Below are positions 1 to 64,000 of a stretch of DNA of 64,000 nucleotides, piece by piece. The stretch is from Eubacteriales bacterium (lineage in GTDB: Bacteria > Bacillota > Clostridia > Oscillospirales > Oscillospiraceae): positions 71,584 to 135,583 of the forward strand of contig JAUNNH010000004.1 in the NCBI GenBank assembly GCA_030531505.1, read 5' to 3'. The stretch's first letter is position 1. Each line of letters begins with the position of its first letter. The notes beneath the pieces were generated by a model. That model worked only from the letters and a program-made list of their open reading frames with translations, was not told the origin of the DNA and searched no databases. Both the position numbers and the translations under genes were made by a program.

Positions 1-753
1 CAGGATCAGCTGGCTTTTAACGAATACGGGCTGGCCGACCCCAGCGCCTTCCACGTCATACTGCCGGTCTATATCCTGATCTGTGCGCTGGTGTTCCGGC
101 ATTTCGTAAAGCGCTACGACAAGCAGAAGCTCGTCGTGCCGGAGAGCTTTCACGCGGCCTTTCACAACGAGGGAAGGCTGTACAGTCTGCTGCGCTGGGT
201 CATCGGGGGCCTGATGTCCGTCGGCGGGCTCGTGCTGCTGATGACCTCGGAGCTCGACAAATATGCGGGGATGCTTCGAGTCCTGTCGATCGTGGCGATC
301 CTCGCGGGCGTGAGCTTCACGGCGCTGACGACGCTGGCCAACCGGGAGGACGCCAAGCCCAACCTGCTCTGCCTGCTCGCCTTCGTGCCGATCTTCCTCT
401 ATGCGACCTGGCTGGTGTACTGCTATCGGGCCAACTCCATCAACAGCGTGATCTGGGCCTACGTGGTGGAGGTCGGGACCGTCATCATGGCGATGATCGG
501 CTTTTTCCGCATCGCGGGCTTTCCCTTCAACGCGCCCAAGCCCTGGCGCTGCCTCTTTGACATCATGTTCGCCGGTATGCTCTGTCTCCTCTCCCTCGCG
601 GATGAGCGGTATATGGGCATGCACCTCATCCTCTTCTCCTCGGCACTCATGTTCCTCTTCTACAACTGGGTGCTGATCTGCAACATGCAGCAGGCTGCCG
701 AGCCGAAGGAAGAGAAGCAGGAAATTGCAGAGGACGGCTTCGAGCATCTCTGA
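1..753 (+). CDS. multi-pass membrane protein of unknown function (5' end probably outside window)
   Basis: The frame of the listed 91..753 ORF stays open back to base 1. It has several long hydrophobic segments and is followed by the hairpin at 771-816. Confidence 0.6.
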   Translation, partial: QDQLAFNEYGLADPSAFHVILPVYILICALVFRHFVKRYDKQKLVVPESFHAAFHNEGRLYSLLRWVIGGLMSVGGLVLLMTSELDKYAGMLRVLSIVAILAGVSFTALTTLANREDAKPNLLCLLAFVPIFLYATWLVYCYRANSINSVIWAYVVEVGTVIMAMIGFFRIAGFPFNAPKPWRCLFDIMFAGMLCLLSLADERYMGMHLILFSSALMFLFYNWVLICNMQQAAEPKEEKQEIAEDGFEHL

Positions 754-770
754 TATTAAAAAACAACAAC

Positions 771-816
771 AAAAGAAAACGCCGCACGATCGTTTGTGAT
801 CGTGCGGCGTTTTTGC
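771..816. terminator. bidirectional rho-independent terminator between convergent genes
   Basis: An 11-bp stem gccgcacgatc/gatcgtgcggc (781-791/798-808) is flanked by an A-run upstream and gttttt downstream. Confidence 0.75.
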
Positions 817-822
817 GGCTGT

Positions 823-1665
823 TCAGGGCATCGTATCCAGCATGTCGGTAAAGCGCGTGCGCGCCTTGATAAGCTCGGCTTTCCAATCGGGGAGCGTCTT
901 GTCGTACCAGAACTCGGTCACGAACCGGCGCACGCCCAGACCCCAGACCGCCTCAATGGCGGCAGGGAAGTCAACATGGCCCTCGCCGTAGGGGATCTCG
1001 CGGAAGACGCCGGGCCGGGTCTCCTTGAGGTGGAAGGCGAGGATGTGGCCGCGGCCCAGCCGGAGATCGGCCACAGGATCGCTCCCGTACTCGACGGCGG
1101 CGTTGGTGGTGTTGCCGATATCGGGGTAGAGCTGCACGTAGGGGGAGGCGAAGGTCTCGACCCAGCGCATGCCCTTCTCCACCGTGTTCATAAAGGCGTT
1201 CTCCATCGTCTCGAAGCCGATGGGCGTGCCGTACTGCGCGGCGAGGAGCTTGAGCTCGTCGATCGCCTCGGTGAAGCGGCGCACGGTCTCCGGTGTGGAG
1301 GTCCCGAAATACACGTCGTAGCCGGGGAACATCACGACGCGCACGCCGAGATCCGCCGCCAGCGCCAGCGCGCGGCGCGCGATATCCCGCCCGCGCTCCC
1401 GGATCGCGTCGTCCTCGTCACCGAGGGCGTACTTCGTCAGGGCGCTCACATTCATCGTGCGCAGCGGCATCCCGGTTTCCCAGAGGAGATCGCGCAGCGC
1501 CTGCCGTTCGGCGCGGTCCATATAGACCCGGCCGATCTTCTCCTCGCTCGCGTCGATGCTGATTTCCACGAAGTCGTAGCCCGCCTCCTTCGCGGCCGCG
1601 AGCTTTTCCGGCCAGCTCAGCTCGGGCATGGCCTTTTCGTATAAGCCTATCTCGTACGGTCTCAT
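823..1665 (-). CDS. L-ribulose-5-phosphate 3-epimerase / L-xylulose-5-P 3-epimerase family (UlaE/SgbU-like TIM barrel)
   Basis: It aligns along its full length by eye with E. coli UlaE (IGLYEKAMP, GYDFVEISID, LYPDIGN, HLKETRPGVFREIPYGEGHVDF). Confidence 0.85.
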   Translation of the reverse strand: MRPYEIGLYEKAMPELSWPEKLAAAKEAGYDFVEISIDASEEKIGRVYMDRAERQALRDLLWETGMPLRTMNVSALTKYALGDEDDAIRERGRDIARRALALAADLGVRVVMFPGYDVYFGTSTPETVRRFTEAIDELKLLAAQYGTPIGFETMENAFMNTVEKGMRWVETFASPYVQLYPDIGNTTNAAVEYGSDPVADLRLGRGHILAFHLKETRPGVFREIPYGEGHVDFPAAIEAVWGLGVRRFVTEFWYDKTLPDWKAELIKARTRFTDMLDTMP

Positions 1666-3197
1666 GTGCCCTCCTCGATCAGCGCCTGCAGGTCGTCCCA
1701 GAGCCCGTCAAGCTGCTCCAGCGTACGCCGGTACAGGCGGTATTTCCGGTCGTAGATCCCGGTCACGGCCGTATTCGGCTCGTAGCGGTGCGCCACCCCG
1801 GTCATCGCGGCGACGGCGGTATCCAGGTCGGGATACTCCCCGGTGGCGACGGCGGCGGTGATCGCACAGCCCAGCGCGCCGGTCTCTCCGGCGGCGACGG
1901 TCTCGACCGGGAGCTTCATGATGTCCGCGAACATCTGCGCCCAGACTGCCGAGCGGGCGGCGCCGCCGGCCAGCCGGATGCAGCGGGGAGGCGCTTCCCG
2001 CGTCCGCAGCAGCTTTTCGAGATGCCAGCGGTGGCCGAAAGCGATCCCCTCGTAGACCGCGCGGGCGAGCTGCTCGCGCCCGCAGCTCAGCGAAAGGCCG
2101 ACGAAACTGCCCCGCGCGTTGGGATGAACATTCGAACCCATGACGAAAGGCAGGAACACCGGCACAAATTCCTCCGGCGGGATGCTGCCCACCCATTCGT
2201 TGAGAATCTCGTAGATGCTCGTCCCCTGTGCCTCAGCCTGCTGGCGCAGCTCGGGCAGGAGCGTGCGCACGAACCATTCGTTGTTGCCGGCGGAGGTCGG
2301 GGAGGATTCCTCGATCAGGTAATACTCCGGCAGGCAGAAGAGGGAATTCATCAGCACCGTTCCGTCCGTCACCGGCTCGCGGCGGATATACTCGTTGATG
2401 GACCAGGTGCCCGCGATCATGCACAGCATGTCGGGATCCGTGACGCCGGCGGCGATCGCGCAGGCGTTGATGTCGAACATGCCGCCGATGACCGGCGTAC
2501 CGGGCAGCAGCCCGCAGCACGCCGCGGCCTCCTCTGTCACACCGCCGCAGAGATCCGCGCCGAGACAGAGGGGCGGGAGCGCGTCTGCGATCTCTTCCAG
2601 CCCGAAGAGCGCCAGCAGCGCCGGGTCATAGGCGCGCGTATGCAGATTCAGAAGATTCGCGCCGGAGTAATCGGTGAGCTCGGCCTGCGCCTTACCCGTC
2701 AGGCGGAAGCGCACATAGTCCTTGCACTCGAAGACCCAGCGGATGTTGTGATAGCTCTCCGGCTCGTTGTCCCGCAGCCAGGCGAGCAGAGCGGGCGGCT
2801 GGCAGGCCAGGATGTGCTGGGCGGAGAGGGCGAAAACCTTTTCCTCCGTCCCGTCGGAGGCCCAGCGCAGGGGATAGGCGTAGGCGCGGTTGTCCGTGGA
2901 GATGATGCCGTTGCGCGCGGGCCGGTCGTCTTTCCCCCAGAGGTAGAGGCCTTTGCCGTGGCCGGTGATGCCCACACCCGCGACATCGGCGGGGTCGACG
3001 CCGGTCTTTTTCAGCACATCGCGCAGTACAGCGCAGTTGGCTTCCCACATCTCCTCCATGTCCCGCTCGACAAAGCCGGGCATGGGTGTGATGGAGCGCG
3101 TGGCGACCAGCGCCTTGCCCAGCTCCCGGCCCTTTGCGTCGAAGAGAGCGGCCTTGGTGGTCGTGCCGCCGTTATCCAGTCCGATAAAATAATGCAT
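1662..3197 (-). CDS. FGGY-family carbohydrate kinase (xylulokinase / L-xylulose-3-keto-gulonate kinase-like)
   Basis: The N-terminus YFIGLDNGGTTTKAALFD is the FGGY phosphate-1 motif and the 511-aa length fits. A 4-nt overlap with the downstream epimerase indicates an operon. Confidence 0.85.
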   Translation of the reverse strand: MHYFIGLDNGGTTTKAALFDAKGRELGKALVATRSITPMPGFVERDMEEMWEANCAVLRDVLKKTGVDPADVAGVGITGHGKGLYLWGKDDRPARNGIISTDNRAYAYPLRWASDGTEEKVFALSAQHILACQPPALLAWLRDNEPESYHNIRWVFECKDYVRFRLTGKAQAELTDYSGANLLNLHTRAYDPALLALFGLEEIADALPPLCLGADLCGGVTEEAAACCGLLPGTPVIGGMFDINACAIAAGVTDPDMLCMIAGTWSINEYIRREPVTDGTVLMNSLFCLPEYYLIEESSPTSAGNNEWFVRTLLPELRQQAEAQGTSIYEILNEWVGSIPPEEFVPVFLPFVMGSNVHPNARGSFVGLSLSCGREQLARAVYEGIAFGHRWHLEKLLRTREAPPRCIRLAGGAARSAVWAQMFADIMKLPVETVAAGETGALGCAITAAVATGEYPDLDTAVAAMTGVAHRYEPNTAVTGIYDRKYRLYRRTLEQLDGLWDDLQALIEEGT

Positions 3198-3206
3198 GGC
3201 AGCTCC

Positions 3207-4130
3207 TCACAGCTCGAGCCCGGCGAGCTCGAAGCATTTGGTCAGAAAATGACGGGCCAGCTCCTCTTTGTGCCAGAGGTCGTTGCCCTTGTGGCCGAGG
3301 ATCTCCACCGAGGCCCAGACGAAGTCCTTGCCGACAGGCGTGTCGAAGGAGGCGGCCTTTTTCAGGATCTGTGCGCCGACCTCCGGCGTCAGGAAGCCTT
3401 CGGTCGTCCAATCGGGGCCGTGGGCGCAGTCCATATGCAGATCCCCGAAGCAGGGGTGAGCCGGATCGGTGATGCAGTCACAGAGATGGATCTGACTCAT
3501 AAAGGGCGCGCAGCACTCGAGGGAGTACATCAGATCGATGTAGCCCAGAGCTTCATGCGCGCTGTCCCAGTGCAGGAAGGCGTTGGGATGCGCCTCGTGG
3601 ATGGGACGGAACCACTCGACCACCTCGGGCATCGGCCCGACCAGGGCCTTTTTGGAGGTGTAACGGTCCAGTGGCTCAAGCGTCACATACATGCCGAGCC
3701 GCCCGCAGAAATCCGCGATCGCGGCGACACCCTCGGCCTCGTACTTCATGGCCTCGGTGCGGCGCTCCGGTCCGGGATCTTTCCCGCTCGGCACGCCGAA
3801 GGTGCGGTAGCCTGCGTCCGCGGCATATTCGGCGTGGCGCTTGGCGACATTCAGCGAGAGTTCACGGACCTCAGGATCGAGGTCGCAGAGGGCGAGCCCG
3901 TCGGCGTTGAAATAGGGGGCGACGTAGGTCAGCGCGGCGAGGTGATGCTCCTCCAGCAGGCGGCGCACCGTGCGGCGGTTCTCCGCGTCGGCGAAGGTGG
4001 GCAGCTCCACATGGCGGTAAAAGTCCTTGGCGGCGACCTTCTCCAGCACGTCGATCAGGCGCTTCTCGTCACGCAGATAGGGCATGAACATCTCCAGGAT
4101 ATGGCAGGATGGATAGATTCGCTGGGACAT
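3207..4130 (-). CDS. sugar phosphate isomerase/epimerase (xylose-isomerase-like TIM barrel)
   Basis: This is the ORF 3207..4202, with the start moved to the internal ATG at 4128-4130, which has an AAGGAGG SD 7 nt upstream. Composition and length are typical of AP-endonuclease-2/xylose-isomerase-like barrels. Confidence 0.7.
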   Translation of the reverse strand: MSQRIYPSCHILEMFMPYLRDEKRLIDVLEKVAAKDFYRHVELPTFADAENRRTVRRLLEEHHLAALTYVAPYFNADGLALCDLDPEVRELSLNVAKRHAEYAADAGYRTFGVPSGKDPGPERRTEAMKYEAEGVAAIADFCGRLGMYVTLEPLDRYTSKKALVGPMPEVVEWFRPIHEAHPNAFLHWDSAHEALGYIDLMYSLECCAPFMSQIHLCDCITDPAHPCFGDLHMDCAHGPDWTTEGFLTPEVGAQILKKAASFDTPVGKDFVWASVEILGHKGNDLWHKEELARHFLTKCFELAGLEL

Positions 4131-4218
4131 AGGCGTGCCTCCTTCTCGATTTATGTTGGGTTCAGTTATATCTATTGTGGCATATCCCATGCCGTTTTTC
4201 AAGCGGGAAACGGCACGT

Positions 4219-5130
<912 letters not shown>

Positions 5131-5142
5131 AGTGACCTCCGT

Positions 5143-5721
5143 TTATAGATCGGTTTTCAGTTTATCCAGTGCCCAGGCCATGATGTGCACGGCCTGCTCG
5201 AAGCCGCCGCTGCGGATACGCTCCTCGAGCTCGGCGGGCGTGAGTGCGAGGACATTCAGGAATTCCGTGTCGTCCAGGTGCTGCCGTCCGGCGGGGCGGC
5301 AGTTCCGGGCGCGGTAGACCCAGGCCCAGTTGTCGGCCATCGTCGCCTGCGACGGGACGGTGATCAGCGCCTCCCAGTCGTCGGAGACGTAGCCGGTCTC
5401 CTCCGTGAGCTCGCGTCTGGCGGCGAGGAGCGGGTCCTCCTGCTCGCTGCCGTCCGGGCCGTACTGTTTTCCGCCGGGGCGGTCGATGCCGCCGGCCGGG
5501 AACTCCGTTGTGACCTTGCCGAGCCCGGGACGGAACTGCCGCACGCAGAGATAACGCCCCTGCTCATCAGTCGCAACGATGACGACATAGTTTTTCCGGC
5601 TGTAGGTGTAGTAGGGCGGGCTGAGCGTCCCGTCGGGCATGGTGTAATACACCTCACGCAGGTCGATCCACCTGTTCTCGACGAAGTGCTTTGTCTCCGT
5701 TTCCCGAAACTCCAGTTCCAT
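5143..5721 (-). CDS. NUDIX hydrolase (ADP-ribose pyrophosphatase-like)
   Basis: A Nudix box is present (GGIDRPG...LLAARRELTEETGY). I use the internal ATG at 5719-5721 (MELEFRE), because the upstream 47 codons are Arg/Trp/Cys-rich and overlap the GH5 gene. Confidence 0.75.
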   Translation of the reverse strand: MELEFRETETKHFVENRWIDLREVYYTMPDGTLSPPYYTYSRKNYVVIVATDEQGRYLCVRQFRPGLGKVTTEFPAGGIDRPGGKQYGPDGSEQEDPLLAARRELTEETGYVSDDWEALITVPSQATMADNWAWVYRARNCRPAGRQHLDDTEFLNVLALTPAELEERIRSGGFEQAVHIMAWALDKLKTDL

Positions 5722-5731
5722 GCTTCCCTCC

Positions 5732-6799
5732 TTACAGCAGCGCCAGCAGCCGCTCGCGCACACCGTCCAGCCGCTTGTCGGCCAGACCGAAGTCCATGGC
5801 CCGGTAGCTCCAGGCCGCACGGCCGATCCCGCAGCGTTCAAAGGCCTCGTGGATACAGGCATACCAGCGCAGCTGATCCTCCGGCGCGGCGCGGTCGATC
5901 ACGCCGTACTCGCCGCAGTAGAGCCCCGCTCCCCGCTCTCCGGCCACACGCACGGCTTCGGCGAAGCGCTCCGCGAAGTATTCCGCGTCAAGCCGCCCCG
6001 CCGGGTCGAGCCCGTCGAAGGAGGCGTGCCAGTGCTTCAGTTCCCGGCGCGAGCAGGCTTCCATCTCCCCGTAGCTCGTATCCGCAGAGAGGCGGAAATC
6101 CAGGTCCATCCCGGGGATCCAGTAGGCGCCCTGATGGGTGAAGATCAGCGGCTCGTAGCAGTGGAAGGTATAGACGATATTTCCGTCCGGCGGCGACAGG
6201 AGATCCGGCAGCGCCTCGATGCTGTTGTTCCAGTAGCCGCCGACGAGGATCTTCACCGTCGGCGCAATGGCGCGGATGCGCGCGATGCACGCCGCGGCGA
6301 TACGGTTCCAGGCGGCACAGTAGCGCTGCTCCGTCACCTCATTGAGCAGCTCGAAGGAGAGCGTGTCGGCATAACGCCCGAAGCGCCGTGCAAACTCCTC
6401 CCAAAGCCGGTAGAAGCGCTCTTGCAGCGCCGCGTCCTCAAAGAAGCCGCACTCGTGCTCCCCGGCGTCGAAGGAAAAGCCGCAGGTTTTGTGCAGGTCG
6501 AGGATCATGTTGAGCCCGCAGTCCCGGCTCCAGTCGATCGCCCGCTGGATATAGGCGAAGCCCTCCTCCCGCCGGGCGCCCTGCGCATCCTCGACGAGCT
6601 CATAGTCCACCGGGACGCGGATGTGGTCGAGCCCCCAGTCCCGGATCCTGTGGATATCCTCTTCGCCGATAAAGGTCTCATAGCGCTCCCGCGTGTGCGG
6701 GCACTGGGACAGCCAGCCGCCCAGATTGACCCCGCGCGTATAGCCCGTCCAAATCGTTATGCGGATCTCTCCTTTGCACGTGACCGTATTCTTTATCAT
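5732..6799 (-). CDS. glycoside hydrolase family 5 (cellulase/endoglucanase-like), cytoplasmic (no signal peptide seen)
   Basis: GVNLGGWLS is present and FELLNEV carries the acid/base Glu in the NE motif. The start at 6799 has AAGGATG 7 nt upstream; an alternative start is 6826. Confidence 0.75.
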   Translation of the reverse strand: MIKNTVTCKGEIRITIWTGYTRGVNLGGWLSQCPHTRERYETFIGEEDIHRIRDWGLDHIRVPVDYELVEDAQGARREEGFAYIQRAIDWSRDCGLNMILDLHKTCGFSFDAGEHECGFFEDAALQERFYRLWEEFARRFGRYADTLSFELLNEVTEQRYCAAWNRIAAACIARIRAIAPTVKILVGGYWNNSIEALPDLLSPPDGNIVYTFHCYEPLIFTHQGAYWIPGMDLDFRLSADTSYGEMEACSRRELKHWHASFDGLDPAGRLDAEYFAERFAEAVRVAGERGAGLYCGEYGVIDRAAPEDQLRWYACIHEAFERCGIGRAAWSYRAMDFGLADKRLDGVRERLLALL

Positions 6800-6991
6800 T
6801 ATATCATCCTTTATGTCTGCTTGCAATCGGGAACAGAACGCCAGCTGGGGGTGCAGCCCCGTGATGAGCCGTCCGGCGAGTCCCCGGGCCTATGACCGCA
6901 GGAAAGCACGAAAGGGATCGCAGGACGATCCTTTCGTGCTTTCCTTTTTCCCGCATATCCGCGCCTCGCCGCGCGTAGAATACGGAGAAGC

Positions 6992-7837
6992 CTATTTTTT
7001 CAGCTCGCCCGGACGAAAGCCGAAACTCTCGCGAAAGGCCCGGTGGAACACCGAGTAGTCGTTGAAGCCGCACTCGACCGCGGCCTGCTGCACGGGCACG
7101 CCCTCGCGGATGAGCCGCGCGGCGCAGAGCAGCCGCTTTTGCCGCACATAGGCATGCACGGTGCTGCCGGTCTGGCTCTTGAAGAGCCGCATGAAGTGAT
7201 AACGGCTGAGGTAGACCCGCTCCGCCAGCGCGTCGACGGAGAGATCGCCCGCGAGGTTCTCGTTGATGATGGAGAGGGCGAGGCGGATCTTCTCGTCGTA
7301 GGGCTTGTCGGTCGCGGCGGCGGTGTCGCCCGTGTCGGCGGAGAGACGGTTGATGACGATGAGAAGCTGCATGATGAGCGTGTCGCGCATGGCCTCGGCG
7401 CCGTAGCGGGCGTCCCGCTGTGCCTCCTCGCAGGCCTGCAGCAGGGCGGTGATCTCCCGGTGCTGCTCCTCGTCCGGCAGCAGCAGGCAGCGGCTCGTGC
7501 TGTCGGCGCGCTTGAAACAGTCGGACAGTCCCGCAGAGGGCAGGGCGCGCTCAAAATAGGGGGTGTCGAGATAGAGGATGATGCGCTCATAGGGCTCGGA
7601 AACGTCGATGATCGCGCGGTGGATCGCGTGATGGCGCACCAGCAGCACCGACCCGGGCTTGAGTGTATAGCGCACATCCTCCACCACGTAGTCCACCTTG
7701 CCTGAAAGCAGCAGCACGATCTTGTCAAACTCGTGGAAGTGATAACTGCCCTCCTGCCCGGCGGTGTCTTTCAGATGGAAATAATGGCAGGCCTCGTTCA
7801 GATATCCCGTCCGCTGAAAGGACCGCTTTTCCTCCAT
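6992..7837 (-). CDS. AraC-family transcriptional regulator (cupin sensor + HTH)
   Basis: The C-terminal dual HTH (YLSRYHFMRLFKSQTGSTVHAYV...GFNDYSVFHRAFRESFG) is typical of AraC/XylS. Confidence 0.85.
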   Translation of the reverse strand: MEEKRSFQRTGYLNEACHYFHLKDTAGQEGSYHFHEFDKIVLLLSGKVDYVVEDVRYTLKPGSVLLVRHHAIHRAIIDVSEPYERIILYLDTPYFERALPSAGLSDCFKRADSTSRCLLLPDEEQHREITALLQACEEAQRDARYGAEAMRDTLIMQLLIVINRLSADTGDTAAATDKPYDEKIRLALSIINENLAGDLSVDALAERVYLSRYHFMRLFKSQTGSTVHAYVRQKRLLCAARLIREGVPVQQAAVECGFNDYSVFHRAFRESFGFRPGELKK

Positions 7838-7979
7838 GAACCCACCTCCCGCACTTTTACGCTTTATCCAAAAGAAGCATACAGCACTTTTTGCAAACTT
7901 TCAAGCAGAAAATGCAATTTACGGTGTAAAATATTTCGATATAATGTAATGCAGAAACTTTGACAGGGAGGCAAGATCC

Positions 7980-9221
7980 ATGAAGCCCAACAACTTCCTG
8001 AAGAACAACTGGTTCTTCTTCACCATGATCCTCGGCATCGTCCTCGGCACAGGCGTCGGGGTTGCGTGGCCCGGCGCCTCTGCGCTCGAGCCGCTCGGCA
8101 CGCTCTTCATCAACATGATGTTCTGCGTGGTCGTCCCGATGGTCTTCTTCTCCATCTCCTCGTCCATCGCGAACATGAAAAGCGCCAAGCGCGCCGGCAA
8201 GCTGATGGGCACGACGGTCATCACCTTCATGTGCACCACGATCATCGCCTCGGTCATCATGTATGTTATCGTGCGCTTTGTCCCGGTCTACACCGGCGAG
8301 CCGGCCTTTGAGCCGGGCGCCTCCGAGCCTATGAGCGCGGGCGCCATGATCGTCGGCTTCTTCACCAAGGCCGACTTCCCCGAGCTTTGGAGCCGCCGCT
8401 CCATCCTCCAGCTCATCATCGCGGGCATCTTCTTCGGCTTCGGCGTGCAGATGTGCGGCGGGCCCGAGACTAAGGTCGCGGCCCTGCTTGAGGAGATCAC
8501 CAACGTCCTCATGAAGGTCATCAAGCTCATCAGCTTCTACGCCCCCATCGGCTTCTTCGGCTTCTTCGCCGCGCTCGTCGCCGCCCACGGCGCCGACTTC
8601 GTCTCCAGCTATGCCCGCGCGATCATCCTCTACTACATTGTCGCCTTCGCCTACATGTTCCTCTGCTTCCCGCTCTATGCCCGCTTCGGCGGCGGCAAGG
8701 GCGCGGTGAAGGTGATGTTCCAGCATCTGTTCCGCCCCGCGGCGGTCGCCTTCGGCACCTGCTCCTCGGTCGCGACGATCCCCACCAACATGGAGGTCTC
8801 CGAGGACACCGGCATCTCCAAGGACGTGACCGACATTGTCCTGCCCATGGGCGCCACCATGAACATGGACGGCTCCGGCATGAGCGCAATCATCAAGGTC
8901 GCCTTCCTCTTCGGCATGTTCGGCAAGGACTTCGCCACGACCGACGCGCTGCTCGCGATCGTCGTTGCGACGATCTCCTCCGTGGCCATGTCCGGCATCC
9001 CCGGCGGCGGCGGCACCGGCGAGCTGGTGCTCTGCTCGCTCTTCTTCCCGGAGCAGCTGGCGGTGGCCTTCCCCATCGCGCAGGCAATCGGCGACCTGGT
9101 CGATCCTCCCGCCACGATGGTCAACGCGGCCGGCGACTATGTGGCCTCCTTCATCGTCTCCCGCTACAACGACGGCAAGGATTGGCTGCAGAAGCACCTC
9201 AGCGCCAAGAGTCAGAGCTGA
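7980..9221 (+). CDS. dicarboxylate/amino acid:cation symporter (DAACS family)
   Basis: It is multi-TM and carries the SSVATIP and NMDGSG motifs characteristic of GltP/SstT-type carriers. Confidence 0.85.
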   Translation: MKPNNFLKNNWFFFTMILGIVLGTGVGVAWPGASALEPLGTLFINMMFCVVVPMVFFSISSSIANMKSAKRAGKLMGTTVITFMCTTIIASVIMYVIVRFVPVYTGEPAFEPGASEPMSAGAMIVGFFTKADFPELWSRRSILQLIIAGIFFGFGVQMCGGPETKVAALLEEITNVLMKVIKLISFYAPIGFFGFFAALVAAHGADFVSSYARAIILYYIVAFAYMFLCFPLYARFGGGKGAVKVMFQHLFRPAAVAFGTCSSVATIPTNMEVSEDTGISKDVTDIVLPMGATMNMDGSGMSAIIKVAFLFGMFGKDFATTDALLAIVVATISSVAMSGIPGGGGTGELVLCSLFFPEQLAVAFPIAQAIGDLVDPPATMVNAAGDYVASFIVSRYNDGKDWLQKHLSAKSQS

Positions 9222-9222
9222 C

Positions 9223-10047
9223 ATGCACGGCTGCGTCATGCACGGCGCGGGCAACTCCTTCGTTCTGATCGAACTGCCGCGCGGTGAAAACGACACGGGC
9301 GAGGACCTGAGCGTCCTCGCCCGGCGCTTATGTGCGCGCTTTGGCGTGGACGGGCTGATCGCCGTACAGCCGGAGGCGCCCGGCGCGGATTTCGGGATGC
9401 TCTTCTATAACGCCGACGGCTCGAGCGGTGAAATGTGCGGCAACGGAGCACGCTGCCTCGCGCGCTACGGTGTGGAGCACGGTCTCGCGCCGAATCCCGA
9501 GGATATCCGCATCCTCGCCACGGCGGGGCTTGTCCGCGCGCGGCGCATCACGCGCGAGCAGTACGAGGTCCGGCTGAACGATCCCTCCGTGATCGACCTG
9601 TGCCGCAAGGCCCCGGTCCCCGGCGGTACGGAGGACTGCGCCTACACCGAGCTCGGCAAACCCGGCATCCCCCACGCGGTCGTAGAGGTCTCACCCGAAG
9701 CCTTCGAGGACCTCGACGCACTGCGGGAGCGCGGGCGCGCGCTGCGGAACAGCCCGGCTTTTCCGCGCGGGGCGAATGTGAGCTTTGTGTCCCGGACTGG
9801 TGAGAACACCGTCCGGGCGATCACCTTCGAGCGAGGGGTGGAGGACTTTACGCGCGCCTGCGGCACGGGCTGCGGCGCGATCGCGCTCACACAGATCCTC
9901 GCGGGCAGGCTCCCCGAGGGCCCGGTGGCGATCGCCATGCCGGGCGGGGAGCTGCGCGTCACACTTCGGCGAACGGGTGACTCTGCGACCGACATCCTGC
10001 TCACCGGACCCACGGCGGTGGTCGAGGAAGGAAATTACGAACCGTAA
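9223..10047 (+). CDS. dapF: diaminopimelate epimerase
   Basis: MHGAGNSFVLI and both catalytic Cys contexts (MCGNGARC and ACGTGCGA) are present. The start is taken at the ATG at 9223, in frame inside the longer listed ORF 8965..10047, which overlaps the transporter. Confidence 0.88.
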   Translation: MHGCVMHGAGNSFVLIELPRGENDTGEDLSVLARRLCARFGVDGLIAVQPEAPGADFGMLFYNADGSSGEMCGNGARCLARYGVEHGLAPNPEDIRILATAGLVRARRITREQYEVRLNDPSVIDLCRKAPVPGGTEDCAYTELGKPGIPHAVVEVSPEAFEDLDALRERGRALRNSPAFPRGANVSFVSRTGENTVRAITFERGVEDFTRACGTGCGAIALTQILAGRLPEGPVAIAMPGGELRVTLRRTGDSATDILLTGPTAVVEEGNYEP

Positions 10048-10049
10048 AA

Positions 10050-10089
10050 CCGAAAGACCGGTGATCCGACAGGATCACCGGTCTTTCGG
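10050..10089. terminator. bidirectional terminator hairpin (18-bp stem)
   Basis: The stem is ccgaaagaccggtgatcc/ggatcaccggtctttcgg with a gaca loop. It lies between convergent dapF and the DUF296 gene and overlaps the last codons of the latter. Confidence 0.7.
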
Positions 10090-10512
10090 ATAGATGTGGT
10101 TGATGCCCTTCTCGGTCAGATGGCGGTGGATGTCCAGCCCAAGCAGCTCCTGGATCACGAGCTCGCCGAGATAGAGAATGCGGCAGCCCTCCAGCAGATG
10201 GCCGGCATAGGCGCCGTGGCGATCCGAGATCGTGCAGTGCAGGTGCGGCTGCCCGTCGCAGATAAAGCCCTCGACGCTGACCACCTCAAGGGGCACGTCC
10301 GTTTTTTCGTCGATGTAGACGTCCGAAGGGTAGCCCGTGGTGGAGATCATATGCAGGCGCGAGCGGTCGAAGGTGGCGATCCCGCTGACGACGACGGCGT
10401 TCTCGATTCCCTCTTCCCGGATCAGCTGCTCGACGCTCCCGAGCAGATCCTCTCCCTGCACGAGCTTGACGATAAAGGTCCGCCCGACGCGGTCGGACAC
10501 AAAGTGTTCCAT
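10075..10512 (-). CDS. PPC (DUF296) domain protein
   Basis: From the internal start the protein reads MEHFVSDRVGRTFIVKLVQGEDLLGSVEQLIREEGI..., the typical PPC/DUF296 N-terminus. The internal ATG at 10510-10512 is preferred. Confidence 0.7.
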   Translation of the reverse strand: MEHFVSDRVGRTFIVKLVQGEDLLGSVEQLIREEGIENAVVVSGIATFDRSRLHMISTTGYPSDVYIDEKTDVPLEVVSVEGFICDGQPHLHCTISDRHGAYAGHLLEGCRILYLGELVIQELLGLDIHRHLTEKGINHIYPKDR

Positions 10513-10715
10513 GCCCATCCCTCCCTGTGTGGTGTGGCACCAGTATAACAGCATCCCGCCGGCAGGGCAAGCGCCCGCCATACGGAAGATCGCGATTCGG
10601 TGCTTGAGCTGTCCGGAATATTATGCTATACTTATTCCAAACTCTGCAGAGAAAAAGGAAACGCCGCGCGCCCGAAAGCCGGGCGACGCAGTTCGTTCCC
10701 GAAGGAGGATATGCC

Positions 10716-12491
10716 ATGAAGAAACTCTTTTCGTTCGTTCTGATCCTGGCGCTCATGCTCACGCTGGCCGCGGCCGCTTCGGCCGATCCCATGGTGCTCT
10801 ATGCAGCGCATGACGGTGTGAGGGTCTACGCGGAGACGAACACGGCTTCCCAGGTCTATAAAACCCTGCCGCAGGGCGATCCCGTCCTGATCGAGCAGTC
10901 TGCCTCGGGCTGGTATGCGACGCTGGTCGAGGACCCCGCCGGCGGTCAGACGCTCGGTTGGATCCAGGCGGCCGACCTGGTCACGACGCCGCCCTGCAGC
11001 CACAGCTGGGGCCCCTGGACGGTTCAGACGGCTGCGACCTGCACGGAGAAGGGCGTCCAGATCAGCACCTGCACGATGTGCGGAGAGACGCAGACGCAGG
11101 CGATCGAAAAGATCCCCCACAGCTACGGCGACTGGATCGTGCGCCGCTCTGCGACCTGCACGCAGACGGGCGAGATGTTCCGCACCTGCAAGGTCTGCGG
11201 CGTTGAGCAGACGCAGGTGATCGAAAAGCTTCCGCACGACTACGGTGATTGGACCGTGCGCCGCGCACCCACCTGCACGCGGGAGGGCGAGCGCGTCCAC
11301 TGGTGCAAGGCCTGCGGCGCTGAGCAGACCAAGGCGATCGACAAGGTCCCCCATACGTATGGCGACTGGACGGTCCTGCGTGAGCCGACCTGCGTGCAGA
11401 AGGGCGAACGCGGCCACTGGTGCACGGTCTGCGGCCATGAGGAGACCGAGAAGATCCCCAAGCTCCCGCACGACTTCGGCCCGTGGGAGGTCACGGTCGA
11501 GACGACCGATCATTCCGCGGGTCAGCGGCAGCGCGTCTGCCAGTATTGCGGCGAGACTGAGAAGGAGTCCTTCGATCCTGAAGGGACGCTGCGCCGCAAG
11601 GCCAAGGGCGATGCCGTGAGAGAGATCCAGCAGCTGCTGGCCGACCAGGGCTATCTGAAAAAGAAGGGTGTGGACGGTTCTTACGGCAGCGGTACGGAGA
11701 CCGCGATCAAGCTCTTCCAGAAGGACCAGGGCCTTGTGCCGGACGGCGTGGCCTGGCCGCAGACCATTGAAGCGCTCCGCCACGAGTTCGGCGCCTGGGA
11801 AACGGTCACAGAGCTCAGCCGTTTCAGCGACGGAGAGGATATGCGCGTCTGCGCAAAGTGCGGCTTTGAGGAACATGTGTTCACCAAGGCGGAGCCCAGC
11901 CTGCGCCGCGGCGACAAGGGCAAGGGCGTCCGCTGCGTCCAGGAGCTGCTGACGGCGCTGGGCTATGAGTGCGGCAAGATCGACAGCTCGTACGGCGGGA
12001 AGCTTGAGAAGGCCTGGGAGGCCTTTGCGGCAGACCACGAGCTGGATATCGAGATCGACCGGATCCGGCCCGGCGATCTGGATGTGCTGGTAAACACCTG
12101 GATCGACGCGCTTCCCGAAGAAAACTGGATGGGGCAGGGCGATAAGGATTCTCCGGTGAACCTCATCCTGACGATCACGCCGGCCGGCTCGGAGGACGGG
12201 CTGTACCGCTACGACTGGGAGGTCAGCAACCTCGGCTCGAAGGACTGCCGCCTTGTGGCGCTCCTGCTCGGCTATGGCGATGACCGCGATTTCACGGCGG
12301 ACAATCTGGTTTTGGTCATGAACAGCGCCTCGCTGAAAGCGGACGGCGGCAAGAGCCGTTCCGGCAGCTTTACCGTGGCGGCAGACTGGGCGCAGGGCGC
12401 GAGCCCCGTATATGTCTGCGCCGTAGGCTGCTCGGAGGAGAGCGGCGCGGTCTGGACCAGCAACCCCGTCGCCTGCAGCCTCGACGGCTGA
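10716..12491 (+). CDS. secreted cell-wall-associated protein: signal peptide, SH3b-like domain, 5 x 39-aa Cys-rich repeats, two PG_binding_1 domains, C-terminal domain
   Basis: The signal peptide is MKKLFSFVLILALMLTLAAAASA. The repeat pattern is H-x-(Y/W/F)G-(D/P)W-x6-8-C-x9-C-x2-CG. Two peptidoglycan-binding repeats are present (GDAVREIQQLLADQGYL..., GKGVRCVQELLTALGY...). Confidence 0.75.
   Translation: MKKLFSFVLILALMLTLAAAASADPMVLYAAHDGVRVYAETNTASQVYKTLPQGDPVLIEQSASGWYATLVEDPAGGQTLGWIQAADLVTTPPCSHSWGPWTVQTAATCTEKGVQISTCTMCGETQTQAIEKIPHSYGDWIVRRSATCTQTGEMFRTCKVCGVEQTQVIEKLPHDYGDWTVRRAPTCTREGERVHWCKACGAEQTKAIDKVPHTYGDWTVLREPTCVQKGERGHWCTVCGHEETEKIPKLPHDFGPWEVTVETTDHSAGQRQRVCQYCGETEKESFDPEGTLRRKAKGDAVREIQQLLADQGYLKKKGVDGSYGSGTETAIKLFQKDQGLVPDGVAWPQTIEALRHEFGAWETVTELSRFSDGEDMRVCAKCGFEEHVFTKAEPSLRRGDKGKGVRCVQELLTALGYECGKIDSSYGGKLEKAWEAFAADHELDIEIDRIRPGDLDVLVNTWIDALPEENWMGQGDKDSPVNLILTITPAGSEDGLYRYDWEVSNLGSKDCRLVALLLGYGDDRDFTADNLVLVMNSASLKADGGKSRSGSFTVAADWAQGASPVYVCAVGCSEESGAVWTSNPVACSLDG
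10995..11573 (+). repeat. in-frame tandem coding repeat, five copies of 117 bp (39 aa)
   Basis: The His of the H-x-(Y/W/F)G-(D/P)W motif recurs every 39 residues (five times), each copy with paired CxxC-like cysteines. Confidence 0.8.
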
Positions 12492-12509
12492 GTATTTCAG
12501 TAAAAGACA

Positions 12510-12538
12510 GCCCGCCCTTCACACAAGGGCGGGCTTTT
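12510..12538 (+). terminator. rho-independent terminator
   Basis: The stem gcccgccc/gggcgggc is followed by tttt. Confidence 0.75.
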
Positions 12539-12708
12539 CCTGCGGCTGCGGCGGGGAATCGCTATTGACACGGCTTTCTGCGGCATAGTAAAATAATACA
12601 ATTGAAAAAGGAAACAAAAGCACCCGGGCGGCGCAGGAGAACGCCGGCGGCTGCTCGAGTCCTGCGCGCACGGGGCGGGACCCGGCGCACGGGTTGGGAG
12701 GATACACT

Positions 12709-14046
12709 GTGAGATTCGATCGAAAAAAAGCGGGAACAGGCATCGCCTGTCTGCTGCTCGCGCTGCTGCTTGCAGGGTGCGGCACGAAAACCGTCGAGCC
12801 GACGCTGCCGCCGGAGACCCCGGCACCCACCGTCGAGCCGACCCCGGAACCCACGCCCGAGCCGGTCGTCATCGGCGGGCGCGAAATAGAGCCCGACGCC
12901 ACGGCACTGCTGATCGTCGAAGAAGAGGCGTACCGCGATGTGCTGGAGCAGGCGGGGCGTCTGCCGGCGCTGGAGGAGGTCCGCCTGGACGGGGACGTCG
13001 CCACACCGGCCAATATCCGTGCGCTGGCGGAGCGCTGGCCGCAGCTCCAGCTCCGCTATAACCTCAGCGTCGGGGACGAGCTGGTGCCCTGGTATGCGGA
13101 GGAGCTGGACCTTTCCGCCGTGGGGCCGGAGGCGCTCTCCGCGGTCCGGGAGTTGTTCCCGCTGCTGCCGGAGCTGCGTACGGTCCGGCTTTCGGAGGAG
13201 CTCTCCTTCGGGGAGTATACCGCTCTGAAGGACCTGGCTCCGCAGATCGATTTCGACTATACCTTCACGCTCTACAAGCAGACGCTGGATACCCACACGG
13301 AGAATGTGGAATTCCGCCGTGCGGATATCGGAGAGGCGGGTCTCGAAAAGATCCGGGAGATGCTGCCCTATCTGCCGAATCTGAAACGGCTGCAGTTTGA
13401 ATACTGCGGGACGGACGACGAGATGATGGACCGTTTCCGCAGCGAAAACCCGGACCGGGAGATCGTCTGGCGCGTGGAGTCGCTGCCCGGCGGAGGCCAG
13501 ATGACGGACGCGATCCGGCTCTGGATCATCGGCGGCTACGACGACAAGCGGCTGGCTCCGCTCAAATACTGCACCAAGGTCAAGTATCTCGACATCGGAC
13601 ACAACGGGATCGAGAATCTGGATTTCCTCTATTATATGCCGGATCTGGAGGTCCTGATCGTGGAGAACGATCACGTCTCGGACATCACGGCGATCGGCAG
13701 CTGCAAGAATCTGGAATACCTGGAGGTCGGAGAGACGCGCGTGACAGACATCTCGCCTCTGGCCAACTGCACGAACCTGGTCCACCTCAACATCGGCCGC
13801 CTCCACGAGCTGACGGACATCTCGCCCCTGTACGGCCTGACGAAGCTGGAGCGCGTTTACGGCAAGTGCGATGAGAAGGTCCCGCCCGAACAGGTGGATC
13901 ATCTGCGGGAGCTCCTGCCGAACTGCGAGATCCGCTTTGAGGACGACCCCGTGGGGCCGATCTTCGGCTCCTGGCGCTTTGCGCCCGGCGGCGGCTACCA
14001 GCCGCGCTACAAGCTGCTGCACGACCAGATCGGCTATGACTGGTAA
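12709..14046 (+). CDS. lipoprotein with leucine-rich repeats (internalin-like LRR)
   Basis: The GTG start at 12709 has GGGAGGA 6 nt upstream. The lipobox is LLLAGC, followed by a Pro/Thr/Glu linker. Repeated L-x-x-L-x-(I/L/V)-x-x-x-x-(I/V)-(T/S/E)-(D/N)-(I/L) units are present (YLDIGHNGIENLDFL, LEVLIVENDHVSDITAI, LEYLEVGETRVTDISPL, LVHLNIGRLHELTDISPL). Confidence 0.75.
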   Translation: MRFDRKKAGTGIACLLLALLLAGCGTKTVEPTLPPETPAPTVEPTPEPTPEPVVIGGREIEPDATALLIVEEEAYRDVLEQAGRLPALEEVRLDGDVATPANIRALAERWPQLQLRYNLSVGDELVPWYAEELDLSAVGPEALSAVRELFPLLPELRTVRLSEELSFGEYTALKDLAPQIDFDYTFTLYKQTLDTHTENVEFRRADIGEAGLEKIREMLPYLPNLKRLQFEYCGTDDEMMDRFRSENPDREIVWRVESLPGGGQMTDAIRLWIIGGYDDKRLAPLKYCTKVKYLDIGHNGIENLDFLYYMPDLEVLIVENDHVSDITAIGSCKNLEYLEVGETRVTDISPLANCTNLVHLNIGRLHELTDISPLYGLTKLERVYGKCDEKVPPEQVDHLRELLPNCEIRFEDDPVGPIFGSWRFAPGGGYQPRYKLLHDQIGYDW

Positions 14047-14067
14047 ACGCGCAGGGAGGAGAACACG

Positions 14068-15627
14068 ATGAAACGTTTCATGCGCACTCTCCCGCCGGAG
14101 GGCGCGGGAAGGCCGGGACGGCCCGACTTTGTCGGCTGGGTCTACGGCCTGTTCATGGCGGCGACCCTGCTGATCTGCCTTTTCGGCGTAGGGCGCATCC
14201 CGCATGCGCGGGCCTATTTTGACGCGGTTTTTCTGCCCATGTGGCTGCTGCTGCCGCTTGGGCTCTGCGCGGTGCTGGTGCTTCTGGCGCTCTCCGAATG
14301 GCTCGGCCCCCGGATCCGGCATGGGCGCATCGCGCTGCTGGTCGCCTCGGTCTGCCTCTTTCTTTTCCAGGTCGCGGCGGTCACCCGGTACTATTTCTTC
14401 ACGGACTGGGATGTGGAGGCGCTGATCGACCTCTCGTATCTGCTTGTCCACGGCGGTGAGTCCGAGGGCCTCCTGCGGTATTTCTCCCGCTATCCCAATA
14501 ACCTCTTCCTCGGCTGGGTGTTCGCCCAGGTCCGCGGCGCAGCTGCCGCGCTCGGGCTGGAGCGCTTTGAATACGGGCTGCTGCTGGTCATGCAGTGCGC
14601 GCTCAACGCGCTGACCGGGGCGCTGCTGGTGCTGTTGCTCCGGGAGCTCGGCTGCGGCCGCGGAAAGCTCGTTTTCGGCTACAGCCTGTATGTGCTGCTG
14701 ATCGGGCTCTCCCCCTGGGTCTCCATCCCCTACTCCGATTCGATGTGCCTGCCCTTCCCCTGCCTCGCGGCCTGGCTCGCCCTGCGGCGGGGCAAACGGA
14801 CGGCGCCGGCGACTATCCTGCGCTGGGCGCTGGTCGGCCTGTGTGTCTGGATCGGCTACCGCATCAAACCGCAGGCGCTCTTCATCCTGCCGGCCATCCT
14901 TCTGCGGGGCCTGTTCTCCCTTCGGGAGAGCGCCGTGCGCAAGGCGGCGCTGCCCTCGCTGGGCGGCCTTGCGGCGGGGATCCTCGCGGCGGCGCTGCTG
15001 TGCAATGCGGCGGTGGACAGCCTGCAACTCCCGCTGAAGCCGGAGGCGGCCTTCGGTCCGGCCCACTTTCTCATGATGGGCCTCAACAGCGAGACGATGG
15101 GCGTCTATTCGCGGGAGGACGTGGAATTTTCCGACGCGATCCCCACCCGGCAGGAGCGCAGCGCGGCGAACCTCCGTGTCGCCGGCGAGCGGGCGCGCAC
15201 GATGGGGCTTGGCGGCCTCGCGGGCCTTGCGGTGCAAAAGACCCTGACCAACTACGGCGACGGGACTTTCTGCTGGGACGGCGAGGGGGAGTTCTACATC
15301 CGCACGCCGGAGAGAGAAGATTCCCGCTTCGGTCAGTTCTTCCGCGACCTGTATTATTCCCGCGCCTGGGAGGGCCGGTATTTCCGGCTGTGGGCGAACG
15401 CGGAGCAGCTCCTGTGGATGGCCGTGCTGCTGCTCGGCTGCGTGGGTGCCTGGCGGGCGGCGGATGCGCGGCTCGACTGCCTTATGCTTGCGATCCTCGC
15501 CCTGAGCGCCTTTGAGCTTTTGTTCGAGGCGCGGGCGCGGTATCTCTATATCTATGTCCCACTGTATATCGCGCTGGCTGTCAGCGGCCTGAGCCAGCGG
15601 CGAAAGACGGCGCCGCCGGAGGATTAA
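14068..15627 (+). CDS. large polytopic membrane protein, possibly GT-C-type (ArnT/PMT-like) glycosyltransferase
   Basis: There are at least 10 hydrophobic segments with a soluble loop/domain near the C-terminal third. The family assignment is recall-based only. Confidence 0.55.
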   Translation: MKRFMRTLPPEGAGRPGRPDFVGWVYGLFMAATLLICLFGVGRIPHARAYFDAVFLPMWLLLPLGLCAVLVLLALSEWLGPRIRHGRIALLVASVCLFLFQVAAVTRYYFFTDWDVEALIDLSYLLVHGGESEGLLRYFSRYPNNLFLGWVFAQVRGAAAALGLERFEYGLLLVMQCALNALTGALLVLLLRELGCGRGKLVFGYSLYVLLIGLSPWVSIPYSDSMCLPFPCLAAWLALRRGKRTAPATILRWALVGLCVWIGYRIKPQALFILPAILLRGLFSLRESAVRKAALPSLGGLAAGILAAALLCNAAVDSLQLPLKPEAAFGPAHFLMMGLNSETMGVYSREDVEFSDAIPTRQERSAANLRVAGERARTMGLGGLAGLAVQKTLTNYGDGTFCWDGEGEFYIRTPEREDSRFGQFFRDLYYSRAWEGRYFRLWANAEQLLWMAVLLLGCVGAWRAADARLDCLMLAILALSAFELLFEARARYLYIYVPLYIALAVSGLSQRRKTAPPED

Positions 15628-15650
15628 GCGCGGATCCGCGCGAACACGAA

Positions 15651-15683
15651 GCAGAGAGCCCGCCCTATTGGCGGGCTCTCTGC
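15651..15683 (+). terminator. strong hairpin (14-bp stem), weak U-tract
   Basis: The stem is gcagagagcccgcc/ggcgggctctctgc with a ctatt loop. Confidence 0.5.
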
Positions 15684-15793
15684 TTCGCGTGGGGTCCGTC
15701 GGCGGGCGGCACTTGAGGGATCCGCTGAAAAATGCTATACTGATACGGTATGGACAGCCGCTTCGGCGGAGGGGTCCGTACAGGAGGGACGCT

Positions 15794-17062
15794 ATGCAGA
15801 ACAACTGGTATCGACTGGATACGGCCGCGCTCATCTTCCCGGCCATCACACGGCGCGACTGGTCGAACGCCTTTCGCGTATCGGCCTGCCTGAAGGAGGA
15901 CGTGGATACGGCGATCCTGCAGCAGGCGGTGGATGCGCTGCGCCCGCGTTTTCCGTCCTATTACGTGACGCTGCACAAGGGCGTGTTCTGGTATTATCTC
16001 GAGGAGAGCCGGGAGCCAGTGCGGGTGCAGAACGACTACGCCTATCCCCTGACCTTCATGAGCAGTCGGGAGCTGAGGCATAACTGCCTGCGCGTGCTGG
16101 TGTACAAAAACCGCATCGCGGCGGAGTTCTTTCACGCGCTGACCGATGGGCACGGCGGCAGCGTCTATCTCTGCAATCTGATCGCCCGCTATCTGGAGCT
16201 GAAAGAAGGCATCGCCATCCCGCGCGGAGGACTGCTCCGGGATCTGAACGAGAGCCCGCCGCCCGAGGAGCTGGAGGACAGCTTCCTGAAGAACGCGGCG
16301 GAGGTAGCCGCCGGGCGCAGGGAGGAGCCCTCCTATCATCTGCACGGCGTCCGGGAGGAGCGCGGCTTCAAGACGCTGACCACCGGCATTGTGGAGACGC
16401 AGGCCCTGCTCGATGCCGCCCACCGCTATGGCGTCACGGTGACGGCGCTGCTCGCCGCCGTAATGGCCGAGAGCATCATCGCCATGCAGAGCGAAGAGCG
16501 GCCGCGCCGCCGCCAGCGTCCCGTAAAGATCACCATCCCGGTGGATCTGCGCCGCCTCTACGGGAGCCGGACCCTCCGGAATTTCTCTCTGGTCCTGAAC
16601 CTCGGCGTAGATCCGCGCTACGGCGACTACACGCTCGAGGAGCTCTGCCGCAGCATCTATCATCAGATAGGCGCGAACGCCACGCCCCAGAATATGGCGG
16701 GTATGATCGCCGCGAACGTGCAGCCTCAGCAGCTGGTGCCGCTGCGGCTCGCGCCGGTGTTCATCAAGGATCTGGTGATGGACGCGGTGTACCGCCGGAG
16801 CGGGGAGAGCGGTGGGAGCCTCAACGTTTCCAATATCACGAAGCTCCCGCTGCCGGAGGAGATGCTGCAGTACGTGGAGCGCATGGAATTCATCATCGGC
16901 CCGCAGCGCAGCTATCCCAACAACTGCTCCGTGATGAGCTTCGGGGGCAAGACCTATATCAACATGATCCGCAATATCCGTCAGTCCGAACTGGAGCGGC
17001 GTTTCTTCTCCCGCCTGGTGGAGCTGGGGATCGCGGTGGAGATCGAGTGCAACAGGAGATAA
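15794..17062 (+). CDS. condensation-domain-like acyltransferase (HxxxDG family, alcohol acetyltransferase/WS-DGAT-like)
   Basis: The internal start gives MQNNWYRLDTAALIFPAI. The catalytic motif FHALTDGHGG is present. The ATG is at 15794. Confidence 0.65.
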   Translation: MQNNWYRLDTAALIFPAITRRDWSNAFRVSACLKEDVDTAILQQAVDALRPRFPSYYVTLHKGVFWYYLEESREPVRVQNDYAYPLTFMSSRELRHNCLRVLVYKNRIAAEFFHALTDGHGGSVYLCNLIARYLELKEGIAIPRGGLLRDLNESPPPEELEDSFLKNAAEVAAGRREEPSYHLHGVREERGFKTLTTGIVETQALLDAAHRYGVTVTALLAAVMAESIIAMQSEERPRRRQRPVKITIPVDLRRLYGSRTLRNFSLVLNLGVDPRYGDYTLEELCRSIYHQIGANATPQNMAGMIAANVQPQQLVPLRLAPVFIKDLVMDAVYRRSGESGGSLNVSNITKLPLPEEMLQYVERMEFIIGPQRSYPNNCSVMSFGGKTYINMIRNIRQSELERRFFSRLVELGIAVEIECNRR

Positions 17063-17065
17063 GCC

Positions 17066-17752
17066 ATGTATTGTGTCAAATGCGGAGTCAAACTGCAGGA
17101 GGGCGTCGAGCGCTGCCCCCTTTGCCGGACACCGGTGTGGAACCCTGAGCCGCAGGCGGAGAGCCGGCGCTATCCCGACACGCTCCCGGAGCAGCACCGA
17201 GAGGCGGATCTGCCCGGCGCGGTGGCGCTCACGGTGATCTGTGCCGTCGCGAGCATCGTGACGCTCACGGTCTGCTTCAAGCTCTACGGGAGCCTGCGCT
17301 GGGGCGGCTATGTGATCCTGGGGCTGCTGCTGTTTTATGTGATCGCGGTGCTGCCGCGCTGGTTCCGGGAGCCGAGGGGCGAGGTTTTCGTCCCCGTCGA
17401 CCACGCCGCGGCGGCCCTGTATGTGCTGTATATCTGCCAGAAAACTGGCGGGCACTGGTTCCTGAGCTTCGCGCTGCCGGTGCTGCTGAGCAGCTGCCTG
17501 CTCTCGACGGCGATGATCTGTCTGCTCAAATACCTGAAGGGCGGGAGGATCTTTGTTCTCGGCGGCTTTCTGCTGCTGCTGGGCGGCTTTACGGTGCTGG
17601 TGGAATTCTTCGAGCACCTCAGCTTCGGTACGGAGATGTTCCGCTGGAGCCTGTACTCCCTGGCGGGCTTCGGCTCGGTGGGGCTGTTCTTCCTGGTCGC
17701 CGGCATGATCCCCTCGCTGCGGCAGGGGATCCGGAAGAGGTTTTTCTTCTGA
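17066..17752 (+). CDS. zinc-ribbon membrane protein
   Basis: The N-terminus MYCVKCGVKL...CPLC is a zinc ribbon, followed by about 5 TM segments. The gap to the upstream acyltransferase is 3 nt. Confidence 0.65.
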   Translation: MYCVKCGVKLQEGVERCPLCRTPVWNPEPQAESRRYPDTLPEQHREADLPGAVALTVICAVASIVTLTVCFKLYGSLRWGGYVILGLLLFYVIAVLPRWFREPRGEVFVPVDHAAAALYVLYICQKTGGHWFLSFALPVLLSSCLLSTAMICLLKYLKGGRIFVLGGFLLLLGGFTVLVEFFEHLSFGTEMFRWSLYSLAGFGSVGLFFLVAGMIPSLRQGIRKRFFF

Positions 17753-17761
17753 GAGGGCGCC

Positions 17762-18595
17762 ATGGGAAAGCACCTGTTTTTGACCGAAAAACGGAAAATC
17801 CCCGTCGGGGATCACAGCATCCGGCTTCTGATCCTCCGCCCGCTGGAGCGGCGTGAGGAGCGCGTGCCGGGCGTGCTGTGGGTCCACGGCGGCGGCTATC
17901 AGTCGGGCTCCGCGAAGGACATCTTCGCGACCCGGGCCCTCTCGCTCGTGGTCAAGTTCGGCGCGGTGCTGGTCGCGCCGGATTACCGCCTCTCCAAAAA
18001 ACACCCCTACCCGGCGGCCCTCCACGACTGCTGGGCGGCGCTGCTGTATCTCAAGGAGCACGCGGAGGAGCTGGGCGTGCGTTCGGATCAGCTCATGGTG
18101 GGCGGCGAGAGCGCGGGCGGCGGCATGGCCGCGGCGCTGTGCATGCTGGCGCGCGACCGGGGCGAGGTGAACATCGCCTTCCAGATGCCGCTCTACCCCA
18201 TGCTTGACGACCGGGACACCCCCTCCTCGGCGGACAACCACGCGCCGAACTGGAACAGCAAGCGCAACCGCAAGGCCTGGAAGCGCTATCTGCGCGCAGC
18301 CTACGGGACGGATCTGGTCCCTTGCTATGCGGCGCCGGCCCGCTGTACGGATTACCGCGGCCTGCCGCCCTGCTATACCTTTGTGGGCGATATCGAGCCG
18401 TTTTACTGCGAAACGGTGGAATACGTCCGCCGTCTGCAGGAAGCGGGCGTGCGCGCGGCCGTCGACGTCTACCCGGGCTGGTTCCATGCCTATGATCTCT
18501 TCTTCCCGGCCAAAAAGATCGTGCGCGAGGCGATCGCGCGCTTCGAGGAACAGGTGCAGTACGCCATGGAGCACGACTTCGCCCCGCAGCGGTAG
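17762..18595 (+). CDS. alpha/beta hydrolase, esterase/lipase (HSL family)
   Basis: The oxyanion motif WVHGGGY and the nucleophile elbow GESAGG are present. Confidence 0.85.
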   Translation: MGKHLFLTEKRKIPVGDHSIRLLILRPLERREERVPGVLWVHGGGYQSGSAKDIFATRALSLVVKFGAVLVAPDYRLSKKHPYPAALHDCWAALLYLKEHAEELGVRSDQLMVGGESAGGGMAAALCMLARDRGEVNIAFQMPLYPMLDDRDTPSSADNHAPNWNSKRNRKAWKRYLRAAYGTDLVPCYAAPARCTDYRGLPPCYTFVGDIEPFYCETVEYVRRLQEAGVRAAVDVYPGWFHAYDLFFPAKKIVREAIARFEEQVQYAMEHDFAPQR

Positions 18596-18648
18596 GCGGG
18601 GACGATGCGGCGAAGCAGGAAGAAAGCCGCCTGAAGAGGCAAAAGAAT

Positions 18649-18693
18649 AACGACCATAGCGAGCTTCTTGCCCGATATGGTCGTTTTCTTTTT
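18649..18693 (+). terminator. rho-independent terminator
   Basis: The stem aacgaccata/tatggtcgtt is followed by ttttcttttt. Confidence 0.6.
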
Positions 18694-18757
18694 GCTTCCA
18701 GGAACAGGTGAAAAACTGCCCGCAACAGTCTCTGGAATCAGAAACCGCTGCGGGTTC

Positions 18758-19039
18758 TGGCGGAGATGGAGAGATTCGGCTGCATGTTTCGCAGGGGAGC
18801 GGCGCGGGGATACCGGGTACTGTTCGGTGCGAAACATAGAGGAGTTCACCAGTGTGCGCACTGGTGAACGCACAGGCCCCCGGCCTGTGCGGACATGATT
18901 CGAATCTCTGTCCGCTTCGTCCAAAGAGCGCAGCCCCGACTTGCATGGGGCGGGCCGGGAGGGGATTGTGTATTCCCTCCCGGCAAATCGAGCGAAGCGG
19001 ATAGACCCGGCGCACAGCGCCGGCTCTCCATCTCCGCCA
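18758..19039. other. 282-bp highly structured element with 16-bp terminal inverted repeats copied from the tRNA-Ser 3' end (candidate tRNA-like ncRNA, MITE or att relic)
   Basis: 18758-18778 is identical to 19074-19094, and 19024-19039 is the inverted copy. The interior has multiple perfect hairpins (for example 18844-18854/18859-18869 and 18870-18878/18882-18890). See findings. Confidence 0.4.
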
Positions 19040-19043
19040 AAAG

Positions 19044-19073
19044 AAAAGCCCGCCTTTCGGCGGGTTTTTCTTT
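19044..19073. terminator. bidirectional terminator shared by tRNA-Ser and the neighbouring structured element
   Basis: The stem gcccgcc/ggcgggt has a tttc loop, with A-rich sequence on the left and T-rich on the right. It is the centre of a palindrome with arms of about 31 bp. Confidence 0.75.
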
Positions 19074-19165
19074 TGGCGGAGATGGAGAGATTCGAACTCT
19101 CGAGGAGCTTTTGACCCCTACACGATTTCCAATCGTGCGCGCTCGACCAACTACGCGACATCTCC
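19074..19165 (-). tRNA. tRNA-Ser (anticodon GGA), class II with long variable arm, CCA encoded
   Basis: The reverse complement folds as acceptor GGAGATG/CATCTCC, anticodon stem CACGA/TCGTG with loop TTGGAAA, a long variable arm, and T-arm GAGAG-TTCGAAT-CTCTC, ending GCCA. Confidence 0.93.
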
Positions 19166-19294
19166 GTGTGTTGCTCAAGATCTCTTCTGTTCACTTGTCA
19201 GCCCGCATATTATAATGCACAGGCGCGGCAAAAGTCAAGGAATATTTTTGTATTCCCGAAAAATACTAAGCGCATGAAAAAGGAGGGGAAAACG

Positions 19295-19738
19295 ATGGAT
19301 ATGACGCGGGAGGAATATCGGGAATACGCACGGCAGCGGGCACCGCGCTCACATGTGAAACGAAACGCCCTGCACGCCTTTCTGATGGGCGGCGCGATCT
19401 GCTGCCTCGGACAGTTCCTGATCGGGCTCTATACACGCTACGGCCTCGAAAAGGATGCGGCGGGCACGGCGGCCTCGATCACGCTGGTGCTGCTGGCGGC
19501 GCTGCTCACGGGGCTCGGCGTATACGACAAGCTGGCGAAGCTCGGCGGCGCGGGGACACTGGTGCCGATCACCGGCTTTGCCAACGCCGTTGCAGCTCCG
19601 GCACTCGAATTCAAGACCGAGGGGCTCATCACCGGGACGGCGGCGAAGATGTTTGTCATCGCGGGGCCGGTACTCGTCTACGGAGTGGGCAGCAGCGTGC
19701 TCTACGGCCTGCTGCTGGTGCTGCTCGCTCAGGCGTAG
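19295..19738 (+). CDS. spoVAC: stage V sporulation protein AC
   Basis: The sequence YARQRAP....NALHAFLMGGAICCLGQ... is typical of SpoVAC. The ATG at 19295 has an AGGAGGGG SD. Confidence 0.85.
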   Translation: MDMTREEYREYARQRAPRSHVKRNALHAFLMGGAICCLGQFLIGLYTRYGLEKDAAGTAASITLVLLAALLTGLGVYDKLAKLGGAGTLVPITGFANAVAAPALEFKTEGLITGTAAKMFVIAGPVLVYGVGSSVLYGLLLVLLAQA

Positions 19739-20616
19739 AGCTCCGCGATCACGCGCCGCGCGCAGTCGACAAAGCGTTGGATTTTCCGCTCGCCGCTGCG
19801 GTGCTCGGCCATGGCGATGCCGAGATGGCGGCAGGACGGAGGGTCGAGCGGCAGGGCGCGCACGTTGTAGGGCATGTCCTGCATGACGAGCTCGGAGAGG
19901 ATGCTGACGCCGAGCTTGTGCTCGACCATGGAGACGATGGCCGCGTCGTCCAGGTTCGTGTAGCGCACCCGGGAGGCGACCTTCTCCACGCGCTGGCCGA
20001 AAACGGGCGTGATATCTGCCTCAAAACCGGCCGACGGCATCAAGAATTCCGCGCCGGAGAAGCCGGAGACCGGGAAGGTCCGGGCCTCGGGCCGGTAGGC
20101 GGGGGGCAGGACGGCCACCAGCGGATCGTCCCGCAGCGGGACGTAGTGCAGGCCCTGGCAGTGCAGCTCGGAATAGCTCACGATCGCACAGTCGAGACTG
20201 TCGCTGCGCAGCTTCTCAAAAATGTCCGGGATCCCGCCGACGTCCATCGGCACATCCGTGTCGGGGTATTCCTTGCGGAATTCCGCCAGCACCGCCGGGA
20301 GCCACTGGCGAGCCACGCTCGAATACGCGCCGAGGCGCAGCGTGTCCCCACTGCTCTGCCGGAAGGCTTCGGCTGCCTGCAGCAGCGCCTGGCTCTCCGC
20401 ATGAAGACTGTGCATGTGCGGCAGCAGCGCTTCGCCCGCGGCCGTCAGCCGCACACCGCTCTTGCTGCGGATGAGCAGATCGAGCCCCAGCTCGCTCTCC
20501 AGCGAATTCATCATGTTGGTAAGCCCCGACTGGGTGTAGCCCATCTCTTCGGCCGCGGCCGTGAGACTGCCGCGCTCCACCGCGAGCAGCAGGGCGTCGA
20601 GCTTTTTTGTGTCCAT
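19729..20616 (-). CDS. LysR-family transcriptional regulator
   Basis: The N-terminal HTH is LDALLLAVERGSLTAAAEEMGYTQSGLTNMMNSLE, followed by a LysR substrate-binding domain of the expected length. Confidence 0.9.
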   Translation of the reverse strand: MDTKKLDALLLAVERGSLTAAAEEMGYTQSGLTNMMNSLESELGLDLLIRSKSGVRLTAAGEALLPHMHSLHAESQALLQAAEAFRQSSGDTLRLGAYSSVARQWLPAVLAEFRKEYPDTDVPMDVGGIPDIFEKLRSDSLDCAIVSYSELHCQGLHYVPLRDDPLVAVLPPAYRPEARTFPVSGFSGAEFLMPSAGFEADITPVFGQRVEKVASRVRYTNLDDAAIVSMVEHKLGVSILSELVMQDMPYNVRALPLDPPSCRHLGIAMAEHRSGERKIQRFVDCARRVIAELYA

Positions 20617-20857
20617 AAGATATCACTTTCTCATACTTGGCGCATCCATAACGATTCCTTATGGTATTCATAATAATCCAGCGTTTGAGAAATTGCAAGA
20701 GGCATGGTATAAATAGGATATCAGTACGAAGCAGAGTCATTGCTCCGAGCGGGTTTCCTGAGGCACCTGCGTTTCAGGGATGGTACGGGATGGTGGCTCG
20801 CTTTTCGTTTCTGGCGTTCGTCCTTGCGTAAAGGGCAAAGAGAAAGGAGAGATTGTA

Positions 20858-22393
20858 ATGGAAAACAACCGCAGTTCATGGGGCAGCAACATAGGCTTCC
20901 TGCTCGCTGCCATCGGTTCGGCTGTCGGTCTGGGCAACATCTGGGGCTTCCCCTACAAGATGGGCAAGAGCGGCGGCTTCACCTTCCTCATCGTATACCT
21001 GCTGCTGGCTGTCTTTGTCGGTATGATCATCATGGTCTCGGAGCTGGCCGTCGGCCGCAAGACCAAGCTGAGTCCCATTGACGCCTACCAGAAGGTCTCC
21101 AAGAAGTTTGCCTGGATCGGCTGGCTCGCGACCATCGCGCCCTTCCTGATCATGAGCTTCTACACCGTGCTCGGCGGCTACTGCCTGCAGTACATCGCGC
21201 TGAACATGACGAAGCTGTCGTTCGGCAATGACTCTGTTGCGATGAGCGGCGGCGAGGTCTTCGGCGCCATGCTGACCACCCCGCTCGGCTGCGTGGTGTT
21301 CACGTTGCTGTTCATCGTCATCTGCATGGTCATCGTGCAGGGCGGTGTCTCCGGCGGTATCGAGAAGTTCAACAAGGTCGGCATGCCTGCGCTGTTCGTG
21401 ATGCTGCTCATCATCATCGTGCGTTCCCTGACCCTCCCCAACGCGGTCGAGGGCCTGAAGTTCATGTTCGTTCCCGGCTATGCGGTGAAGGCCGGCTTCA
21501 TTGAATCCAGCCCGAACCTGATCACCGTCCTCGGCACCGCCGGCGGCCAGATGTTCTTCTCGCTGTCGCTGGCCATGGGCGCCATCCTGACCTACGGCTC
21601 CTACCTGGGCAAGGAGGAGAACCTGGTCAAGAACTCCGCCATCATCGTCGTCTCCGATACCCTGATCGCCCTGGTGGCCGGCATCGCCGTCATCCCCGCC
21701 GCCGTTGCCAACGGCATTGCGCAGGGCACCCCCGTGGGCCAGATCAAGCTCGGCGGCCCGAACCTGCTCTTCGTTACCCTGCAGGACGTGTTCTCCAACA
21801 TGGGTAAGCTGGGCCCCCTGTTCGGCGTCATCTTCTATGTCCTGGTCCTGATCGCCGCCATCTCCTCCGCCATCTCCCTGATGGAGACCATCGCCGCCCA
21901 CTGGATCGACAAGGATCTGGCCAAGGGCGAGACCGATACCCGCAAGCAGCGCGTGCTGATCGTGTCCCTGCTGATCCTGCTCGAGGCCGTTATCGTCGCG
22001 GCGGACGGCCTGGGCTCCAACTTCAGCCCCGCGAGCCTGCTCGGCATCAGCACCGTTCCCACCTTCCTGGACTGCTTCCTCGACTTCATGGACTGCTGGT
22101 CTGAGGGCATCGCGATGCCTCTCGGCGCCATGCTGATGGCCCTGATGGTCGGCTGGGAGACCGGACCCGACCTGGTTCTGGACGAGGTCGCGCACGGCGA
22201 TCCCTCCGAGGGCTTCAAGAAGTTCTATCGCCTCTGCATCAAGTTCATCGTGCCCATCGTCATGGCCTTCGTGCTGGCCGGTCAGATGATCGATTTCTTC
22301 GGCGGCAGCCAGATGATCTGGTACGTGGTCGCGGTCCTGCTGCTCGTCGGCTTCTGGGCCTTCGCCTTCCCCGGCAGCAAGAAGGAAGAGTAA
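20858..22393 (+). CDS. sodium-dependent transporter, SNF (neurotransmitter:sodium symporter) family
   Basis: WGSNIGFLLAAIGSAVGLGNIWGFPY is the NSS signature and about 11-12 TMs follow. The ATG is at 20858. Confidence 0.9.
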   Translation: MENNRSSWGSNIGFLLAAIGSAVGLGNIWGFPYKMGKSGGFTFLIVYLLLAVFVGMIIMVSELAVGRKTKLSPIDAYQKVSKKFAWIGWLATIAPFLIMSFYTVLGGYCLQYIALNMTKLSFGNDSVAMSGGEVFGAMLTTPLGCVVFTLLFIVICMVIVQGGVSGGIEKFNKVGMPALFVMLLIIIVRSLTLPNAVEGLKFMFVPGYAVKAGFIESSPNLITVLGTAGGQMFFSLSLAMGAILTYGSYLGKEENLVKNSAIIVVSDTLIALVAGIAVIPAAVANGIAQGTPVGQIKLGGPNLLFVTLQDVFSNMGKLGPLFGVIFYVLVLIAAISSAISLMETIAAHWIDKDLAKGETDTRKQRVLIVSLLILLEAVIVAADGLGSNFSPASLLGISTVPTFLDCFLDFMDCWSEGIAMPLGAMLMALMVGWETGPDLVLDEVAHGDPSEGFKKFYRLCIKFIVPIVMAFVLAGQMIDFFGGSQMIWYVVAVLLLVGFWAFAFPGSKKEE

Positions 22394-22438
22394 AACCAAC
22401 ATACGTCACAACGCCTCACACAGCACTCCATAAAAAAG

Positions 22439-22460
22439 GCCCCGGGCATCTGCCCGGGGC
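22439..22460 (+). terminator. hairpin after SNF transporter gene (weak U-tract)
   Basis: The stem is gccccgggca/tgcccggggc. Confidence 0.5.
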
Positions 22461-22555
22461 TGATTCTATTCTACCCGAGCCCTGCAGGTCCGGTTGCATT
22501 CTTCCGGGGAATGGGGTACAATCGTCCCAACCAAGAGTAAAGCGGGCGCAGAGAC

Positions 22556-24787
22556 GTGGAACATGTGAGCATTCAAATACACGGCATCGTGCAGGGCGTG
22601 GGCTTTCGCCCCTTCGTGCACAGGCTGGTGAGCGAGTTCGGCCTCACGGGGACGATCCGCAACACCTCCTCCGGCGTGGCGCTGGAGCTGGAGGGCGAGC
22701 GGGCGACCCTGGAGGCTTTTGTGCGCTCTCTGCCGGAGCGCGCGCCGCAGCTCGCGCAGATCGACCGGCTCGAGACGGCGTACAGCCTCGCGCTCGCCGG
22801 GTATACGGATTTCCGGATCCTCCCGAGCCTGCGCGAGGAGAAGCGCAATACCCTCGTCTCTCCGGACATCGGGATCTGCCCGGACTGCCTGCGGGAGCTG
22901 CATGATCCGCGGGACCGGCGTTATCGCTATCCCTTTATCAACTGCACCAACTGCGGCCCGCGCTTCACGATCATCCGCGACCTGCCCTATGACCGGCCGC
23001 TGACCTCGATGGCGCGCTTTCCGATGTGCCCGGACTGCGAACGGGAATACCACGACATCACGAATCGCCGCTACCATGCGCAGCCGGATTGCTGCCCGGC
23101 CTGTGGACCGCAGCTTTTCTTCTGCGATGCGGAGGGGCGGCGCATCTCCGGCGACGCGATCGCGCTGGCCCGGGAGATGATCTGCGCCGGCGGTATCGTC
23201 GCCATCAAGGGCCTCGGCGGCATGCACCTGGCCTGCCGGGCGGACGACGCGGCGGTCGCCGCGCGCCTGCGGCGGCGCAAGGAGCGGGACGAAAAGCCCT
23301 TTGCTCTCATGTGCCGGGATGTGGAGGCCGCGCGGCGGCTCTGCCATGTCAGCCGGGCGGAAGAGGCGCTGCTCACGAGTGTCCACCGGCCCATCGTCCT
23401 GCTGAGAAAGCGGGAGGACGGGCTCCGGCACCTGAGCGAGAACCGCTCGCTCGGCGTGATGCTGCCCTACACACCACTCCACGTCCTGCTGCTGGACGAG
23501 GAGCCGGATACGGTCGTACTGACCAGCGCGAACCTCTCCGATACGCCGATCCTATATCAGAATGAGGAGGCGCTGGAAAAGCTGCGCGGGATCGCGGACG
23601 GCTTCCTCCTGCACGACCGGGATATCCAGACCCGCTGCGACGACTCGCTGTTCATGGTCCTGGACGGTCAGGACTATCCGTTGCGCCGCTCGCGCGGCTA
23701 TGTCCCCTACCCGCTGCGCGTTCCCGGCAGCCGCGGCGGCATCCTCGCCTGCGGTGCGGAGCAGAAGGCCAGCTTTTGCCTCTCGCGGGGGGACAGTGTC
23801 TTCCCGAGCCAGCATATCGGCGATCTCAAGAATTACGAGACCCTCGCACACTATGAACAGCAGATCCGCCGTTTTGAGCGGCTCTTCGACCAGAAGCCCG
23901 CGCTCCTGGTCTGCGACCTGCACCCGGACTATCTCTCCACGGCCTACGCGCAGGAGCGCGCCGCGGCTGAGGGCCTGCCCCTTATTCAGGTCCAGCACCA
24001 TCACGCCCATATGGCCGCCTGTATGGCGGACAACGGCCTGACGGAGGACTGCATCGGTCTGATCTGGGACGGGACCGGCTACGGCAGCGACGGGACGATC
24101 TGGGGCGGGGAATGCCTGATCGGCGGTTACCGGGACGTCCGACGCTTCGCGAGCCTGCGGCCGATCCCGCTGATCGGCGGGGACAGGGCCGTGAAGGAAC
24201 TCGACCGTGTGGCCTTCGCGCTGCTGCGCGAAGCGGATTGCCCGACGGCGGAGATCCCGGATGCGCCGCGCTATGAGACGCTGCTCACCGCCGGGCTCAA
24301 CTGCCCCATGAGCTCCGGGATGGGCCGCCTCTTCGACGGCGTGGCTGCGCTCCTCGGTGTGAAGACCCTCGCAAGCTACGAGGGACAGGGCGCCGTGCTG
24401 CTGGAGGCTGCGGCGGACGAGGAGGAGACGGGGCGCTGGCCCCTGGCGTTCGAGGAGGGCGAGCTGCTGCGCTGCGACTGGCGCGGGATGATCCGCGCGC
24501 TTGTCGCCGAGCGGGATGCCGGCACCGACGCGGCAGTCCTGGCGGCCCGCTTCCTGAACACGCTCCTCGATCTCGCCGTCGAAGTCTGCCGCCGCGCGGC
24601 GGAGGCGAGCGGCCTGCGGGATGTCGTGCTCTCCGGCGGCAGCTTCCAGAATCGTTACCTGATGGAGCGCCTGCCCGGGATGCTGTGCGCAGCGGGGCTG
24701 CGGCCCCATGTCCACCGCCGCGTCTCCTGCAACGACGAGGGCCTCAGCCTCGGTCAGCTCATGATCGCCGAGGAAAGGCGGAAATAA
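22556..24787 (+). CDS. hypF: [NiFe] hydrogenase maturation carbamoyltransferase HypF
   Basis: It has the acylphosphatase motif GIVQGVGFRPFV, two zinc fingers (CPDCLRELHDP...CTNCGPRF and CPDCEREY...CPACGP), and YrdC and Kae1-like regions. Confidence 0.95.
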   Translation: MEHVSIQIHGIVQGVGFRPFVHRLVSEFGLTGTIRNTSSGVALELEGERATLEAFVRSLPERAPQLAQIDRLETAYSLALAGYTDFRILPSLREEKRNTLVSPDIGICPDCLRELHDPRDRRYRYPFINCTNCGPRFTIIRDLPYDRPLTSMARFPMCPDCEREYHDITNRRYHAQPDCCPACGPQLFFCDAEGRRISGDAIALAREMICAGGIVAIKGLGGMHLACRADDAAVAARLRRRKERDEKPFALMCRDVEAARRLCHVSRAEEALLTSVHRPIVLLRKREDGLRHLSENRSLGVMLPYTPLHVLLLDEEPDTVVLTSANLSDTPILYQNEEALEKLRGIADGFLLHDRDIQTRCDDSLFMVLDGQDYPLRRSRGYVPYPLRVPGSRGGILACGAEQKASFCLSRGDSVFPSQHIGDLKNYETLAHYEQQIRRFERLFDQKPALLVCDLHPDYLSTAYAQERAAAEGLPLIQVQHHHAHMAACMADNGLTEDCIGLIWDGTGYGSDGTIWGGECLIGGYRDVRRFASLRPIPLIGGDRAVKELDRVAFALLREADCPTAEIPDAPRYETLLTAGLNCPMSSGMGRLFDGVAALLGVKTLASYEGQGAVLLEAAADEEETGRWPLAFEEGELLRCDWRGMIRALVAERDAGTDAAVLAARFLNTLLDLAVEVCRRAAEASGLRDVVLSGGSFQNRYLMERLPGMLCAAGLRPHVHRRVSCNDEGLSLGQLMIAEERRK

Positions 24788-24830
24788 AAAAGGACGCTCC
24801 GGATCCCGAAAGGATCCGGAGCGCCTTTTT
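24786..24830. terminator. bidirectional terminator between hypF and the [FeFe] hydrogenase gene
   Basis: The sequence is aaaaa-ggacgctccggatcc/ggatccggagcgcc-ttttt. Confidence 0.8.
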
Positions 24831-24841
24831 GTATGAGGCCC

Positions 24842-26359
24842 TTACTCTTCCGCCTCTTCCAGCCTCTCTGCGATCGGGCTTTCTCCGGCGCTGAGCGCCT
24901 CGGCCGCCGCGGCGTAGCGCTTGACGGCCGCAGTTGCCTGCAGGACAGGGGAGATGGTCCCGGCACCGGCCACGCAACCACCGGGGCAGGCCATGCCCTC
25001 GAGCAGATAGCCGTCGCGCTGGCCCTTTTTCGCCGCCAGCAGCATGTTGCGGCAGGCCTTGAGCCCGTCACCGAACTCGGTCAAAACCTCGCGCTGCGGG
25101 TCGAGATGGGAGATATACTCCTTGACGGCGCCGGCGACGCCGCCAACGACCGCAAAGCCGCGCCCCGCAGCGGTGCCGGTACGGAAATCCTCGTCTCCCT
25201 CATCGGGGATGAGAGCGGAGAAGTCGATCTCCTTGGCGGCGAACATGCCGTTGAGCTCCTCGAAGGTCAACACGAAGTCGACGTCGGAGCGCACGGTGCG
25301 GCGGCTAGCCTCCAGCTTTTTGGCGGCGCAGGGTCCGATGAAGACGATCTTGGCGTCGGGGTTGTCCTTTTTGACGATGCGGGCGGTGATCACCATGGGG
25401 GTGAGCGCCATGGAGATGTTCTCCGCAAACTCAGGAAAGAGCTTCTTGGCCATCACGCTCCATGCAGGGCAGCAGGAGGTCCCCATCCAGGGGATGTTCT
25501 GCGGTACGTTCTCCAGAAAGTCCTTTGCCTCTTCGATCGTGCAGAGGTCCGCGCCGATGGCCACCTCGACCACATCGGCGAAGCCGAGGATGCGCATGGC
25601 CTTCCTGATCTTGGCGGGGGTGGCGCCCTTGAACTGGCTGACGAAGGCGGGCGCCACGATGGCGATGACCCGGGTGCCGCCCCGGATGGCCTGGATGAGC
25701 TGGAAGATCTGGCTCTTGTCGGCGATGGCGCCGAAGGGACAGTTCACCAGGCACATGCCGCAGGAGACGCATTTGTCGTAGTCGATCTTGGCACGGCCCA
25801 GCTCGTCCGAGCCGATGGCATCCATGCCGCAGGCGCTGGCACAGGGCCGCTCCATGCGGCTGATGGCGTCATAGGGACACTGATTCAGGCAGCGGCCGCA
25901 TTTGATACACTTTTCCTGGTCGATATGGGAGCGGTGGTCCTCCCCGATGTAGATCGCATGCTTCGGGCACACGTTCATGCAGGGGCGCGAGACACAGCCC
26001 TGACAGTTGGAGGAGATGCGGATCTCCTTTTCCGGGCAGGCGTTGCAGGCGAAGGGAATGATGTTAACCAGCGGCGGCTCATAATACTTTTCGGGGATGC
26101 TCGCCTCCGCAATGCCCTTGCTCGCCGGGCCGAACTCTGCGGCCGTGCGCAGCGGCAGCCCGCAGGCCAGGCGCAGCCGCTCCACGACTACCGCCCGTTC
26201 CCGGAACACGTTGTCGCGATATTTGGCCGTTTCGCCCGGTACGATCTTATAGGGGATCTCGTCGATCCGGGAATAGTCCCCACCTTCATAGGCGAGCCTC
26301 GCCACCTCGGCGAAAACTTCCCGGCGGAGATCGTCAATAGCGCTGTGTACTCCTCTCAT
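24842..26359 (-). CDS. [FeFe] hydrogenase-like protein (multiple 4Fe-4S clusters + H-cluster domain)
   Basis: H-cluster motifs are present: L1 GTSCCPAW, L2 GPCAAKKLE (variant), L3 EGMACPGGCVAGAG. Four ferredoxin-type Cys motifs are also present. The internal ATG (MRGVHS) at 26357-26359 has an AGGAGG SD. Confidence 0.85.
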   Translation of the reverse strand: MRGVHSAIDDLRREVFAEVARLAYEGGDYSRIDEIPYKIVPGETAKYRDNVFRERAVVVERLRLACGLPLRTAAEFGPASKGIAEASIPEKYYEPPLVNIIPFACNACPEKEIRISSNCQGCVSRPCMNVCPKHAIYIGEDHRSHIDQEKCIKCGRCLNQCPYDAISRMERPCASACGMDAIGSDELGRAKIDYDKCVSCGMCLVNCPFGAIADKSQIFQLIQAIRGGTRVIAIVAPAFVSQFKGATPAKIRKAMRILGFADVVEVAIGADLCTIEEAKDFLENVPQNIPWMGTSCCPAWSVMAKKLFPEFAENISMALTPMVITARIVKKDNPDAKIVFIGPCAAKKLEASRRTVRSDVDFVLTFEELNGMFAAKEIDFSALIPDEGDEDFRTGTAAGRGFAVVGGVAGAVKEYISHLDPQREVLTEFGDGLKACRNMLLAAKKGQRDGYLLEGMACPGGCVAGAGTISPVLQATAAVKRYAAAAEALSAGESPIAERLEEAEE

Positions 26360-26533
26360 ACAGGACCTCCTAAGTGTTATAGAAGCAGTATAACATGATT
26401 TTGACCAAAAAACCATGCTTCGTTTGTTTTTTATTGCAGGTGCCAAAGAAGCGGCGTTTGGGGGCGCCTTTTGGCAAGAAAACTATTCAAAACGCAGAAA
26501 AGCGGAAGAGCTGTAAAAAGGTGGAATTCAGAC

Positions 26534-26562
26534 TTGCTTTCCCGGTGAGACTGCGCTAAAAT
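26534..26562 (+). promoter_or_regulatory. candidate sigma-A promoter of the hyp-mbh operon
   Basis: TTGCTT (26534-26539), a 17-nt spacer and TAAAAT (26557-26562), about 58 nt upstream of hypC. Confidence 0.5.
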
Positions 26563-26619
26563 GACGTTGAATATACTGATAAAATAATAACAAATAATAA
26601 CAGGAGGAAAAGCGTCTCT

Positions 26620-26838
26620 ATGTGCCTGGCTGTTCCCCTGAAGTTAATAGAGATCAACGGCTGCGACGCCGTCGGGGAATCTCTCGGCATGCGCCGCCCG
26701 CTGCGGGTGGATTTCATCCCCGAGCCGAAGATCGGCGACTACGTGATCGTGCACGCGGGCTTCGCCATCGAGCGGCTGCCCGAACAGCAGGCGCTGGAAG
26801 ATCTGGAGAGCTGGGAGGAGCTGCGCGATGTCCTTTGA
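26620..26838 (+). CDS. hypC: hydrogenase assembly chaperone HypC
   Basis: It has the N-terminal MCLAVP motif and is 72 aa long. Confidence 0.9.
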   Translation: MCLAVPLKLIEINGCDAVGESLGMRRPLRVDFIPEPKIGDYVIVHAGFAIERLPEQQALEDLESWEELRDVL

Positions 26839-27898
26839 GGCCGGAAAGCTCCTGCGGGCCATGGCGGAGCTGCCGCTGGGCCCGGTGCGGCTCATGGAGG
26901 TCTGCGGGACGCATACGATGGCGATCGCGAAGGCGGGCATCAAATCTGTCCTGCCGGAGAACGTGACGCTGCTCAGCGGCCCGGGCTGCCCGGTCTGCGT
27001 GACCCCGGCGGAGGAGATCGACGCGGTGCTCGCGCTTGCGATGGAGCCCGGCGTGATCCTCACAAGCTATGGCGACATGCTGCGTGTCCCGGGCAGCCGC
27101 CCGGGGGACAGTCTGCTGCGCCGCCGCGCCCTGGGCGCGCGGGTGGAGATCGTCTACTCCCCGATGGATGCGGTGGAGCTCGCCGCCCGGAACCCGGACA
27201 AAGAGGTGGTATTCCTCGGCGTGGGCTTTGAGACCACGGCGCCCGGGACCGCCGCCGCGGTACTGAACGCGCGGGAGCGCGGGATCCGGAATTTTACGCT
27301 CTGGAGCATACTCAAGACCGTGGAGCCCGCCCTGCGGGCGCTGATCGCGGCCGAGGGCTTTTCCGTGGACGGCTTTCTCTGCCCCGGCCATGTGGCGACC
27401 GTGATCGGCGCGGAGGGCTTTGCCTTTCTGCCGCGGGACTACGGGCTGCCCGCTGTGGTCGGCGGCTTTGAGGCGGAGGATATCCTCCTGGCGGTCTATC
27501 TGTTGCTGCGGCAGTTGACCGACGGGACGCCGAAGTTACAGAACGCCTATCCCCGCGCGGTCTCACAGAGAGGAAACGTCCTGGCGCAGGAGATGATCGC
27601 ACGCTGCTTCGAGCCCTGCGCGGACAGCTGGCGCGGCCTCGGAACGATCCCGGCGAGCGGCCTGCGGCTCCGGGAGGAGCTGCTGGATTTCGACGCGCGT
27701 GCGCGTTTCGCCGTCAGCGTCTCCTCGGAACCGGCGCCGACCGCCTGCCGCTGCGGCGAGGTGATCTGCGGCCGCATCGCCCCGGAAGGCTGCCCGCTCT
27801 TCGGGAAGCGCTGCACGCCGGAAGACCCGGTGGGACCCTGCATGGTCTCTTCCGAGGGGGCCTGCGCCGCGGCCTACAAATACGGACAAGTTGTGTGA
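26828..27898 (+). CDS. hypD: hydrogenase formation protein HypD
   Basis: The motifs MEVCGTHT, GPGCPVCVT and FLCPGHV are present. Confidence 0.95.
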   Translation: MSFEAGKLLRAMAELPLGPVRLMEVCGTHTMAIAKAGIKSVLPENVTLLSGPGCPVCVTPAEEIDAVLALAMEPGVILTSYGDMLRVPGSRPGDSLLRRRALGARVEIVYSPMDAVELAARNPDKEVVFLGVGFETTAPGTAAAVLNARERGIRNFTLWSILKTVEPALRALIAAEGFSVDGFLCPGHVATVIGAEGFAFLPRDYGLPAVVGGFEAEDILLAVYLLLRQLTDGTPKLQNAYPRAVSQRGNVLAQEMIARCFEPCADSWRGLGTIPASGLRLREELLDFDARARFAVSVSSEPAPTACRCGEVICGRIAPEGCPLFGKRCTPEDPVGPCMVSSEGACAAAYKYGQVV

Positions 27899-27901
27899 AG
27901 A

Positions 27902-28900
27902 ATGGAAGAACTGATTACGCTTGACTACGGCAGCGGGGGCAAGAAGACTGCGCGCCTGATCGAGAAGACGATCCTGCCCGCACTGCAGAATCCCTATCTG
28001 GGCGAGCTCGGGGACGGGGCGATCCTCCCCGGCGCGGCGGAGCTGGTCTTCTCCACCGACAGCTTTGTGATCGACCCGCTCTTTTTCCCGGGCGGGGACA
28101 TCGGAAAGCTCGCCGTCTGCGGCACGGTGAATGACCTCGCCGTCTGCGGGGCGGAGCCGAAATATCTGAGCCTGGCGCTGATCCTGGAGGAGGGCTTCCC
28201 GCTCTCCGACCTCGAGCGCGTGATGGCCTCGCTGCACGCCGCGGCGGAAAAGGCGGGTGTCCAGGTCGTGACCGGCGACACCAAGGTGGTGGAAAGAGGC
28301 CGGGGCGACAAGCTCTATATCAACACCGCCGGCATCGGCTTCCTGAAGTACCCCGGGCTCAGCCCGCGGGCGATTCGGGAGGGCGACGCGGTGCTGGTCT
28401 CCGGCACGGTGGGCGACCACGGCACGGCGGTGATGCTCAGCCGCAGCGGCCTGATGCAGGGGGAGCTCGTCTCCGACTGCGCGGCGCTCAATTCCCTGTG
28501 TGAGGCGATCCTGTCCTGCGGGGCGGCGGTGCGCGTGCTGCGCGACCCGACGCGCGGCGGCGTTGCCACGACGCTCAACGAGTTCATCGAGGGCACGGCC
28601 CTCGGCATCGAGCTGGACGAGGGGGCCGTCCCCGTCCGGCCGCAGGTGACGGCGGCCTGCGAGCTGCTGGGGCTCGATCCCCTCTACTGCGCCAACGAAG
28701 GCAAGCTCCTCGCGGTGGTCGCGGCGGAGGACGCCGAAAAGGTACTGGCGGCGATGCGCGGCACCCCGGAGGGACGGGATGCGGCGCGCATCGGGACCGT
28801 GACGGGGGATTGCCCCGCTAAACTTGTCGCACGGACGGCGCTGGGAGGCCGGCGCGTCCTGCAGAAATTGACGGGAGCACAGCTTCCGCGAATTTGCTGA
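27902..28900 (+). CDS. hypE: hydrogenase expression/formation protein HypE
   Basis: It has the AIR-synthase-like fold pattern and a C-terminal ...PRIC with the thiocyanate-carrying Cys. Confidence 0.93.
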   Translation: MEELITLDYGSGGKKTARLIEKTILPALQNPYLGELGDGAILPGAAELVFSTDSFVIDPLFFPGGDIGKLAVCGTVNDLAVCGAEPKYLSLALILEEGFPLSDLERVMASLHAAAEKAGVQVVTGDTKVVERGRGDKLYINTAGIGFLKYPGLSPRAIREGDAVLVSGTVGDHGTAVMLSRSGLMQGELVSDCAALNSLCEAILSCGAAVRVLRDPTRGGVATTLNEFIEGTALGIELDEGAVPVRPQVTAACELLGLDPLYCANEGKLLAVVAAEDAEKVLAAMRGTPEGRDAARIGTVTGDCPAKLVARTALGGRRVLQKLTGAQLPRIC

Positions 28901-28933
28901 TAAACAAAAACGGAAATAGAGAGGTGATGTTTC

Positions 28934-29332
28934 TTGCAGGAGTACAAACGAATCGACATTCAGAAAGACCAGATCGTACCCATTGCAGAGCAGATGCGGA
29001 AAAACGGGATCTATCTCGTGATGATCCACGCCTTCCGCAACAAGGACGGACAGATGGACGTGTCCTGGGACTACGCCGTGGACCCGGCTATTGAGTCCTA
29101 TCATGTGGTGGGCGAGGAAGTCCTCCCCTCGATCGGCGGGATCTACGACGTGGCGGCCACCTGGCCCGAGCGTGAGCTGAACGAGCTGTTCGGCCTCACC
29201 TTCGAGGGCCTCGACACCAGCCAGCGTCTGTTCCTGCCGGAGGAGATGCTGGATCCGCAGGGCAAAGGCCAGATCATGGTCATGCCCTTGAGTGAGCTCG
29301 TGGAGCGCAATGGAAGGGGTGAGAGCAAATGA
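28934..29332 (+). CDS. group-4 [NiFe] hydrogenase NuoC-like subunit (MbhK/EchD-equivalent)
   Basis: It carries the NuoC 30-kDa signature ...WPERELNELFGLTFEG, has a TTG start, and overlaps the large subunit gene by 4 nt. Confidence 0.8.
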   Translation: MQEYKRIDIQKDQIVPIAEQMRKNGIYLVMIHAFRNKDGQMDVSWDYAVDPAIESYHVVGEEVLPSIGGIYDVAATWPERELNELFGLTFEGLDTSQRLFLPEEMLDPQGKGQIMVMPLSELVERNGRGESK

Positions 29333-30411
29333 GCTATATCGTTCCCATCGGCCCGTATCATCCCTCGCTGGAGGAGCCGATCCACGCCCGCCTGTACACC
29401 GAGGGCGAGGTCATCCAGGACGCGGAGGTCTTCGTCGGCTATAACCACCGCGGCATCGAGAAGCTGGCCACCGAGCGCAACGCCATCCAGACCCTGGTGC
29501 TGGTCGAACGTGTCTGCGGCATCTGCTCCCATTCCCACGCCCTGACCTACGCTATGGCGGTCGAGGCGATCAACGGCATCGAGGTTCCCAAGCGCGGCGA
29601 GTATATCCGCGTTATCACGGCCGAGCTCGAGCGGCTGCACTCCCACCTGCTGTGGGCGGGCATCGCCTGCCACATCATCGGCCACGACAGTCTCTTCATG
29701 CACATCTGGGATGAGCGCGAGCTGGTCATGGATCTGCTGGAGAAGCTCAGCGGCAACCGCGTCAACTACGCTATGGTGACCATCGGCGGCTCCCGCCGCG
29801 ACATCGACGACGATCTGCGCCGGGAGATCCTCGAGGGCTGCGAAAAGCTGAAGACCATCCTCGACCGCATCGCCGTCATCGCGACCACCGACAAGACCAT
29901 CGCCATGCGCACCAAGGGCGTCGGCGTGCTGCCGCGCGAGGACGCGCTGCGGCTCGGCGCTGTCGGCCCCCATGCCCGTGCCTCCGGCGTGGACATCGAC
30001 GTGCGGCGTGACGCGCCCTACTGCTCCTACGGCGATTTCGACTTCGACATCCCCGTCGTGCCCGACGGCGACGTCTTTGCCCGCGTGCTGGTGCGCGTGC
30101 TCGAGTGCTACGAGAGCATCAAGATCCTGCAGCAGGCGCTGGAGAATCTGCCCGCAGGGCCCATCAACCTCGGCAACAAGCTGCCCAAGATCAAGGAGGG
30201 CCAGGCCGTCGCCCGCCACGAGGCGCCGCGCGGTCAGCTCAGCCACATGGTTGTGGGCAACGGCGGCCTGACCAACCACCGCGTCAGCATCCACGTGCCG
30301 AGCTTCAAGAATACCCCGACCATCCCCTTCATGCTGCGCGGCAACACCGTGGCCGACGCCGGCCTCATCATCGCCAGCATCGACCCCTGCTTCAGCTGCC
30401 TCGACCGCTGA
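29329..30411 (+). CDS. group-4 [NiFe] hydrogenase large subunit (MbhL/EchE/NuoD-like)
   Basis: The N-terminal Ni-binding motif is RVCGICSHSH and the C-terminal motif is DPCFSCLDR, placed directly at the stop with no protease-cleaved tail. Confidence 0.9.
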   Translation: MSYIVPIGPYHPSLEEPIHARLYTEGEVIQDAEVFVGYNHRGIEKLATERNAIQTLVLVERVCGICSHSHALTYAMAVEAINGIEVPKRGEYIRVITAELERLHSHLLWAGIACHIIGHDSLFMHIWDERELVMDLLEKLSGNRVNYAMVTIGGSRRDIDDDLRREILEGCEKLKTILDRIAVIATTDKTIAMRTKGVGVLPREDALRLGAVGPHARASGVDIDVRRDAPYCSYGDFDFDIPVVPDGDVFARVLVRVLECYESIKILQQALENLPAGPINLGNKLPKIKEGQAVARHEAPRGQLSHMVVGNGGLTNHRVSIHVPSFKNTPTIPFMLRGNTVADAGLIIASIDPCFSCLDR

Positions 30412-30414
30412 GCC

Positions 30415-30756
30415 ATGCACGAGCTGTCACTGGCCAACGGCATCCTCGGGATCATACGCACCGAACAGGCGAAAAACGGCTTTGAGCGCGTGCTGGAGGT
30501 CTCCCTCAAGGTGGGGGAGTATTCCGGCATCGTGCCCCGCTGTCTGGAGGAGTTCTTCCCCATCGCCGCTGAGGGAAGCTGTGCGCAGAGCGCCAGGCTG
30601 CACATCGAGGTGCTGCCCGCCTTGTTCCGCTGCGCCGACTGCGGCTTTGAGGGCCGCCCGGACCGGGAGCGAGCCTGCTGCCCGTCCTGCGGGGGCGAGC
30701 ATATCCGGATGGTGTCGGGCCGGGAATTCTACGTCGAAAACTTGGTTGTCGAATAA
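30415..30756 (+). CDS. hypA: hydrogenase nickel insertion protein HypA
   Basis: It has the MHELS N-terminus (Ni site) and the zinc motifs CADCG...CPSCG. Confidence 0.9.
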   Translation: MHELSLANGILGIIRTEQAKNGFERVLEVSLKVGEYSGIVPRCLEEFFPIAAEGSCAQSARLHIEVLPALFRCADCGFEGRPDRERACCPSCGGEHIRMVSGREFYVENLVVE

Positions 30757-30759
30757 ATA

Positions 30760-31329
30760 ATGCGCGAATACCCACAAACGTTTTCCGAAAGGAGTAGATG
30801 CCTTTTGCAAAAAGCAAAGTTTCCTGCCATCGCGGCCACCTTTGTTGTGTGCTTTGTCTTTTGGATCCTGTTGGACTTTTCCTTCAAGATCGAGGAGCTG
30901 ATCGCCGGCGCCGTGGTGAGCCTGCTGGTGGCGCTGTTCTCCGCGCGTTTCTTCATCCACGAGAACGCCGGCTGGTTCTGCAATCCCGTGCGCTTTTTCT
31001 CTGCGATCTTCTTCTGGTGCGGGACCTTTATCGCGGAGTTGATCAAGGCCAATGTGGACATGGCCAAGCGCTGCTTCGGCGGCTGCAAGAACATCAACCC
31101 CGGCATCGTCAAGATCCCGGTGGATCTGAAGTCGGACTACGGCCAGGCGGCTCTCGCCAACGCCATCACCATGACCCCCGGCACCATCACCCTGGACATC
31201 GCCGAGGACCGGGACGGCAAGACCTGGTACTACATCCACTGGATCGACGTGGCCACCGCCGAGCCCGAAACGGCCGGTGAGGCCATCAAAGGCCGGCTGG
31301 AGAGAGGCTTGAGGAGGGTTTGGCAATGA
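30760..31329 (+). CDS. Mrp/Mnh antiporter subunit E-like (MbhA-equivalent)
   Basis: Two N-terminal TMs plus a soluble domain; assigned from position and size within the Mrp module. Confidence 0.7.
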   Translation: MREYPQTFSERSRCLLQKAKFPAIAATFVVCFVFWILLDFSFKIEELIAGAVVSLLVALFSARFFIHENAGWFCNPVRFFSAIFFWCGTFIAELIKANVDMAKRCFGGCKNINPGIVKIPVDLKSDYGQAALANAITMTPGTITLDIAEDRDGKTWYYIHWIDVATAEPETAGEAIKGRLERGLRRVWQ

Positions 31330-31610
31330 GCGATTTTGTGATCTTCGCAGTCTTCTTTGCCGCGCTGGCGATCCTGAACCTGATCCGTGTGATTCTCGGT
31401 CCCACGCCTGCCGACCGGCAGGTCGCCGGCGACAACGCCGATATCCTCATCACCTGTGCGCTGGTCCTCTTCTCGCTCTTCAGCGGGCGCGCGGTCTACC
31501 TGGATATCGCCATCATCAGTGCCATGCTCGGCATCATCGATACGATGCTGGTCGGCCGTTATCTTGACAGAGGGAGGTGGCATTACGATGCTGATTCGGA
31601 TCATAGCTGA
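31320..31610 (+). CDS. Mrp/Mnh subunit F-like (MbhB-equivalent)
   Basis: A 96-aa, 3-TM protein containing ...GPTPADR..., typical of MnhF. Confidence 0.72.
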   Translation: MAMSDFVIFAVFFAALAILNLIRVILGPTPADRQVAGDNADILITCALVLFSLFSGRAVYLDIAIISAMLGIIDTMLVGRYLDRGRWHYDADSDHS

Positions 31611-31932
31611 TCTGCTTCTGCTGATCGGCGCGGTCTTTGCGCTGGCCGGCACGATCGGCGTGCTGAAAATGCCGGACACCTACTCCCGCATGCAGGCCAG
31701 CACCTGCATCTCCACGCTGGGGATCCTCTGCGTCGGTCTCGGCGCGCTGGTCTACGCGATCTTCGGGATGCACAGCGCCTCCGCCGCCATCAAGATCGGC
31801 GTCATCGTCCTGATGATCTTTGTGACCAACCCCGTCGGCTCCCACGCGATCATCAAGGGCGCCTACCGGGCCGGCTTTCGCCCCGAAAAGCGGATGGAAG
31901 TGGACGAGTTCAGGAGGGATTTCGATGAGTAA
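31588..31932 (+). CDS. Mrp/Mnh subunit G-like (MbhC-equivalent)
   Basis: From the internal ATG at 31588 it reads MLIRIIADLLLLIGAVFALAGTIGVLKMPDTYSRMQAST, the MnhG signature. Confidence 0.8.
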   Translation: MLIRIIADLLLLIGAVFALAGTIGVLKMPDTYSRMQASTCISTLGILCVGLGALVYAIFGMHSASAAIKIGVIVLMIFVTNPVGSHAIIKGAYRAGFRPEKRMEVDEFRRDFDE

Positions 31933-32179
31933 TCTGATCGTTGTTCTGAATGTCCTGGTAGTCCTGGGCATGGTGATCGCCGCGATCCTTGCGGTGCACT
32001 TCGAGAAGCTGCTGTCCTCCGTCATCGCCTTGTGCGTGACCGGCGTTTTCGCCGCGGCGGCCTTCCTGCTGCTGCACGCGCCCGACGTGGCCATCTCCGA
32101 GGCCGCGGTCGGTGCGGCCCTGACCCCGCTGATCTTCATCGTGGCCCTCAAAAAGATTCGAGGAGGGGACGATAAATGA
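31925..32179 (+). CDS. small membrane subunit (MbhD / DUF4040, MnhB N-terminal-like)
   Basis: An 84-aa, 3-TM protein containing APDVAISEAAVGA, as in DUF4040. Confidence 0.7.
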   Translation: MSNLIVVLNVLVVLGMVIAAILAVHFEKLLSSVIALCVTGVFAAAAFLLLHAPDVAISEAAVGAALTPLIFIVALKKIRGGDDK

Positions 32180-32529
32180 AAAAATATCTTACCTATGTCA
32201 GCCTCGCGGTGATCCTCTTCGCCTGTGTGTTCGCCGCGGTGAACCTCGCCTCCATGCCGCGCACCTATGAAGGGCAGAACGCCCCCGTCTCCGTCTATGA
32301 GCTGCAGCAGGATCCCGCGTCCTATGACGACAGCCAGGCCGACGGCGCGGCCGGCGCGATCATCCAGCAGAACCTGGAGAAGGCCCATGCCGTGAACGAC
32401 GTCACGAGCATCGTCTTCGACTTCCGTGGTTACGATACCATGGGCGAGGCCTTTATCCTGATCACCGCCGTCGCCGGCGCCGTGGTCATCCTCTACAACA
32501 AGAAAAAGGAGGGGAAGAGCGATGAATGA
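32176..32529 (+). CDS. small membrane subunit (MbhE-equivalent)
   Basis: It has an N-terminal TM and FDFRGYDTMGEAFILITAV, as in the MnhB-associated subunit. Confidence 0.65.
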   Translation: MKKYLTYVSLAVILFACVFAAVNLASMPRTYEGQNAPVSVYELQQDPASYDDSQADGAAGAIIQQNLEKAHAVNDVTSIVFDFRGYDTMGEAFILITAVAGAVVILYNKKKEGKSDE

Positions 32530-32983
32530 GAACCTCCGCATCAAGCGCGTGATCCAGCGCTGCGGCTGTGACGCCGTCCTCCCCTTCGCCCTGGTGTACA
32601 TCCTGTACATCATCCTGCACGGCCACCTCTCCCCGGGCGGCGGCTTCCAGGGCGGCGTGCTGATGGCCGGCGTGGTCATCCTGCTCTACCTGGGCCACGG
32701 GTTCGAGGCCACGGTGGACGCGCTGAGCTATCACACCCTGCACAAGAGCGAGGGCGTCGCCTCGGTGGCCTATGTGGCCCTGGCCCTGATGGGCGTGGCC
32801 GCCGGCGCGCAGTTCTGCCAGAACATCCTCTATACGCATGGCAGCATCGGCGATCTCTACAGCTCCGGTACGATTTTCTGGATGAACGTCGTCGTCGGCG
32901 TGAAGGTCATCACCGGCATCGGATCCATTTCCCTGCTGATGATCAGCCTCCTGGCCGGCAAGGACATCGATACGACGGATTGA
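32522..32983 (+). CDS. Mrp/Mnh subunit B-like (MbhF-equivalent)
   Basis: The MnhB core HGHLSPGGGFQGG is present. Confidence 0.8.
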   Translation: MNENLRIKRVIQRCGCDAVLPFALVYILYIILHGHLSPGGGFQGGVLMAGVVILLYLGHGFEATVDALSYHTLHKSEGVASVAYVALALMGVAAGAQFCQNILYTHGSIGDLYSSGTIFWMNVVVGVKVITGIGSISLLMISLLAGKDIDTTD

Positions 32984-32984
32984 G

Positions 32985-33344
32985 GTGGATGATATGATAC
33001 TGTTTAATTACATAGCCTCCTTTTTCCTGATCGTGCTGGGCCTGTACTGCATCGTGGTCAAGTACAACCTGGTCAAGACGGTCATCGGCCTGTCCATCCT
33101 GGACTATGGCGTGAATCTGCTCATCATCACCATCGGCTTCAACCCCGGCGGCACCGCCCCGATCTTCACCAAGGGCGAGCTGACCCCGGCCAGCTACTTC
33201 GTCGATCCCATCCCCCAGGCCCTCACCCTCACCAGCATCGTCATCGGCGCCTGCGTGACCGCTATGTCCCTGGCGCTGGTCATCAAGCTGGAGGAGCAGT
33301 ACGGTACGATCGACACGCGTGAGATAAGGAGGCTGAGAGGATGA
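32985..33344 (+). CDS. Mrp/Mnh subunit C / NuoK-like (MbhG-equivalent)
   Basis: A 3-TM protein with ...DPIPQALTLTSIVIG..., typical of NuoK/MnhC. Confidence 0.8.
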   Translation: MDDMILFNYIASFFLIVLGLYCIVVKYNLVKTVIGLSILDYGVNLLIITIGFNPGGTAPIFTKGELTPASYFVDPIPQALTLTSIVIGACVTAMSLALVIKLEEQYGTIDTREIRRLRG

Positions 33345-35257
33345 ATATGCTTAGTCTCCAGCATTTCCCGATCTATTCGATCATGGTGCTCTTCCTGGGC
33401 GCTTTCCTGATCGTCATTTTCGGGCATAATAAGACGGTGCGTCACGGCGTCGCGCTGCTGGCCACCTGCGCCTCCATGCTCTTCATGATGGCGCTCATCA
33501 AGCCCGTCATGCTCGGCGGGGAGATCATCACCTACTGGATGGGCAACCGCGTCCCCGCCGGCGGCTATGCCATCGGCATCGCCCTCGAGGTGGACGCCCT
33601 GAGCCTGTTCTTCGGGCTGCTGGTCTCCACGGTGGTCTTTGTCGCCTGCATCTACTCGATCCAGTACATGAGCCATGACGACAATGTCCCCCAGTACTAC
33701 ACGCTCTTCCTCATGCTCGCCGGCGGCGTCATGGGCATGGTCCTCACGGGCGACCTCTTCAACATGTTCATCATGGTGGAGATCCTCACCTTCGCGGCCG
33801 TGGCCCTCACCGCTTTCCGCAACACGGTGACCGGCGCGCTCGAGGCGGCCTTCAAGTATCTGGTGGTCGGCAGCATCGGCTCGACCTGCATCCTGGCCGG
33901 TACCATCGTGCTCTACGCCCAGATGCACACCCTGAACCTCGGCCAGCTCGCGGCGCTGATCCCCGATCATATCACGAGCGCCACCAAGCTCGCCTTTGCG
34001 CTGCTCTTCATCGGCTTCTGCACCAAGGCCTTCCTGGTGCCCTTCCACCCGCTCGCGGCGGACGCGCACGGCGCGGCTCCCGCCTCGATCTCGGTACTCA
34101 TCTCCGGTGTGCTGACCAAGTCCGGCATCTACGGTCTGATCCGGCTGACCTATTTCCTCTTCCAGACCATGGGTCTTGGCACGCTGCAGTTCTGGCTGGT
34201 GTTCCTCGGCAGCGTGAGCATGTTCGTCTGCGTGACGATGGCGCTGGCCCAGCATGACTTCAAGCGTCTGCTGGCCTTCCACTCCATCTCCCAGATCGGC
34301 TACGTGCTCGCCGCGGTGGGCCTCTCCACGGCGCTCGGCATCTCCGCCGGCGTCTACCACGCGATGAACCACACCATCTTCAAGGGCCTGCTCTTCCTGG
34401 CGGCCGGCGCGGTCCTGCATGAGACCGGCACCACCGACCTCGGCAAGCTCGGCGGCCTCTCAAAGAAGATGCCCGTCACCACGGTCATGTTCCTCATCGG
34501 CGCCTTCTCCATCAGCGGCATCCCGCCCTTCAACGGCTTCGCCTCCAAGTGGATGATCTACCAGGCGAGCTATCAGAAGGCCGTGGAGTCGAACAACATC
34601 GGCTTTATGCTGGTGACGATCTGTGCGCTGGTCACCTCCACGCTGACCCTGGCCTCTTTCGTAAAGGTCACGCAGTCTGTGTTCTTCGGGCAGCTCCCGA
34701 AAGAGTACGAGAACGTGAAGGAAGTGCCCTTCGGCATGCGCCTCGCCATGGGGATCCTGGCGGCGCTGTGCATCGTGACGGGCCTTGTCCCGAACTATGT
34801 CACCCGCTTCCTGACCGAGCCCGCGGCGAAGGCCGTCTACCACGTCGGCGCCTATATCAACAGCGCTATGGGCGCGGGCTACGCCGAAAATGTGATGCAG
34901 ACCGTCCCGCTCGCGGCGGAGCCGGCCTTCGTCCAGCAGGGCGTGTGGAGCCCGGTCTCCTGGCTGTGCCTGCTGATGATCGCCCTGCTCGCCCTCACGG
35001 TCGTCGCCACCTCCTCCAAGTATGACAAGGTCAGCCTCGGCGAGGCGGGCGACACCAAGTACCAGCTCTTCTACGGCGGCGAGGCGAACTTCTACTCCCA
35101 GGTCGGCAGCGACGACCTGTTCTGGGGCTTCAAGCACAACTGGCGGCACTACTTCTCGTTTATGCATGAGCTGCACAGTGGCGTTGTGAACGACTATGCG
35201 CTCTGGGCCGTGGTGGCCCTCGCGCTGGCGATTCTTTACGCCCTGGTGGTACTGTAA
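33341..35257 (+). CDS. Mrp subunit D / NuoL-M-N-like proton-translocating subunit (MbhH-equivalent)
   Basis: A 638-aa polytopic protein. The antiporter-like core is present (FNMFIMVEILTF, HAAPASISVLISGVLTKSG, LLAFHSISQIGY). Confidence 0.9.
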   Translation: MNMLSLQHFPIYSIMVLFLGAFLIVIFGHNKTVRHGVALLATCASMLFMMALIKPVMLGGEIITYWMGNRVPAGGYAIGIALEVDALSLFFGLLVSTVVFVACIYSIQYMSHDDNVPQYYTLFLMLAGGVMGMVLTGDLFNMFIMVEILTFAAVALTAFRNTVTGALEAAFKYLVVGSIGSTCILAGTIVLYAQMHTLNLGQLAALIPDHITSATKLAFALLFIGFCTKAFLVPFHPLAADAHGAAPASISVLISGVLTKSGIYGLIRLTYFLFQTMGLGTLQFWLVFLGSVSMFVCVTMALAQHDFKRLLAFHSISQIGYVLAAVGLSTALGISAGVYHAMNHTIFKGLLFLAAGAVLHETGTTDLGKLGGLSKKMPVTTVMFLIGAFSISGIPPFNGFASKWMIYQASYQKAVESNNIGFMLVTICALVTSTLTLASFVKVTQSVFFGQLPKEYENVKEVPFGMRLAMGILAALCIVTGLVPNYVTRFLTEPAAKAVYHVGAYINSAMGAGYAENVMQTVPLAAEPAFVQQGVWSPVSWLCLLMIALLALTVVATSSKYDKVSLGEAGDTKYQLFYGGEANFYSQVGSDDLFWGFKHNWRHYFSFMHELHSGVVNDYALWAVVALALAILYALVVL

Positions 35258-35271
35258 AGGAGGGGCGTGAA

Positions 35272-36297
35272 ATGGCAATGATTTTAGAGGCACTGCGTTA
35301 CCTGGTCTATGTGCTGATTTTCCCGGGCTTCCTCTTCTGCTTTATGACCGGCCTCCTGCTCTGCGGCATCGACCGAAAGCTGGTCGCCCGCATGCAGAAA
35401 CGCGTCGGCCCCCCGATCCTGCAGCCCTTCTATGATTTCTTCAAGCTCTGCGGCAAGGAGACGATCGTCCCTGCCGCGGCCAACCGCACCGTGTTCCTGC
35501 TGGCCCCGCTGGTCGGCCTCGCGGCGCTGGTGGTCATCCAGCTCTTTATCCCCGTCTTCCGTTTCGCCGCCTTCAAGGGCGTCGCGGACGTGATCGTCAT
35601 CCTCTACCTGCTGCTGATCCCGGCTCTGTCGGTGATCCTGGGCGGCGCGGCCTCCGGCTCCCCCTATGCGGGCGTCGGCCTGAGCCGTGAGATGGTGACC
35701 ATCCTCGCCTGCGAGCTGCCGCTGCTGCTGGTGCTGCTCGCGATCGGCAAGGTCGTCGGCGCGGCGCTCGGCACGGGTGTGTGCTTCTCGCTGACAAAGA
35801 TCGTCGATTACCAGATGGCCAACGGCAGCCTCATCGGAAAGCTCAGCATGATCCCGGCGGCAGTGGCCTTCCTGCTGGTGATCCCCGGCGAGACCGGCAA
35901 CCACCCCTTCGACGCGGCCGAGGCCGAGACGGAGATCTGCGAAGGCCCGCTGGCCGAGTACAGCGGCGCGCCCCTCGGCGTGTACAAGCTGAGTCACGCG
36001 GTGAAGATGCTCACCATGACGAGCCTCTTTGTGGCGCTCTTCCTCGGCGGTATCGGCACAGGCATCGAGAATCTGGTGTTCCAGTTGGGTCTGGCCGGCG
36101 GCGCTGCCGGCGCGGTGGCCTTCCTGCTGGAGATCGTCGTGCTCTTCCTGCTGTGCGCGGTGCTGACTTTCCTGTGCATCTCCGTGGTCCACGCCGTCAC
36201 GGCGAGACTGCGCATCGAGCAGCTCTTCAAGTATTACTGGACCGTGGTCGCCGGCCTGGCGCTCATCAGTCTTGTCCTGGCCTGGTACGGCCTGTAA
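35272..36297 (+). CDS. NuoH/HycD-like membrane subunit (MbhM-equivalent)
   Basis: The NuoH signatures RKLVARMQKRVGP and PFDAAEAETEI are present. Confidence 0.85.
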   Translation: MAMILEALRYLVYVLIFPGFLFCFMTGLLLCGIDRKLVARMQKRVGPPILQPFYDFFKLCGKETIVPAAANRTVFLLAPLVGLAALVVIQLFIPVFRFAAFKGVADVIVILYLLLIPALSVILGGAASGSPYAGVGLSREMVTILACELPLLLVLLAIGKVVGAALGTGVCFSLTKIVDYQMANGSLIGKLSMIPAAVAFLLVIPGETGNHPFDAAEAETEICEGPLAEYSGAPLGVYKLSHAVKMLTMTSLFVALFLGGIGTGIENLVFQLGLAGGAAGAVAFLLEIVVLFLLCAVLTFLCISVVHAVTARLRIEQLFKYYWTVVAGLALISLVLAWYGL

Positions 36298-36310
36298 GGA
36301 GGGAACGCCC

Positions 36311-36754
36311 ATGTTTAAGAATCTGATCAAAGAGAGCACCGGCAAGTCCCCCTGGCTGTTCCATATCAACGCCGGCTCCTGCAACGGCTGCGACATCGAG
36401 CTCGTCTCCGTGCTGACCCCGCGCTACGATGCGGAGCGCCTCGGCTTCAAGCTCGCCGGCAGCCCGCGCCACGCCGATATCGTCGTCGTCACCGGACCCA
36501 TCACGGCCCAGTCGCTCGACCGTGTCCTGCGCACCATTTCCCAGGTCCCCGAACCGCGCTGTATCGTCACGATGGGCTCCTGCCCGCAGTCCGGCAACGT
36601 CTTCCGCGGCAGCTATTCCATCGCGGGACCGCTCAGCAAGTATGTACACGTGGATGTGGATGTGGCCGGCTGTACGCCCAAGCCCGAGGCCGTGATCGAC
36701 GGCCTGGCGCTTGCCACCAAGATCCTGGAGGAGAAAAGGGGGCAGATGAAGTAA
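36311..36754 (+). CDS. [NiFe] hydrogenase small subunit, NuoB-like (MbhJ-equivalent)
   Basis: The NuoB Fe-S ligands GSCNGCDIE...GSPRHADIVVVTGPIT...GSCP are present. The internal ATG is at 36311. Confidence 0.9.
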   Translation: MFKNLIKESTGKSPWLFHINAGSCNGCDIELVSVLTPRYDAERLGFKLAGSPRHADIVVVTGPITAQSLDRVLRTISQVPEPRCIVTMGSCPQSGNVFRGSYSIAGPLSKYVHVDVDVAGCTPKPEAVIDGLALATKILEEKRGQMK

Positions 36755-37449
36755 TGGATTTCCCGTTTCTCAAAGAGGCTGTAAACGGCCTGTTCAGCAA
36801 ATCGAGCTGCGCGATGTATCCCGCGGTCCCCAGTGAGGCGGCGCCGAATTACCGCGGCCGCATCGTCTACCACCCGGACAAGTGCATCAACTGCATGCTC
36901 TGTGAGCGCGTCTGCTCCGGCAACGCCATCACCCACACCGTCGAGAAGACCGAAGAGGGCGACAAGATCACCCGCACCTTCTATCTCGGCTCCTGCACTT
37001 TCTGCGCCACCTGCATGGACTTCTGCGGCCACGGCGCCATCGAGTTCACCCGCGATTATCATATGATCGCCACCAAGGAGGAGGACCTGATGGTCTCCGG
37101 CAGCTTCATCAAGAAGCCGCCCGTGAAGAAGCCCGCGCCGTCCAAGCCCGCCGCCGCGCCTGCCCCGAAAGCGGAGGAGCAGGAGGTGGAGGCCTGCAAG
37201 CCGGCCGAAGCCGCGAAGGCGGAGGAAAAGAGCGCGGAGGCACCTGCCCCGGCCATTCAGCCGCGCGACGACGGCAAGCCCGTCCAGGATCCCTCCAAGT
37301 GCGTCTACTGCACGATCTGCGCAAAGAAGTGCCCCGCCGGGGCGCTGACGGTGGACCGTGCGGCGAAGACCTGGGTCCTCGACGAGGATCTCTGCGTCGG
37401 CTGCGGCACCTGCGCCGGCGTCTGCCCGAAGAAGGCCATCGTCATCTGA
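36754..37449 (+). CDS. 4Fe-4S ferredoxin-type subunit (MbhN/NuoI-like) with Ala/Pro/Lys-rich linker and extra C-terminal ferredoxin module
   Basis: Cys motifs CINCMLCERVC and CTFCATCMDFC are followed by a low-complexity linker, then CVYCTICAKKCP and CVGCGTCAGVCP. Confidence 0.8.
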   Translation: MDFPFLKEAVNGLFSKSSCAMYPAVPSEAAPNYRGRIVYHPDKCINCMLCERVCSGNAITHTVEKTEEGDKITRTFYLGSCTFCATCMDFCGHGAIEFTRDYHMIATKEEDLMVSGSFIKKPPVKKPAPSKPAAAPAPKAEEQEVEACKPAEAAKAEEKSAEAPAPAIQPRDDGKPVQDPSKCVYCTICAKKCPAGALTVDRAAKTWVLDEDLCVGCGTCAGVCPKKAIVI

Positions 37450-37463
37450 ACACTATCGCACCA

Positions 37464-37496
37464 GAAAGCCCGGCTGTACGCCGGGCTTTCTTTTTT
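37464..37496 (+). terminator. rho-independent terminator ending the hyp-mbh operon
   Basis: The stem gaaagcccgg/ccgggctttc is followed by tttttt. Confidence 0.85.
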
Positions 37497-37503
37497 CGGC
37501 ATA

Positions 37504-37532
37504 TTGACGCTCTTTCCCAACTGTGTTATATT
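37504..37532 (+). promoter_or_regulatory. candidate sigma-A promoter for the CNNM gene pair
   Basis: TTGACG, a 17-nt spacer and TATATT. Confidence 0.55.
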
Positions 37533-37571
37533 ACAAGGTAATTTGATTCAAAAGGAGATGGATATCCTACC

Positions 37572-38855
37572 ATGGATGATGGCAGTCGATTGCCATGGAT
37601 CATAGCGATCGTGCTACTGTTTTGCGCGGCGTATTTCGGCGTGGCCGAGACGGCCTTTGCCTCCGCCTCGCGCAATAAAATAAAAACCGCTGCCGAGCGG
37701 GGGGATCCGCGCGCCCGGAGCGCGCTCTTCGTCCTGGACCACTTTGACCGGGCCGTGACGACGATCCTGATCGGCACCAATATCGTGCATCTCGCTGTTG
37801 CGTCTATCGTCACGGTGGCGGTCACCCGCCGCTGGGGTCTGAGCGCGGTCTCCGTCAGCACGATCCTTACCACCCTTGTGGTCTTCTTCGCGGGAGAAAT
37901 GCTGCCAAAGAGCATCGCCAAGAAGTACCCGGAGCGTTTTTCCAAGGCGACGGCCGGGTCGCTGCGCGCGCTCATGACGCTGTTTTACCCCCTCTCCGCC
38001 GCTCTGACCTGGATCGGGCAGGGCGCGGCGAAGCTCACAAAGGGCGACGCGGAGATCTCTGTGACCGAGGACGAGCTTTACGACATCATCGAGGATATGA
38101 CCGAGGAGGGCACGCTGGATGAGGAGCAGGGCGACCTGATCTCATCCGCGCTGCAGTTTGGCGAGGTGACGGTCGAGAGCGTGCTGACGCCGCGTGTGGA
38201 CCTGGTGGCCATCGATATCGCCGACTCTCTGGAGGAAATCCTGGCCTGCATCAAGTCCACCAACCACAGCCGCCTGCCCGTGTATGAGGGCAGCGTCGAC
38301 AATATCATCGGGGTGCTGCAGATTCGCCGCTTCATCAAGGCCTATCTGCGCCAGGGCGACGCGCTGGAGTTGCGTCCCCTGCTGGACGAGGTCTTTTTCG
38401 TCCACCAGAGCACGAACATCGATGAGCTGCTGCCTGTCATGTCCAAGCGCCGGCAGAATATGGCCGTCGTCACCGACAACTACGGCGGCACGCTCGGCAT
38501 CGTCACGGTCGAGGACATCCTCGAGGAGCTGGTGGGCGAGATATGGGATGAGGACGACGTGGTCGAGGAGACCGTCGTCGATCTGCCCGACGGCAGTATC
38601 GAGACCGACGCCGACGAGTCCGTGAGCGATGTGTTCGAGCATCTGGGCTTCGAGGATCCGGAGGAGGACGAGGAGCTGGTGAACACTCTCATGGGCGAGT
38701 GGGCCTATGAGCAGTTCACGGCCATCCCGCAGCCGGGGGACAGCTTCCGTTATCACGAGCTGGAGATCACGGTGACCGAGATGGAGCATAACCGCATCCG
38801 CAAATTAAAGGTCGTCCGGCTCCCCGAGACCGAGGAAGGGGGCGAGGAGACATGA
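37572..38855 (+). CDS. CNNM/TlyC-family protein (DUF21 membrane domain, CBS pair, CorC_HlyC)
   Basis: The DUF21 N-terminus has a conserved AETAF/ASASRNK pattern. The CBS region contains IGVLQIRRF and the C-terminal transporter-associated domain is present. Confidence 0.9.
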   Translation: MDDGSRLPWIIAIVLLFCAAYFGVAETAFASASRNKIKTAAERGDPRARSALFVLDHFDRAVTTILIGTNIVHLAVASIVTVAVTRRWGLSAVSVSTILTTLVVFFAGEMLPKSIAKKYPERFSKATAGSLRALMTLFYPLSAALTWIGQGAAKLTKGDAEISVTEDELYDIIEDMTEEGTLDEEQGDLISSALQFGEVTVESVLTPRVDLVAIDIADSLEEILACIKSTNHSRLPVYEGSVDNIIGVLQIRRFIKAYLRQGDALELRPLLDEVFFVHQSTNIDELLPVMSKRRQNMAVVTDNYGGTLGIVTVEDILEELVGEIWDEDDVVEETVVDLPDGSIETDADESVSDVFEHLGFEDPEEDEELVNTLMGEWAYEQFTAIPQPGDSFRYHELEITVTEMEHNRIRKLKVVRLPETEEGGEET

Positions 38856-40117
38856 CGCTGTATCTGGTCATGGCGGGCCTTTTGCTCTGCCTGTGCCTGT
38901 CGGCCTTTTTCTCCGCGTCGGAGATGGCCTATTCCTCCTGCAATGAGCTGCGCCTGGAGCATCTGCGGGACGACGGGAACCACCGTGCGGCGGTGGCTCT
39001 GCGCCTGACCGAGAAGTTCGATGACACGCTGAGTGCGATCCTGATCGGGAACAATCTCGTGAACATCGCCGCGTCCGCGCTGGGCTCGGTCCTGGTGATC
39101 CTGCTGACCGGCAGTGATCAGCGCGCCTGGCTCTCCACCCTGATCGTCACGGTGCTCGTGATCCTCTTCGGGGAGACGATCCCCAAGATCACCGCCAAGA
39201 AGAACGCCAATCGCCTTTCTCTGCGCAACGCCTATCTGGTGAACGCCCTGCGCGTCGTGCTCAAACCGCTCATCTGGGTGGTCGTAAAGCTGATCTGGCT
39301 GCTTACGCTGGGCATGAAGGGCGAGGAGGATGAGGACGGCGATGAGGCGGTGGAGGAGCTGCAGTCGATCATCGAGACCGCCGAGGACGAAGAGGTCCTG
39401 GATGAGGACCGCTCGGAACTGGTCCAGGCCGCCATCGACTTCTCCGAGATCTCAGCCTCCGAGGTCATGACCGCGCGCGTCGACGTGCAGGCCATCGATA
39501 TCGACGACGACTGGGAGGAGATCATCGCCCAGATCGAAGAGGCGCCGTACTCGCGTCTGCCGGTCTACGAGGACAGCATCGACAACATCATCGGTGTGCT
39601 CTATCTCAATCACTTCCTGAAGGCACTGACGGACGGCGGCCGCGCGGATATCCGCAAGCTGCTGATGCCGCCCTGCTATGTATACAAAACCGTAAAGCTT
39701 CCCGAGGTGCTCAACCAGCTGCGCCGTGCCAAGCAGCATCTGGCCATCGTGTCGGATGAATACGGCGGCACACTGGGCGTCGTCTCAATGGAGGATGTGC
39801 TGGAGCAGATCGTCGGAGATATCTGGGACGAGACCGATACCGTCGAGCAGGAGGTCGTGGAGCGCGCCGAGGGCAGCTATGAGCTGGATGGCGACATGGT
39901 GCTCACCGACGTCTGGGAGCTGCTTGAGATCGACGAGAACGAGGTCGAGGCCGAGAGCGAGACGCTCGGCGGCTGGACGGTCGAGTCCTTCGGCACCTTC
40001 CCGCAGGAAGGGGACAGCTTCCGCTGGGGGGACTGGCGCTTCACGGTGCTGGCCATGGACGGCCGGCGCGTGGAGAAGGTCCTTGTCCGGCGCGAGAGCG
40101 AAGAGACGAAAGAATAA
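38852..40117 (+). CDS. CNNM/TlyC-family protein, paralogue of the preceding gene
   Basis: It has the same DUF21-CBS-CorC architecture and overlaps the upstream paralogue by 4 nt. Confidence 0.9.
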   Translation: MTLYLVMAGLLLCLCLSAFFSASEMAYSSCNELRLEHLRDDGNHRAAVALRLTEKFDDTLSAILIGNNLVNIAASALGSVLVILLTGSDQRAWLSTLIVTVLVILFGETIPKITAKKNANRLSLRNAYLVNALRVVLKPLIWVVVKLIWLLTLGMKGEEDEDGDEAVEELQSIIETAEDEEVLDEDRSELVQAAIDFSEISASEVMTARVDVQAIDIDDDWEEIIAQIEEAPYSRLPVYEDSIDNIIGVLYLNHFLKALTDGGRADIRKLLMPPCYVYKTVKLPEVLNQLRRAKQHLAIVSDEYGGTLGVVSMEDVLEQIVGDIWDETDTVEQEVVERAEGSYELDGDMVLTDVWELLEIDENEVEAESETLGGWTVESFGTFPQEGDSFRWGDWRFTVLAMDGRRVEKVLVRRESEETKE

Positions 40118-40120
40118 GAA

Positions 40121-40151
40121 AAGCATCGCCGGGGCTTCCCCGGCGATGCTT
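40121..40151 (+). terminator. terminator hairpin
   Basis: The stem is aagcatcgccgggg/ccccggcgatgctt. Confidence 0.6.
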
Positions 40152-40269
40152 TGTGTTGGAGCGAAAGAAAGCTGCCCACAAAAAGAATCTGCGAAAAGAA
40201 TAATTCCCTCTTGACAAGCAAACAGCCGTGTGGTATATTATCTAAGCCCTAAGGAAAGGGTATCTATAT

Positions 40270-40345
<76 letters not shown>

Positions 40346-40347
40346 CT

Positions 40348-40383
40348 AAAAACACCGATTCTGATAAAGAATCGGTGTTTTTC
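40348..40383 (+). terminator. rho-independent terminator after tRNA-fMet
   Basis: aaaaacaccgattc/gaatcggtgttttt. Confidence 0.8.
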
Positions 40384-40433
40384 TGCATTATTCTGGCAAC
40401 TTTGTTTTTGGTAATATCGGATATGGCGCACAT

Positions 40434-40453
40434 TTGGCGCACAACCTCGATAA
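40434..40453 (+). repeat. candidate arm-type integrase binding sites (TGGCGCACA x2), copy near attL
   Basis: tggcgcacatttggcgcaca is identical to 48451-48470. Confidence 0.6.
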
Positions 40454-40498
40454 AAATCAGCGGTTACCGCTCCCGCTCCGGGAGTAGTAACCGCTTTT

Positions 40499-41881
40499 TC
40501 ATGCCCTGCGGAGGATAACGTCGGCGATGCTCTCCGCGGCCCGCTCGTCTGCCTGTTTGATAATATGGCTGTAAATGTCCGTGGTGGTAGAGACTTTTGC
40601 ATGGCCGAGGCGCTTGGAAACGGTCAGCGCGTCCGTGCCGTTGTAAATCAACAGCGAGGCCATCGTGTGCCGGAACTTATGAGGATGGATCGGCGGGAGA
40701 TCATATTTTCCTGCGAAGGAGCTGAGCCATTGCGTGACATTATCGGGATTCATAATCCCGCCGTCGTCACGAGTAAATACATAGTCCGTTTCAATCCAAC
40801 GATCGCCGTTCTTCACTTTCAGACCGTCATAATAGGCCCGATACAGTTTCAAAAGCTGGATGGTCTCAGTCGGTACTTTGATATAACGTGTTTCGCCGGT
40901 CTTGGTCGTGTCCTCGTAGACGCCGCTTTCTGCAGTGTATAGGAGCGCACGATCAATACGGAGTTGCTGGCTCTTCCAGTCAATGGCGTCCCAATGCAGG
41001 CCCATAATCTCACCACGGCGGCAGCCGGTTACGATCAGCAAGTGCGTGATGGTGCGCCACTTGATCGGCTCATTCTCTAAGCATTCCAGAATACGCGCCA
41101 GCTCCTCCGGCTGGAAGCAGTCGACCTCTGGCCGGTCGATCTTCGGCGGCGTGGCTCTGTGTGCGGGATTGTATTGGATCAGCATTTCCTTTTCTGCCTG
41201 GCTCATGATAGTGGAAATCAGGCGGTGGTGTTCAAGGATTGTTTTGGCCGAAAGCGGGCTGCTATCTTGGGACAGTTTGAAAAGACTTTCTGTTTTGTAT
41301 CCCAGTGCAGCGGCCAGCGTGTCCGCCGTAGCTTTTGAGACCGTTCTGCCGTGGATGGCCGGGGCAAAGGTCGAGGCTGCCATTCCGGAGGAGCGGGACA
41401 GCTCGGCCGCACTCAGCTTCTTTTCCTTCATCAATGCGGATATGTCCTTTTTTGGCGTAGCCTTGACGGCACAGATCCTCACGCCTTCCTCGCCCAAATT
41501 GGAATAGAACATATTAAGATGCTGCGGGCGAATATCAGCCAGTTTCAAATGACCGATTGCTGCGTTGATCCGTACCAGCAGCTCCCGGTATCTTTCGACG
41601 GTGCGCTGTTTTGTACCGTTACGCTTCTTCAGGTCGAGCACATACTCTGCATACTGCGCGAAGCTCTGGCGGTTGTCCGCGACAAAGCCCTGCTCGATCT
41701 GCTGCTCGAACTCAAAGGCGGCTTTCTGTACAGCCTTCTCGATCTGCCGCTCTGTCATGCCCGGCTCAGGTCGCCAGGTCTTGAAATGTCGGATCTGTTT
41801 CCCGTCTGTATTGCGCCCGCTCGTGACGGTGATTTTAAAGGAGACGCCGGTTTTCCCGTCAATCCTTTTGATGTTCGCCAT
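40499..41881 (-). CDS. tyrosine recombinase / phage integrase (element 1)
   Basis: The N-terminal SAM-like/arm-binding region is MANIKRIDGKTGVSFKITV. The catalytic region is HPHKFRHTMAS...LGHAKVSTTTDIYSH. The internal ATG is at 41879-41881. Confidence 0.9.
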   Translation of the reverse strand: MANIKRIDGKTGVSFKITVTSGRNTDGKQIRHFKTWRPEPGMTERQIEKAVQKAAFEFEQQIEQGFVADNRQSFAQYAEYVLDLKKRNGTKQRTVERYRELLVRINAAIGHLKLADIRPQHLNMFYSNLGEEGVRICAVKATPKKDISALMKEKKLSAAELSRSSGMAASTFAPAIHGRTVSKATADTLAAALGYKTESLFKLSQDSSPLSAKTILEHHRLISTIMSQAEKEMLIQYNPAHRATPPKIDRPEVDCFQPEELARILECLENEPIKWRTITHLLIVTGCRRGEIMGLHWDAIDWKSQQLRIDRALLYTAESGVYEDTTKTGETRYIKVPTETIQLLKLYRAYYDGLKVKNGDRWIETDYVFTRDDGGIMNPDNVTQWLSSFAGKYDLPPIHPHKFRHTMASLLIYNGTDALTVSKRLGHAKVSTTTDIYSHIIKQADERAAESIADVILRRA

Positions 41882-42614
41882 TTGCTTTCTCCGCCTCCCC
41901 GATTTCTCCCTCTGGATACCATAGCTCAAAGTCTTCATCCTTATCAATCGTCCACAATGACGCGGTGTCTATTCGACCGATTGATTCGAACTGCTTGATT
42001 GCATCATCTTCCATCCGGCCAACGACCTCGGCCAGAGCTTTGCTTATCTCTTCCTGTGCTTCCAGCAGGAAAAAGTCCTCTGCAGAAGATGCAGGAATCG
42101 TATAGGTGTTACCATTCCGAGAGATGGCGCTGATAATATTCTCGATCTCAATGTGCGATGGCTTTTCCTCGCTCGATGCGATTAGATGAGCTCTGGCAGC
42201 TTCAAGCACATATCCCGGAATTGCATCAAGCCCACTTTCCCCAATCAGAACAATCGAATCAAAGAGCTTTCTATAAAATCCTACTCTCAAATCATCAGGG
42301 TCATACCCACTAAAATGCAGGAAATTCACAGTCGAAGGGGAAAGGCCAGTGAATTCGCAAACTGATCTGATAGTCTGATCAACTGCACGCTCATCAGACA
42401 ACCCGATGAGCCAATCAGAAGGAATTTTGCATTTCTTACAAATCTGGAACATGGTTTCGATATCAGGGATTCGGTCGCCATTCAGGTAAAAGCCTACAGT
42501 TTGCCGAGATAAACCAAGCAGCTTAGCAAATTCAGTAATGTTTCCATTACTTTGCTCTTTCAGTAACTCATTGAATCTATCCCTAAAGACCGGTACTCTC
42601 GCATTGTTCTGCAT
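41859..42614 (-). CDS. XRE-family HTH regulator with C-terminal extension (cI-like repressor candidate)
   Basis: The HTH is ITEFAKLLGLSRQTVGFYLNGDRIPDIETMFQICKKCKI. It overlaps the int start, so the two form an operon. Confidence 0.8.
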   Translation of the reverse strand: MQNNARVPVFRDRFNELLKEQSNGNITEFAKLLGLSRQTVGFYLNGDRIPDIETMFQICKKCKIPSDWLIGLSDERAVDQTIRSVCEFTGLSPSTVNFLHFSGYDPDDLRVGFYRKLFDSIVLIGESGLDAIPGYVLEAARAHLIASSEEKPSHIEIENIISAISRNGNTYTIPASSAEDFFLLEAQEEISKALAEVVGRMEDDAIKQFESIGRIDTASLWTIDKDEDFELWYPEGEIGEAEKANGEHQKD

Positions 42615-42680
42615 TTGTTCACTCTCCTACCCATCAAAAGCTCTGAATGTTAACGGACGTTGTTTTATTTGCTCGGCCTA

Positions 42681-42709
42681 TTGACTCAAGGCCGGTTGCC
42701 GGTTACAAT
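42681..42709 (+). promoter_or_regulatory. near-consensus sigma-A promoter for rightward genes of element 1
   Basis: TTGACT (42681-42686), a 17-nt spacer and TACAAT (42704-42709), in the divergent intergenic region. Confidence 0.6.
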
Positions 42710-42798
42710 CCTCACAGGTGCTCTTCTTGTTGTCGTTGCTGATTATAGCAGATTACAAGTGAAGCGTCAACAACAATTTTGTGAAAGGGTTGATAATC

Positions 42799-42996
42799 AT
42801 GGCAAACGATGCGATTCGAAACAGGGCAAAAGAGGTCGGAGTCAAGCTCTGGGAAGTGGCTGATTTCTTTAAGATGGCCGACAGCACTTTTTCTCGGCAG
42901 ATGCGGCGAGAACTCCCGTATGATAAACAGCAGCATATCCTTAGTGCAATCGACCGTATTTCTGAAATCAAGGCGGAGCAAAAACAGGGGGTGTGA
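42799..42996 (+). CDS. small HTH protein (cro-like)
   Basis: MANDAIRNRAKEVGVKLWEVADFFKMADSTFSRQMRREL resembles short regulators of Firmicutes phages/ICEs. This is recall-based. Confidence 0.55.
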   Translation: MANDAIRNRAKEVGVKLWEVADFFKMADSTFSRQMRRELPYDKQQHILSAIDRISEIKAEQKQGV

Positions 42997-42999
42997 TCC

Positions 43000-43227
43000 G
43001 TGAGGATGCGCACAATCGATCAAGCCGCGAGCTGGTCGCAGGAGACAGATCCAGATACAGCTCTGACAAAGACCGCACTGCGTCGCCTGGTGGTTACGGG
43101 GAAGCTTCCCAGCGTCCGGATCGGGCAAAAATACCTAGTATCGCTGGAAGCGCTGGAAGACTACTTGCGCGGGGCTGTTCCGCTTCCGTTGCCGGCTGTG
43201 TCCGAAATTCGGAGGATTGATCTATGA
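43000..43227 (+). CDS. excisionase-family DNA-binding protein (HTH_17-like)
   Basis: ...LTKTALRRLVVTGKLPSVRIGQKYLVSLEALEDYL is present. The GTG start follows a GGGGG SD. Confidence 0.7.
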   Translation: MRMRTIDQAASWSQETDPDTALTKTALRRLVVTGKLPSVRIGQKYLVSLEALEDYLRGAVPLPLPAVSEIRRIDL

Positions 43228-43375
43228 GGGTGACGAAAAGAACCGCTCCCGACGTTGACCATCGAGAGCGGCACGGGAAATCGAATCAGCGGTCAGGCTA
43301 TCGGAGATCCCGCTCACGATATTATCACAAGGACGGACAGCCGGCAAGTGGTTTCTGCTCTGTTGATGGCGGGCG

Positions 43376-43747
43376 GTGGTAAATGTGCCACGACATAAGG
43401 CCGCCAGAAATTGCGAGATTCGCCCCTGGCTGTCAGCTCGTGTGGATTGTTCCGAAGGGCGCTTTTTGCAGGTAGGGAACAGTTTGTTGCTCTGCGAAGC
43501 ATTCCAAAGGCTTTCTTCCGGCGCTCAGATTCTTTACTTGGAAATGTCTTTGGAAGCCGGTGGACGGCGGGAGTTTGTTTTTCCACTTTCTGCGGCAAAA
43601 AAATACGGAGTTCCGCCTCGATCATTCCGGCGCTATGTGGACGAGCTGATTCAGGCAGGGTTCATCGAGAAGACGAGCTTGAAAAACCTTCGGCAGCCGA
43701 ACGAGTATTGCTTTTCTTTCCGTTGGAAAGAGAAACAACCGCCTTAA
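43376..43747 (+). CDS. putative replication/initiator-type winged-helix protein
   Basis: The pattern FLQVGNSLLLCEAFQRLSSGAQILYLEMSL...FRRYVDELIQAGFIEKT resembles the N-terminal domains of RepA_N/DnaD-type initiators. Iterons follow immediately downstream. The start codon is uncertain. Confidence 0.45.
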   Translation: MVNVPRHKAARNCEIRPWLSARVDCSEGRFLQVGNSLLLCEAFQRLSSGAQILYLEMSLEAGGRREFVFPLSAAKKYGVPPRSFRRYVDELIQAGFIEKTSLKNLRQPNEYCFSFRWKEKQPP

Positions 43748-43780
43748 AAGAATCCATTCCCCTGGCGACATGTAGTATAT

Positions 43781-43920
43781 CTGTGCCATTTTGGCACAGT
43801 GGCGGGAGGATAAAAGACTCACTGGTTATGCCATTTTGGCACAGTGTAACGGGAAAAGGATCATTGCACTGTGCCATTTTGGCACAAGATAGGGCCCTGC
43901 ACTATGCCAGATTGGCACAG
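43781..43920. repeat. four iterons of palindrome TGCCA-N3-TGGCA (candidate ori or operator array)
   Basis: The sites are at 43784-43796, 43829-43841, 43872-43884 and 43905-43917. Two are extended to the perfect 19-bp palindrome ctgtgccattttggcacag. Confidence 0.75.
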
Positions 43921-43940
43921 CCAAATGAAGGAGGAACAAT

Positions 43941-44189
43941 ATGGTTACAGAGGAACAGGCCGAGCAAGAGATTGACGCTTTGAACAAATCGCCTTTCGTC
44001 CAGCTCGCCCGAAAAGCACAGCGTAATCGGTATATGGTTCAGCAGCGCCTCTATCAGCTCCGATGGTTGGAGAAACACGGACGCGAACTGGCCGACGCCG
44101 GAATCACTATGGACATACTGCGTGCCCAGGCAGCATCTCTGCGGGCCGATATGAAGGATGATGATCCGGACGAGGACGCGACGTGGTAA
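43941..44189 (+). CDS. hypothetical protein
   Basis: An AAGGAGG SD is present and the coding composition is consistent with its neighbours. Confidence 0.5.
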   Translation: MVTEEQAEQEIDALNKSPFVQLARKAQRNRYMVQQRLYQLRWLEKHGRELADAGITMDILRAQAASLRADMKDDDPDEDATW

Positions 44190-44234
44190 TGGAAGCGAGC
44201 ACTTCCGGGCGCTTTTGAGCGCTGAGGAGGAAAA

Positions 44235-44594
44235 ATGACGAATAGGCAACAGAGGGCATTTGCTGCACTGATCCGCAGCCCTACCACGCGGGAGGCCGCA
44301 GCAGAGGCAAAGATCGGATATTCCACTCTGAGAAAGTGGATGACCTCAGATGACGATTTTCGTAAAGCATATCAGGAAGAGCTATCACAGCTTGTAGAAG
44401 CGGCCGGGCGCTCTATCCGGGCTGGAATGACCGATGCAGCGGAGGCTCTGCGCAGGATTGCCACAGATCCAGACGCGCCGAGTTCTTCACGCGTCCAGGC
44501 GGCGAAAGCAATTCTTGATTCCGGTTTGCGGATCGTCGAGATCACCGATGTTCTTACTAGGTTGGAGGCGTTGGAAGATGCACAGGGAGATTAA
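44235..44594 (+). CDS. HTH protein resembling phage small-terminase/packaging N-terminal domain
   Basis: NRQQRAFAALIRSPTTREAAAEAKIGYSTLRKWM... and ...SSRVQAAKAILD follow a pattern recalled from TerS-like proteins. Confidence 0.45.
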   Translation: MTNRQQRAFAALIRSPTTREAAAEAKIGYSTLRKWMTSDDDFRKAYQEELSQLVEAAGRSIRAGMTDAAEALRRIATDPDAPSSSRVQAAKAILDSGLRIVEITDVLTRLEALEDAQGD

Positions 44595-44597
44595 TAG

Positions 44598-44849
44598 ATG
44601 AAGTATTCGAAGCGTCTGCGCAAGCTGGAGCATACAAAGTCACCCGTGCTTAGCCGGGAAGAACAGGAGCGGCGGCTGTCGGCATTTATTGAAGTTGAAA
44701 CGATGGTCACGGGCCGACCGCCGACAGAGGCCGAGATCGAGGAAGAACGGCAGCGCCTTAACCAGCCGCCCCGGCGCGTGAAGCCGGAAGAGATCCGCGC
44801 GATTGCGGAAGAAATCGAAAAAGTGTTATATTCTGAAAGGAGATCATAA
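44598..44849 (+). CDS. hypothetical protein
   Basis: It is tightly packed in the rightward operon, with 3-nt gaps. Confidence 0.5.
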   Translation: MKYSKRLRKLEHTKSPVLSREEQERRLSAFIEVETMVTGRPPTEAEIEEERQRLNQPPRRVKPEEIRAIAEEIEKVLYSERRS

Positions 44850-44851
44850 AC

Positions 44852-45547
44852 ATGGAAAGAGCCGATAAAGCATACTACGAAGCGATCGAGGAACTTGATG
44901 CAGCTGTTAAGGCCGCGAGAAGAAAGCACAAGGAAGTCATTGGCAAGCTGAAAGCCGCTGAGGGCAAAGTAAACGAAAGCCGGAACCTTTCCGACAGATA
45001 TACGGAGCAGCACCTGCAGAAAGAGATGGCCAAAATCGCACTGGATAAGATCAAGCGCGAGATCCGGCCCCAGATTTCGACCATCTGGCAAGACTTTGAC
45101 ACTACTGCCGCGCAGATCCGTCGGAAACTTGTGGCAGATCTGGAAGAAGCCGATACTTACCGTGCGTCGGACATGGACATGGCGGCTGTTGCCCTGTTGA
45201 ACAGCGGTACGATGAGGCTGAAAGATTTTCAGAACATGGCCACCGAGTTTTCCGAAAATCCGACTGTTCTGGCACTCCTTCGCAAGACAGCAAGGGAAGC
45301 CGCCGAAAAGATGACCGACGAGGAGCGCGGTCAGGAGAGAGGTTTGCTGATGGACATGGCAAACAACGCTCGAACCGACAGCGAAAAGCTGTTGAAGGGT
45401 TACGATGATCTGAACTACATCGCCCGCATGTTCTCTGGGCGGGATTCAAACGGCAATTTCGAGAGTGGGCTTTCGGGTGCTTCGCTGGATGCTTGGGAAC
45501 GCGCAACAGAGGGCGTGATTCCCAGAGACGGTAGCGAAAGCGAATAA
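44852..45547 (+). CDS. hypothetical coiled-coil protein
   Basis: It is in the same operon; no motif was recognised. Confidence 0.5.
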   Translation: MERADKAYYEAIEELDAAVKAARRKHKEVIGKLKAAEGKVNESRNLSDRYTEQHLQKEMAKIALDKIKREIRPQISTIWQDFDTTAAQIRRKLVADLEEADTYRASDMDMAAVALLNSGTMRLKDFQNMATEFSENPTVLALLRKTAREAAEKMTDEERGQERGLLMDMANNARTDSEKLLKGYDDLNYIARMFSGRDSNGNFESGLSGASLDAWERATEGVIPRDGSESE

Positions 45548-45614
45548 GTATCAAACGCGTAAAGTGATACAGGGCCGCGTAGATCCGCGGCCCTTTCCAC
45601 ATTGGAGGGCAACA

Positions 45615-46013
45615 ATGACACTGGAAGAGCTGAACACGCATCTTGCAGCGCTCCAGACTCTGGAGACTGCCCGTGAAGTCCTCGCATCGTTGCGGGCGGC
45701 AGCGCTGAGCGCGTCCAGGCTGGACGCAACGCCACGCACTCCCGGCGTTGGGGATAGAACGGCGGCGCTGGCCATGAAGATATCACAGCAGAAGGATATC
45801 GTTGCAAGCCTTGAGCGCACGGTTGATGCTTCCAGTGTGACCGTCAAAGAGTTTATAGATTCCGTGACCGACAATCGGCTTAATGTGATTCTATATCTGC
45901 GTTTCGTCTGCGGCTATGAGTGGGCCGAGGTCGCGGAGATCATCGGCGGCAGAAATACCGAGAACGCCGTCAAATCTTTAGTTTATCGCTTCTTTCGCTC
46001 ACAAGCCCTCTGA
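45615..46013 (+). CDS. sigma-70 region-4-like transcriptional activator (DUF1492 / ArpU-RinA-like)
   Basis: The C-terminus RLNVILYLRFVCGYEWAEVAEIIGGRNTENAVKSLVYRFF is a region-4 HTH. The ATG at 45615 has a GGAGGG SD. Confidence 0.65.
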   Translation: MTLEELNTHLAALQTLETAREVLASLRAAALSASRLDATPRTPGVGDRTAALAMKISQQKDIVASLERTVDASSVTVKEFIDSVTDNRLNVILYLRFVCGYEWAEVAEIIGGRNTENAVKSLVYRFFRSQAL

Positions 46014-46163
46014 GCGCGTTTCTGCGCATCTTTGCAGCAGCGGGGCAGAGACACCCCCAGCGCAGCAGGCGCAATCTGGAAGCGTTGCAACGGCTTTTCC
46101 GTAGAAAACAGCCATGAATACGAATCAGGGACTGCAAACTGCAAGCCCCTGATCTTTTGCCAT

Positions 46164-46754
46164 TTATTTGTCAGCCGACATTTGATCGATCCGGCGTTTT
46201 TCGTCCTCTTCAAGTGTGAAGAAAAACGCTTTTACCTGATCACCCCTCAACTCCAAACGCTCTACCATATCGTTGATGGTTTTAAGGCTCATAGATGAAA
46301 GGTTATTCAAATATCGCCGGAGTGTTGACGGCGCAATGTGCAGCGCGGCAGCGAACGCCTTATATGTGCCATACTTTTCTTTTATCCTGGCACAAAGCGC
46401 GGTGTGATCGAATTGTATATGCTTGCTCTTGGCTGGGGCGGTCGGCTCCGGCTCCCGTGCGTCCGGTTCTGCTGGGGGTTCGATCTGCAGGGCCTTTTCT
46501 ATGGCCTCGACGTAATCAAAATACTGCTGCTGCGTGTGCAGCTTCCCCTCTCTGCAATCCTGCATAAATGCGCTGGCTAATTCCTTTGTCGCTGGCCAAC
46601 TTTCGAGGGTTTCGCCATCCGGGATGGCTTTCATGCAAAGGATAAGCCGGAGGGCGTAATACTTTTCCTTCCTGTTCATCTTGGAAAGCATGTCAGTAAA
46701 TTCTGTTTCAAGATCTCTGTCTGCTGCGCTGTTTGTTTCGTTCATTTTTATCAT
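46164..46754 (-). CDS. protein with C-terminal XRE-like HTH
   Basis: ALCARIKEKYGTYKAFAAALHIAPSTLRRYLNN is present. Confidence 0.55.
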   Translation of the reverse strand: MIKMNETNSAADRDLETEFTDMLSKMNRKEKYYALRLILCMKAIPDGETLESWPATKELASAFMQDCREGKLHTQQQYFDYVEAIEKALQIEPPAEPDAREPEPTAPAKSKHIQFDHTALCARIKEKYGTYKAFAAALHIAPSTLRRYLNNLSSMSLKTINDMVERLELRGDQVKAFFFTLEEDEKRRIDQMSADK

Positions 46755-46834
46755 CCTTTCTTGAATTGAGGGGTATACTCGGCATTAGCAGCAACGGTAC
46801 GCCCCTTGTGGCTGAGCAATTCCTTCTTCATTTG

Positions 46835-47089
46835 TTACGGCGCGGGTTGTCTCCCTTCCAAAGCGTAAACAAGGGCCTGCACGTCCTCCCGCACATGGGC
46901 CATATAATCAGCGATTCCCCGGGCCATTTCTGCGGCGCTCACGTCGGGGCTGTCCTTCTCTCTCTCCGCGAGAATATCAAGCATCCCCTCGACGGAGTAA
47001 AGACGTTGAAAGATGGTCTCTTTATCTGGCATAATTTGTCCTTTCCGCGGTCTATCCCAGCTGTCATGATATAGTGGATTCGTTTCCAC
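46835..47089 (-). CDS. hypothetical protein
   Basis: An ORF of reasonable composition upstream of the HTH gene on the same strand. Confidence 0.4.
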   Translation of the reverse strand: METNPLYHDSWDRPRKGQIMPDKETIFQRLYSVEGMLDILAEREKDSPDVSAAEMARGIADYMAHVREDVQALVYALEGRQPAP

Positions 47090-47236
47090 TTACCCAAAGA
47101 ATAATATATCGTACCCGATATATCAAGCTGGAATAATCAACAAAAAGAAAGGTGGCTATTTGACACTTTTATCTATTGTCCCCGATAGGCGTTTTTTGAT
47201 ATGATAATACATAACTACGGAGAGGATGGTGATTCT

Positions 47237-47425
47237 ATGACGGCAACAAAGGCCCAGCAGCGGGCTGTAAACAAATACATGAAAGAAAACTATGACGAGA
47301 TCAAGGTTAGAACCGAGAAAGGGAAGAAAGCCAAGATCAAGGCCCACGCCGAAAGCCGGGGCGAGAGCGTCAATTCGTTTATTAATCGGGCCATAGATGA
47401 GACGATGGAAAAGGACCAGCATTAA
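47237..47425 (+). CDS. ribbon-helix-helix (CopG/Arc-like) protein
   Basis: MTATKAQQRAVNKYMKENYDEIKVRTEKGKKAKIKAHAESRGESVNSFINRAI is a typical RHH antitoxin/repressor layout. The ATG at 47237 has a GGAGAGGA SD. Confidence 0.6.
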   Translation: MTATKAQQRAVNKYMKENYDEIKVRTEKGKKAKIKAHAESRGESVNSFINRAIDETMEKDQH

Positions 47426-47474
47426 GTGGAAGGTTGCAATATTAATAAATTTTTAGTTTTGATAATGTAACAGC

Positions 47475-47502
47475 AAAAGGCAGCTGATAACAGCTGCCTT
47501 TT
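47475..47502. terminator. bidirectional terminator between RHH and NYN genes
   Basis: aaaaggcagctg/cagctgcctttt with an ataa loop. Confidence 0.8.
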
Positions 47503-47517
47503 GTTGTTCTTGTGAGT

Positions 47518-48207
47518 TTATGGACCGGATGAAATAGGTTGATACATCAAATCTGTAAAGCTTTCGATTCCATCAACATGCTCCTGCATATTACGTTTTG
47601 GAAATTGCTTCATAGGATCAAGGAGAACATCAATACCACTCTTTCTAGCCATCTTAACAACAGGCAAAAAGTCGCTATCTCCTGCGATGAGAACAATTTG
47701 ATCAACCAGATGATCATTTGCTAGAGATGCAACATCAAGGCCTATCCTCATGTCAACACCCTTTTGTTTTACGTCGAGCCGAAAGTCGTTTTCTGTTAAT
47801 GTTGCAATTTGCTTTGTACCAGAAAGAAGATCGTTGAGTACAGTTTCTTTTAAGACAAAAGATGCTGTTGATTCTGCTAACTCGCCTCTTCGTAAGGCAA
47901 CTTTCCGTTTTTCTACGAGATATTTGAAAAAATCATTTGACCAGCGCGTACCAGGCAGAGAAGAATAATCAATATCGTTTTTTGTGAGTGGATGCTTAAC
48001 TGTCCTTGTCATAGGAGGACAATCATAATAAAATATACGGTATAAATCGCGCGGCTCTGATGGCTCAGTGATATGCAATAAGCAATAAGAATATAATTCG
48101 GATGCTCTTTCCAATGGGGTTTTATTTCCCCACAAGTCGCGAGATCTTACTCGATAATATCCCCCATCTACCAGAATTGCAGTTTTTCTAGTAAGCTTGT
48201 TCTCCAT
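47518..48207 (-). CDS. NYN-domain (LabA/PIN-like) putative RNase
   Basis: The conserved acidic motifs ILVDGGY, KGVDMRIGLD and IAGDSDFLP are present, and the gene is clearly AT-rich. Confidence 0.8.
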   Translation of the reverse strand: MENKLTRKTAILVDGGYYRVRSRDLWGNKTPLERASELYSYCLLHITEPSEPRDLYRIFYYDCPPMTRTVKHPLTKNDIDYSSLPGTRWSNDFFKYLVEKRKVALRRGELAESTASFVLKETVLNDLLSGTKQIATLTENDFRLDVKQKGVDMRIGLDVASLANDHLVDQIVLIAGDSDFLPVVKMARKSGIDVLLDPMKQFPKRNMQEHVDGIESFTDLMYQPISSGP

Positions 48208-48450
48208 AGATTATTTCTCTCTCTCAATAAAATAAACCCTTGAGGTTGGATCATCCCGAAAGATGGGAGTCCTTGCCCAAGGGTTCAATAGATAATGTAA
48301 CAAGGAACTCTTGCTACTTGTATATATTATTCCCGGCCAGGTAAAAAGTCAACATGTTTTTTTGTTCACAAGTTGTTCATAATCAGCAGGGGCTCTCTTC
48401 AATGACAATTAACTGTGGACAGCAGAGAAGCAGACAGTTGGGGAATTGTT

Positions 48451-48483
48451 TGGCGCACATTTGGCGCACACTCGTGCGCCAAA
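48451..48483 (+). repeat. candidate arm-type integrase sites near attR (two direct, one inverted TTTGGCGCA)
   Basis: tggcgcacatttggcgcaca is followed by the inverted tgcgccaaa. Confidence 0.6.
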
Positions 48484-48587
48484 TGATCTGAGGCGGTGAA
48501 AAACTATGAGAAGGCTGTTCCGGAAAAACCGCATGAAATCTGAGCATTTCCGAAGTTGTGAAAAGACGTGAAAAGCACAAGCGACAA

Positions 48588-48632
48588 CTCATAACCCGGA
48601 GGTCGTTGGTTCGAATCCTTCCCCCGCAACCA
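48588..48632 (+). repeat. attR of element 1 / attL of element 2: partial tRNA-fMet (3' 45 nt)
   Basis: It is identical to 40301-40345 and lacks the tRNA 5' half. Confidence 0.9.
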
Positions 48633-48635
48633 TCC

Positions 48636-48674
48636 AACCGTCTGATTTCGTTATGAAATCAGACGGTTTTCTTT
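48636..48674 (+). terminator. terminator hairpin after the partial tRNA copy
   Basis: aaccgtctgatttc/gaaatcagacggtt followed by ttcttt. Confidence 0.7.
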
Positions 48675-48794
48675 GCTTTGAGCCGCTTTTACGCTCAAAA
48701 TATTCCAAAACAAAACACCCGTTTTTGCTTGACCCTTATTCTGACCCTTTATCCGCGAAAACGGAGTGTCAGAGATTCGCATAAAATAGACGCT

Positions 48795-49970
48795 TTATTC
48801 TGCGTTGGATTGAAGAGATTTGATGTATTGCCCCATGCGGTTGGCACTCTCTTTTTTCATGCCCGGCGTGGAGTGCGCATAGGTGCTGAGCGTGAAGGAC
48901 GCAGTGGCATGACCGAGATTTTCCTGCACGGTCTTGATGTCGTCCCCGGCACGGAGGCTGTTCACTGCAAAGGTATGGCGGAGCGAGTGGAAGCGCAGCT
49001 CGTCAAAGCCGTTTTCCTTCATCAGCCGCTTGAAGCGGTTGTACAGAGTCTTGTTGCTGACGTAGCGTCCCAGCTCATTGGTGAACACCAGCTGATCCGG
49101 ATTCGACCAGGCACTTCCCGCGGCTTCTGCCCAGGCATTCTGTTTTGCCTGCTGGCGGCGTAAAGCGTCCATGACTTCATCGGCTACGGTCAGCGTTCGG
49201 ATCTTATCGTTCTTCAGGCTCGCAAACACATATTCCTTTGTCTTGCGAAGCAGCGTGTGCTGCTTGTTGATCAGGAGCGTGTTGTTCTCGAAGTCCACAC
49301 AGTCCCAGGTCAGGCCCAGCACTTCACCCTGCCGCAGGCCGGTGAAGACGGTCACGAAGTAGATCAGCTCGTCCGGCTCGCCTTTGATGACGGTCAGAAA
49401 CCGGAGCATCTCGTCGTCAGCCAGCGTCTCGACCTTCGTCTTCTCCACGCGGGGAACGATCACCGCATCCAGCGGGTTCGTGCGGATGTATCCCAGCCGC
49501 TTGGCCTGCTCCATCGCCCTGTGCAGCGCACCGTGGAGATTCTTGATCGTCTTGGGGGAGAGTCCCTTTTCGTTCAGCAGCTCGTTGTACAGATGCTGGA
49601 CCATGTGAGGGGTCAGTTTGCCGAGCTGGATCTGGCCGAGATTCGGCTTGAGGTGGGTGCGCACATGGCTGTCGTAGATGCTTCGCGTAGAGGGCTTTAG
49701 GTTTACGGTATAATCATTTATCCAGATATCCAGCCAGGTGCCGAGCTTCATGCTGCAGGGGTCGGTGTAGATCCCCTCGTCGATCTCAGTCGTGACCTTC
49801 GCCAGTTTCTGCCGAACCTCTTTTTGCGAATCTCCATAGATAGATCGCTGGATCTGCTTGCCGGTTTTGGGACTGAAGCCGACAGAGTAGCGGGCCTCCC
49901 ATCGCCCATCCGAGCGTTTTCGGATCGTACCTGCGCCTTTTGCGTTCTTTGTTGATTTGCTGTTTGACAA
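48795..49970 (-). CDS. tyrosine recombinase / integrase (element 2)
   Basis: The N-terminus is GTIRKRSDGRWEARYSVGF and the catalytic region is RFHSLRHTFAV...LGHATASFTLSTYAH. Confidence 0.9.
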   Translation of the reverse strand: MSNSKSTKNAKGAGTIRKRSDGRWEARYSVGFSPKTGKQIQRSIYGDSQKEVRQKLAKVTTEIDEGIYTDPCSMKLGTWLDIWINDYTVNLKPSTRSIYDSHVRTHLKPNLGQIQLGKLTPHMVQHLYNELLNEKGLSPKTIKNLHGALHRAMEQAKRLGYIRTNPLDAVIVPRVEKTKVETLADDEMLRFLTVIKGEPDELIYFVTVFTGLRQGEVLGLTWDCVDFENNTLLINKQHTLLRKTKEYVFASLKNDKIRTLTVADEVMDALRRQQAKQNAWAEAAGSAWSNPDQLVFTNELGRYVSNKTLYNRFKRLMKENGFDELRFHSLRHTFAVNSLRAGDDIKTVQENLGHATASFTLSTYAHSTPGMKKESANRMGQYIKSLQSNAE

Positions 49971-50136
49971 AATGACCTCACTTTCCTCCGTGATGAATCC
50001 GTTCTGTCGTGATGGATCCCGGAATCATTATAGCACTTCAACACTTTAAAGCAAGAAAAACTTTTTCCCCTCTCGCTTACTTCTTCGCGGGAGAGCTTTT
50101 CATTTCGGGGCGGTCATTTTTGGCCGCCCCTGTGCA

Positions 50137-50337
50137 TTACTTCTGCGTGCTCACTTCGATCCACTGAATCAACCGATCCTTCGGAACGAGCATCCGCTTC
50201 CCAATATGCAGGGTCGGGAAATCCTCCTGCCGCATAAGGGCATAGGCATTGGAGCGCGATATGCCGAGCACGGCTGCCACCTGCTCCGCCCGCAGTGTGA
50301 TGGGCAGTTGGTCAAACGAGGTGACGTTCGTTTTCAT
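50137..50337 (-). CDS. excisionase / HTH_17 DNA-binding protein
   Basis: LRAEQVAAVLGISRSNAYALMRQEDFPTLHIGKRMLVPKDRLIQWI is present. The internal ATG is at 50337. Confidence 0.7.
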   Translation of the reverse strand: MKTNVTSFDQLPITLRAEQVAAVLGISRSNAYALMRQEDFPTLHIGKRMLVPKDRLIQWIEVSTQK

Positions 50338-51133
50338 GGTTTCTCCTTTCCAGCTCGGCAATCAGTTTTTTCATCAGAGCCATTTTTTGATTCTTTCCTG
50401 CACTTCGCAGGTTTTCTCGCCCGAAGAAAAGGGGCGTGGTCATGGTCAGCACGCGGTCGTAGATGCGACGCTTATCCAGATCGGTTTCTTTTTGCAACTC
50501 TCGCAGTGTCAGATTCGTGGTGACGATCAGCGGCTTCCCGCTGAGATAGCGCCCGTCGATCACGTCATATACGGTTTCCAGGCCGAATTTGGTGTCCCGT
50601 TCCATGCCCAGATCGTCCAGGATCAGCAGTGGGCAGGAGCAGAGCAGGTGAATGTACGCCTCCCGATCCTCAAAGCCGTGGTTGATAACAGCCGCCAGAT
50701 TGGTCATACGGACGGGGATCTCCTGCTCGATCAGGGCGTTGGCGATACAGGCGGCCAGATAGGTCTTGCCTGTGCCCACATCACCCCAGAACAGTAATCC
50801 GGCATTTTGGGTGGAAACTGTTGACCAGTTCTCCACATAGTGACGGCATTGTGCCAGCCGTTCCGTCTGTATGCTGGCGTTGGCAAACGTCCAGCTGTAC
50901 ATGGCAGGGTAGGCAAAGCAGTTCCGCCGAAGCTCTGCAACTCTGAGCCGGTGATGGATCTCACGCAGCTTCTGCTCCTCGTTCGCCTGCCTCTCGCGCT
51001 CACAGCGGCATGGGCGCGGATGGCGGTCACTTCCGAAGATGGCTTCTCCATTCTCCCAGAGAGCTTCCTTTGGCTCATGGCATACGCCGCAGTACAGCAG
51101 GCCGTCTTCCCCAATGTAGTTCTCTTCGCTCAT
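50312..51133 (-). CDS. DnaC/IstB-like AAA+ ATPase with N-terminal Cys motif
   Basis: Walker A is GDVGTGKT and Walker B is LLILDDLG. Confidence 0.8.
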   Translation of the reverse strand: MSEENYIGEDGLLYCGVCHEPKEALWENGEAIFGSDRHPRPCRCERERQANEEQKLREIHHRLRVAELRRNCFAYPAMYSWTFANASIQTERLAQCRHYVENWSTVSTQNAGLLFWGDVGTGKTYLAACIANALIEQEIPVRMTNLAAVINHGFEDREAYIHLLCSCPLLILDDLGMERDTKFGLETVYDVIDGRYLSGKPLIVTTNLTLRELQKETDLDKRRIYDRVLTMTTPLFFGRENLRSAGKNQKMALMKKLIAELERRNHENERHLV

Positions 51134-51864
51134 AAGCTGTCCTCCCCCTCATAGCTGTAATCCCGTTCTGGCTGGGAATCGGCGTTCTTCCTGCGGTCAT
51201 TCGCTGCCCACTTCCGAATTCCAGCCTCATAGTCGTGATAGGTTTTGCTGTTGGCCTTCAGGTACACGCTCATCTCTTCTATGTACCGATCCAGATCTTC
51301 AGGATAATCTTCCTGAAGCGATTGAAGCTGCCCCTCTGAGAGAAACAAATTTCCATAGCGGCCATAGCCCTTTGCTTTCTCAGTATGGTTTCTTGATTCT
51401 GGTTTTTCTGTATTGTTTCTTGGGACCGGTTTTCCGATACCTCCTGGGCCGATTATTCGATCAGGTCTTGTCCGGTTTTTCGGTATAGCCGGGGCCGGTT
51501 TTCCGTCCTCTTCTGTCTCAGCTAGGACGACTTTCAGATAGATGCGCCGTCCACCCCGTCCGGCATAGCGTTCTCTTTCAATCAGATCGGCCTCATCCAG
51601 ATCATGCAGCGCCTGCTGAACGGCACTGCGGCCTTTTCTGAGTGTTTGCCCGATCTCCGCTTCCGAGAAATAGACATATACCCGTCCACGCTCGTCCATC
51701 CAGCCGCTTTGCAGGGACAGTTTCGCCCGATTGAGCAGCTGTGCGTAGAGCACCCGCGCGGTCATGCTCAGCTCCAGCTTCAACAGATAGTTCGGAAACG
51801 GCGCGAAGCCGGCAAGCTCCGTTTCCCTTGTGTAATAGGTCGTCTTGTAGTTTGTTGGATTCAT
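51130..51864 (-). CDS. replication initiator, RepA_N family
   Basis: FAPFPNYLLKLELSMTARVLYAQLLNRAKLSLQSGWMDERGRVYVYF matches the RepA_N pattern. Confidence 0.75.
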   Translation of the reverse strand: MNPTNYKTTYYTRETELAGFAPFPNYLLKLELSMTARVLYAQLLNRAKLSLQSGWMDERGRVYVYFSEAEIGQTLRKGRSAVQQALHDLDEADLIERERYAGRGGRRIYLKVVLAETEEDGKPAPAIPKNRTRPDRIIGPGGIGKPVPRNNTEKPESRNHTEKAKGYGRYGNLFLSEGQLQSLQEDYPEDLDRYIEEMSVYLKANSKTYHDYEAGIRKWAANDRRKNADSQPERDYSYEGEDSL

Positions 51865-52005
51865 TTTTGACGCCTCCCTTCACTAATCCCAATCTCAGGG
51901 GCCGGTTTTGCAACCACCTGGACAAAAAATATTTGTGAACTTTTTGTGAACGAGAGGCTGTATCAAAAGAGGTCTGGCTTAAAGGGTATGACAAAAAAGA
52001 CCGGC

Positions 52006-53718
52006 CTACCGCTCCACATCCGCTTTCCTGCGGCCTTGTGATCTCAGCTTTTGCGTTCCAACCACCTGCTGCTTTTCGTGGAGACGATTCAAGAGAGAAG
52101 CCTTTCCCGACAGGTCATTGTCCAGTTGCTCACTTTCCAAGGCCTGGTGAACGTGTGCTGCGGTTCCATCCAGAATCGCGTCCACATTGGCGCATACCGT
52201 CCGTAGTTCCTTTTCGTACTCTTGGAAGTACTTGCAGGTGCCGCGCTGGGCTTCCTTCCTCTGCAGCAACTGATTCCGTTCCTGCTTCAACCCTTTGAGC
52301 GACGGCACAACGGCATTCATGTTCTCCTTGATGTATTTCACTGCCGTTTCATAAAGATCCAGCTCATCGCCGTGCTGCTCCCGGAATCGTGTTTTGTTTT
52401 TTGCTTTCAGGAATTCAGCCTTCACCGCCTTGTTGCTTTTGTATTGCCCCACATAGTGGATCTGCTCATTGAGCGTCCGGATACGATCCTCGGTATTGTG
52501 GAAAGTTTGCTGGGCTTCCTGTAGCTTGCTCCGGATCTCTTCCAGCTTGGACTTTAGATCGTCACGGGTATCAAGACCGTTTTCCTGGATATAGCAGACG
52601 GTCTTTGCCATCTCTTTCAGATTGGTGAGCTTCACCTTCTGTGCGTAGGCTGCGCTCTGATGCGCCTTGACGCAACTTTGCAAATCGGTGACCAGCCGAA
52701 GATTGGAACGGATGAACAAAATTGCCTCGGGATCAGATTCGTAGTCATAGCCGGGATCGAACGTGAGGGATTTTTTGTTCTTCTCCAGTACCGCCAGTAA
52801 ATGATCTTTCTCGAAGTCGGCCCCCAGACGCCGAGCCGTGATATATCGTTCCCTGTCTGGCAGGAGATAGCTGAATCGGCCTCTGCTCTCTTTTAGCGTG
52901 ATCCCATATTTCTCTCGTAGCCCATTCTGCAATTCTTCAAAGGAACAGGCAGAAGCGGAAACATCGTTGATCGCATCCCGGAGCCTTTGCAGCTCGGTCT
53001 GGAATTTGTTAAAGCGCGGCTTCAAGCCGTCCGCGATGATCCTGGTGTTGAGCTCTTCCAGCTTTTCTTGCCCCCGCTGTTCCTTGCGGTATTCCTTCTC
53101 TGTAATCTTCACCGCTGCGGGGGACAGCAAATCTATCTGGTGCAAGCCCTCCCGCTCTGTGATCTCCATCAACCCCTTCTGCATGGCGGTCAGGAGCTCC
53201 CTCGTCTGATGGTGTTTGTATCCGGCACGGGAATCGTAGCTGCGCTCCATAAAGGGCTGCGGCTCTACGTCCAGTTTCCGCAAACTGTTCAAAACGATAT
53301 GCACATGGATATTCCCGCTTTTGTTGTTCCCGTCCATGTGGGTACACACCAACATCTGATGGCCAGCAAAAAAGCGGTTGGCAAATTCCAGACCGATGGC
53401 CTGGGCTCGTCTTCCGTCCAGGCCGCATTCCGTCACATCCCGCGGATCGAAGCTGATGATGTAATGGTGAGATTTCACATCGCCGCGATTCTGGTTTTTG
53501 TGAAAAGCCCGGTTGAGCTGTTTGCACTCCAGATCAAAGGTCAGCGCCTCGCAGCTGATCCCATCCAGATAGAATTCCGTGCGCAGCAGACGATGACCAT
53601 TTTCGTCCAGCAGCTCTTTTCCGGTTTTCTCATCATGCTGGAACATGAGATAATCCAAAACAGCACTGTAGTCGGAACTCTTACTGGACAGATGTTTTAA
53701 AATTGCCAATTCCCTCAC
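52006..53718 (-). CDS. relaxase/mobilisation nuclease (MobA/VirD2 family)
   Basis: HHYIISFDP and the histidine triad context GNIHVHIVLNS are present, followed by a long coiled-coil C-terminus. Confidence 0.85.
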   Translation of the reverse strand: MRELAILKHLSSKSSDYSAVLDYLMFQHDEKTGKELLDENGHRLLRTEFYLDGISCEALTFDLECKQLNRAFHKNQNRGDVKSHHYIISFDPRDVTECGLDGRRAQAIGLEFANRFFAGHQMLVCTHMDGNNKSGNIHVHIVLNSLRKLDVEPQPFMERSYDSRAGYKHHQTRELLTAMQKGLMEITEREGLHQIDLLSPAAVKITEKEYRKEQRGQEKLEELNTRIIADGLKPRFNKFQTELQRLRDAINDVSASACSFEELQNGLREKYGITLKESRGRFSYLLPDRERYITARRLGADFEKDHLLAVLEKNKKSLTFDPGYDYESDPEAILFIRSNLRLVTDLQSCVKAHQSAAYAQKVKLTNLKEMAKTVCYIQENGLDTRDDLKSKLEEIRSKLQEAQQTFHNTEDRIRTLNEQIHYVGQYKSNKAVKAEFLKAKNKTRFREQHGDELDLYETAVKYIKENMNAVVPSLKGLKQERNQLLQRKEAQRGTCKYFQEYEKELRTVCANVDAILDGTAAHVHQALESEQLDNDLSGKASLLNRLHEKQQVVGTQKLRSQGRRKADVER

Positions 53719-54073
53719 CTGCCAGTCTTTTCAGCACAGCCAGCATGGTCAGCACTGCATCCGTGGCTCCGCGGATCGCATCCTGCATGGCCTGAGAGTA
53801 CGTCCCGCCGGTGTTGTAGTATTTTGAAATCTGCTGCAGATCGACCAGGATGCCGTTCAGTTCCCTCACCGCCTTTTTCACTTCTTCTAGATCGGCGATA
53901 ATCTGAAACGTCGTTTCCACCTTTCCATGCACACTGCGATCACGGAGATAATCTGTGACCGTGGTGTTTTGCCTTTTTGTCAATTCTGTTATCTTCGCAT
54001 ATTCCGCCTCCGAGAAACGGATAGAGATCTGCTTACCCTTTCTCAGCGATTCATCTTTCTTTGGCCTTGCCAT
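53681..54073 (-). CDS. mobC: relaxosome accessory protein MobC
   Basis: It has the RHH-like ISIRFSEAEYAKI and a conserved LNGILVDLQQISKYYN block, and overlaps the relaxase start. Confidence 0.8.
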   Translation of the reverse strand: MARPKKDESLRKGKQISIRFSEAEYAKITELTKRQNTTVTDYLRDRSVHGKVETTFQIIADLEEVKKAVRELNGILVDLQQISKYYNTGGTYSQAMQDAIRGATDAVLTMLAVLKRLAGEGIGNFKTSVQ

Positions 54074-54625
54074 GATTTTATTTCCTCCTCACGTTTTGCT
54101 GTTTTTAGAATTTTGGCTTTGACGAGAATCGTCACCGGGGCAGCTTTCCCGCAAAAGGGAAAGGCTGCATCCGCTGCGACTACGCCAGTAGGAGCCACAG
54201 AGAAAAACGCCGTTTTTCTCAAACCGAGGGATTGGGGAATCGAAATCCCCAACAAGATGGCCAGACGGCAAAAACCGAAAACGGAGTTTTTGCATGTCGC
54301 AGGCGTATCTTGCGTTATAACAGTTGATCTCCTCACGTACCCCATTCTTCGGCCCGTCAATTGCAACCATGTTGGAGCAGATTTCTCAAAAACGTTTATC
54401 CCCCTCTACTTAACCCAAACTCAGAGGCCACTTTTGCAAGTACCTCATACGAAAAAACATGAAAAAATCGCAGCCGATGAGAAAACTCCCATTGGCTACG
54501 AAGAGCTAATCAAGATTTCATTCTTTTCACAAAATGAATAAGATGTTCGTAAAGTTGAATTTTTGTTGTGTTGTTTTGCTCGATATGATAAAATAGGATT
54601 AGTTTACAAACGTGAGGTGTTTCTT

Positions 54626-54838
54626 ATGCCTGTCAGTTACAAAAAACTCTGGAAGCTCTTGATCGACAAAGATCTGAAAAAGACCGATCTGCGCACAGTG
54701 GCTGGACTCAGCACGGGCACACTGGCGAAGCTCGGTAAAAATGAGGGCGTCTCAACAGACGTCCTTGTCCGCATCTGCCGCGCGCTTAATTGCGACATCG
54801 GCGACATTATGGAAGTGCTGCCGGAGGACAGGTCGTAA
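54626..54838 (+). CDS. XRE-family HTH protein
   Basis: MPVSYKKLWKLLIDKDLKKTDLRTVAGLSTGTLAKLGKNEGVSTDVLVRICRALNCDIGDIME is a canonical Cro/C1 HTH. Confidence 0.85.
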   Translation: MPVSYKKLWKLLIDKDLKKTDLRTVAGLSTGTLAKLGKNEGVSTDVLVRICRALNCDIGDIMEVLPEDRS

Positions 54839-54844
54839 CCAGCA

Positions 54845-55567
54845 ATGGATTATGGGCAGAGGAAATCTGTGATGACTGAAATTGAAAACCTATTCGATGA
54901 AAATCTCTTGCTTCCCAATTTAAAAGGTGCCGCATATTTTATCCTTTTGTATGAGCACGTTGAAGATAGCGTGATCAGCGCAGTAAAGGAATGCTATTCT
55001 ATCCCGTGTGTACTGGATGGAAAGATGTATTCCAGTATCGATGATGACTATATCAAAGCATTAAATGAGAAAATTGCCGCCGGTGAAAAGTCTTCCTTCG
55101 CCCCATTCGAGCTGCAGCTAAGGGAGGCAGAACGGTTACGGGAACGTTATCTTGATGAAGTTATCCGCCCCAAAAAAGAATCCGATAAAGAAAAGGACGG
55201 GAAACGCCTTAGAGGATCCCTTAATTGGATGCAGGAAAACGGCGTCCTTTCTGAGCAAGATGTCTCCCGACTTTTCCAGATACGCAAAAGAAGAAATGAT
55301 ATTGTTCATGAACTGCTGGAAGTACTGTCCGAGGGACTATCTGAAAGTGATGCCGGGATGATCGCAGACTTGCTGGCCATCAGCCATAAAATCAACACCT
55401 GGCATTTTCGTGAAATAGATATGCCCGCCTTAGGAATCGAATTGCCTGAGGGCACAACATCAGATGATGTGGTAGGTGGAGATGATGCCATTTTGTCCGG
55501 ACTATTCCGAATACTGTTTTTAAATGATGGCGCGCTTTTCAAAGAAGAAATCGAGAAACTAAAATGA
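54845..55567 (+). CDS. putative HEPN-domain protein (R-N-x3-H motif)
   Basis: LFQIRKRRNDIVHELLE contains RNxxxH in a predicted helical context. It lies 7 nt downstream of the XRE gene. The alternative start is 54875. Confidence 0.5.
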   Translation: MDYGQRKSVMTEIENLFDENLLLPNLKGAAYFILLYEHVEDSVISAVKECYSIPCVLDGKMYSSIDDDYIKALNEKIAAGEKSSFAPFELQLREAERLRERYLDEVIRPKKESDKEKDGKRLRGSLNWMQENGVLSEQDVSRLFQIRKRRNDIVHELLEVLSEGLSESDAGMIADLLAISHKINTWHFREIDMPALGIELPEGTTSDDVVGGDDAILSGLFRILFLNDGALFKEEIEKLK

Positions 55568-55651
55568 CCGATAAAGTCCAGGATCAACAATTGCATTGCG
55601 GAACAAATTGATCCTTCATTCCAGCGCATAAAAGAAATAGGGGTACACACC

Positions 55652-57742
55652 ATGCCTAACGACAAGTTTTCTATAGTCGGAACCAACATCGCTGAGAAGG
55701 CCACGATGATCTGGAACGTGGCGGATATGCTGCGCGGGCCGTTCAAGCCCCATGAGTACGGCCTTGTGATCCTGCCCATGACGGTGGTCAAGCGCTTTCA
55801 CGACTGCCTGCTGCCCACCCACGACGCGGTGTTGGCAGAGTACGAGAAGGTCAAGCACTTCGCCGTGAAGGACGGCTTTCTCACCAAGGCAAGCGGCTAT
55901 CAGTTTTACAACATCAGCAAGTTCACCTTTGACTCCCTGCTCACCGACCCGGAGAACATCGAGGCAAACTTCCGGGACTATCTGGCGGGCTTCTCCGCCA
56001 ACGTGCAGGACGTGTTGGCGAAGTTTGATTTCGACACCGTCATCCGCCGCATGGTGGAGAGCAACACCCTGTACCTGGTGATCCGGGAGTTCAATTCCCC
56101 CAAGGGCTACCTGGGCCCGGACCGGATCACAGCGGTGGACTGCGGCTATATCTTCGAGGATCTGGTGCGCCGCTTTTCCGAGTCCTTCGGTGAGGAAGCG
56201 GGAGCCCACTTCACCAGCCGGGACGTGGTGTATCTCATGACCGACCTGCTGCTGAGCGACGCGGATCTGAGCCGCGGCGGCAACGTGACTGTGTACGACA
56301 TGGCCATGGGCACCAGCCAGATGCTCTCCTGCATGGAGGAGCGCATCCATGAGCTGAACGCGGAGATCGGCGTCACCTGCTTCGGGCAGGAGTTCAACCC
56401 CTCCACCTTCGCCATTGCCAAGGCGGACATGATGATCCGCGGCGGCGATCCCAACAACATGCGTTTCGGCGACACCCTGTCCGAGGATCAGTTCTCCGGC
56501 TACACCTTCCAGTACATCATCTCCAACCCGCCCTTCGGCATCGACTGGAAGCGGGAGCAGAAGGCCGTGGAGGCCGAGAACGCCAAGGGTGAGCTGGGCC
56601 GCTTTGCGCCCGGTCTGCCCAAGATCTCCGATGGGCAGCAGCTCTTTGTGCTCAACGGTCTGGCCAAGCTTGCCCACGGCGGCAAGATGGCGATCATTCA
56701 AAACGGCTCGCCCCTGTTCTCCGGCGACGCGGGCAGCGGCCCCAGCGAGATCCGCCGCTACATCCTGGAGAACGACTGGCTGGACGCCATTGTGCAGATG
56801 AGCACCGACATGTTCATGAACACCGGCATCAGTACCTATATCTGGGTGCTGAACAAGGACAAGCCCGCCCACCGCATGGGCAAGGTGCAGCTCATCGACG
56901 CCTCCCACTGCTGTGAGGCGCGGCGCAAGTCCATCGGCACCAAGCGCAACGACGTCACCGACTTCTGCCGGGAACTGATCGTCCGGGCCTACGGGGAATT
57001 CAAGGACGACGCCATCTACGGCGACAAGGCGGGCGTCTACTGCCAGAGCAAGATCTTTGACAACGAGACCTTCGGCTACCGCAAGATCACCGTGGAGCGG
57101 CCGCTGCGACAAGCTGCTTTTATCAACGATGAAACACTCGATCTGACGAAATCCTTCTTGCGGCAACACCAGGTCGATGTTGATTCCAACATCATTGATT
57201 TGGGCGGCCAGATAACTGAGCGGGAAGTAACTATGCCACGTACCACGGGTGAAATTGGGGCAGAGCTCAATTTACGTCGGTATTATCAGATCCTTCTTTC
57301 CTTGAAGCGGGAGGAACCATACACAAGCATTTCCGAAGTTGAGAAACTCTTTAATGCGAGACCCTTGAATCCCGGCACGAAGTTGATGCGATTCAGTTCT
57401 TTTAACAGCATATCTTTGCCGGAACTTCTGCTCAAAACAGACCCGCGTGGTGAGATTGTCGCAAAGCGCGGCAAGCCGGTGGCCGACGCCGATCTTCGCG
57501 ACACGGAAAATGTCCCCCTGACGGAGGACGTGGAGAGCTATTTCAAGCGTGAGGTGCTGCCTTACGCGCCCGACGCCTGGATCGACGAGAAGAAGACCAA
57601 GGTCGGCTATGAGATCCCCATGACCCGTTACTTCTACGAGTACCAGGCCCCGGAGAAGACCGAGGACATCATGGCGCGCATCACCGCCCTGGAGCAGGAG
57701 ATATCCGCGAGCCTGCAGGCGCTGTTTCACAAGGAGGGCTGA
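55652..57742 (+). CDS. hsdM: Type I restriction-modification system, methyltransferase subunit
   Basis: The HsdM_N pattern IWNVADMLRG and the catalytic NPPFG (IISNPPFGIDW) are present. Confidence 0.95.
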   Translation: MPNDKFSIVGTNIAEKATMIWNVADMLRGPFKPHEYGLVILPMTVVKRFHDCLLPTHDAVLAEYEKVKHFAVKDGFLTKASGYQFYNISKFTFDSLLTDPENIEANFRDYLAGFSANVQDVLAKFDFDTVIRRMVESNTLYLVIREFNSPKGYLGPDRITAVDCGYIFEDLVRRFSESFGEEAGAHFTSRDVVYLMTDLLLSDADLSRGGNVTVYDMAMGTSQMLSCMEERIHELNAEIGVTCFGQEFNPSTFAIAKADMMIRGGDPNNMRFGDTLSEDQFSGYTFQYIISNPPFGIDWKREQKAVEAENAKGELGRFAPGLPKISDGQQLFVLNGLAKLAHGGKMAIIQNGSPLFSGDAGSGPSEIRRYILENDWLDAIVQMSTDMFMNTGISTYIWVLNKDKPAHRMGKVQLIDASHCCEARRKSIGTKRNDVTDFCRELIVRAYGEFKDDAIYGDKAGVYCQSKIFDNETFGYRKITVERPLRQAAFINDETLDLTKSFLRQHQVDVDSNIIDLGGQITEREVTMPRTTGEIGAELNLRRYYQILLSLKREEPYTSISEVEKLFNARPLNPGTKLMRFSSFNSISLPELLLKTDPRGEIVAKRGKPVADADLRDTENVPLTEDVESYFKREVLPYAPDAWIDEKKTKVGYEIPMTRYFYEYQAPEKTEDIMARITALEQEISASLQALFHKEG

Positions 57743-57745
57743 AAA

Positions 57746-58663
57746 ATGAAATCTGGAGATTTAAAACGAAAATCAGGTATGGTTCGTGTGTTGGGCGGCT
57801 TTAGTGAACAGCAGAACATAAAAAAACACCATCCTATTCTGCAAGTAGATGATATTGATGACGGAAGTCGAATCCAAATAAGTAATGAATTATATAAACT
57901 GTTAGGTATAGTTTTTGGAAATAGAGCTGGGTACTTTTTCGGTCCGAATTTCAGCTATAATTTGACTGACATTCTTTGCAAAGATATGCTTAATGATGTC
58001 TTCTGTGAGCGAAATGCCATTGCACCGGGCTATCAATATGATTGGCAAAAAATGTTTGAAAAAATCCACGACACAATTATGCAGGCAACATATAATGAGG
58101 TGTTTGATTTAATACAGTATGTTTGTTTATGGGTTGAATCAAGACTCTTTAGAGAAAAGGGCGAAATGTTTAAGTCTTTAAATGCGATCTTTCAGAAAGA
58201 GAACATTGGCTATCGTTTCGTGGCTGGGAGAATAACGCCTATTACTGATAATCAAGAAATGTTATCAATAGAGGAGGCCTGTCGGTCTCCAATTGAGGGA
58301 GGCCGTAAACAGATTCAGAAGGCGGTTGCTTTCCTCTCTGACAGACAAAACCCGGATTACAAAAACTGCATTAAGGAAAGCATCAGCGCTGTTGAATCTA
58401 TTTGTCAAGTAATTGTTGGTGATGAAAAGGCTACATTAGGCGACGCCCTAAAGCAACTAGAAAAGAGAGGTCTTTCTATTCATCCTTGCTTAAAGACTGC
58501 GTTTTCAAAACTCTATGGATATACTACCGATCAAGGTGGGATTCGCCATGCAGAAGGAATGTTTGAAAGTAACGTTACCTTTGAAGAGGCTAAGTTCATG
58601 CTTGTTAGCTGCAGCGCATTTATTAACTATTTGATTGCCGAATATGGCAAAAGAGGTAACTGA
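57746..58663 (+). CDS. AbiJ-NTD4-like / HEPN-like protein inserted between hsdM and hsdS
   Basis: There are 3-nt gaps on both sides. The N-terminus FSEQQNIKKHHPILQVDDIDDGSRIQISNELYKLL and the C-terminus LYGYTTDQGGIRHAEG...EEAKFMLVSCSAFINYL match a pattern I recall from AbiJ N-terminal-domain-4 proteins. The gene is AT-rich. Confidence 0.5.
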   Translation: MKSGDLKRKSGMVRVLGGFSEQQNIKKHHPILQVDDIDDGSRIQISNELYKLLGIVFGNRAGYFFGPNFSYNLTDILCKDMLNDVFCERNAIAPGYQYDWQKMFEKIHDTIMQATYNEVFDLIQYVCLWVESRLFREKGEMFKSLNAIFQKENIGYRFVAGRITPITDNQEMLSIEEACRSPIEGGRKQIQKAVAFLSDRQNPDYKNCIKESISAVESICQVIVGDEKATLGDALKQLEKRGLSIHPCLKTAFSKLYGYTTDQGGIRHAEGMFESNVTFEEAKFMLVSCSAFINYLIAEYGKRGN

Positions 58664-58665
58664 CC

Positions 58666-59970
58666 ATGGCGCGAGCGATGAAGGACTCCGGCATTGAGTG
58701 GATCGGAGAGATTCCGGAGGGGTGGGGAACAAACACAGCCTTTCAGATTTTCACACAAGTCAAAAACAAAAATGAAGGACTGAAAGAGCAGAACCTTCTT
58801 TCTCTCAGCTATGGCAAGATCAAGAGGAAAAGCATTGAGACAGTAGGCGGACTTCTCCCTGAAAACTTTGACGGGTATAACATCATTGAAGCCGATGATA
58901 TAGTGCTCAGGCTTACGGATTTGCAGAACGATCAGAAAAGCCTTCGCGTTGGCATTTCTCCGGAAAGAGGTATCGTCACCTCGGCGTACTTAACTCTACG
59001 GAATCGCAGCACATCCCTTCCCGAATACCTGTACTACTATCTGCATGCTTTCGATATTTCAAAAGGTTTTTACGGTATGGGCGCGGGGGTTCGGCAAGGG
59101 TTGAACTGGGATGGCTTGAAATGGCTAAAGATTCTGACTCCGCCAGTGCCAGAACAAGAAAAGATCGTGAGTTTTCTTGATGCCGAGTGCGCCCGGATCG
59201 ACGCGGTGATCGAGCAGACCCGCGCGTCCATTGAGGAATACAAGAAGCTGAAGCAGTCCGTCATCACCCAGGCCGTCACCAAAGGCATCCGCCCCGGGCG
59301 GAAAATGAAAGACAGCGGGGTGGAATGGATTGGGGTAGTACCAGAAGAGTGGGCGATTATTCGACTTCAACATATCGCTGCTGCCATAGAAAGTGGAACG
59401 AGCGTAAATGCTGGACAAGCAGCTGCTTCTGTTGGAGAACTCGGCGTATTAAAGACGAGTTGTGTGAGCAGATTTGTTTTTCTTCCAGAAGAAAATAAAA
59501 GCGTGAACAAGGATGAAGAAAACAGGGTTTCCTGTCCTGTGAGGAAGAACACAATTATTGTAAGCAGAATGAATACACCTGAGCTTGTTGGCGCCTGTGG
59601 ATATGTCAGTCAAGATTATGATAATTTGTTTTTGCCAGACAGATTATGGCAAGTTCATTTCAAGCCAAATACCAATGTAAAATACATTTATTATTGGCTC
59701 AGAAGCGCATGTGTTAGAAATTACTATTCTTCTCTCGCAGTTGGAACGAGCAGTTCTATGCAGAACATATCGCAGGATCAGTTCTATCATGCGTGCTGTC
59801 CATTTCCAGCAGCAGAGGAACAAAAAGAAATCGTTGCATTTCTCGATGAAAAGTGCAATTCAATTGACTTCCTGATTGATATGAAATCAAAGTTCTTAGC
59901 TGAACTGGAATCCTACAAAAAGTCCCTGATCTTTGAATATGTGACTGGGAAAAAGGAGGTTCCGAAATAA
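58666..59970 (+). CDS. hsdS: Type I R-M specificity subunit
   Basis: It has two TRDs separated by the conserved repeats PPVPEQEKIVSFLDAECARID and PFPAAEEQKEIVAFLDEKCNSID, and a duplicated MKDSG(I/V)EWIG motif. Confidence 0.92.
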   Translation: MARAMKDSGIEWIGEIPEGWGTNTAFQIFTQVKNKNEGLKEQNLLSLSYGKIKRKSIETVGGLLPENFDGYNIIEADDIVLRLTDLQNDQKSLRVGISPERGIVTSAYLTLRNRSTSLPEYLYYYLHAFDISKGFYGMGAGVRQGLNWDGLKWLKILTPPVPEQEKIVSFLDAECARIDAVIEQTRASIEEYKKLKQSVITQAVTKGIRPGRKMKDSGVEWIGVVPEEWAIIRLQHIAAAIESGTSVNAGQAAASVGELGVLKTSCVSRFVFLPEENKSVNKDEENRVSCPVRKNTIIVSRMNTPELVGACGYVSQDYDNLFLPDRLWQVHFKPNTNVKYIYYWLRSACVRNYYSSLAVGTSSSMQNISQDQFYHACCPFPAAEEQKEIVAFLDEKCNSIDFLIDMKSKFLAELESYKKSLIFEYVTGKKEVPK

Positions 59971-60039
59971 TCAGCAGCAAATACTATGAGGGTGTCCTTT
60001 TTGTTATTTTTTTCATACGTACATTGATAGGAGGCCAAG

Positions 60040-61515
60040 ATGCAAATTACGAGCATTCCGATTGTGGATTATTTACGCTATTGTATGAACGCAGCTCGGA
60101 GCAAGGGCTTTTTTTGGGTAATGGTCCTGCTCTCAAGAGAACGTGATAATCCAAGAGGATTTGACGATATCGCACGTTACTGGGATTCTTACGGTGATCT
60201 GACAGGTGAGAAAATACTCTTTGTCATGTCGGCAAGAAACGATCCGCAGACCAATTATAACCATCATCTTGAACACTCGGATTGTCGCTACAAGCGGCTT
60301 GGCAATACAAGCTTTATGATTGTAAACGAAACACATCCCCCTGTCTTGAGATGGAATTATCCTAATGAAACTCAACTAAAGCAACTGGAAGAGCAAGCAA
60401 TATACAATACGTCATCACAGGTATCGTCATTGCTTAAAATGTATAGACTTTCCGAAGCGGACGTTCCGGCTATTCTGCTGATTCCTACGGGAGGCGAGGA
60501 TCCAAACCCAATCGTTCTTCGTCACGAAATGGATATCTATGGTTGCATAAAATCATTCATTGAATATATTGAGCCTTCTTTTAGGGCTTTTGACGACTGT
60601 CAAGCCCAACTATATGCAAAGCGACGCGAAAAGGAAAAACTTGATAAAGAGTTAAGGCAGTGCGTGGTTAGTAAAGGTGTAAGAAAATATATAGAAGCCA
60701 AAGACTATATCAATCAGGCCATGCTGGAAATGGATTCGGATACTCGTAATGCTGTAAAGACTGCTATAGAGACAAAAGACTTGAGTATTTGCGCCAAGTT
60801 TTCTCAGCCGTTGCGTGGGATCTTGAACCGAATTATTGACATTCAAGTGCATAGCCCGAAGATTATGCAAGGCATTGAGAATGCTCCGCTCATTGTCAAA
60901 AAAATACAACAGCTTGATAAGGAGAAGAAGCAACTTGAGAAGCAAATCAACGAAACAGGAAAGCAGCTTAATCGACTGCGTATTGATACATATAAATCTG
61001 CAAGAGCGTTTAGCCAACAGAGAACGTATATGGAGGAGAAAACAATGTCTCAAGTAAACAACAAGCATTTTAAAATAGCATTCACTTTTTCCGGCAAGTA
61101 TAGAGGCAGTATTGTTGAACCGGTATGTAACGAGCTACTCAGTCGTGGCTCTTCAAAAGACGATATCTTTTTTGATGAATGGCATTCTGCCCTCATCAAC
61201 GGAATCAATGGAAGTGAGAAGCTAAAGTCTATTTATTTCCAGCAAAGCGACTGTGTTGTTGTTCTTCTATCCCCGGATTATAAAGAGAGAAACTGGACTG
61301 GAAATATTGAATGGCGCGCTGTCAAAGAGTTAATCAACACAGGAAAGGGAAACCGGATTTGTCTATTGGGAATTGATGGAGTAGATGTTGCGAATATAGA
61401 TGGTTTATACAAATATCAAGATTTATATAAGCGGATCGACAATATGATGCCATGCGAAATCGCCGATTTTCTTGAAGAGTACTGTAGAGAGAATAACTTA
61501 TACCTAAATAAATAA
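60040..61515 (+). CDS. TIR-domain protein with unknown N-terminal domain and coiled coil
   Basis: The C-terminal approx. 150 aa read KIAFTFSGKYR...IFFDEW...SDCVVVLLSPDYKERNWTGNIEWRAV, fitting the bacterial TIR/ThsB-like pattern (beta-A FxxS, catalytic Glu after W). The gene is strongly AT-rich. Confidence 0.62.
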   Translation: MQITSIPIVDYLRYCMNAARSKGFFWVMVLLSRERDNPRGFDDIARYWDSYGDLTGEKILFVMSARNDPQTNYNHHLEHSDCRYKRLGNTSFMIVNETHPPVLRWNYPNETQLKQLEEQAIYNTSSQVSSLLKMYRLSEADVPAILLIPTGGEDPNPIVLRHEMDIYGCIKSFIEYIEPSFRAFDDCQAQLYAKRREKEKLDKELRQCVVSKGVRKYIEAKDYINQAMLEMDSDTRNAVKTAIETKDLSICAKFSQPLRGILNRIIDIQVHSPKIMQGIENAPLIVKKIQQLDKEKKQLEKQINETGKQLNRLRIDTYKSARAFSQQRTYMEEKTMSQVNNKHFKIAFTFSGKYRGSIVEPVCNELLSRGSSKDDIFFDEWHSALINGINGSEKLKSIYFQQSDCVVVLLSPDYKERNWTGNIEWRAVKELINTGKGNRICLLGIDGVDVANIDGLYKYQDLYKRIDNMMPCEIADFLEEYCRENNLYLNK

Positions 61516-61536
61516 CATGCAGTAGGAGAAAAAGAG

Positions 61537-61594
61537 TGTTACGGGTAACACCGGAGAACACATTAAAATGGATTTCGCGGACTTCCTGCTGTCG
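61537..61594 (+). pseudogene. orphan, diverged hsdR 5' fragment (no start codon)
   Basis: It translates to VTGNTGEHIKMDFADFLLS, versus ITDTTEKRFEMDIADFLLS at the true hsdR N-terminus (62456-62512). Confidence 0.6.
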
Positions 61595-61600
61595 AGCGCT

Positions 61601-61662
61601 CTCTTGGCTCGCCCCTCGCGGCAGCGTGGGGAGAGCTGGCGCGCCAGCGCCTGAGAGGGGCA
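61601..61662 (+). repeat. left copy of 62-nt direct repeat flanking the DUF559 gene
   Basis: ctcttggctcgcccctcgcgGcagcgtggggagagctggcgcgccagcgcctgagaggggca has one mismatch to 62150-62211. It contains the palindrome gctggcgcgccagc. Confidence 0.85.
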
Positions 61663-61794
61663 ATACAGCTTTGGACGGGCGGCCCCTCTCCGTCACTTCG
61701 TGACACCTCTCCCCGACGCGGGGAGAGGCAAGAGAATGGCGCGGGGAGAGGCAAGCGTTTGGGGCGTGTCAAAAAAGAAGGAGCATCCAAGGCT

Positions 61795-62145
61795 ATGAAA
61801 AATAATGATCTCATGCTTGCCCGTGCGAGGGAGCTTCGGCGGGAAATGACGCCGCACGAGAGGAAGCTCTGGTATATGTTCCTTCGAAAGCACCCTGTAA
61901 AGTTCTATAAACAGAAAATCATCGAACGGTACATCGTGGACTTTTACTGTGCGCCCGCAAAGCTTGTCATTGAGCTGGACGGTTCGCAGCATTATGAAGA
62001 AGCCGGAATAGAAAGCGACAGAATGCGGGACGAACGGCTGAACGAGCTTGGCTTTAAAGTGCTGCGTTTCAGCAACCGGGAAGTCGACCGCGAATTCGAC
62101 GCAGTCTGTGACCTGATAGATCGAACCGTGAAAGAACGTATGTAA
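61795..62145 (+). CDS. DUF559 (Vsr-like endonuclease fold) protein
   Basis: ARELRREMTPHERKLWYMFLRKHPVKFYKQKIIERYIVDFYCAPAKLVIELDGSQH...FKVLRFSNREV is the canonical DUF559 sequence. Confidence 0.85.
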   Translation: MKNNDLMLARARELRREMTPHERKLWYMFLRKHPVKFYKQKIIERYIVDFYCAPAKLVIELDGSQHYEEAGIESDRMRDERLNELGFKVLRFSNREVDREFDAVCDLIDRTVKERM

Positions 62146-62149
62146 CCGC

Positions 62150-62211
62150 CTCTTGGCTCGCCCCTCGCGACAGCGTGGGGAGAGCTGGCGCGCCAGCGCC
62201 TGAGAGGGGCA
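62150..62211 (+). repeat. right copy of 62-nt direct repeat flanking the DUF559 gene
   Basis: See 61601-61662. Further shared blocks are gcggcccctctccgtcac and gcgcggggagaggcaag. Confidence 0.85.
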
Positions 62212-62255
62212 GTGCGGCGTTGAACATGCGGCCCCTCTCCGTCACCCTCCTCCGT

Positions 62256-62303
62256 CCCCCCCCCCCCGCACCACCCGGCCCCCCACCCCCCCCCCGGGGG
62301 GGG
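62256..62303. repeat. homopolymer cluster C11 ... C6 ... C10G9
   Basis: The runs are read directly at 62256-62266, 62278-62283, 62285-62294 and 62295-62303. Extra G7 runs are at 62319-62325 and 62368-62374. Confidence 0.9.
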
Positions 62304-62449
62304 GCCTCACAAAACGCCCGGGGGGGAGATGCAAGAATATAGCGCGGGGAGAGGCAAGAGAGCGACGCGGGGGGGAGCATAACTCCGGAAATGGCAAGAG
62401 AGCAATACAGAAAGAGCTAAGAAACAGAAACCAATGAGGAGGCGCCACC

Positions 62450-64000
62450 ATGCCGATCACCGACACCACCGAAAAACGCTTTGAAATGGATATTGCTGAC
62501 TTCCTTCTGTCGCCTGCGGGAGGGTATACAGGAAACCATGACGCCTACGATCCCAAGCTGGGGCTGTTCCCGGAGACGCTGGTGCGTTTCGTGCAGAAGA
62601 CCCAGCCGAAGGAGTGGGCGCGCTTCGTCATGCAGAACAAGACGGAGCCGGAGCGGAAGTTCTGCCTCGCCTTCAACACCGCCTGTGATATGGACGGGCT
62701 GCTGCAGGTTCTGCGCCACGGCTTCAAGCACCGGGGCGTGAGCTTTCGCGTCTGCTATTTCCGGCCGGAGTCCAGCCTGAACCAGACAGCAGCGCAGCAG
62801 TACGCGGCCAATGAGATCACCTGCAACCGCCAGTGGTTCTATTCCGCCGACACCCACAACAGTGTGGACATGGTGCTGGCCGTCAACGGCATCCCGGTGT
62901 TCGCATTCGAGCTGAAAAACCAGTACACCGGTCAGACGGTGGACAACGCCAAGCGCCAGTGGATGTACGACCGCGACCCACGGGAGATCTGCTTCCAGTT
63001 CAACAAGCGCATTCTGGGCTACTTCTGCGTGGATCAGCTGGAGGTCTGGATGACCACGAAGCTGGCTGGGAAGGACACCTTTTTCCTGCCCTTCAATCAG
63101 GGTTCCAACGGTGCGGGCAACGACGGTGGAAAGGGAAATCCCGCCAATCCCGACGGCTATCCCACCGCCTACCTGTGGGAGCAGGTCTTCCAGAAGGACA
63201 GCATGATGGACATTCTGCAAAAGTTCATCCATTTGCAGATCGAAGAAGAAAAGAAACGTTTGCCGGATGGCTCGGAGCAGACAATCATTAAGAAAAAGCT
63301 GATCTTCCCGCGCTACCATCAGCTGGACGTGGTGCGCAAACTCCTGGCCGACGTGCGCGCAAACGGCGCGGGGCACAACTATCTGATTCAGCACTCCGCC
63401 GGTTCCGGCAAGTCCAACTCCATTGCCTGGACGGCCTACCGTCTGGCCTCTCTGCATGACGATGAAAACCGGCCGGTGTTCTCCAGCGTCATCGTGGTCA
63501 CCGATCGCACCGTGCTGGACGCCCAGCTGCAGGAGACCATCTCCGGCTTTGACCACACCCTCGGCGCGGTGGAGACCATCGGCGAGGACAAGACCTCCAA
63601 GGACCTCCGGGACGCTATTAACAACGGCATCCGCATCATCGTCACCACGCTGCAGAAGTTCCCGGTGATCTATCAGGAGGTGGATAAGGTCGCGGGCCGA
63701 AACTACGCCGTGATCGTGGACGAGGCCCATTCCTCCCAGACCGGTTCCTCGGCGCTGAAGCTCAAGGCAGCGCTGGCCGACACAGAAGAAGCCCTGCGCG
63801 AATACGCAGAGCTGGAGGGGAAAGAGGAAGAGGAGCTCGACCTGAACAACAAGCTGCTGCAGGAGATGCTGGTGCAGGGCAAGCACGCGAACCTCTCCTT
63901 CTTCGCCTTTACGGCCACGCCCAAGGCTCAGACGCTGGAGCTTTTCGGCACCGAGTGGGAGGACGGCAGCTTTCATCCCTTCCATGTGTACAGCATGCGG
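62450..64000 (+). CDS. hsdR: Type I R-M restriction subunit (3' end beyond window)
   Basis: The ATG at 62450 has a GAGGAGG SD. It is not in the ORF track because no stop occurs before the window end. My own translation gives the nuclease-domain motif FELKN and the helicase motifs HSAGSGKSNS (Walker A) and VIVDEAHSSQ (DEAH). Confidence 0.93.
   Translation, partial: MPITDTTEKRFEMDIADFLLSPAGGYTGNHDAYDPKLGLFPETLVRFVQKTQPKEWARFVMQNKTEPERKFCLAFNTACDMDGLLQVLRHGFKHRGVSFRVCYFRPESSLNQTAAQQYAANEITCNRQWFYSADTHNSVDMVLAVNGIPVFAFELKNQYTGQTVDNAKRQWMYDRDPREICFQFNKRILGYFCVDQLEVWMTTKLAGKDTFFLPFNQGSNGAGNDGGKGNPANPDGYPTAYLWEQVFQKDSMMDILQKFIHLQIEEEKKRLPDGSEQTIIKKKLIFPRYHQLDVVRKLLADVRANGAGHNYLIQHSAGSGKSNSIAWTAYRLASLHDDENRPVFSSVIVVTDRTVLDAQLQETISGFDHTLGAVETIGEDKTSKDLRDAINNGIRIIVTTLQKFPVIYQEVDKVAGRNYAVIVDEAHSSQTGSSALKLKAALADTEEALREYAELEGKEEEELDLNNKLLQEMLVQGKHANLSFFAFTATPKAQTLELFGTEWEDGSFHPFHVYSMR

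What the first reader, a model, noticed from the sequence alone, without database searches (positions are those of the whole stretch)
18758..19094. 282-bp highly structured element built from tRNA-Ser 3'-end copies, next to tRNA-Ser
Seen in the sequence:
- The last 21 nt of the minus-strand tRNA-Ser gene (19074-19094, tggcggagatggagagattcg) recur as a direct repeat at 18758-18778.
- Sixteen of those nucleotides recur inverted at 19024-19039.
- Thus 18758-19039 has perfect 16-bp terminal inverted repeats.
- As RNA in either orientation, the ends form GGAGAUGGAGAG/CUCUCCAUCUCC followed by GCCA. This is the acceptor stem plus T stem of tRNA-Ser stacked as a 12-bp minihelix with discriminator and CCA.
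- The interior is packed with perfect hairpins:
  - 18784-18792/18829-18837
  - 18844-18854/18859-18869
  - 18870-18878/18882-18890
  - ggaca/tgtcc, enclosing a TTCGAATC T-loop-like sequence
  - ccgcttcg/cgaagcgg, enclosing two further hairpins
  - ccggcg/cgccgg
- The element and the tRNA converge on one palindromic terminator (19044-19073), and a second terminator-like hairpin lies at 18716-18757.

I found no signature of tmRNA, RNase P, SRP or 6S RNA.

Hypotheses:
- (a) A tRNA-like ncRNA that may be processed by RNase P or the CCA-adding enzyme.
- (b) A MITE-like element with tRNA-derived ends.
- (c) A decayed att duplication from an element once integrated in tRNA-Ser.
Basis: partly seen in the sequence, partly recalled or inferred. 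Interest (0 to 1): 0.65.

Follow-up and report, generated by a model that had tools for sequence, protein, structure and literature searches.

The report
Hairpin repeat inserted beside tRNA genes
The structured 282-bp segment next to tRNA-Ser is one copy of a previously undescribed small non-coding repeat that sits just past the 3' end of many different tRNA genes in rumen Oscillospiraceae and always carries end-pieces copied from the neighbouring tRNA; it looks like a tiny mobile DNA element, not a tRNA-like RNA gene.

Summary
tRNA-Ser(GGA) lies at 19074-19165 (-). Its last 21 nt recur directly at 18758-18778 and 16 nt recur inverted at 19024-19039. The interior is hairpin-rich (fold z = -12.6).

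The segment is composite. Bases 18758-18909 plus 19024-19039 are one member of a repeat family. Bases 18910-19023 are a second, unrelated small repeat inserted into it with a 4-bp CTCT duplication.

I found about 40 family copies in some 20 rumen Oscillospiraceae MAGs. In 27 of 40, a convergent tRNA gene ends 28-45 nt beyond the copy. Eight tRNA species are involved: Ser-GGA, Ser-TGA, Arg-ACG, Arg-CCT, Gln, Ala, Thr and Lys.

Every copy has the same plan:
- rc of local tRNA positions 56-76
- three covarying hairpins
- an inverted, decayed copy of the same tRNA end
- a terminator, then the tRNA

Related tRNA-Ser loci lack the element, and tandem, truncated and mosaic copies exist. A genuine integrase island uses the same T-loop fragment.

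The hairpins are almost purely Watson-Crick with no strand asymmetry. There is no own promoter and no Rfam match.

Best reading: a miniature, non-autonomous element integrated at the tRNA T-loop attachment site. How it moves, and how the inverted arm arises, is unresolved. An RNA role is not excluded.

The parts
18716..18757 (-). Outer terminator-like hairpin (term0). It follows the displaced tRNA fragment in the tRNA's own direction.
   Evidence: minus-strand stem 18754-18719, 16 pairs, tail CAGTTTTTCA. In other loci copy A is likewise preceded by a terminator hairpin.
18758..18778 (-). Copy A: direct repeat of the last 21 nt of tRNA-Ser (tRNA positions 56-76, T-loop to CCA). This is the displaced tRNA fragment, equivalent to an attR core.
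   Evidence: (D1). In 22 family copies A differs from the tRNA end by a mean of 2.5 of 21 nt, with 8 copies at 0.
18779..18785 (+). Conserved junction box (GCTGCAT here; CTTGCAT in most copies).
   Evidence: Alignment A1, columns 22-28; G25 C26 A27 T28 are invariant.
18784..18837 (.). Hairpin P0 (10-bp stem). This copy has the long-loop variant also seen in L022, L040 and L062.
   Evidence: I11. In the family P0 is 96% paired, with 10 of 13 pairs changed on both sides. The long-loop variant aligns.
18844..18869 (.). Hairpin A (11-bp stem, loop TGCG).
   Evidence: I9. In the family, 6 of 11 pairs are changed on both sides.
18869..18891 (.). Hairpin B (10-bp stem, loop CCC).
   Evidence: I12. 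In the family it is 99.5% paired, with 5 of 9 pairs changed on both sides.
18889..18906 (+). Family box GCGGACATGATTCGAATC. It contains a T-loop-like palindrome GATTCGAATC.
   Evidence: Single exact match in the window. The genome-contig scan gave 54 stretches, about 37 in rumen Oscillospiraceae MAGs, the rest being about the number of chance matches I estimated for an 18-mer.
18899..18909 (+). Copy C, 5' part: inverted copy of tRNA-Ser positions 54-64 (TTCGAATCTCT).
   Evidence: I10: 18899-18909 complementary to 19086-19096.
18910..19023 (.). Nested insertion of a second small repeat (module X, 114 bp). It is flanked by a CTCT duplication (18906-18909 / 19024-19027) and has its own internal inverted repeats and hairpins.
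   Evidence: The family copies closest to this one run straight from TTCGAATCTCTCC into the rest of arm C. A related module sits between element and tRNA in L009. Other contigs carry 18943-19003 in different contexts.
19024..19039 (+). Copy C, 3' part: CTCTCCATCTCCGCCA (tRNA positions 61-76, inverted).
19040..19073 (.). Inner bidirectional terminator (term1). Together with copy C and the tRNA end it forms a 31-nt-arm palindrome.
   Evidence: (I1). The same C-terminator-tRNA palindrome occurs in the other copies.
19074..19165 (-). tRNA-Ser(GGA) gene. Its last 21 nt (19074-19094) are copy D.
   Evidence: 57.4 bits.
19209..19238 (-). Promoter-like site of tRNA-Ser (TTGACT-18-TATAAT, 11 of 12). 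It is the only promoter-like site in 18550-19300.

Best explanation
The segment is a copy of a small (about 150-190 bp), non-coding, hairpin-rich repeat family specific to the 3' end of tRNA genes in rumen Oscillospiraceae. I read it as a miniature, non-autonomous integrative element sitting in the T-loop attachment site of the tRNA gene.

Shown:
- The intact tRNA (copy D) and a displaced 21-nt 3' fragment (copy A, positions 56-76) bracket the element in direct orientation, as for tRNA-integrated islands.
- The element lies between them. Beside the tRNA it carries a terminator and an inverted, usually decayed, copy of the same tRNA end (copy C).
- The interior is three hairpins kept by compensatory changes.
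- Copies occur at eight tRNA species, in tandem, truncated and as mosaics.
- Related tRNA-Ser loci lack the element.
- The window copy was later hit by a second small repeat (18910-19023).

Inferred:
- It is moved in trans by a tyrosine integrase that crosses over in the T-loop. Such integrases exist in this clade and leave the same fragment.
- The element supplies the replacement tRNA 3' end plus terminator.
- The hairpins, including the A/C stem that reconstitutes a duplex copy of the target, act in a single-stranded (folded DNA) recombination intermediate, as in integron attC sites or CTX-type phage attachment sites.
- Recombination between copies shuffles the cores among tRNA types.
For: - Family and position. 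An 18-mer from the core gave 54 stretches, about 37 in some 20 rumen Oscillospiraceae MAGs and up to 5 per MAG. Covariance model R1 finds 40 copies; 27 have a convergent tRNA 3' end 28-45 nt beyond the model end.
- Target range. The tRNAs are Ser-GGA, Ser-TGA, Arg-ACG, Arg-CCT, Gln-CTG, Ala-CGC, Thr-GGT and Lys-TTT. All have the T-loop TTCGAATC.
- Arms match the local tRNA in every copy, and the boundary is always at position 55/56.
- A versus D averages 2.5 mismatches of 21. C versus the tRNA end averages 4.9 edits. A is closer in 17 of 22 copies.
- Presence or absence. tRNA-Ser-spoVAC loci L059, L067 and L070 lack the element. L060, L062, L076, L098 and the window have it. In L067/L070 the hairpin that precedes copy A in L060/L062/L044 abuts the tRNA directly.
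- Same crossover used by a real island. L143 has the 23-nt fragment, then an 8.2-kb island with a tyrosine integrase (PF00589, 4.4e-19), then an intact tRNA-Ser.
- Established knowledge: islands in tRNA genes are bracketed by the regenerated gene and its displaced fragment, and T-stem sites are common (PMC4383910). Integrase-less elements that keep attL and attR are known as CIMEs (PMC5704250).
- Tandem copies in L029 and L032, a second nearby copy in L047, a copy interrupted inside hairpin A in L044, truncated copies, and a mosaic pair in L062.
- Structure. 82.5% of cells are paired against 72.3% in shuffles (0 of 500 reach it). Covariation is 0.323 against 0.140. Slid controls give 33-46%.
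- DNA-like signature. In the three hairpins there are only 7 G-T cells against 4 A-C cells in about 700. Mean folding energy is equal on both strands with RNA and with DNA parameters.
- No Rfam family matches. There is no + strand promoter. No integrase homologue (tblastn with the L143 integrase) lies next to typical copies.
Against: - No excised circle, empty-site read or recombinase partner was demonstrated.
- The empty-site comparison L059 versus L098 is not a clean indel. The polymorphism could reflect loss through the 21-nt repeats rather than gain.
- A carried-arm integrase model does not by itself explain how one core family came to sit at eight tRNA species with all three arms local. 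Cores do not cluster by tRNA type or by genome, so recombination between copies has to be invoked; it is supported only by the L062 mosaic.
- The inverted copy C has no counterpart in ordinary tRNA islands.
- In L032 two tandem copies with different cores share an identical C-terminator module. That hints at local duplication at insertion.
- P0 often ends in GNRA-type loops and hairpin A in UNCG-type loops on the + strand, which is an RNA-like trait.
- Metatranscriptome contigs contain the element.
Confidence: 0.5

Rival explanations
1. It is a structured non-coding RNA family tied to its neighbouring tRNA. Either the + strand gives an sRNA whose first 21 nt are perfectly antisense to the tRNA 3' end. 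Or read-through from the tRNA promoter on the - strand gives a trailer RNA that ends in a second copy of the tRNA 3' end with CCA and folds into an acceptor/T-stem-like helix plus three hairpins. Such an RNA could titrate tRNA, or tRNA-end-binding enzymes or toxins, or be processed like a tRNA.
For: - Strong compensatory covariation in three hairpins.
- GNRA-like loops in P0 and UNCG-like loops in hairpin A on the + strand. The conserved UC/CU mismatch of hairpin A becomes a tandem GA/AG on the - strand.
- Copy A is kept nearly identical to the tRNA end, beyond what pairing with C requires.
- Metatranscriptome contigs from several studies cover the element.
- One 161-nt contig bridges tRNA-Gln, the terminator and the element.
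- A strong tRNA promoter lies upstream on the - strand.
Against: - No promoter on the + strand in the window, and the sequences upstream of copy A differ between loci, so no shared promoter is evident.
- A good terminator separates the tRNA from the element on the - strand.
- G-U pairs are at mismatch level and the strands fold equally well.
- No Rfam, tRNA or tmRNA match.
- The outer (acceptor-like) half of the terminal helix is only about 38% Watson-Crick or wobble paired (92 of 230 cells) in the family.
- Tandem, truncated, mosaic and interrupted copies, and loci without it, are typical of selfish DNA.
- RNA-library contigs show about the same core-to-flank ratio as DNA metagenomes.
Confidence: 0.15
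2. It is a mobile element that rebuilds its arms from the target at each insertion. For example, synthesis could be templated by the 3' end of the tRNA or tRNA gene up to the T-loop, followed by snap-back copying, or it could arise by a rolling-hairpin or long staggered-cut process. That would give direct and inverted copies of the local tRNA end around a portable core.
For: - Arms are local at eight tRNA species, while cores do not cluster by tRNA type or by genome. Cross-type core identity reaches 89%.
- The window and L053 have perfect inverted arms.
- The arm boundaries are the mature tRNA 3' end and the T-loop in all copies.
- L068 has the same arm architecture around a largely different core.
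- L032 tandem copies with different cores share an identical C-terminator module.
- From my own knowledge, not checked here: Neurospora mitochondrial retroplasmids integrate next to tRNA genes via hybrid cDNAs that copy tRNA 3' ends.
Against: - No reverse transcriptase or other enzyme is linked to the element.
- C is much more decayed than A in the same copies. That is unexpected if both arise together and evolve neutrally.
- Arm boundaries equal to the tRNA end are also seen for the ordinary integrase island in L143.
- No near-identical cores were found at different tRNAs within one genome.
Confidence: 0.15
3. It is only the decayed remnant of a once larger island or prophage integrated in tRNA-Ser: attL and attR with internal debris, and no mobility or function of its own.
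For: - Direct repeat of the T-loop class.
- Classical islands are present in the same window at tRNA-Met (45-nt fragment at 48588-48632, integrases at 40499-41947 and 48795-49970) and in relatives (L035, L143).
Against: - The A-to-box spacing is 91-94 nt in 21 of the 28 copies in which copy A was found (84-145 in the others), with conserved junction boxes in all of them, across eight tRNA species.
- Compensatory changes maintain the hairpins.
- No coding remnants.
Confidence: 0.1

Closest known systems
Genomic islands integrated in tRNA genes by tyrosine integrases, T-stem/T-loop crossover class (Islander; Williams 2002)
   Same: An intact tRNA plus a displaced 3' fragment in direct orientation bracket the insert. 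The fragment starts in the T-loop and ends at CCA. The insert supplies a new tRNA 3' end and terminator. Tandem accretion occurs at one tRNA (PMC4383910).
   Different: Only about 150-190 bp with no integrase or any other gene. One conserved core sits at eight tRNA species. There is an extra inverted copy of the tRNA end, and the interior is made of covarying hairpins.
CIMEs (cis-mobilizable elements: integrase-less elements that keep attL and attR)
   Same: No recombination genes, flanked by att-like repeats, found in tandem with islands at the same tRNA (PMC5704250).
   Different: CIMEs are decay products of individual ICEs or IMEs, with variable content. This is a multi-copy family of constant architecture with conserved secondary structure.
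MITEs and other small bacterial interspersed repeats (REP/BIME, Correia, RUP, BOX)
   Same: Small, non-coding, multi-copy, intergenic and palindromic. Nested insertions occur.
   Different: The terminal inverted repeats are not family-wide; they equal the local tRNA end. The flanking duplication is 21 nt of tRNA. Insertion is confined to tRNA 3' ends. No partner IS is known.
Integron attC sites and CTX-type folded single-strand attachment sites
   Same: The order core (D) - short cassette (terminator) - inverse core (C) - structured spacer - core (A). Cassette-like tandem arrays. Structure is conserved rather than sequence, and inner pairs are better kept than outer ones.
   Different: No integron integrase or Xer dependence was shown. 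The 'core' is 21-23 nt of a tRNA rather than 7 nt. This is a resemblance of layout only, not a tested mechanism.
tRNA-like RNAs (tmRNA tRNA-like domain, acceptor/T-arm minihelices, bacterial Y-RNA tRNA-like modules)
   Same: In the window copy the ends can form acceptor plus T-stem pairs followed by GCCA.
   Different: ARAGORN and Rfam report nothing. The 5' arm is the Watson-Crick complement of the 3' strand, with no closed T-loop. The acceptor part is decayed in most copies.

Membership tests
tRNA-integrated island / CIME (integrase-type att duplication) | Intact tRNA gene plus a displaced fragment of its 3' end in direct orientation at the far end of the insert | tested here: met
   21-24 nt direct repeat in the window. 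The same holds in 25 of 56 tRNAs examined across the loci, at 3 or fewer mismatches of 19.
tRNA-integrated island / CIME (integrase-type att duplication) | Fragment boundary at a canonical crossover sublocation (T-loop/T-stem or anticodon loop) | tested here: met
   The boundary is between tRNA positions 55 and 56 in all copies. The integrase island in L143 leaves the same 23-nt fragment.
tRNA-integrated island / CIME (integrase-type att duplication) | Integrase gene inside the element (island), or recognisable decayed island content (CIME) | tested here: not met
   The element is 150-300 bp of hairpins. tblastn with the L143 integrase finds none adjacent to typical copies.
tRNA-integrated island / CIME (integrase-type att duplication) | Occupied and empty forms of the same site | tested here: inconclusive
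   L059, L067 and L070 lack the element while L060, L062, L076, L098 and the window have it. The pairwise alignment is not a clean indel, and loss through the repeats is possible.
tRNA-integrated island / CIME (integrase-type att duplication) | Excision to a circle / attP junction | tested here: inconclusive
   Back-joined contigs (18999 to 18765) exist but fit tandem arrangements. The raw-read run X24 had no coverage.
MITE | Terminal inverted repeats shared by all copies and by a parent IS | tested here: not met
   The terminal repeats differ between copies and equal the local tRNA end. Only ATTCG / CGAAT is common to all.
MITE | Short target-site duplication of fixed length | tested here: not met
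   The flanking repeat is the 21-nt tRNA end. Only the nested module X shows a 4-bp duplication, CTCT.
MITE | Small, non-coding, multi-copy | tested here: met
   About 40 copies in the loci fetched and up to 5 per MAG. Only one copy lies in this 64-kb window.
Structured ncRNA / tRNA-like RNA | Match to a described RNA family or to tRNA/tmRNA models | tested here: not met
   Rfam at gathering and E-value thresholds finds only the real tRNA plus weak terminator-driven hits. ARAGORN finds nothing in the element.
Structured ncRNA / tRNA-like RNA | Covariation that supports an RNA structure on one strand (G-U pairs, strand asymmetry) | tested here: inconclusive
   Covariation is strong. But G-U cells number 7 against 4 A-C cells in about 700, and the mean energy difference between strands is 0.3 kcal/mol. 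Loop motifs point to +, the tandem GA to -.
Structured ncRNA / tRNA-like RNA | Own promoter and terminator | tested here: not met
   No + strand promoter in 18550-18757. Upstream flanks are unrelated between copies. Only read-through from the tRNA promoter is possible.
Structured ncRNA / tRNA-like RNA | Discrete transcript | tested here: inconclusive
   Metatranscriptome contigs cover the element. They carry no strand information, the depths are low, and DNA carry-over is possible.
Integron attC-like / folded single-strand recombination site | Inverse core and core flanking a structured spacer, with an integron or Xer recombinase acting on the folded strand | not testable with these tools
   The layout resembles it. 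No recombinase link could be tested.

The most novel reading that the evidence does not exclude
This is a new class of tRNA-targeting mobile element, or tRNA-matched RNA, whose portable hairpin core acquires both of its arms, one direct and one inverted, from the 3' end of whichever tRNA it lands beside. The arms could arise by synthesis templated on the tRNA or tRNA gene up to the T-loop, or by folded single-strand recombination. In effect this would be a natural system that reprograms its own target-matching arms.
Probability: 0.25. Interest if true: 0.8.

Novelty: new variant of a known kind. Interest (0 to 1): 0.55.

Why it matters
- It defines a repeat family that is absent from Rfam 15 and that I did not find in the two papers I opened from three literature searches. 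The family marks the 3' flank of at least eight tRNA species in uncultured rumen Oscillospiraceae.
- For annotation, these copies can be mistaken for tRNA-like ncRNAs, for tiny 'islands' by programs that pair a tRNA with its fragments, or for att scars of lost prophages.
- For biology, the fact that every copy carries a direct and an inverted copy of its own tRNA's 3' end is not explained by ordinary transposition or by ordinary integrase chemistry. If the arms are made at insertion, the mechanism would be a new kind of target-templated, tRNA-specific integration.
- If the arms are carried along instead, the family is an unusually small and successful hitch-hiker on T-loop integrases. It would be a handle for studying how such integrases change tRNA specificity.

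Tried and rejected
- Rfam at gathering and E-value thresholds: only the tRNA, plus sub-threshold hits driven by the terminator or palindrome.
- BLAST of 18700-19100 against phage and plasmid collections: no match.
- Other copies in the 64-kb window: none by pattern, BLAST or covariance model, including at tRNA-Met.
- G-U versus A-C counting and strand-wise folding energies to choose a strand: no asymmetry.
- Viral contig scan: 10 stretches, only L143 real, and there the element is chromosomal flank next to an island.
- Raw DNA reads (X24), searched for circles or empty sites: the organism is not covered.
- Metatranscriptome contigs: the element is present, but with no strand information and a DNA-like core-to-flank ratio.
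- Pairwise alignment of an empty (L059) and an occupied (L098) tRNA-Ser locus: flanks are only partly homologous, so there is no clean indel.
- tmRNA, tRNA-Sec, T-box and Y-RNA-like readings were considered from the sequence and dropped. There is no anticodon-type loop, no model match, and the 5' arm is simply the complement of the 3' arm.
- Palindrome growth from the terminator by template switching was rejected. The inverted arm is best conserved at its core-proximal end, not next to the terminator.
- Literature searches for a described tRNA-end MITE returned nothing specific.
Full report
**1. Observation**

The window holds tRNA-Ser(GGA) at 19074-19165 on the minus strand (ARAGORN; Rfam tRNA 57.4 bits).
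- Its last 21 nt (read on +: TGGCGGAGATGGAGAGATTCG) recur at 18758-18778. With flanks this is a 24-nt repeat at 96%.
- Sixteen of those nt recur inverted at 19024-19039. This copy, the terminator and the tRNA end form one palindrome with 31-nt arms at 97%.
- The 15-mer GGCGGAGATGGAGAG has three exact copies here. With up to 2 mismatches the window holds 5 matches, against 0.53 expected.
- The 282 nt fold far better than shuffles: + strand -173.9 kcal/mol, z = -12.6; - strand -156.7, z = -8.9.

**2. It is one member of a family that sits beside tRNA genes**

Contigs from bovine and sheep gut metagenomes laid on the region showed that 18845-18906 occurs in many different contexts, at about 8-36 times the depth of the bins on either side.

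An exact scan of GTDB species genomes with GCGGACATGATTCGAATC (18889-18906) returned 54 stretches. About 37 are in some 20 rumen or gut Oscillospiraceae/'Ruminococcaceae' MAGs, with up to five per MAG. The remaining 17 or so are in unrelated phyla, which is about the number of chance matches I estimated for an 18-mer in a collection of this size.

A covariance model built from 23 full-length copies (A1, R1) finds 40 copies in the fetched Oscillospiraceae loci and one in the window (18758-18922, 106.6 bits). It finds none at the window's tRNA-Met.

In 27 of 40 copies a convergent tRNA gene ends 28-45 nt beyond the model. The exceptions are tandem copies, copies next to a tRNA fragment or another insert, and the window copy, which is 152 nt away. 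The tRNAs are Ser-GGA, Ser-TGA, Arg-ACG, Arg-CCT, Gln-CTG, Ala-CGC, Thr-GGT and Lys-TTT. All of them have the T-loop TTCGAATC.

**3. Anatomy**

Read convergent to the tRNA, every copy has these parts in order:
- an outer terminator-like hairpin
- copy A, the reverse complement of positions 56-76 of the local tRNA (it starts with TGG and ends with GATTCG)
- a CTTGCAT box
- hairpin P0
- hairpin A
- hairpin B
- the box GCGGACATGA
- copy C, which is TTCGAATC plus the T-stem and acceptor 3' strands of the local tRNA, often ending in GCCA
- an inner bidirectional terminator
- the tRNA itself, whose 3' end is copy D

A and C therefore differ from copy to copy and track the neighbouring tRNA, while the core is shared. 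A is nearly intact: mean 2.5 mismatches of 21, 8 copies with 0, and most changes at the CCA end. C is decayed: mean edit distance 4.9. A is closer to the tRNA end in 17 of 22 copies. Only the window, L053 and L011 have a near-perfect C.

**4. The window copy is composite**

Related copies run TTCGAATCTCTCC... straight on into the rest of arm C. In the window, 114 nt (18910-19023) are inserted after TTCGAATCTCT and flanked by a CTCT duplication. That insert is a second small repeat:
- a related module sits between element and tRNA in L009
- similar ends (...GAGCGAAGCGGAT) abut copy A in L009 and L028
- other contigs carry 18943-19003 in different contexts

**5. Structure**

On A1 the four-helix structure is 82.5% paired against 72.3% in shuffles (0 of 500 reach it). 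The covariation score is 0.323 against 0.140. Sliding the partners gives 33-46%.
- P0 is 96% paired, with 10 of 13 pairs changed on both sides.
- Hairpin B is 99.5% paired, 5 of 9.
- Hairpin A is 87% paired, 6 of 11.
- In the terminal A/C helix the inner 11 bp (TTCG plus T-stem) pair well and change with tRNA identity. The outer 10 bp are mostly unpaired.

The hairpins are almost strictly Watson-Crick: 7 G-T cells against 4 A-C cells in about 700. Mean folding energies of the two strands are equal with RNA parameters (-62.5 against -62.9) and with DNA parameters (-39.1 against -38.9).

Loop motifs give mixed hints. On + there are GNRA-like loops in P0 and UNCG-like loops in hairpin A. On - a conserved UC/CU mismatch becomes a tandem GA/AG. 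The structure is clearly maintained, but nothing assigns it to one RNA strand.

**6. Evidence that it behaves as inserted or selfish DNA**

SpoVAC-anchored metagenome loci give related tRNA-Ser(GGA)-spoVAC sites.
- L059, L067 and L070 have no element.
- L060, L062, L076 and L098 have one. L068 has the same A-X-C-terminator-D layout around a largely different core.
- In L067/L070 a hairpin with loop AATTCTATCAAAATTA abuts the tRNA. In L060, L062 and L044 (and at Ser-TGA in L039 and L027) its homologue abuts copy A, with the element lying between it and the tRNA.
- An L059/L098 alignment is only partly homologous upstream, so there is no textbook indel.

Other signs of inserted DNA: tandem copies (L029, L032), a second nearby copy (L047), a copy interrupted inside hairpin A (L044), truncated copies (L006, L019, L021, L036), and a mosaic pair in L062, where A plus P0 are about 97% identical but hairpins A and B differ.

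Cores do not cluster by tRNA type or by MAG. For example, Arg-ACG L016 is 89% identical to Ser-TGA L039.

**7. Link to integrases**

In L143 a partial element and its terminator are followed by the 23-nt fragment TGGCGGAGATGGAGAGATTCGAA. Then comes an 8.2-kb island starting with a tyrosine integrase (PF00589, 4.4e-19; SAM-like domain 2.1e-13) and an HTH protein, then a new terminator and an intact tRNA-Ser(GGA).

So integrases of this clade cross over at the same T-loop position that bounds copy A. This is the common 'T-stem' class of tRNA islands. In that class the regenerated gene and its displaced fragment mark the island ends (PMC4383910). Integrase-less elements that keep both att sites are known as CIMEs (PMC5704250).

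L003 and L035 show later islands of the anticodon-loop class that pushed the element away from the tRNA. No integrase lies next to typical copies.

**8. Transcription**

- The only promoter-like site in 18550-19300 is that of tRNA-Ser, on the minus strand (TTGACT-18-TATAAT). There is none upstream of copy A on +.
- Flanks upstream of A are unrelated between copies.
- Both terminators read as terminators on the tRNA strand.
- Metatranscriptome assemblies from several studies contain the element.
- On L013 the depth over the element (2-8) is similar to that over tRNA-Gln (7-13). One 161-nt contig bridges tRNA, terminator and element.
- Contigs carry no strand. The core-to-flank ratio resembles that of DNA metagenomes. 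DNA carry-over cannot be excluded.
- Read-through transcription from the tRNA promoter is plausible. A dedicated RNA gene is not shown.

**9. Interpretation**

Best-supported reading: a miniature, non-autonomous element occupying the T-loop attachment site of tRNA genes. Copies A and D are the att-type duplication. The element provides the replacement tRNA end and a terminator. The hairpins, including the A/C stem that rebuilds a duplex copy of the target, probably act in a folded single-strand intermediate. The order core - short cassette - inverse core - structured spacer - core recalls integron cassettes.

Which parts are shown and which inferred:
- Shown: the family, its position, the local arms, the covariation and the polymorphism.
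- Inferred: the enzyme, the single-strand intermediate and the direction of events.

The weak point is how one core family reached eight tRNA species with all three arms local. Recombination between copies could do it (the L062 mosaic). So could a mechanism that rebuilds the arms from the target, which is the second rival. The RNA rival remains possible at lower probability.

**10. Comparison and novelty**

The element is not a member of any Rfam family. It is not a classical MITE, because it has no family-wide terminal repeats and no short duplication. It is not an island or an ordinary CIME, because it has no genes and a constant architecture.

It works most like a tRNA-site integrative element reduced to its attachment region. 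I rate it a new variant of a known kind, with an unresolved and potentially new insertion mechanism.

Noticed in passing
window 40270-48632: tRNA-Met(CAT) at 40270-40345 has an exact 45-nt displaced fragment (CTCATAACCC...CAACCA, anticodon loop to CCA) at 48588-48632. A tyrosine-integrase homologue lies next to the tRNA at 40499-41947 (-). This is a classical island of about 8.3 kb of the anticodon-loop class.
   Followed up: partly
window 48795-49970: A second tyrosine-integrase homologue (40% identical to the L143 integrase) lies directly beyond the displaced tRNA-Met fragment. This suggests a second element in tandem at the same site. Its far end was not located.
   Followed up: no
window 18910-19023; L009 4214-4275; upstream of copy A in L009, L028, L022, L042, L048: A second small repeat family (module X; shared motifs CTTTACACTAAAGATGCCG ... 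AAATCGRAGC..GCGAAGCGGRT plus a terminal GC hairpin). It tends to sit next to the tRNA-flank elements. In the window it is inserted with a 4-bp CTCT duplication.
   Followed up: partly
L039, L044, L060, L062, L067, L070 (upstream of copy A or of the tRNA): A shared island end at tRNA-Ser(GGA) and tRNA-Ser(TGA). It has direct repeats CTGTGAG(A/T)ACGATT, a hairpin with loop AATTCTATCAnAATTA and a conserved GTTTACATAAC..GCCGCTGCGGAA block. It probably represents the arm-type sites of another integrative element family.
   Followed up: no
L005 1885-2060: A copy in which the core box is fused at TTCGAA directly to the antisense tRNA-Arg body (CCCCTGACCTTCTGGTCCGTAG). It looks as if arm C and the terminator were lost by recombination between the two inverted TTCGAA palindromes.
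   Followed up: no
L032 3009-3448: Two tandem copies with clearly different hairpins A and B share an almost identical arm C plus terminator module. This argues for local duplication or homogenisation of that module.
   Followed up: no
window 18636-18698: A separate 29-nt-arm imperfect palindrome (79% complementary) follows the alpha/beta-hydrolase-like ORF 17762-18595. It is probably that gene's bidirectional terminator, so there are two hairpins in a row before copy A.
   Followed up: no
runs X28 and X29 (window 18999 joined back to 18765): Contigs from libraries labelled metatranscriptomic join the end of module X directly to a partial copy A of a second, 85%-similar element. That is a tandem or alternative arrangement in a related strain, and a circular form cannot be excluded.
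   Followed up: partly

Follow-up and report, generated by a model that had tools for sequence, protein, structure and literature searches.

An AbiJ-like gene between hsdM and hsdS in a putative layered defense operon of a predicted mobilizable element

Type I restriction-modification enzymes, composed of HsdM, HsdS and HsdR, attack unmethylated incoming DNA. PrrC and RloC, two anticodon nucleases encoded within Type I operons, are defined by an ABC-ATPase domain. Earlier work has described defense genes embedded within Type I operons and has raised the idea of a PrrC-style backup (Anantharaman 2013; Payne 2024): joint action of HEPN genes with restriction-modification operons was proposed in PMC3710099, and PrrC-like backup, guard and sink explanations for Type I embedding are discussed in bioRxiv 10.1101/2024.01.29.577857. 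DarTG2, led by the small repressor RptR, lies between hsdS and hsdR (PMC12255303), and TgvAB is embedded in a Type I locus of V. cholerae VPI-2 (PMC11411939); both act independently of HsdR (PMC12255303; PMC11411939). The AbiJ HEPN family has AbiJ-NTD4 among its defined N-terminal modules (PMC3710099). Architectures containing it were rare in the SadR survey (3/2,815), and SadR itself, an Abi_C protein of S. aureus, is an experimentally demonstrated HEPN-type RNase-dependent defense (PMC13590631).

Here, we analyzed a Type I locus at the end of a 64,000-nucleotide stretch of a Clostridia (Eubacteriales) genome (the window). A preliminary description had reported co-directional but non-contiguous hsdM, hsdS and hsdR genes, with a TIR ORF and a DUF559 ORF between hsdS and hsdR, all on a mobilizable element. 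The ORFs have exactly the coordinates described, and their Pfam and PADLOC matches agree with this layout (Table 1). The cluster proved longer than described, however, with eight co-directional genes (HTH_26, ORF0, hsdM, the PDC-S32 gene, hsdS, the TIR gene, DUF559 and hsdR) that begin upstream with the HTH_26 gene and ORF0 and adjoin integrase, RepA_N and relaxase genes. Pfam matches on the minus strand supported the mobilizable element: the integrase, RepA_N, relaxase and MobC-like genes belong to the predicted backbone of an integrative mobilizable element (48795-54073), and the examined part of the window showed no T4SS genes.

Table 1 Features of the locus and of the adjoining element (window coordinates).
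Feature	Coordinates	Strand	GC	GC3	Description
Tyr integrase	48795-49970	-			Pfam match
IstB/DnaC-like ATPase	50312-51133	-			Pfam match
RepA_N	51130-51864	-			Pfam match
MobA/VirD2 relaxase	52006-53718	-			Pfam match
MobC-like accessory protein	53681-54073	-			MobC-like/MbpA match
HTH_26 gene	54626-54838	+			Cro/C1-type HTH, 70 aa; HTH_26 1.5e-19
ORF0	54845-55567	+			HEPN-motif protein, 240 aa
hsdM	55652-57742	+	0.586	0.82	methyltransferase subunit, 696 aa; N6_Mtase 1.3e-51, HsdM_N 1e-20
AbiJ-like gene	57746-58663	+	0.383	0.35	AbiJ-NTD4/Abi_C-like protein (PADLOC candidate PDC-S32), 305 aa; AbiJ_NTD4 3e-20
hsdS	58666-59970	+	0.455	0.49	specificity subunit, 434 aa, two target-recognition domains
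TIR gene	60040-61515	+	0.402	0.40	putative sensor-TIR protein, 491 aa, hsdS-hsdR slot; TIR_2 at residues 350-446
Direct repeat, left copy	61601-61696	.			96 nt; then GGGGAGAGGCAAG units up to 61778
DUF559	61759-62145	+	0.496	0.58	Vsr-like endonuclease fold, 128 aa; DUF559 7e-33, PRK09767 1e-19
Direct repeat, right copy	62150-62245	.			96 nt; GGGGAGAGGCAAG units again at 62323-62381
Homopolymer tracts C12, C10, G9	62249-62331	.			hsdR leader; sequence reading, repeats D4 and I5
hsdR, 5' part	62450-64000	+	0.593	0.83	516 codons from ATG 62450, open at window end

The three hsd genes were readily assigned. HsdM matches PADLOC MTase_I over its full length (4e-230), and HsdS has Methylase_S in two stretches and matches Specificity_I over residues 3-433 (6e-97). 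The hsdR ORF, whose start codon is preceded by GAGGAGG, encodes HSDR_N (6e-9), ResIII (5e-14) and SWI2_SNF2 (1e-21) domains and matches TIGR00348 hsdR (5e-27); the homopolymer tracts upstream of it could be an assembly artefact. The AbiJ-like ORF had been placed 3 nt from both neighbors. This spacing holds on the hsdM side (AAA), whereas only 2 nt (CC) separate the ORF from hsdS, and the Shine-Dalgarno sequences of the AbiJ-like ORF and hsdS each lie within the 3' end of the preceding gene. Because the gene is packed this closely against both neighbors, its product is probably synthesized along with the methyltransferase core. The remaining spacers, from hsdS through the TIR gene and DUF559 to hsdR, measure 69, 243 and 304 nt. 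Orientation, tight spacing and the lack of convincing intergenic terminators within the cluster suggest that its genes are co-transcribed.

We compared homologs of the inserts, whose enrichment in hsd operons the preliminary description had proposed as a test. Only the AbiJ-like gene is consistently tied to Type I operons elsewhere. The encoded protein is a full-length match to the PDC-S32 HMM (PADLOC, 1.6e-89), and its close homologs have a precomputed PF14355 Abi_C match. We retrieved 69 genome loci with relatives, the 28 closest being 38-59% identical, and detected hsd genes in retrieved loci with HMMs built from this locus, the Pfam cross-check being confined to the nearest neighbors of the AbiJ-like genes. 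A same-strand hsdM end or hsdS start adjoins the gene in 24 of the 28 closest relatives, and hsdR follows 1.2-3.3 kb downstream in those that are hsd-linked. Four close relatives are without hsd genes. Across the family, hsd genes lie within 8 kb in about 30 of 67 relatives, and more distant members are free-standing or sit beside other methyltransferases, Mrr or PglZ. The TIR protein showed no such enrichment, with hsd genes in none of seven distinct homolog contexts (a small sample), and DUF559 showed it in part, following hsdS in 4 of 22 non-redundant clusters of relatives. The hsdM-hsdS placement of the AbiJ-like gene also occurs in Fibrobacter (three loci) and CPR bacteria (two loci), and in Methanobrevibacter hsdS lies upstream of the gene instead. 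The slot is retained, as is the packing at 2-3 nt, across at least two HsdM/HsdR subfamilies that are only ~40% identical, and across distant phyla.

The inserts had also been described as AT-rich against GC-rich hsdM and hsdR. This applies to the AbiJ-like and TIR genes, but DUF559 is intermediate and hsdS is AT-rich too. In 26 of 26 related loci, hsdM and hsdR exceed the AbiJ-like gene and hsdS in GC3 (mean difference 0.27), indicating that the AT-richness of the AbiJ-like gene does not here point to recent insertion. When identity matrices are compared, HsdM agrees with HsdR at r = 0.99 and with the AbiJ-like protein at r = 0.45 (Spearman 0.24). Identity of AbiJ-like relatives to the window copy stays within 42-59%, both where their HsdM is ~83% and where it is ~41% identical. 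This uncoupling of phylogeny and GC3 from hsdM and hsdR argues that the PDC-S32 gene travels with hsdS. The literature searched gave no account of how faithfully the PDC-S32 clade keeps its slot or of its co-travel with hsdS, which were worked out in the present analysis. In plasmid relatives of HsdM, the M-S-R genes are contiguous (E. faecium) or the same slots hold other cargo: Francisella has an 'RNA-binding domain' protein there, and Selenomonas has RhuM. Thus, the AbiJ-like gene appears dispensable for the Type I enzyme. Throughout the family, G-[IV]-R-H and E/S/E residues are invariant; there is no canonical HEPN Rx4-6H motif, and the protein resembles HEPN folds only weakly (Foldseek E ~1, probability 0.6-0.84), leaving RNase activity uncertain.

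The TIR protein behaves differently. It consists of an alpha/beta N-domain (residues 1-165), a long helical linker (166-335) and a TIR domain (343-485). The TIR_2 match (E 8e-6, 26.7 bits) falls just below the Pfam cut-off of 28, there is no PDB sequence match, and PADLOC returned only PDC-S66 (E 0.0026). The AF2 model (pLDDT 79.5) resembles AbTir (7uxu, TMt 0.72), SPARTA, MyD88 and TIR-STING in Foldseek, and E424, after the central strand, is conserved in all TIR-bearing members. The N-module and linker have no Pfam, PDB or PADLOC match. Homologs of the protein occur in other defense islands or mobile elements, and its N-module is elsewhere fused to PNP_UDP_1, GT4-conflict, SEFIR, CHAT, PD-(D/E)XK, EAD11 or metallophosphatase. 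This occurrence outside hsd loci and this swapping of effector domains make it look like an autonomous sensor-effector residing in a variable hsdS-hsdR spacer. In relatives the spacer holds PDC-S27, DUF6414, DUF5677, six unknown ORFs or nothing, and it is an apparent insertion hotspot whose content varies by locus.

The second occupant of this spacer looks like a selfish cassette, since DUF559 lies between direct repeats and is also found in housekeeping operons. The 96-nt repeats (D1) are 92% identical with a spacing of 549 nt; they are the only two copies in the window, where none is expected by chance, and the left copy folds as RNA with z = -2.7 and belongs to no Rfam family. The probable start codon is ATG 61795 (116 aa), behind AGAAGGAG. 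The largest DUF559 clusters are within housekeeping operons; some relatives separate gyrB from gyrA, others an asnS-type tRNA synthetase gene from spoIVA, and comparable hairpin repeats flank relatives on both sides in five loci.

At the head of the cluster, an AT-rich promoter-like stretch precedes the HTH_26 gene, which presumably encodes the operon regulator; a homolog lies immediately 5' of the free-standing AbiJ-like gene in one of the four close relatives without hsd genes. ORF0, whose likely start is M10 (54872), matches HEPN_RiboL-PSP below threshold (19.5 bits against a cut-off of 28.4) and has no PADLOC or NCBIfam match. Its R150-N-x3-H155 motif is invariant across 20 homologs, which lie between mod and res of a Type III-like restriction-modification system, beside Mrr-nSTAND3/AbiEii or beside ApeA-HEPN. 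ORF0 appears to be an uncatalogued defense-island gene.

Could the Type I enzyme hold all three inserts latent until a phage anti-restriction protein frees them, as in PrrC/EcoprrI? The shared orientation of the genes speaks for this model, as do the packing and strong hsd linkage of the AbiJ-like gene and the location of the TIR gene at the hsdS-hsdR position of prrC (PMC3710099). In this full form we consider it very unlikely. The hsdS-hsdR cargo varies or is missing in sister loci, the TIR protein has its own sensor module and homologs outside hsd loci in all seven contexts, relatives of the repeat-bounded DUF559 are mostly in housekeeping operons, and Pfam detects an ABC-ATPase domain in none of the inserts. 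The guard idea would thus be a plausible hypothesis for the AbiJ-like gene only. It is rather unlikely that the locus is instead a genomic sink, as discussed by Payne et al., with no insert functionally coupled and the hsdM-hsdS position kept by linkage to hsdS in a recombining cassette. The hsdS-like composition and uncoupled phylogeny of the AbiJ-like gene fit such hitch-hiking, as do its relatives without hsd genes, both close and distant, and the HsdM family that works without it. However, linkage alone accounts less readily for a slot and packing kept across diverged subfamilies and distant phyla than would selection on the position, whether for co-expression or for interaction.

The missing Rx4-6H motif would also suit a non-toxin accessory or regulatory subunit, for example in assembly, restriction alleviation or specificity-cassette exchange, as would travel with hsdS and possible translational coupling to both neighbors. 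Against this role, hsd genes are absent around many family members, the same HsdM family functions without the gene, the invariant residues suggest an enzyme active site, and the related SadR is a defense RNase; we regard it as extremely improbable.

We therefore favor, with a probability of roughly 0.65, a layered defense operon carried as cargo of the integrative mobilizable element. HsdM, HsdS and HsdR would form the Type I enzyme against unmethylated DNA. The PDC-S32 gene, in a lineage-conserved arrangement, would pass horizontally with hsdS, in an AT-rich cassette, from one GC-rich hsdM/hsdR backbone to another. We infer that its product forms a second line behind the enzyme, as a latent abortive-infection effector of the HEPN-like RNase type. 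Possibly the M2S complex keeps it inactive, by analogy with EcoprrI and PrrC. The hotspot would hold a single-protein sensor-effector (new N-module, helical linker, TIR) that, once activated, may deplete NAD+ independently of hsd, and DUF559 would be a small cassette that landed in the spacer and is probably outside the defense logic. The HTH_26 regulator and ORF0 would be part of the same cluster. Enzymatic activities of all locus proteins, and any regulatory coupling of embedded genes to the Type I enzyme, are predictions from sequence.

Compared with PrrC/EcoprrI (hsdM-hsdS-prrC-hsdR) and RloC, the locus likewise places a candidate RNase-type HEPN-superfamily gene inside a Type I operon. 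It differs in the position of that gene, between hsdM and hsdS rather than hsdS and hsdR, in its motif, G-[IV]-R-H rather than Rx4-6H, and in inserts free of the ABC-ATPase domain; latency of the AbiJ-like protein and an Stp-type trigger are hypothetical here. The AbiJ-like protein has the AbiJ-NTD4 module of the AbiJ family and, in close homologs, an Abi_C match as in SadR, but lactococcal AbiJ and SadR are free-standing rather than hsd-embedded, and the RNEYGDAH motif of SadR corresponds to (T/S)DQGG-I-R-H in this family. The TIR domain resembles AbTir, SPARTA TIR-APAZ, TIR-STING and Thoeris ThsB in predicted fold (Foldseek probability 1.0, TMt up to 0.72) and in E424, and is set apart by the new N-module and linker; the annotated ORFs of the locus include no ThsA, Argonaute or STING partner. 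As with DarTG2 and TgvAB, the hsdS-hsdR spacer serves as a landing site and a small regulator gene heads a multi-gene island, although here the cargo is a TIR sensor-effector and DUF559 and the regulator is an HTH_26 protein. The PADLOC catalogue has no convincing model for the TIR protein and none for ORF0, whereas the hsdM-hsdS insert matches PDC-S32, itself a candidate system, along its whole length. As in the 'guilt-by-embedding' loci of Payne, Hughes, Fineran and Jackson (2024), co-oriented genes are nested among the hsd genes here too.

The ORF map reproduced the coordinates given from hsdM through hsdR in the preliminary description, and the identities of these genes were backed by Pfam, PADLOC and NCBIfam. 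HsdM carries both the N6-adenine methyltransferase domain and the HsdM N-terminal domain, HsdS has two target-recognition domains (both by Pfam and PADLOC), and the 516 residues of HsdR inside the window match the nuclease N-domain and the SF2 motor, with the C-terminal part lying beyond the window end. As far as the window reaches, the Type I gene set looks complete. The Pfam and PADLOC searches that had been proposed for the three embedded ORFs assigned them to AbiJ_NTD4/PDC-S32 (hereafter PDC-S32 or the AbiJ-like gene), TIR and DUF559.

Features of the hsd-type defence cluster and of the mobilizable-element backbone
Feature	Coordinates	Strand	Assignment
HTH_26 gene, 70 aa	54626-54838	+	HTH_26 1.5e-19
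ORF0, 240 aa	54845-55567	+	HEPN_RiboL-PSP sub-threshold; RNx3H motif
hsdM	55652-57742	+	N6_Mtase 1.3e-51, HsdM_N 1e-20 (Pfam); PADLOC MTase_I 4e-230
AbiJ-like gene, 305 aa	57746-58663	+	AbiJ_NTD4 3e-20; PDC-S32 1.6e-89
hsdS	58666-59970	+	Methylase_S, two stretches (Pfam); PADLOC Specificity_I 6e-97, residues 3-433
TIR gene, 491 aa	60040-61515	+	C-terminal TIR_2 E 8e-6, just under Pfam cut-off
DUF559 gene, 128 aa	61759-62145	+	PF04480 6.9e-33, 113 bits vs cut-off 20.6
hsdR, first 516 residues	62450-window end	+	HSDR_N, ResIII, SWI2_SNF2 (Pfam)
Element backbone		-	Tyr integrase, IstB-like ATPase, RepA_N, MobA/VirD2 relaxase, MobC-like protein

The AbiJ-like gene is separated from its neighbors by 3 nt on one side and 2 nt on the other, rather than by the 3 nt on both sides first described, and in each case a ribosome-binding site is located within the end of the preceding gene. 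We infer a single operon driven by the HTH regulator. Third-position GC content (GC3) is mosaic along the locus: 0.82 in hsdM, 0.83 in hsdR, 0.35 in the AbiJ-like gene, 0.49 in hsdS, 0.40 in the TIR gene and 0.58 in DUF559. The proposed contrast of AT-rich inserts with GC-rich hsdM and hsdR thus holds for the AbiJ-like and TIR genes, whereas DUF559 is only intermediate and hsdS is AT-rich too. The locus had also been placed on a mobilizable element, and the integrase, RepA_N and relaxase backbone on the opposite strand bears this out, with the genes of an integrative mobilizable element (Phage_integrase 5e-31, Relaxase 5e-13, RepA_N 4e-14; Pfam) and no T4SS genes from the integrase to the window end. 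The M-AbiJ-like-S-TIR stretch was found in two other sequencing runs (two 4.7-kb Logan contigs; exact-protein look-up) and an identical TIR protein is annotated in a Eubacteriales MAG; near-identical DNA sought in plasmids gave no match. Upstream of the element's own integrase, the region 40499-48207 encodes a further tyrosine integrase, this one joined to an HTH_26 domain (40499-41947), HTH_3 proteins at 41859-42614 and 46164-46754, the latter with DUF739 as well, and an NYN-domain protein (47518-48207). These genes suggest that a different element is integrated here or that elements are arrayed in tandem.

The PDC-S32 HMM matches the AbiJ-like protein essentially end to end (residues 16-300 aligned to profile positions 7-281 of 285; PADLOC), and the AbiJ_NTD4 score of 73.6 bits, where the cut-off is 34 (Pfam), indicates an AbiJ-NTD-type N-terminal module, in keeping with RefSeq relatives annotated as "AbiJ-NTD4 domain-containing protein". 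With an E-value limit of 0.01, no Abi_C (PF14355) match was reported for the window protein; precomputed matches exist for about half of its close homologues, one of them 99% identical. The family is very large, with more than 7,500 matches. Residues E211, S212, E217 and G264-G265-I266-R267-H268 are invariant among the aligned close homologues, and all of the more than 60 relatives from genomes keep the [IV]RH dyad and lack an Arg 4-6 residues upstream. The family accordingly lacks the catalytic R-phi-x3-5-H motif that was mutated in SadR, an Abi_C RNase in which the canonical Arg is essential (PMC13590631); in the AbiJ-like protein this Arg is replaced. The predicted structure is all-helical (pLDDT 79.9), its sole meaningful fold matches are weak ones to small HEPN proteins, and the family profile found nothing meaningful among PDB sequences. 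With the weak HEPN matches and the motif Arg replaced, RNase activity is plausible but not assured, and PDC-S32 is a putative HEPN-like nuclease. A paper search and the supplements of the PADLOC embedding paper returned no match for PDC-S32; PADLOC PDCs are predicted phage-defence candidates (bioRxiv 10.1101/2024.01.29.577857).

Co-location of the inserts with hsd genes in other genomes, expected under the preliminary description, is strong for this gene. Relatives were sampled at one genome per species (69 loci returned), and hsd genes were detected by comparing six-frame ORFs with HMMs built iteratively from the window HsdM, HsdS and HsdR. A same-strand hsdM end or hsdS start adjoins the AbiJ-like gene in 24 of the 28 closest loci, with hsdR 1.2-3.3 kb further on, and hsd genes lie within 8 kb in about 30 of 67 loci. 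By a general estimate rather than a computed one, far fewer than 1% of random genes would have hsdM or hsdS as an immediate neighbor, and set against that figure the enrichment is very large. The same position between hsdM and hsdS (the M|S slot) recurs in Fibrobacter and CPR bacteria, with a variant in Methanobrevibacter. In the other 37 loci, a Pfam scan showed no Type I methyltransferase among the nearest neighbors, which instead included other DNA methyltransferases (10), Mrr (3), DUF4391 (2), PglZ (1) and housekeeping genes. Distant plasmid homologues are free-standing, beside toxin-antitoxin genes.

Two further lines of evidence bear on how the gene moves. GC3 of the AbiJ-like gene plus hsdS is below that of hsdM plus hsdR in all 26 related loci compared (L010-L048; mean difference 0.27), so the AT-richness of the AbiJ-like gene is a family trait and no mark of recent insertion in the window. 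In addition, identity matrices for HsdM and HsdR correlate at r = 0.99, against only about 0.45 (Spearman about 0.2) when the AbiJ-like protein is compared with either one; AbiJ-like proteins share 42-59% identity with the window copy both beside an HsdM of about 83% identity and beside one of about 41%. HsdM and HsdR therefore co-evolve tightly and the AbiJ-like protein is uncoupled from both. Taken together, the GC3 and identity data indicate that the AbiJ-like gene moves with hsdS, yet always lands in the M|S slot, and the segment formed by the two genes behaves as a cassette exchangeable between hsdM/hsdR backbones. We looked for a recombination breakpoint in hsdM: identity to close relatives is about 0.8-0.9 and drops only over the last ~60 residues, so a sharp internal breakpoint was rejected and the mosaic boundary is placed, approximately, near the hsdM 3' end. 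The AbiJ-like gene is dispensable for the Type I enzyme, since plasmid relatives of the window HsdM have either contiguous M-S-R genes or different cargo in the M|S slot and in the spacer between hsdS and hsdR (S|R).

The S|R spacer is an insertion hotspot, as in sister loci it holds cargo entirely unlike that of the window: PDC-S27, DUF6414, DUF5677, six ORFs with no match, or nothing. The six ORFs (same strand, 193-504 aa, without a Pfam or PADLOC match; L011, L015, L017, L021, L023 and L029) are further candidate genes from the same hotspot. In E. coli and relatives the spacer is likewise reported to be a hotspot for DarTG2 and other pairs (PMC12255303).

For the TIR gene the expected link to hsd operons failed: none of seven distinct contexts of its homologues contains hsd genes. 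The homologues instead adjoin nSTAND3, RhuM and patatin; a serine recombinase, Mob_Pre and Mrr; or a DUF3427/PLD helicase, HNH and NUDIX cluster; one lies downstream of a UvrD helicase and methyltransferase, one on a Mob_Pre/ParB element, and two are on short contigs without identifiable neighbors. Full-length homologues number only about 25 in an index of 5.8 billion proteins. The AlphaFold model (pLDDT 79.5) has an alpha/beta domain (1-165), long helices (166-335) and a TIR domain (343-485) that Foldseek matches to AbTir, SPARTA TIR-APAZ, MyD88 and TIR-STING at probability ~1; many homologues carry PF13676. E424 (in NWTG-x-IEW) is kept by all members that bear the TIR domain, and E430 does not vary. 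A PDB sequence search with the family profile found nothing meaningful and gave no residue-level alignment to a solved NADase; the TIR protein would presumably deplete NAD+.

A structure search with the TIR protein left its N-terminal domain without an identification (best non-TIR match PDI-like, probability 0.47). This unnamed N-module spans the N-terminal ~190-340 residues (window 60040-61059; family members P0226-P0371 and P0027), with conserved residues R33, W48, S50, T55, F61, E139, P143 and Y166. With the N-terminal 340 residues as query, exhaustive HMMER searching of 1.84 billion proteins recovered 158 representative clusters. Among 73 long members whose C-terminal parts were scanned, roughly a third carry TIR (TIR_2 in 23, the TIR model in 6); other partners are PNP_UDP_1, GT4-conflict (glycosyltransferase), SEFIR, CHAT, PD-(D/E)XK, EAD11 and SMEK, and P0027 has a fused metallophosphatase. 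Such effector swapping marks the TIR protein as an autonomous sensor-effector. The N-module is a rare, clonable sensor candidate that exchanges TIR, PNP, CHAT, SEFIR, glycosyltransferase, nuclease and phosphatase effectors.

The second S|R insert, DUF559, belongs to a family with a Vsr-like endonuclease fold and probably starts at the ATG at 61795, judging from its start region. It is bracketed by two 96-nt direct repeats (61601-61696 and 62150-62245; 92% identical, 549 nt apart), accompanied by shorter GGGGAGAGGCAAG units (61720-61778, 62323-62381). The GC-rich repeat did not recur in 169 fetched loci and belongs to no known RNA family, an Rfam scan of 54000-64000 returning only a chance miRNA match (E 0.37). 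Its 80 metagenomic relatives form 22 clusters at 90% identity. The expected hsd association held in part: DUF559 directly follows hsdS in 4 of the 22 clusters, one with the order M-S-DUF559-unknown-hsdR of EcoEI type, whereas the three large clusters are surrounded by housekeeping genes; one cluster, of a single locus, is placed between gyrB and gyrA. Independent DUF559 loci (L161, L089, L141, L095 and L146) have their own direct repeats on both sides with CCTCCC...GGGAGG-type hairpins, and the copy between gyrB and gyrA is among the repeat-flanked relatives. From these arrangements we take DUF559 to be a probable small selfish cassette with a tolerance, or a preference, for spacers within operons, and not a guard effector; its repeat-bounded units may represent a small mobile element that is new to the literature. 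After the repeats, in the hsdR leader ~120-200 nt before the hsdR start, are homopolymer tracts C12, C10 and G9 (62249-62331). They could switch restriction on and off through slipped-strand phase variation, or they could be an artefact of assembly.

HTH_26 and ORF0 were considered as core parts of this hsd lineage and rejected, because neither is conserved upstream of hsdM in sister loci. In L032 (7571-8927), where hsd genes are absent nearby, a close HTH_26 homologue (3.6e-28) sits immediately before an AbiJ-like gene that is free-standing, and the natural partner of the regulator may be the AbiJ-like gene, not hsd. ORF0 has a canonical HEPN motif, R150-N-x3-H155, invariant in 20 sequences; it scores 19.5 bits against the 28.4 cut-off of HEPN_RiboL-PSP (Pfam), has no model in PADLOC or NCBIfam, and its family is small (33 clusters). 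ORF0 is a putative HEPN-like nuclease. One homologue lies between mod and res of a Type III-like R-M locus that also holds a TIR gene (L165), and others are beside Mrr-nSTAND3/AbiEii (L167) and ApeA-HEPN (L168). ORF0 represents an uncatalogued HEPN-motif family and a clonable candidate, found also inside Type III-like R-M.

The preliminary description had read all three inserts as possible guards, latent under the Type I enzyme and fired once a phage disables it. At most one of them, PDC-S32, can keep that role, the TIR protein being autonomous and DUF559 a probable cassette, and even there a PrrC-style guard is doubtful. In its most far-reaching form, PDC-S32 would be a guard analogous to PrrC whose HEPN site is of a non-canonical "RH" type, held inactive by co-translated HsdM2-HsdS and freed by phage anti-restriction attack, and guard and HsdS would be swapped as one AT-rich cassette between hsdM/hsdR backbones; we put its probability at roughly 0.18. 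If it is true, each newly acquired specificity would bring its own tripwire along. PDC-S32 could also owe its position to nothing more than linkage to hsdS. What is distinguished here is an hsd-linked passenger, PDC-S32, fixed in M|S and recombining with hsdS, from opportunistic S|R hotspot cargo, and this separation narrows where a PrrC-like guard should be sought.

Compared with known systems, no insert qualifies as PrrC or RloC, because the N-terminal ABC-ATPase (Rad50/SbcC-like) is absent from every embedded ORF (Pfam, NCBIfam, PADLOC). Their C-terminal HEPN domain with Rx4-6H is also unmatched: the AbiJ-like protein has G-[IV]-R-H without the spaced R, and ORF0, located outside the hsd genes, has RNx3H but no ATPase domain. 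Thoeris and CBASS were likewise rejected on missing partner genes or domains; for Thoeris, the ThsA-type partner is missing, the TIR gene is flanked by hsdS and DUF559, and PADLOC matched no Thoeris model. A 2013 paper (PMC3710099) described HEPN proteins embedded in R-M operons, together with the AbiJ-NTD4 module and a "multi-pronged defence" model. Systematic embedding in Type I R-M, with 96.7% co-orientation and a list of PDC candidates, followed in 2024, in a paper that weighs a PrrC-like backup against a sink hypothesis (bioRxiv 10.1101/2024.01.29.577857). Embedded systems studied by experiment include TgvAB (PMC11411939) and DarTG2/RptR (PMC12255303). Because defence genes inside Type I operons are already documented, the locus itself is no surprise; its useful outputs are the behavior of the PDC-S32/hsdS cassette, with PDC-S32 a concrete clonable candidate bearing an unusual RH motif, the effector-swapping N-module, the ORF0 family and the DUF559 repeat units.

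What the first reader, a model, noticed from the sequence alone, without database searches (positions are those of the whole stretch)
60040..61515. TIR-domain protein with an unrecognised N-terminal domain, in the PrrC position between hsdS and hsdR
- The 491-aa ORF has an N-terminal region of about 185 aa that I cannot assign. It shows alternating beta/alpha-like segments such as EKILFVMSARND and VPAILLIPTGG.
- A Lys/Glu/Gln-rich coiled coil follows (about aa 190-330).
- The C-terminal domain fits the bacterial TIR pattern: KIAFTFSG, IFFDEW, VVVLLSPDYKERNW, NIEW with a candidate catalytic Glu.
- A strong internal SD, GGAGGAG (61032-61038), lies 6 nt before an in-frame ATG at 61045, just upstream of the TIR domain. 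A free TIR module might therefore also be made.
- Bacterial TIR proteins are NADase or signal-generating defence effectors (Thoeris and others). A TIR fused to this N-terminal module and embedded in a Type I R-M locus is not an arrangement I recognise.
Basis: partly seen in the sequence, partly recalled or inferred. Interest (0 to 1): 0.8.

Follow-up and report, generated by a model that had tools for sequence, protein, structure and literature searches.

The report
Thioredoxin-like sensor fused to TIR effector
The gene between hsdS and hsdR encodes a real TIR-domain protein whose unassigned N-terminus is a redox-dead thioredoxin-like domain shared by about 270 protein clusters with interchangeable toxic domains, so it is most likely a self-contained anti-phage suicide switch inserted in a restriction locus.

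Summary

- **C-terminus:** it is a TIR domain. The isolated domain scores 29.3 bits against Pfam TIR_2 (cut-off 28), and Foldseek's best matches are TIR structures. Glu424 is invariant at the catalytic position.
- **N-terminus (aa 1-165):** it models with high confidence (pLDDT 90.9) as a thioredoxin-like fold. The CxxC site is replaced by R-E-R-D, and it has no Pfam or PADLOC model.
- **Wider family:** this N-domain heads about 273 protein clusters. Their C-termini swap between TIR, SEFIR, a PNP_UDP_1 phosphorylase-superfamily domain, PD-(D/E)XK, CHAT, GT4 and metallophosphatase. That pattern fits a sensor module with exchangeable effectors.
- **Genomic context:** most homologues are solitary genes in defence hot spots or mobile elements. 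Only two lineages lie in Type I R-M loci, so PrrC-like dependence on restriction is not supported.
- **Internal start:** the internal SD plus ATG (Met336) is conserved, but it travels with the TIR cassette into unrelated architectures.

Verdict: a new variant of a known kind, namely a single-chain TIR abortive-infection candidate. Nothing has been tested biochemically. Interest is moderate.

The parts
60029..60034 (+). Shine-Dalgarno (AGGAGG) of the gene, 5 nt before the ATG
   Evidence: Read from the sequence. Predicted anti-SD duplex is -11.1 kcal/mol.
60040..61515 (+). Complete CDS of 491 aa. It is 100% identical to an NCBI MAG protein, Q4E38_03785 (Eubacteriales bacterium), annotated as hypothetical.
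60040..60534 (+). N-terminal thioredoxin-like domain, aa 1-165. Topology is b1 2-5, a1 8-22, b2 26-31, a2 38-55, b3 59-64, an insert at 65-109, a3 110-134, b4 144-149 and b5 158-161. R33-E34-R35-D36 occupies the CxxC position. Invariant P143 sits at the cis-Pro position. Family-invariant residues are R33, W48, E139 and P143.
   Evidence: AlphaFold2 on a 43-sequence alignment gives pLDDT 90.9 and pTM 0.86. Nearly all of the top 50 Foldseek PDB matches are thioredoxin-fold proteins, best PDILT b' domain 4nwy at E 0.02 and prob 0.99. Thioredoxins also head the viral library. Pfam Thioredoxin_6 hits 3 of 43 members weakly.
60535..61032 (+). Helical, coiled-coil-like middle module, aa 166-331. It is K/E/Q/R-rich, with long helices 166-207 and 283-331 and a conserved C251...P257-L-R-G-x-L-N motif.
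61032..61047 (+). Internal SD-like GGAGGAG (61032-61038) plus in-frame ATG (61045-61047, Met336), in the disordered linker 7 codons before the TIR domain.
   Evidence: A comparable SD plus start lies 6-8 codons before the TIR in 6 of 8 family loci and in unrelated TIR fusions.
61066..61512 (+). C-terminal TIR domain, aa 343-491.
   Evidence: Pfam TIR_2 scores 29.3 bits on the isolated domain (cut-off 28), and 20 of 20 homologous modules match. Foldseek's top hits are BtpA, SPARTA TIR-APAZ, SEFIR and MyD88 TIR. The best PDB sequence hits are AbTir 7uwg and 7uxr.
61309..61311 (+). GAA codon of Glu424, the invariant candidate catalytic glutamate (N-I-E-W). W419 is 5 residues upstream.
   Evidence: Invariant in alignments A1 and A3. 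The motif SPDYKEKNWTG aligns with AbTir STDFIKKDWTN just before the AbTir catalytic Glu (the identity of the AbTir residue is from my own knowledge).
55652..57742 (+). hsdM (context)
   Evidence: Pfam N6_Mtase 176 bits and HsdM_N 75 bits.
57746..58663 (+). AbiJ-like gene embedded between hsdM and hsdS (context).
   Evidence: Pfam AbiJ_NTD4 73.6 bits; PADLOC PDC-S32 298 bits.
58666..59970 (+). hsdS (context). It ends 69 nt before the target ATG, and no terminator-like site lies between them.
   Evidence: Pfam Methylase_S, two stretches; terminator scan.
61759..62145 (+). DUF559 endonuclease-like gene, a secondary insertion between the target and hsdR, flanked by 92%-identical GC-rich direct repeats.
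   Evidence: Pfam DUF559 113 bits. Repeats at 61601-61696 and 62150-62245. The gene is absent in the related locus L035, where hsdR starts 18 nt after the homologue.
62450..64000 (+). hsdR (context); runs off the window end.
   Evidence: Pfam HSDR_N, ResIII and SWI2_SNF2; translation.

Best explanation
The gene most likely encodes an autonomous, single-polypeptide anti-phage (abortive-infection type) protein with three modules.

1. **Sensor.** A redox-inactive thioredoxin-like N-terminal domain. Its conserved residues are R33/E34/D36 at the former CxxC site, plus W48, E139 and P143 at the cis-Pro loop. Inferred: these form the site that binds the trigger, which would be a phage protein, peptide or small molecule.
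2. **Transducer.** A roughly 165-residue helical, coiled-coil module. Inferred: it holds the protein in an inactive state and drives dimerisation or higher-order assembly once the trigger is bound.
3. **Effector.** A C-terminal TIR domain. Inferred from established TIR enzymology: it becomes an NAD+ glycohydrolase when TIR domains self-associate, with Glu424 as the catalytic residue. NAD+ depletion then stops the infected cell.

Its position between hsdS and hsdR most likely reflects insertion of a mobile, low-GC defence cassette into a Type I R-M operon, a known landing site for accessory defence genes. The operon is itself carried on an integrative mobilizable element. The gene is probably co-transcribed with hsdMS but does not depend on them mechanistically.

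Shown here: the fold assignments, the invariant residues, the effector swapping and the genomic contexts. Inferred: sensing, oligomerisation, NADase activity and defence.
For: **TIR identity**
- Pfam TIR_2 matches the isolated domain at the gathering threshold, and 20 of 20 related modules match.
- Foldseek's top hits are all TIR or SEFIR structures.
- The profile's best PDB sequence hits are the bacterial NADases AbTir and 7uxr, aligned through the W-containing catalytic motif.
- Glu424 is invariant.

**N-domain fold**
- The AlphaFold2 model is high confidence, pLDDT 90.9.
- Thioredoxin-fold structures make up nearly all of the top 50 PDB matches and head the viral list.
- Thioredoxin_6 is the only recurring Pfam hit.

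**Sensor-plus-effector logic**
- The N-domain profile finds 273 clusters at E <= 1e-3 among 1.84 billion representatives, N-terminal in nearly all listed hits.
- The C-termini of 102 members include TIR_2 (25), TIR (5), PNP_UDP_1 (4), GT4-conflict (2), PDDEXK_9 (2), CHAT (2), SEFIR, SMEK_N, EAD11 and ThsB_TIR. P0027 carries Metallophos instead.
- These are the usual toxic effector domains of bacterial conflict systems.

**Autonomy and defence context of homologues**
- Next to nSTAND3 and RhuM, or Mrr on a Mob/recombinase element.
- In a DUF3427-PLD helicase / NUDIX / HNH / SLFN-helicase island.
- Beside TIR-NB-ARC-TPR and OLD-like genes, or AbiJ.
- In a prophage between the replication and lysis modules.
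- Five loci share one hot spot downstream of a tRNA-U5-methyltransferase gene.
- No conserved partner gene appears.

**Horizontal origin**
- GC is 39-43% for the gene, against about 61% for hsdM and hsdR.
- The locus lies beside an integrase, RepA_N, a relaxase and a NikA-like gene.
Against: - No biochemical or phage data exist for any member of the family.
- The TIR part of the full-length model has low confidence (pLDDT 46-85), and the Foldseek E-values are weak (4e-3 for TIR, 2e-2 for thioredoxin).
- W419 is 5 residues, not 4, from Glu424, so the catalytic geometry is assumed rather than shown.
- Three of about 13 loci examined, representing two independent lineages, place the gene directly beside Type I R-M genes (the window plus L035, and L033/L034). 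A functional link to restriction therefore cannot be excluded.
- A role for the N-domain as an enzyme or a partner-docking module, rather than a sensor, is equally compatible with the conservation pattern.
Confidence: 0.6

Rival explanations
1. PrrC-like guard of the restriction enzyme. The protein is held inactive by contact with the HsdMSR complex. It is released as a TIR NADase when a phage anti-restriction protein (of the Ocr, ArdA or Stp type) disables the Type I enzyme. A looser version is that it senses anti-restriction proteins directly and therefore benefits from riding with R-M genes.
For: - The gene lies exactly between hsdS and hsdR, 69 nt after hsdS, with no terminator-like site between them.
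- A 79%-identical homologue lies 18 nt upstream of a 92%-identical hsdR.
- An independent 43%-identical homologue sits about 57 nt downstream of hsdS in an unrelated Type I system whose hsdM is only 22% identical.
Against: - At least 9 other distinct contexts of full-length homologues contain no R-M genes.
- The same N-domain family with other effectors is widespread.
- R-M genes are the commonest neighbours of any defence gene, so 2 lineages out of about 11 is what defence-island clustering alone would give.
- There is no similarity to the PrrC ATPase or nuclease domains.
Confidence: 0.12
2. Signal-generating TIR of the Thoeris ThsB type. The TIR makes a cyclic ADP-ribose isomer or a related nucleotide, which activates a separate effector encoded elsewhere, rather than killing by NAD+ depletion.
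For: - The closest solved sequence relatives, AbTir and 7uxr, belong to the bacterial TIR class that I recall as producing cADPR isomers (the product chemistry is from my own knowledge).
- One N-domain family member hits ThsB_TIR weakly.
Against: - No ThsA-like gene (SIR2-SLOG, Macro or TM) or any other conserved partner is adjacent in any context examined.
- In paralogous architectures the TIR position is taken by directly toxic domains such as a nuclease, a protease, a PNP_UDP_1 phosphorylase-superfamily domain and a phosphoesterase. That argues it is the terminal effector.
Confidence: 0.12
3. Two-isoform system. The conserved internal SD plus ATG (Met336) produces a free TIR polypeptide of about 156 aa alongside the full-length protein. 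The ratio or co-assembly of the two forms regulates activity.
For: - An in-frame start with SD pairing of -9 to -12 kcal/mol lies 6-8 codons before the TIR in 6 of 8 family loci, and it is usually the strongest in-frame internal site.
- The Gly codon in the leader is GGA in every case seen, against 42% GGA overall in these genes.
- The site falls in a disordered linker (pLDDT < 50 over 331-344).
Against: - The same leader (K-G-E-K-x-M-K-I-x-V-P-H-F-K-I-G) accompanies this TIR cassette in unrelated fusions, including proteins over 1000 aa (L008, L010) and proteins where the TIR motif starts at residue 278 or 566 of the open frame (L015, L014). It may therefore be a relic RBS from cassette shuffling or a conserved peptide.
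- The sequences are related, so the codon counts are not independent.
- Two family members lack it (L024, L026).
- A free, unregulated TIR NADase would be expected to be toxic.
Confidence: 0.2
4. Not an immune gene. It is a Tcp-like (BtpA, TcpC, AbTir type) coiled-coil TIR protein that acts on a eukaryotic host, or a housekeeping NAD-metabolising protein.
For: - The coiled-coil-then-TIR layout resembles the Tcp proteins (from my own knowledge).
- BtpA is the top structural hit.
- The source is a Eubacteriales metagenome-assembled genome.
Against: - Homologues lie consistently in defence islands, prophage accessory-gene positions and mobile elements.
- The effector swaps with nucleases and proteases.
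- The gene lies in an R-M operon.
- No signal peptide or secretion-system neighbour was seen, by inspection of the N-terminal sequence only.
Confidence: 0.04

Closest known systems
Bacterial coiled-coil TIR NADases (AbTir, BtTir, and the BtpA/TcpB group)
   Same: Both have a helical or coiled-coil region N-terminal to a TIR_2-type domain. These are the best sequence hits (7uwg and 7uxr, E 0.15-0.2) and the best structural hits (4lzp and 4c7m) in the PDB. The S-x-D-[FY]-x-x-K-[DN]-W-T motif lies before the catalytic Glu.
   Different: Sequence similarity is not statistically significant. The spacing from W to Glu is one residue longer. Those proteins lack the thioredoxin-like N-domain and are not known from R-M loci.
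Single-chain sensor-effector defence proteins with swappable effectors (for example Avs/STAND, SAVED-, STING- or pAgo-linked TIR effectors such as SPARTA and TIR-STING)
   Same: The logic is the same: one conserved sensor or regulator module, a TIR that is presumed to act as an NADase on oligomerisation, and the same pool of alternative effectors (nuclease, CHAT protease, PNP_UDP_1 phosphorylase-superfamily domain, GT4).
   Different: There is no NTPase, SAVED, STING or Argonaute module. The conserved module is a thioredoxin-like domain plus a helical region, which neither Pfam nor PADLOC v2 models.
PrrC/EcoprrI and other genes embedded in Type I R-M loci (TgvAB in Vibrio cholerae VPI-2; 'guilt-by-embedding' candidates)
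   Same: The position between hsdS and hsdR matches PrrC. The locus also carries a second embedded candidate, the AbiJ-like PDC-S32 gene. The phenomenon is documented in PMC11411939 and bioRxiv 10.1101/2024.01.29.577857.
   Different: There is no homology to PrrC or TgvAB. Linkage to R-M is not conserved across the family, whereas the preprint describes PrrC as almost exclusively embedded in Type I RM systems.
Redox-inactive thioredoxin-like domains (PDI b/b' domains, ERp27, Wind, UAS)
   Same: These are the best structural matches of the N-domain (4nwy, 4f9z, 1ovn, 2dlx). Like them, it lacks CxxC. Weak Thioredoxin_6 hits appear in 3 of 43 family members.
   Different: Identity is only 7-14%. 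There is a roughly 45-residue insert between b3 and a3. The family has its own invariant R, W, E and P set. The setting is cytoplasmic, bacterial and fused to an effector.
PADLOC candidate PDC-S66
   Same: It is the only PADLOC model that touches the protein (aa 244-421). It also hits 14 of 102 N-domain family members, best E 1.8e-13.
   Different: The window protein scores only 15.3 bits (E 0.0026). The model has 282 positions, and only its positions 47-220 align, to aa 244-421; the thioredoxin-like domain is not covered by the match. It is itself only an untested candidate.

Membership tests
TIR domain (Pfam TIR_2, PF13676) | Profile match at or above the curated gathering score | tested here: met
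   The isolated domain aa 339-491 scores 29.3 bits against a cut-off of 28. All 20 related modules match, best 3e-9. In the full-length protein the score is 26.7, just below the cut-off.
TIR domain (Pfam TIR_2, PF13676) | Flavodoxin-like alpha/beta fold superposable on solved TIR domains | tested here: inconclusive
   The Foldseek top hits are BtpA, SPARTA TIR-APAZ, SEFIR, MyD88 and TIR-STING with prob 0.96-1.0. However, E is only 4e-3 to 1e-1 and the TIR part of the model has pLDDT 46-85.
TIR domain (Pfam TIR_2, PF13676) | Conserved catalytic glutamate after the conserved Trp (W-x-x-x-E region) | tested here: met
   Glu424 is invariant in A1 (21 sequences) and A3 (20 sequences), and W419 is invariant. 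The region aligns with AbTir ...KKDWTN just before the AbTir Glu. The spacing is W+5 rather than W+4.
TIR domain (Pfam TIR_2, PF13676) | NAD+ glycohydrolase or cyclase activity | not testable with these tools
   This needs an enzyme assay.
Thioredoxin-like fold superfamily (N-domain) | b-a-b-a-b-a-b-b-a topology with a conserved (cis-)Pro before the penultimate strand | tested here: met
   The AlphaFold2 secondary-structure order matches. P143 is invariant and immediately precedes strand 144-149. Thioredoxin-fold proteins dominate the Foldseek lists in two libraries.
Thioredoxin-like fold superfamily (N-domain) | CxxC (or CxxS) redox motif at the start of helix a2 | tested here: not met
   The position holds R33-E34-R35-D36, with family consensus A-R-E-A-D. 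The domain is therefore thioredoxin-like in fold only, not an oxidoreductase.
Thioredoxin-like fold superfamily (N-domain) | Significant sequence-profile match to a thioredoxin family | tested here: not met
   There are no hits for the window protein. Only 3 of 43 relatives hit Thioredoxin_6, best E 3e-4. There is no PDB sequence hit.
PrrC-type R-M-linked guard | Gene located between hsdS and hsdR of a Type I R-M operon | tested here: met
PrrC-type R-M-linked guard | Linkage to Type I R-M conserved across the family | tested here: not met
   Only the window plus L035 (one lineage) and L033/L034 (a second lineage) are beside hsd genes. At least 9 other contexts are not.
PrrC-type R-M-linked guard | ABC-ATPase-like N-domain plus anticodon-nuclease C-domain | tested here: not met
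   There are no such Pfam, NCBIfam or PADLOC hits.
PrrC-type R-M-linked guard | Physical masking by the restriction complex and activation by anti-restriction factors | not testable with these tools
   This needs pull-downs and phage genetics.
Thoeris (ThsA + ThsB) | TIR (ThsB) gene adjacent to a ThsA effector gene (SIR2/SLOG or Macro/TM) | tested here: not met
   No such neighbour is present in the window or in any homologue locus.
PADLOC PDC-S66 candidate | Profile match | tested here: inconclusive
   15.3 bits, E 0.0026, covering aa 244-421 only.

The most novel reading that the evidence does not exclude
The thioredoxin-like N-domain plus helical module may define a previously undescribed, widespread class of single-chain bacterial immune sensors. 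It would be a Trx-like sensor with at least ten interchangeable effector types. Members recurrently lodged inside Type I R-M operons may act as a second line that fires when restriction is neutralised. The conserved internal ribosome-binding site may give a free TIR isoform that tunes activation.
Probability: 0.15. Interest if true: 0.8.

Novelty: new variant of a known kind. Interest (0 to 1): 0.5.

Why it matters
If the protein defends against phage, it adds a new sensor module to the catalogue of bacterial immune receptors. That module is a redox-dead thioredoxin-like domain conserved across about 270 protein clusters, and no current annotation library models it. It would offer one handle for studying how a single sensor is wired to TIR, nuclease, protease, PNP_UDP_1 phosphorylase-superfamily and glycosyltransferase effectors.

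It would also give a clean test case for two open questions. The first is whether defence genes embedded in Type I R-M operons are functionally coupled to restriction or are only co-located. The second is whether ribosome-binding sites retained inside fused effector cassettes are used.

If it turns out to be only another TIR NADase abortive-infection gene, the practical gain is better annotation of a family currently labelled 'hypothetical' or named only by its effector domain.

Tried and rejected
- **PDB sequence searches.** The full-length profile and the N-domain profile gave no meaningful hits. Only the TIR-only profile reached AbTir and 7uxr, and weakly.
- **N-domain profile against the 5.8-billion-protein index.** This returned only 3 proteins because of the word-index limit and added nothing.
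- **Viral contig scans.** The second, with the narrow alignment, found none.
- **tblastn against phage and plasmid records.** There were no phage matches. Plasmids gave only three distant TIR-domain matches.
- **GTDB species-representative genomes.** Only one full-length relative was found. The metagenome scan also gave only one. Context statistics therefore rest on about 13 loci.
- **Literature searches.** Queries combining thioredoxin or thioredoxin-like with TIR and phage defence returned nothing. The Aravind-group papers that define GT4-conflict and the EAD domains do not mention a thioredoxin-like N-module. The library searched is incomplete.
- **Promoter and terminator scan.** It showed no convincing independent promoter or terminator for the gene, and terminator-like counts equal the shuffled expectation.
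- **Glu430 as the catalytic residue.** I rejected it because it is replaced by Ala in part of the wider TIR set, whereas Glu424 is invariant.
- **The middle region as a plain coiled coil.** I rejected this because of the conserved C251/P257 motif.
- **A profile of the middle region.** It detected that region in only 23 of the 146 N-domain representatives, many at odd positions, so I draw no conclusion about how widely it is conserved.
Full report
**1. The observation**

The ORF at 60040-61515 (+) is present as described. It encodes 491 aa from an ATG start, with AGGAGG 5 nt upstream.

The internal GGAGGAG (61032-61038) and the in-frame ATG at 61045 (Met336) are also there. That site is the only in-frame internal start in the gene with predicted anti-SD pairing at or below -7 kcal/mol. 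It scores -9.3, against -11.1 for the true start.

The middle region (aa 190-335) is 38% K/E/Q/R, against about 20% in the flanking domains. It shows heptad periodicity and is modelled as long helices.

The surrounding genes are:
- hsdM, 55652-57742
- an AbiJ-like gene, 57746-58663
- hsdS, 58666-59970
- the target gene
- a DUF559 gene, 61759-62145
- hsdR, from 62450 to beyond the window end

The gene therefore occupies the position that prrC has in EcoprrI.

**2. The C-terminal domain is a TIR domain**

- In the full-length protein, Pfam TIR_2 scores 26.7 bits, just under the 28-bit cut-off.
- The isolated domain (aa 339-491) scores 29.3 bits. All 20 related modules from other proteins match TIR_2, best E 3e-9.
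- A full-length AlphaFold2 model (mean pLDDT 74, but only 46-85 across the TIR part) has TIR or SEFIR structures as its best PDB matches. These are BtpA 4lzp/4c7m, SPARTA TIR-APAZ 8i87/8spo, a prokaryotic SEFIR 5y8f, MyD88 and TIR-STING. Probabilities are near 1, but E-values are weak at 4e-3 and above.
- A profile of the TIR module finds the bacterial TIR proteins 7uwg (AbTir) and 7uxr as its best PDB sequences, at E 0.15-0.2, which is not significant. It aligns ...LLSPDYKEKNWTG with ...VLSTDFIKKDWTN. From my own knowledge, the AbTir catalytic glutamate follows that motif.
- Glu424 (N-I-E-W) is invariant in 21 full-length homologues and in 20 modules from other architectures. Glu430 is not invariant. 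The Trp-to-Glu spacing is one residue longer than the usual W-x-x-x-E.

I consider the TIR assignment secure. Catalytic competence is plausible but untested.

**3. The N-terminal domain can now be assigned**

It has no match in Pfam, NCBIfam or PADLOC, and none in PDB sequences.

A profile of aa 1-190 was searched against 1.84 billion representative proteins. It found 273 clusters at E <= 1e-3, and 139 at E <= 1e-10. The domain is at the N-terminus in nearly all listed hits.

With a 43-sequence alignment of these, AlphaFold2 gives a confident model with pLDDT 90.9 and pTM 0.86. The order of elements is b(2-5) a(8-22) b(26-31) a(38-55) b(59-64), an insert, a(110-134) b(144-149) b(158-161) a(166-). 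This is the thioredoxin topology.

Foldseek supports this:
- Nearly all of the top 50 PDB matches are thioredoxin-fold proteins. They are headed by redox-inactive domains: PDILT b' 4nwy at E 0.02 and prob 0.99, then ERp27, Wind and UAS.
- Thioredoxins also head the viral library.
- The only Pfam family that recurs among the 43 relatives is Thioredoxin_6, in 3 members, best E 3e-4.

The family-invariant residues are R33, W48, E139 and P143. R33-E34-R35-D36 lies in the loop where thioredoxins carry CxxC. P143 immediately precedes the strand that follows the cis-proline in thioredoxins. So the conserved residues sit at the canonical active-site face, but the redox cysteines are absent. I infer a binding or sensing site. 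I could not inspect the coordinates to confirm that these residues cluster in space.

**4. The N-domain is a constant module with exchangeable effectors**

Pfam scans of 102 family members of at least 300 aa show these C-terminal domains:
- TIR_2 (25) and TIR (5)
- PNP_UDP_1 (4)
- GT4-conflict (2), PDDEXK_9 (2) and CHAT (2)
- SEFIR, SMEK_N, EAD11 and ThsB_TIR (one each)

P0027 shares aa 1-373 with the query but ends in a metallophosphatase. P0026 joins the N-domain to the TIR without the long helical region.

PADLOC recognises only the effector parts. Public names for family members refer only to the effector, for example 'glycosyltransferase family 4 protein' or 'TIR domain-containing protein'.

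Conversely, this particular TIR module is found at 50-64% identity in many other architectures. It occurs N-terminal in proteins of about 287 aa, C-terminal in proteins of 840 aa and in open frames over 1000 aa, and after leucine-rich repeats. This two-way shuffling is the hallmark of sensor-effector proteins of bacterial conflict systems.

**5. Genomic context**

The gene has 39-43% GC, while hsdM and hsdR have about 61%. The whole R-M locus lies next to a tyrosine integrase, an IstB-like ATPase, RepA_N, a MobA/VirD2 relaxase and a NikA-like protein. It is therefore cargo of an integrative mobilizable element.

Full-length homologues (33-79% identity) are mostly solitary genes in defence-type surroundings:
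- after nSTAND3 and RhuM genes
- next to Mrr on a Mob/serine-recombinase element
- on another Mob/ParB/recombinase element
- beside a DUF3427-PLD helicase, NUDIX, HNH, SLFN-helicase and MazG-like cluster
- between TIR-NB-ARC-TPR and OLD-like genes
- next to an AbiJ gene
- for the metallophosphatase variant, between the replication and lysis modules of a prophage

Five loci share one hot spot downstream of a TRAM/tRNA-U5-methyltransferase gene. No partner gene is conserved.

Type I R-M neighbours occur in two lineages:
- **The window's own lineage.** A 79%-identical homologue lies 18 nt upstream of a 92%-identical hsdR, without the DUF559 insertion.
- **An independent case.** A 43%-identical homologue, whose gene call was truncated, starts about 57 nt after hsdS. 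That system is unrelated, with hsdM only 22% identical.

Embedding of accessory defence genes in Type I R-M operons is documented. TgvAB is one case (PMC11411939). [quoted passage not shown] By contrast, this family is mostly outside R-M loci.

**6. The internal start**

An in-frame ATG or TTG with SD pairing of -9 to -12 kcal/mol lies 6-8 codons before the H-F-K-I start of the TIR in 6 of 8 family loci first examined. It is usually the strongest in-frame internal site.

The same leader (AAAGGAGAAAAAGGTATG, encoding K-G-E-K-G-M) also precedes this TIR cassette in unrelated fusions. In those, the TIR motif begins at residue 278, 566 or beyond 1000 of the open frame. The Gly codon is always GGA, against 42% GGA overall in these genes, but the sequences are related and so not independent.

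The feature is real and conserved. It belongs to the mobile TIR cassette rather than to this gene. A retained ribosome-binding site from cassette shuffling, a conserved linker peptide and a functional internal start cannot be separated without experiments.

**7. Most likely mechanism (confidence 0.6)**

I propose a self-contained abortive-infection protein:
- The thioredoxin-like domain senses a phage-derived trigger.
- The helical module converts this into assembly.
- The clustered TIR domains hydrolyse NAD+ through Glu424.

Shown here: the folds, the invariant residues, the effector swapping, the absence of a conserved partner, and the defence or mobile-element contexts. Inferred: sensing, oligomerisation, NADase activity and defence.

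The rivals are:
- a PrrC-like guard of restriction (0.12)
- a ThsB-like signal generator (0.12)
- regulation by a free TIR isoform, which is a sub-hypothesis compatible with the main model (0.2)
- a Tcp-like host-directed protein (0.04)

**8. Novelty and score**

TIR effectors, single-chain sensor-effector proteins and R-M-embedded defence genes are all known kinds. What is new is the constant module: a redox-dead thioredoxin-like domain plus helical region. It is unmodelled in Pfam and PADLOC, I found no description of it in the searchable literature, and it heads about 270 clusters with at least ten effector types.

I rate it a new variant of a known kind, with interest 0.5.

**Caveats**
- The Foldseek E-values are weak for both domains.
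- The TIR part of the full-length model is low confidence.
- Context statistics rest on about 13 loci, mostly from metagenomes.
- The literature library is incomplete.

Noticed in passing
window 61601-61696 and 62150-62245 (also 61720-61755 / 62323-62358; C-rich tract with runs of up to 10 C, 62249-62295): The DUF559 endonuclease-like gene (61759-62145) is bracketed by 92%-identical, GC-rich 96-nt direct repeats, and these occur nowhere else in the window. A related locus (L035) has hsdR directly after the TIR-gene homologue, with no DUF559 and no repeats. DUF559 plus its repeats therefore looks like a small secondary insertion, possibly a mobile or homing cassette.
   Followed up: partly
window 57746-58663 (+): A 305-aa AbiJ_NTD4 protein lies between hsdM and hsdS (Pfam 73.6 bits; PADLOC candidate PDC-S32, 298 bits). 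It is a second embedded defence candidate in the same Type I R-M operon. A homologue locus of the target (L007:10200-11498) also has an AbiJ (NTD3+NTD4) gene as its neighbour.
   Followed up: partly
window 54845-55567 (+): A 240-aa ORF just upstream of hsdM has a sub-threshold RiboL-PSP-HEPN match (19.5 bits against a cut-off of 28.4). It may be a third accessory toxin or defence gene in the locus.
   Followed up: no
window 47518-54838: The R-M locus is cargo of an integrative mobilizable element. Its genes are a NYN-domain protein (47518-48207, -), a tyrosine integrase (48795-49970, -), an IstB-like ATPase (50312-51133, -), RepA_N (51130-51864, -), a MobA/VirD2 relaxase (52006-53718, -), a NikA-like protein (53681-54073, -) and a Cro/C1 HTH protein (54563-54838, +).
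   Followed up: partly
L001:391-2037, L007:5929-7839, L013:4754-6406, L029:5001-6521, L031:1-443: In several Lachnospiraceae-type contigs the homologues sit in a variable region just downstream of a TRAM/tRNA-(uracil-5)-methyltransferase gene. The cargo differs between contigs: nSTAND3 plus RhuM, PIN plus TIR-NB-ARC-TPR plus an OLD-like gene, AbiJ, or serine recombinases. This looks like a defence-gene integration hot spot.
   Followed up: partly
L008:8001-8414, L010:7911-8429, L014, L015: The same TIR cassette, including its K-G-E-K-x-M-K-I-x-V-P leader with an SD-like AAAGGAGAAAAAGG and an ATG, forms the C-terminus of very large uncharacterised proteins. In these the TIR motif starts after residue 1000 of the open frame. 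This points to frequent cassette shuffling of this TIR subfamily among gut and rumen Firmicutes.
   Followed up: partly
L033:6808-8263 (and L034): The public gene call for homologue P0021 (420 aa) is truncated at the N-terminus. The open frame continues upstream to an ATG about 57 nt after the hsdS stop and encodes the full thioredoxin-like domain (MEITNLSIVDYIKFC...).
   Followed up: yes
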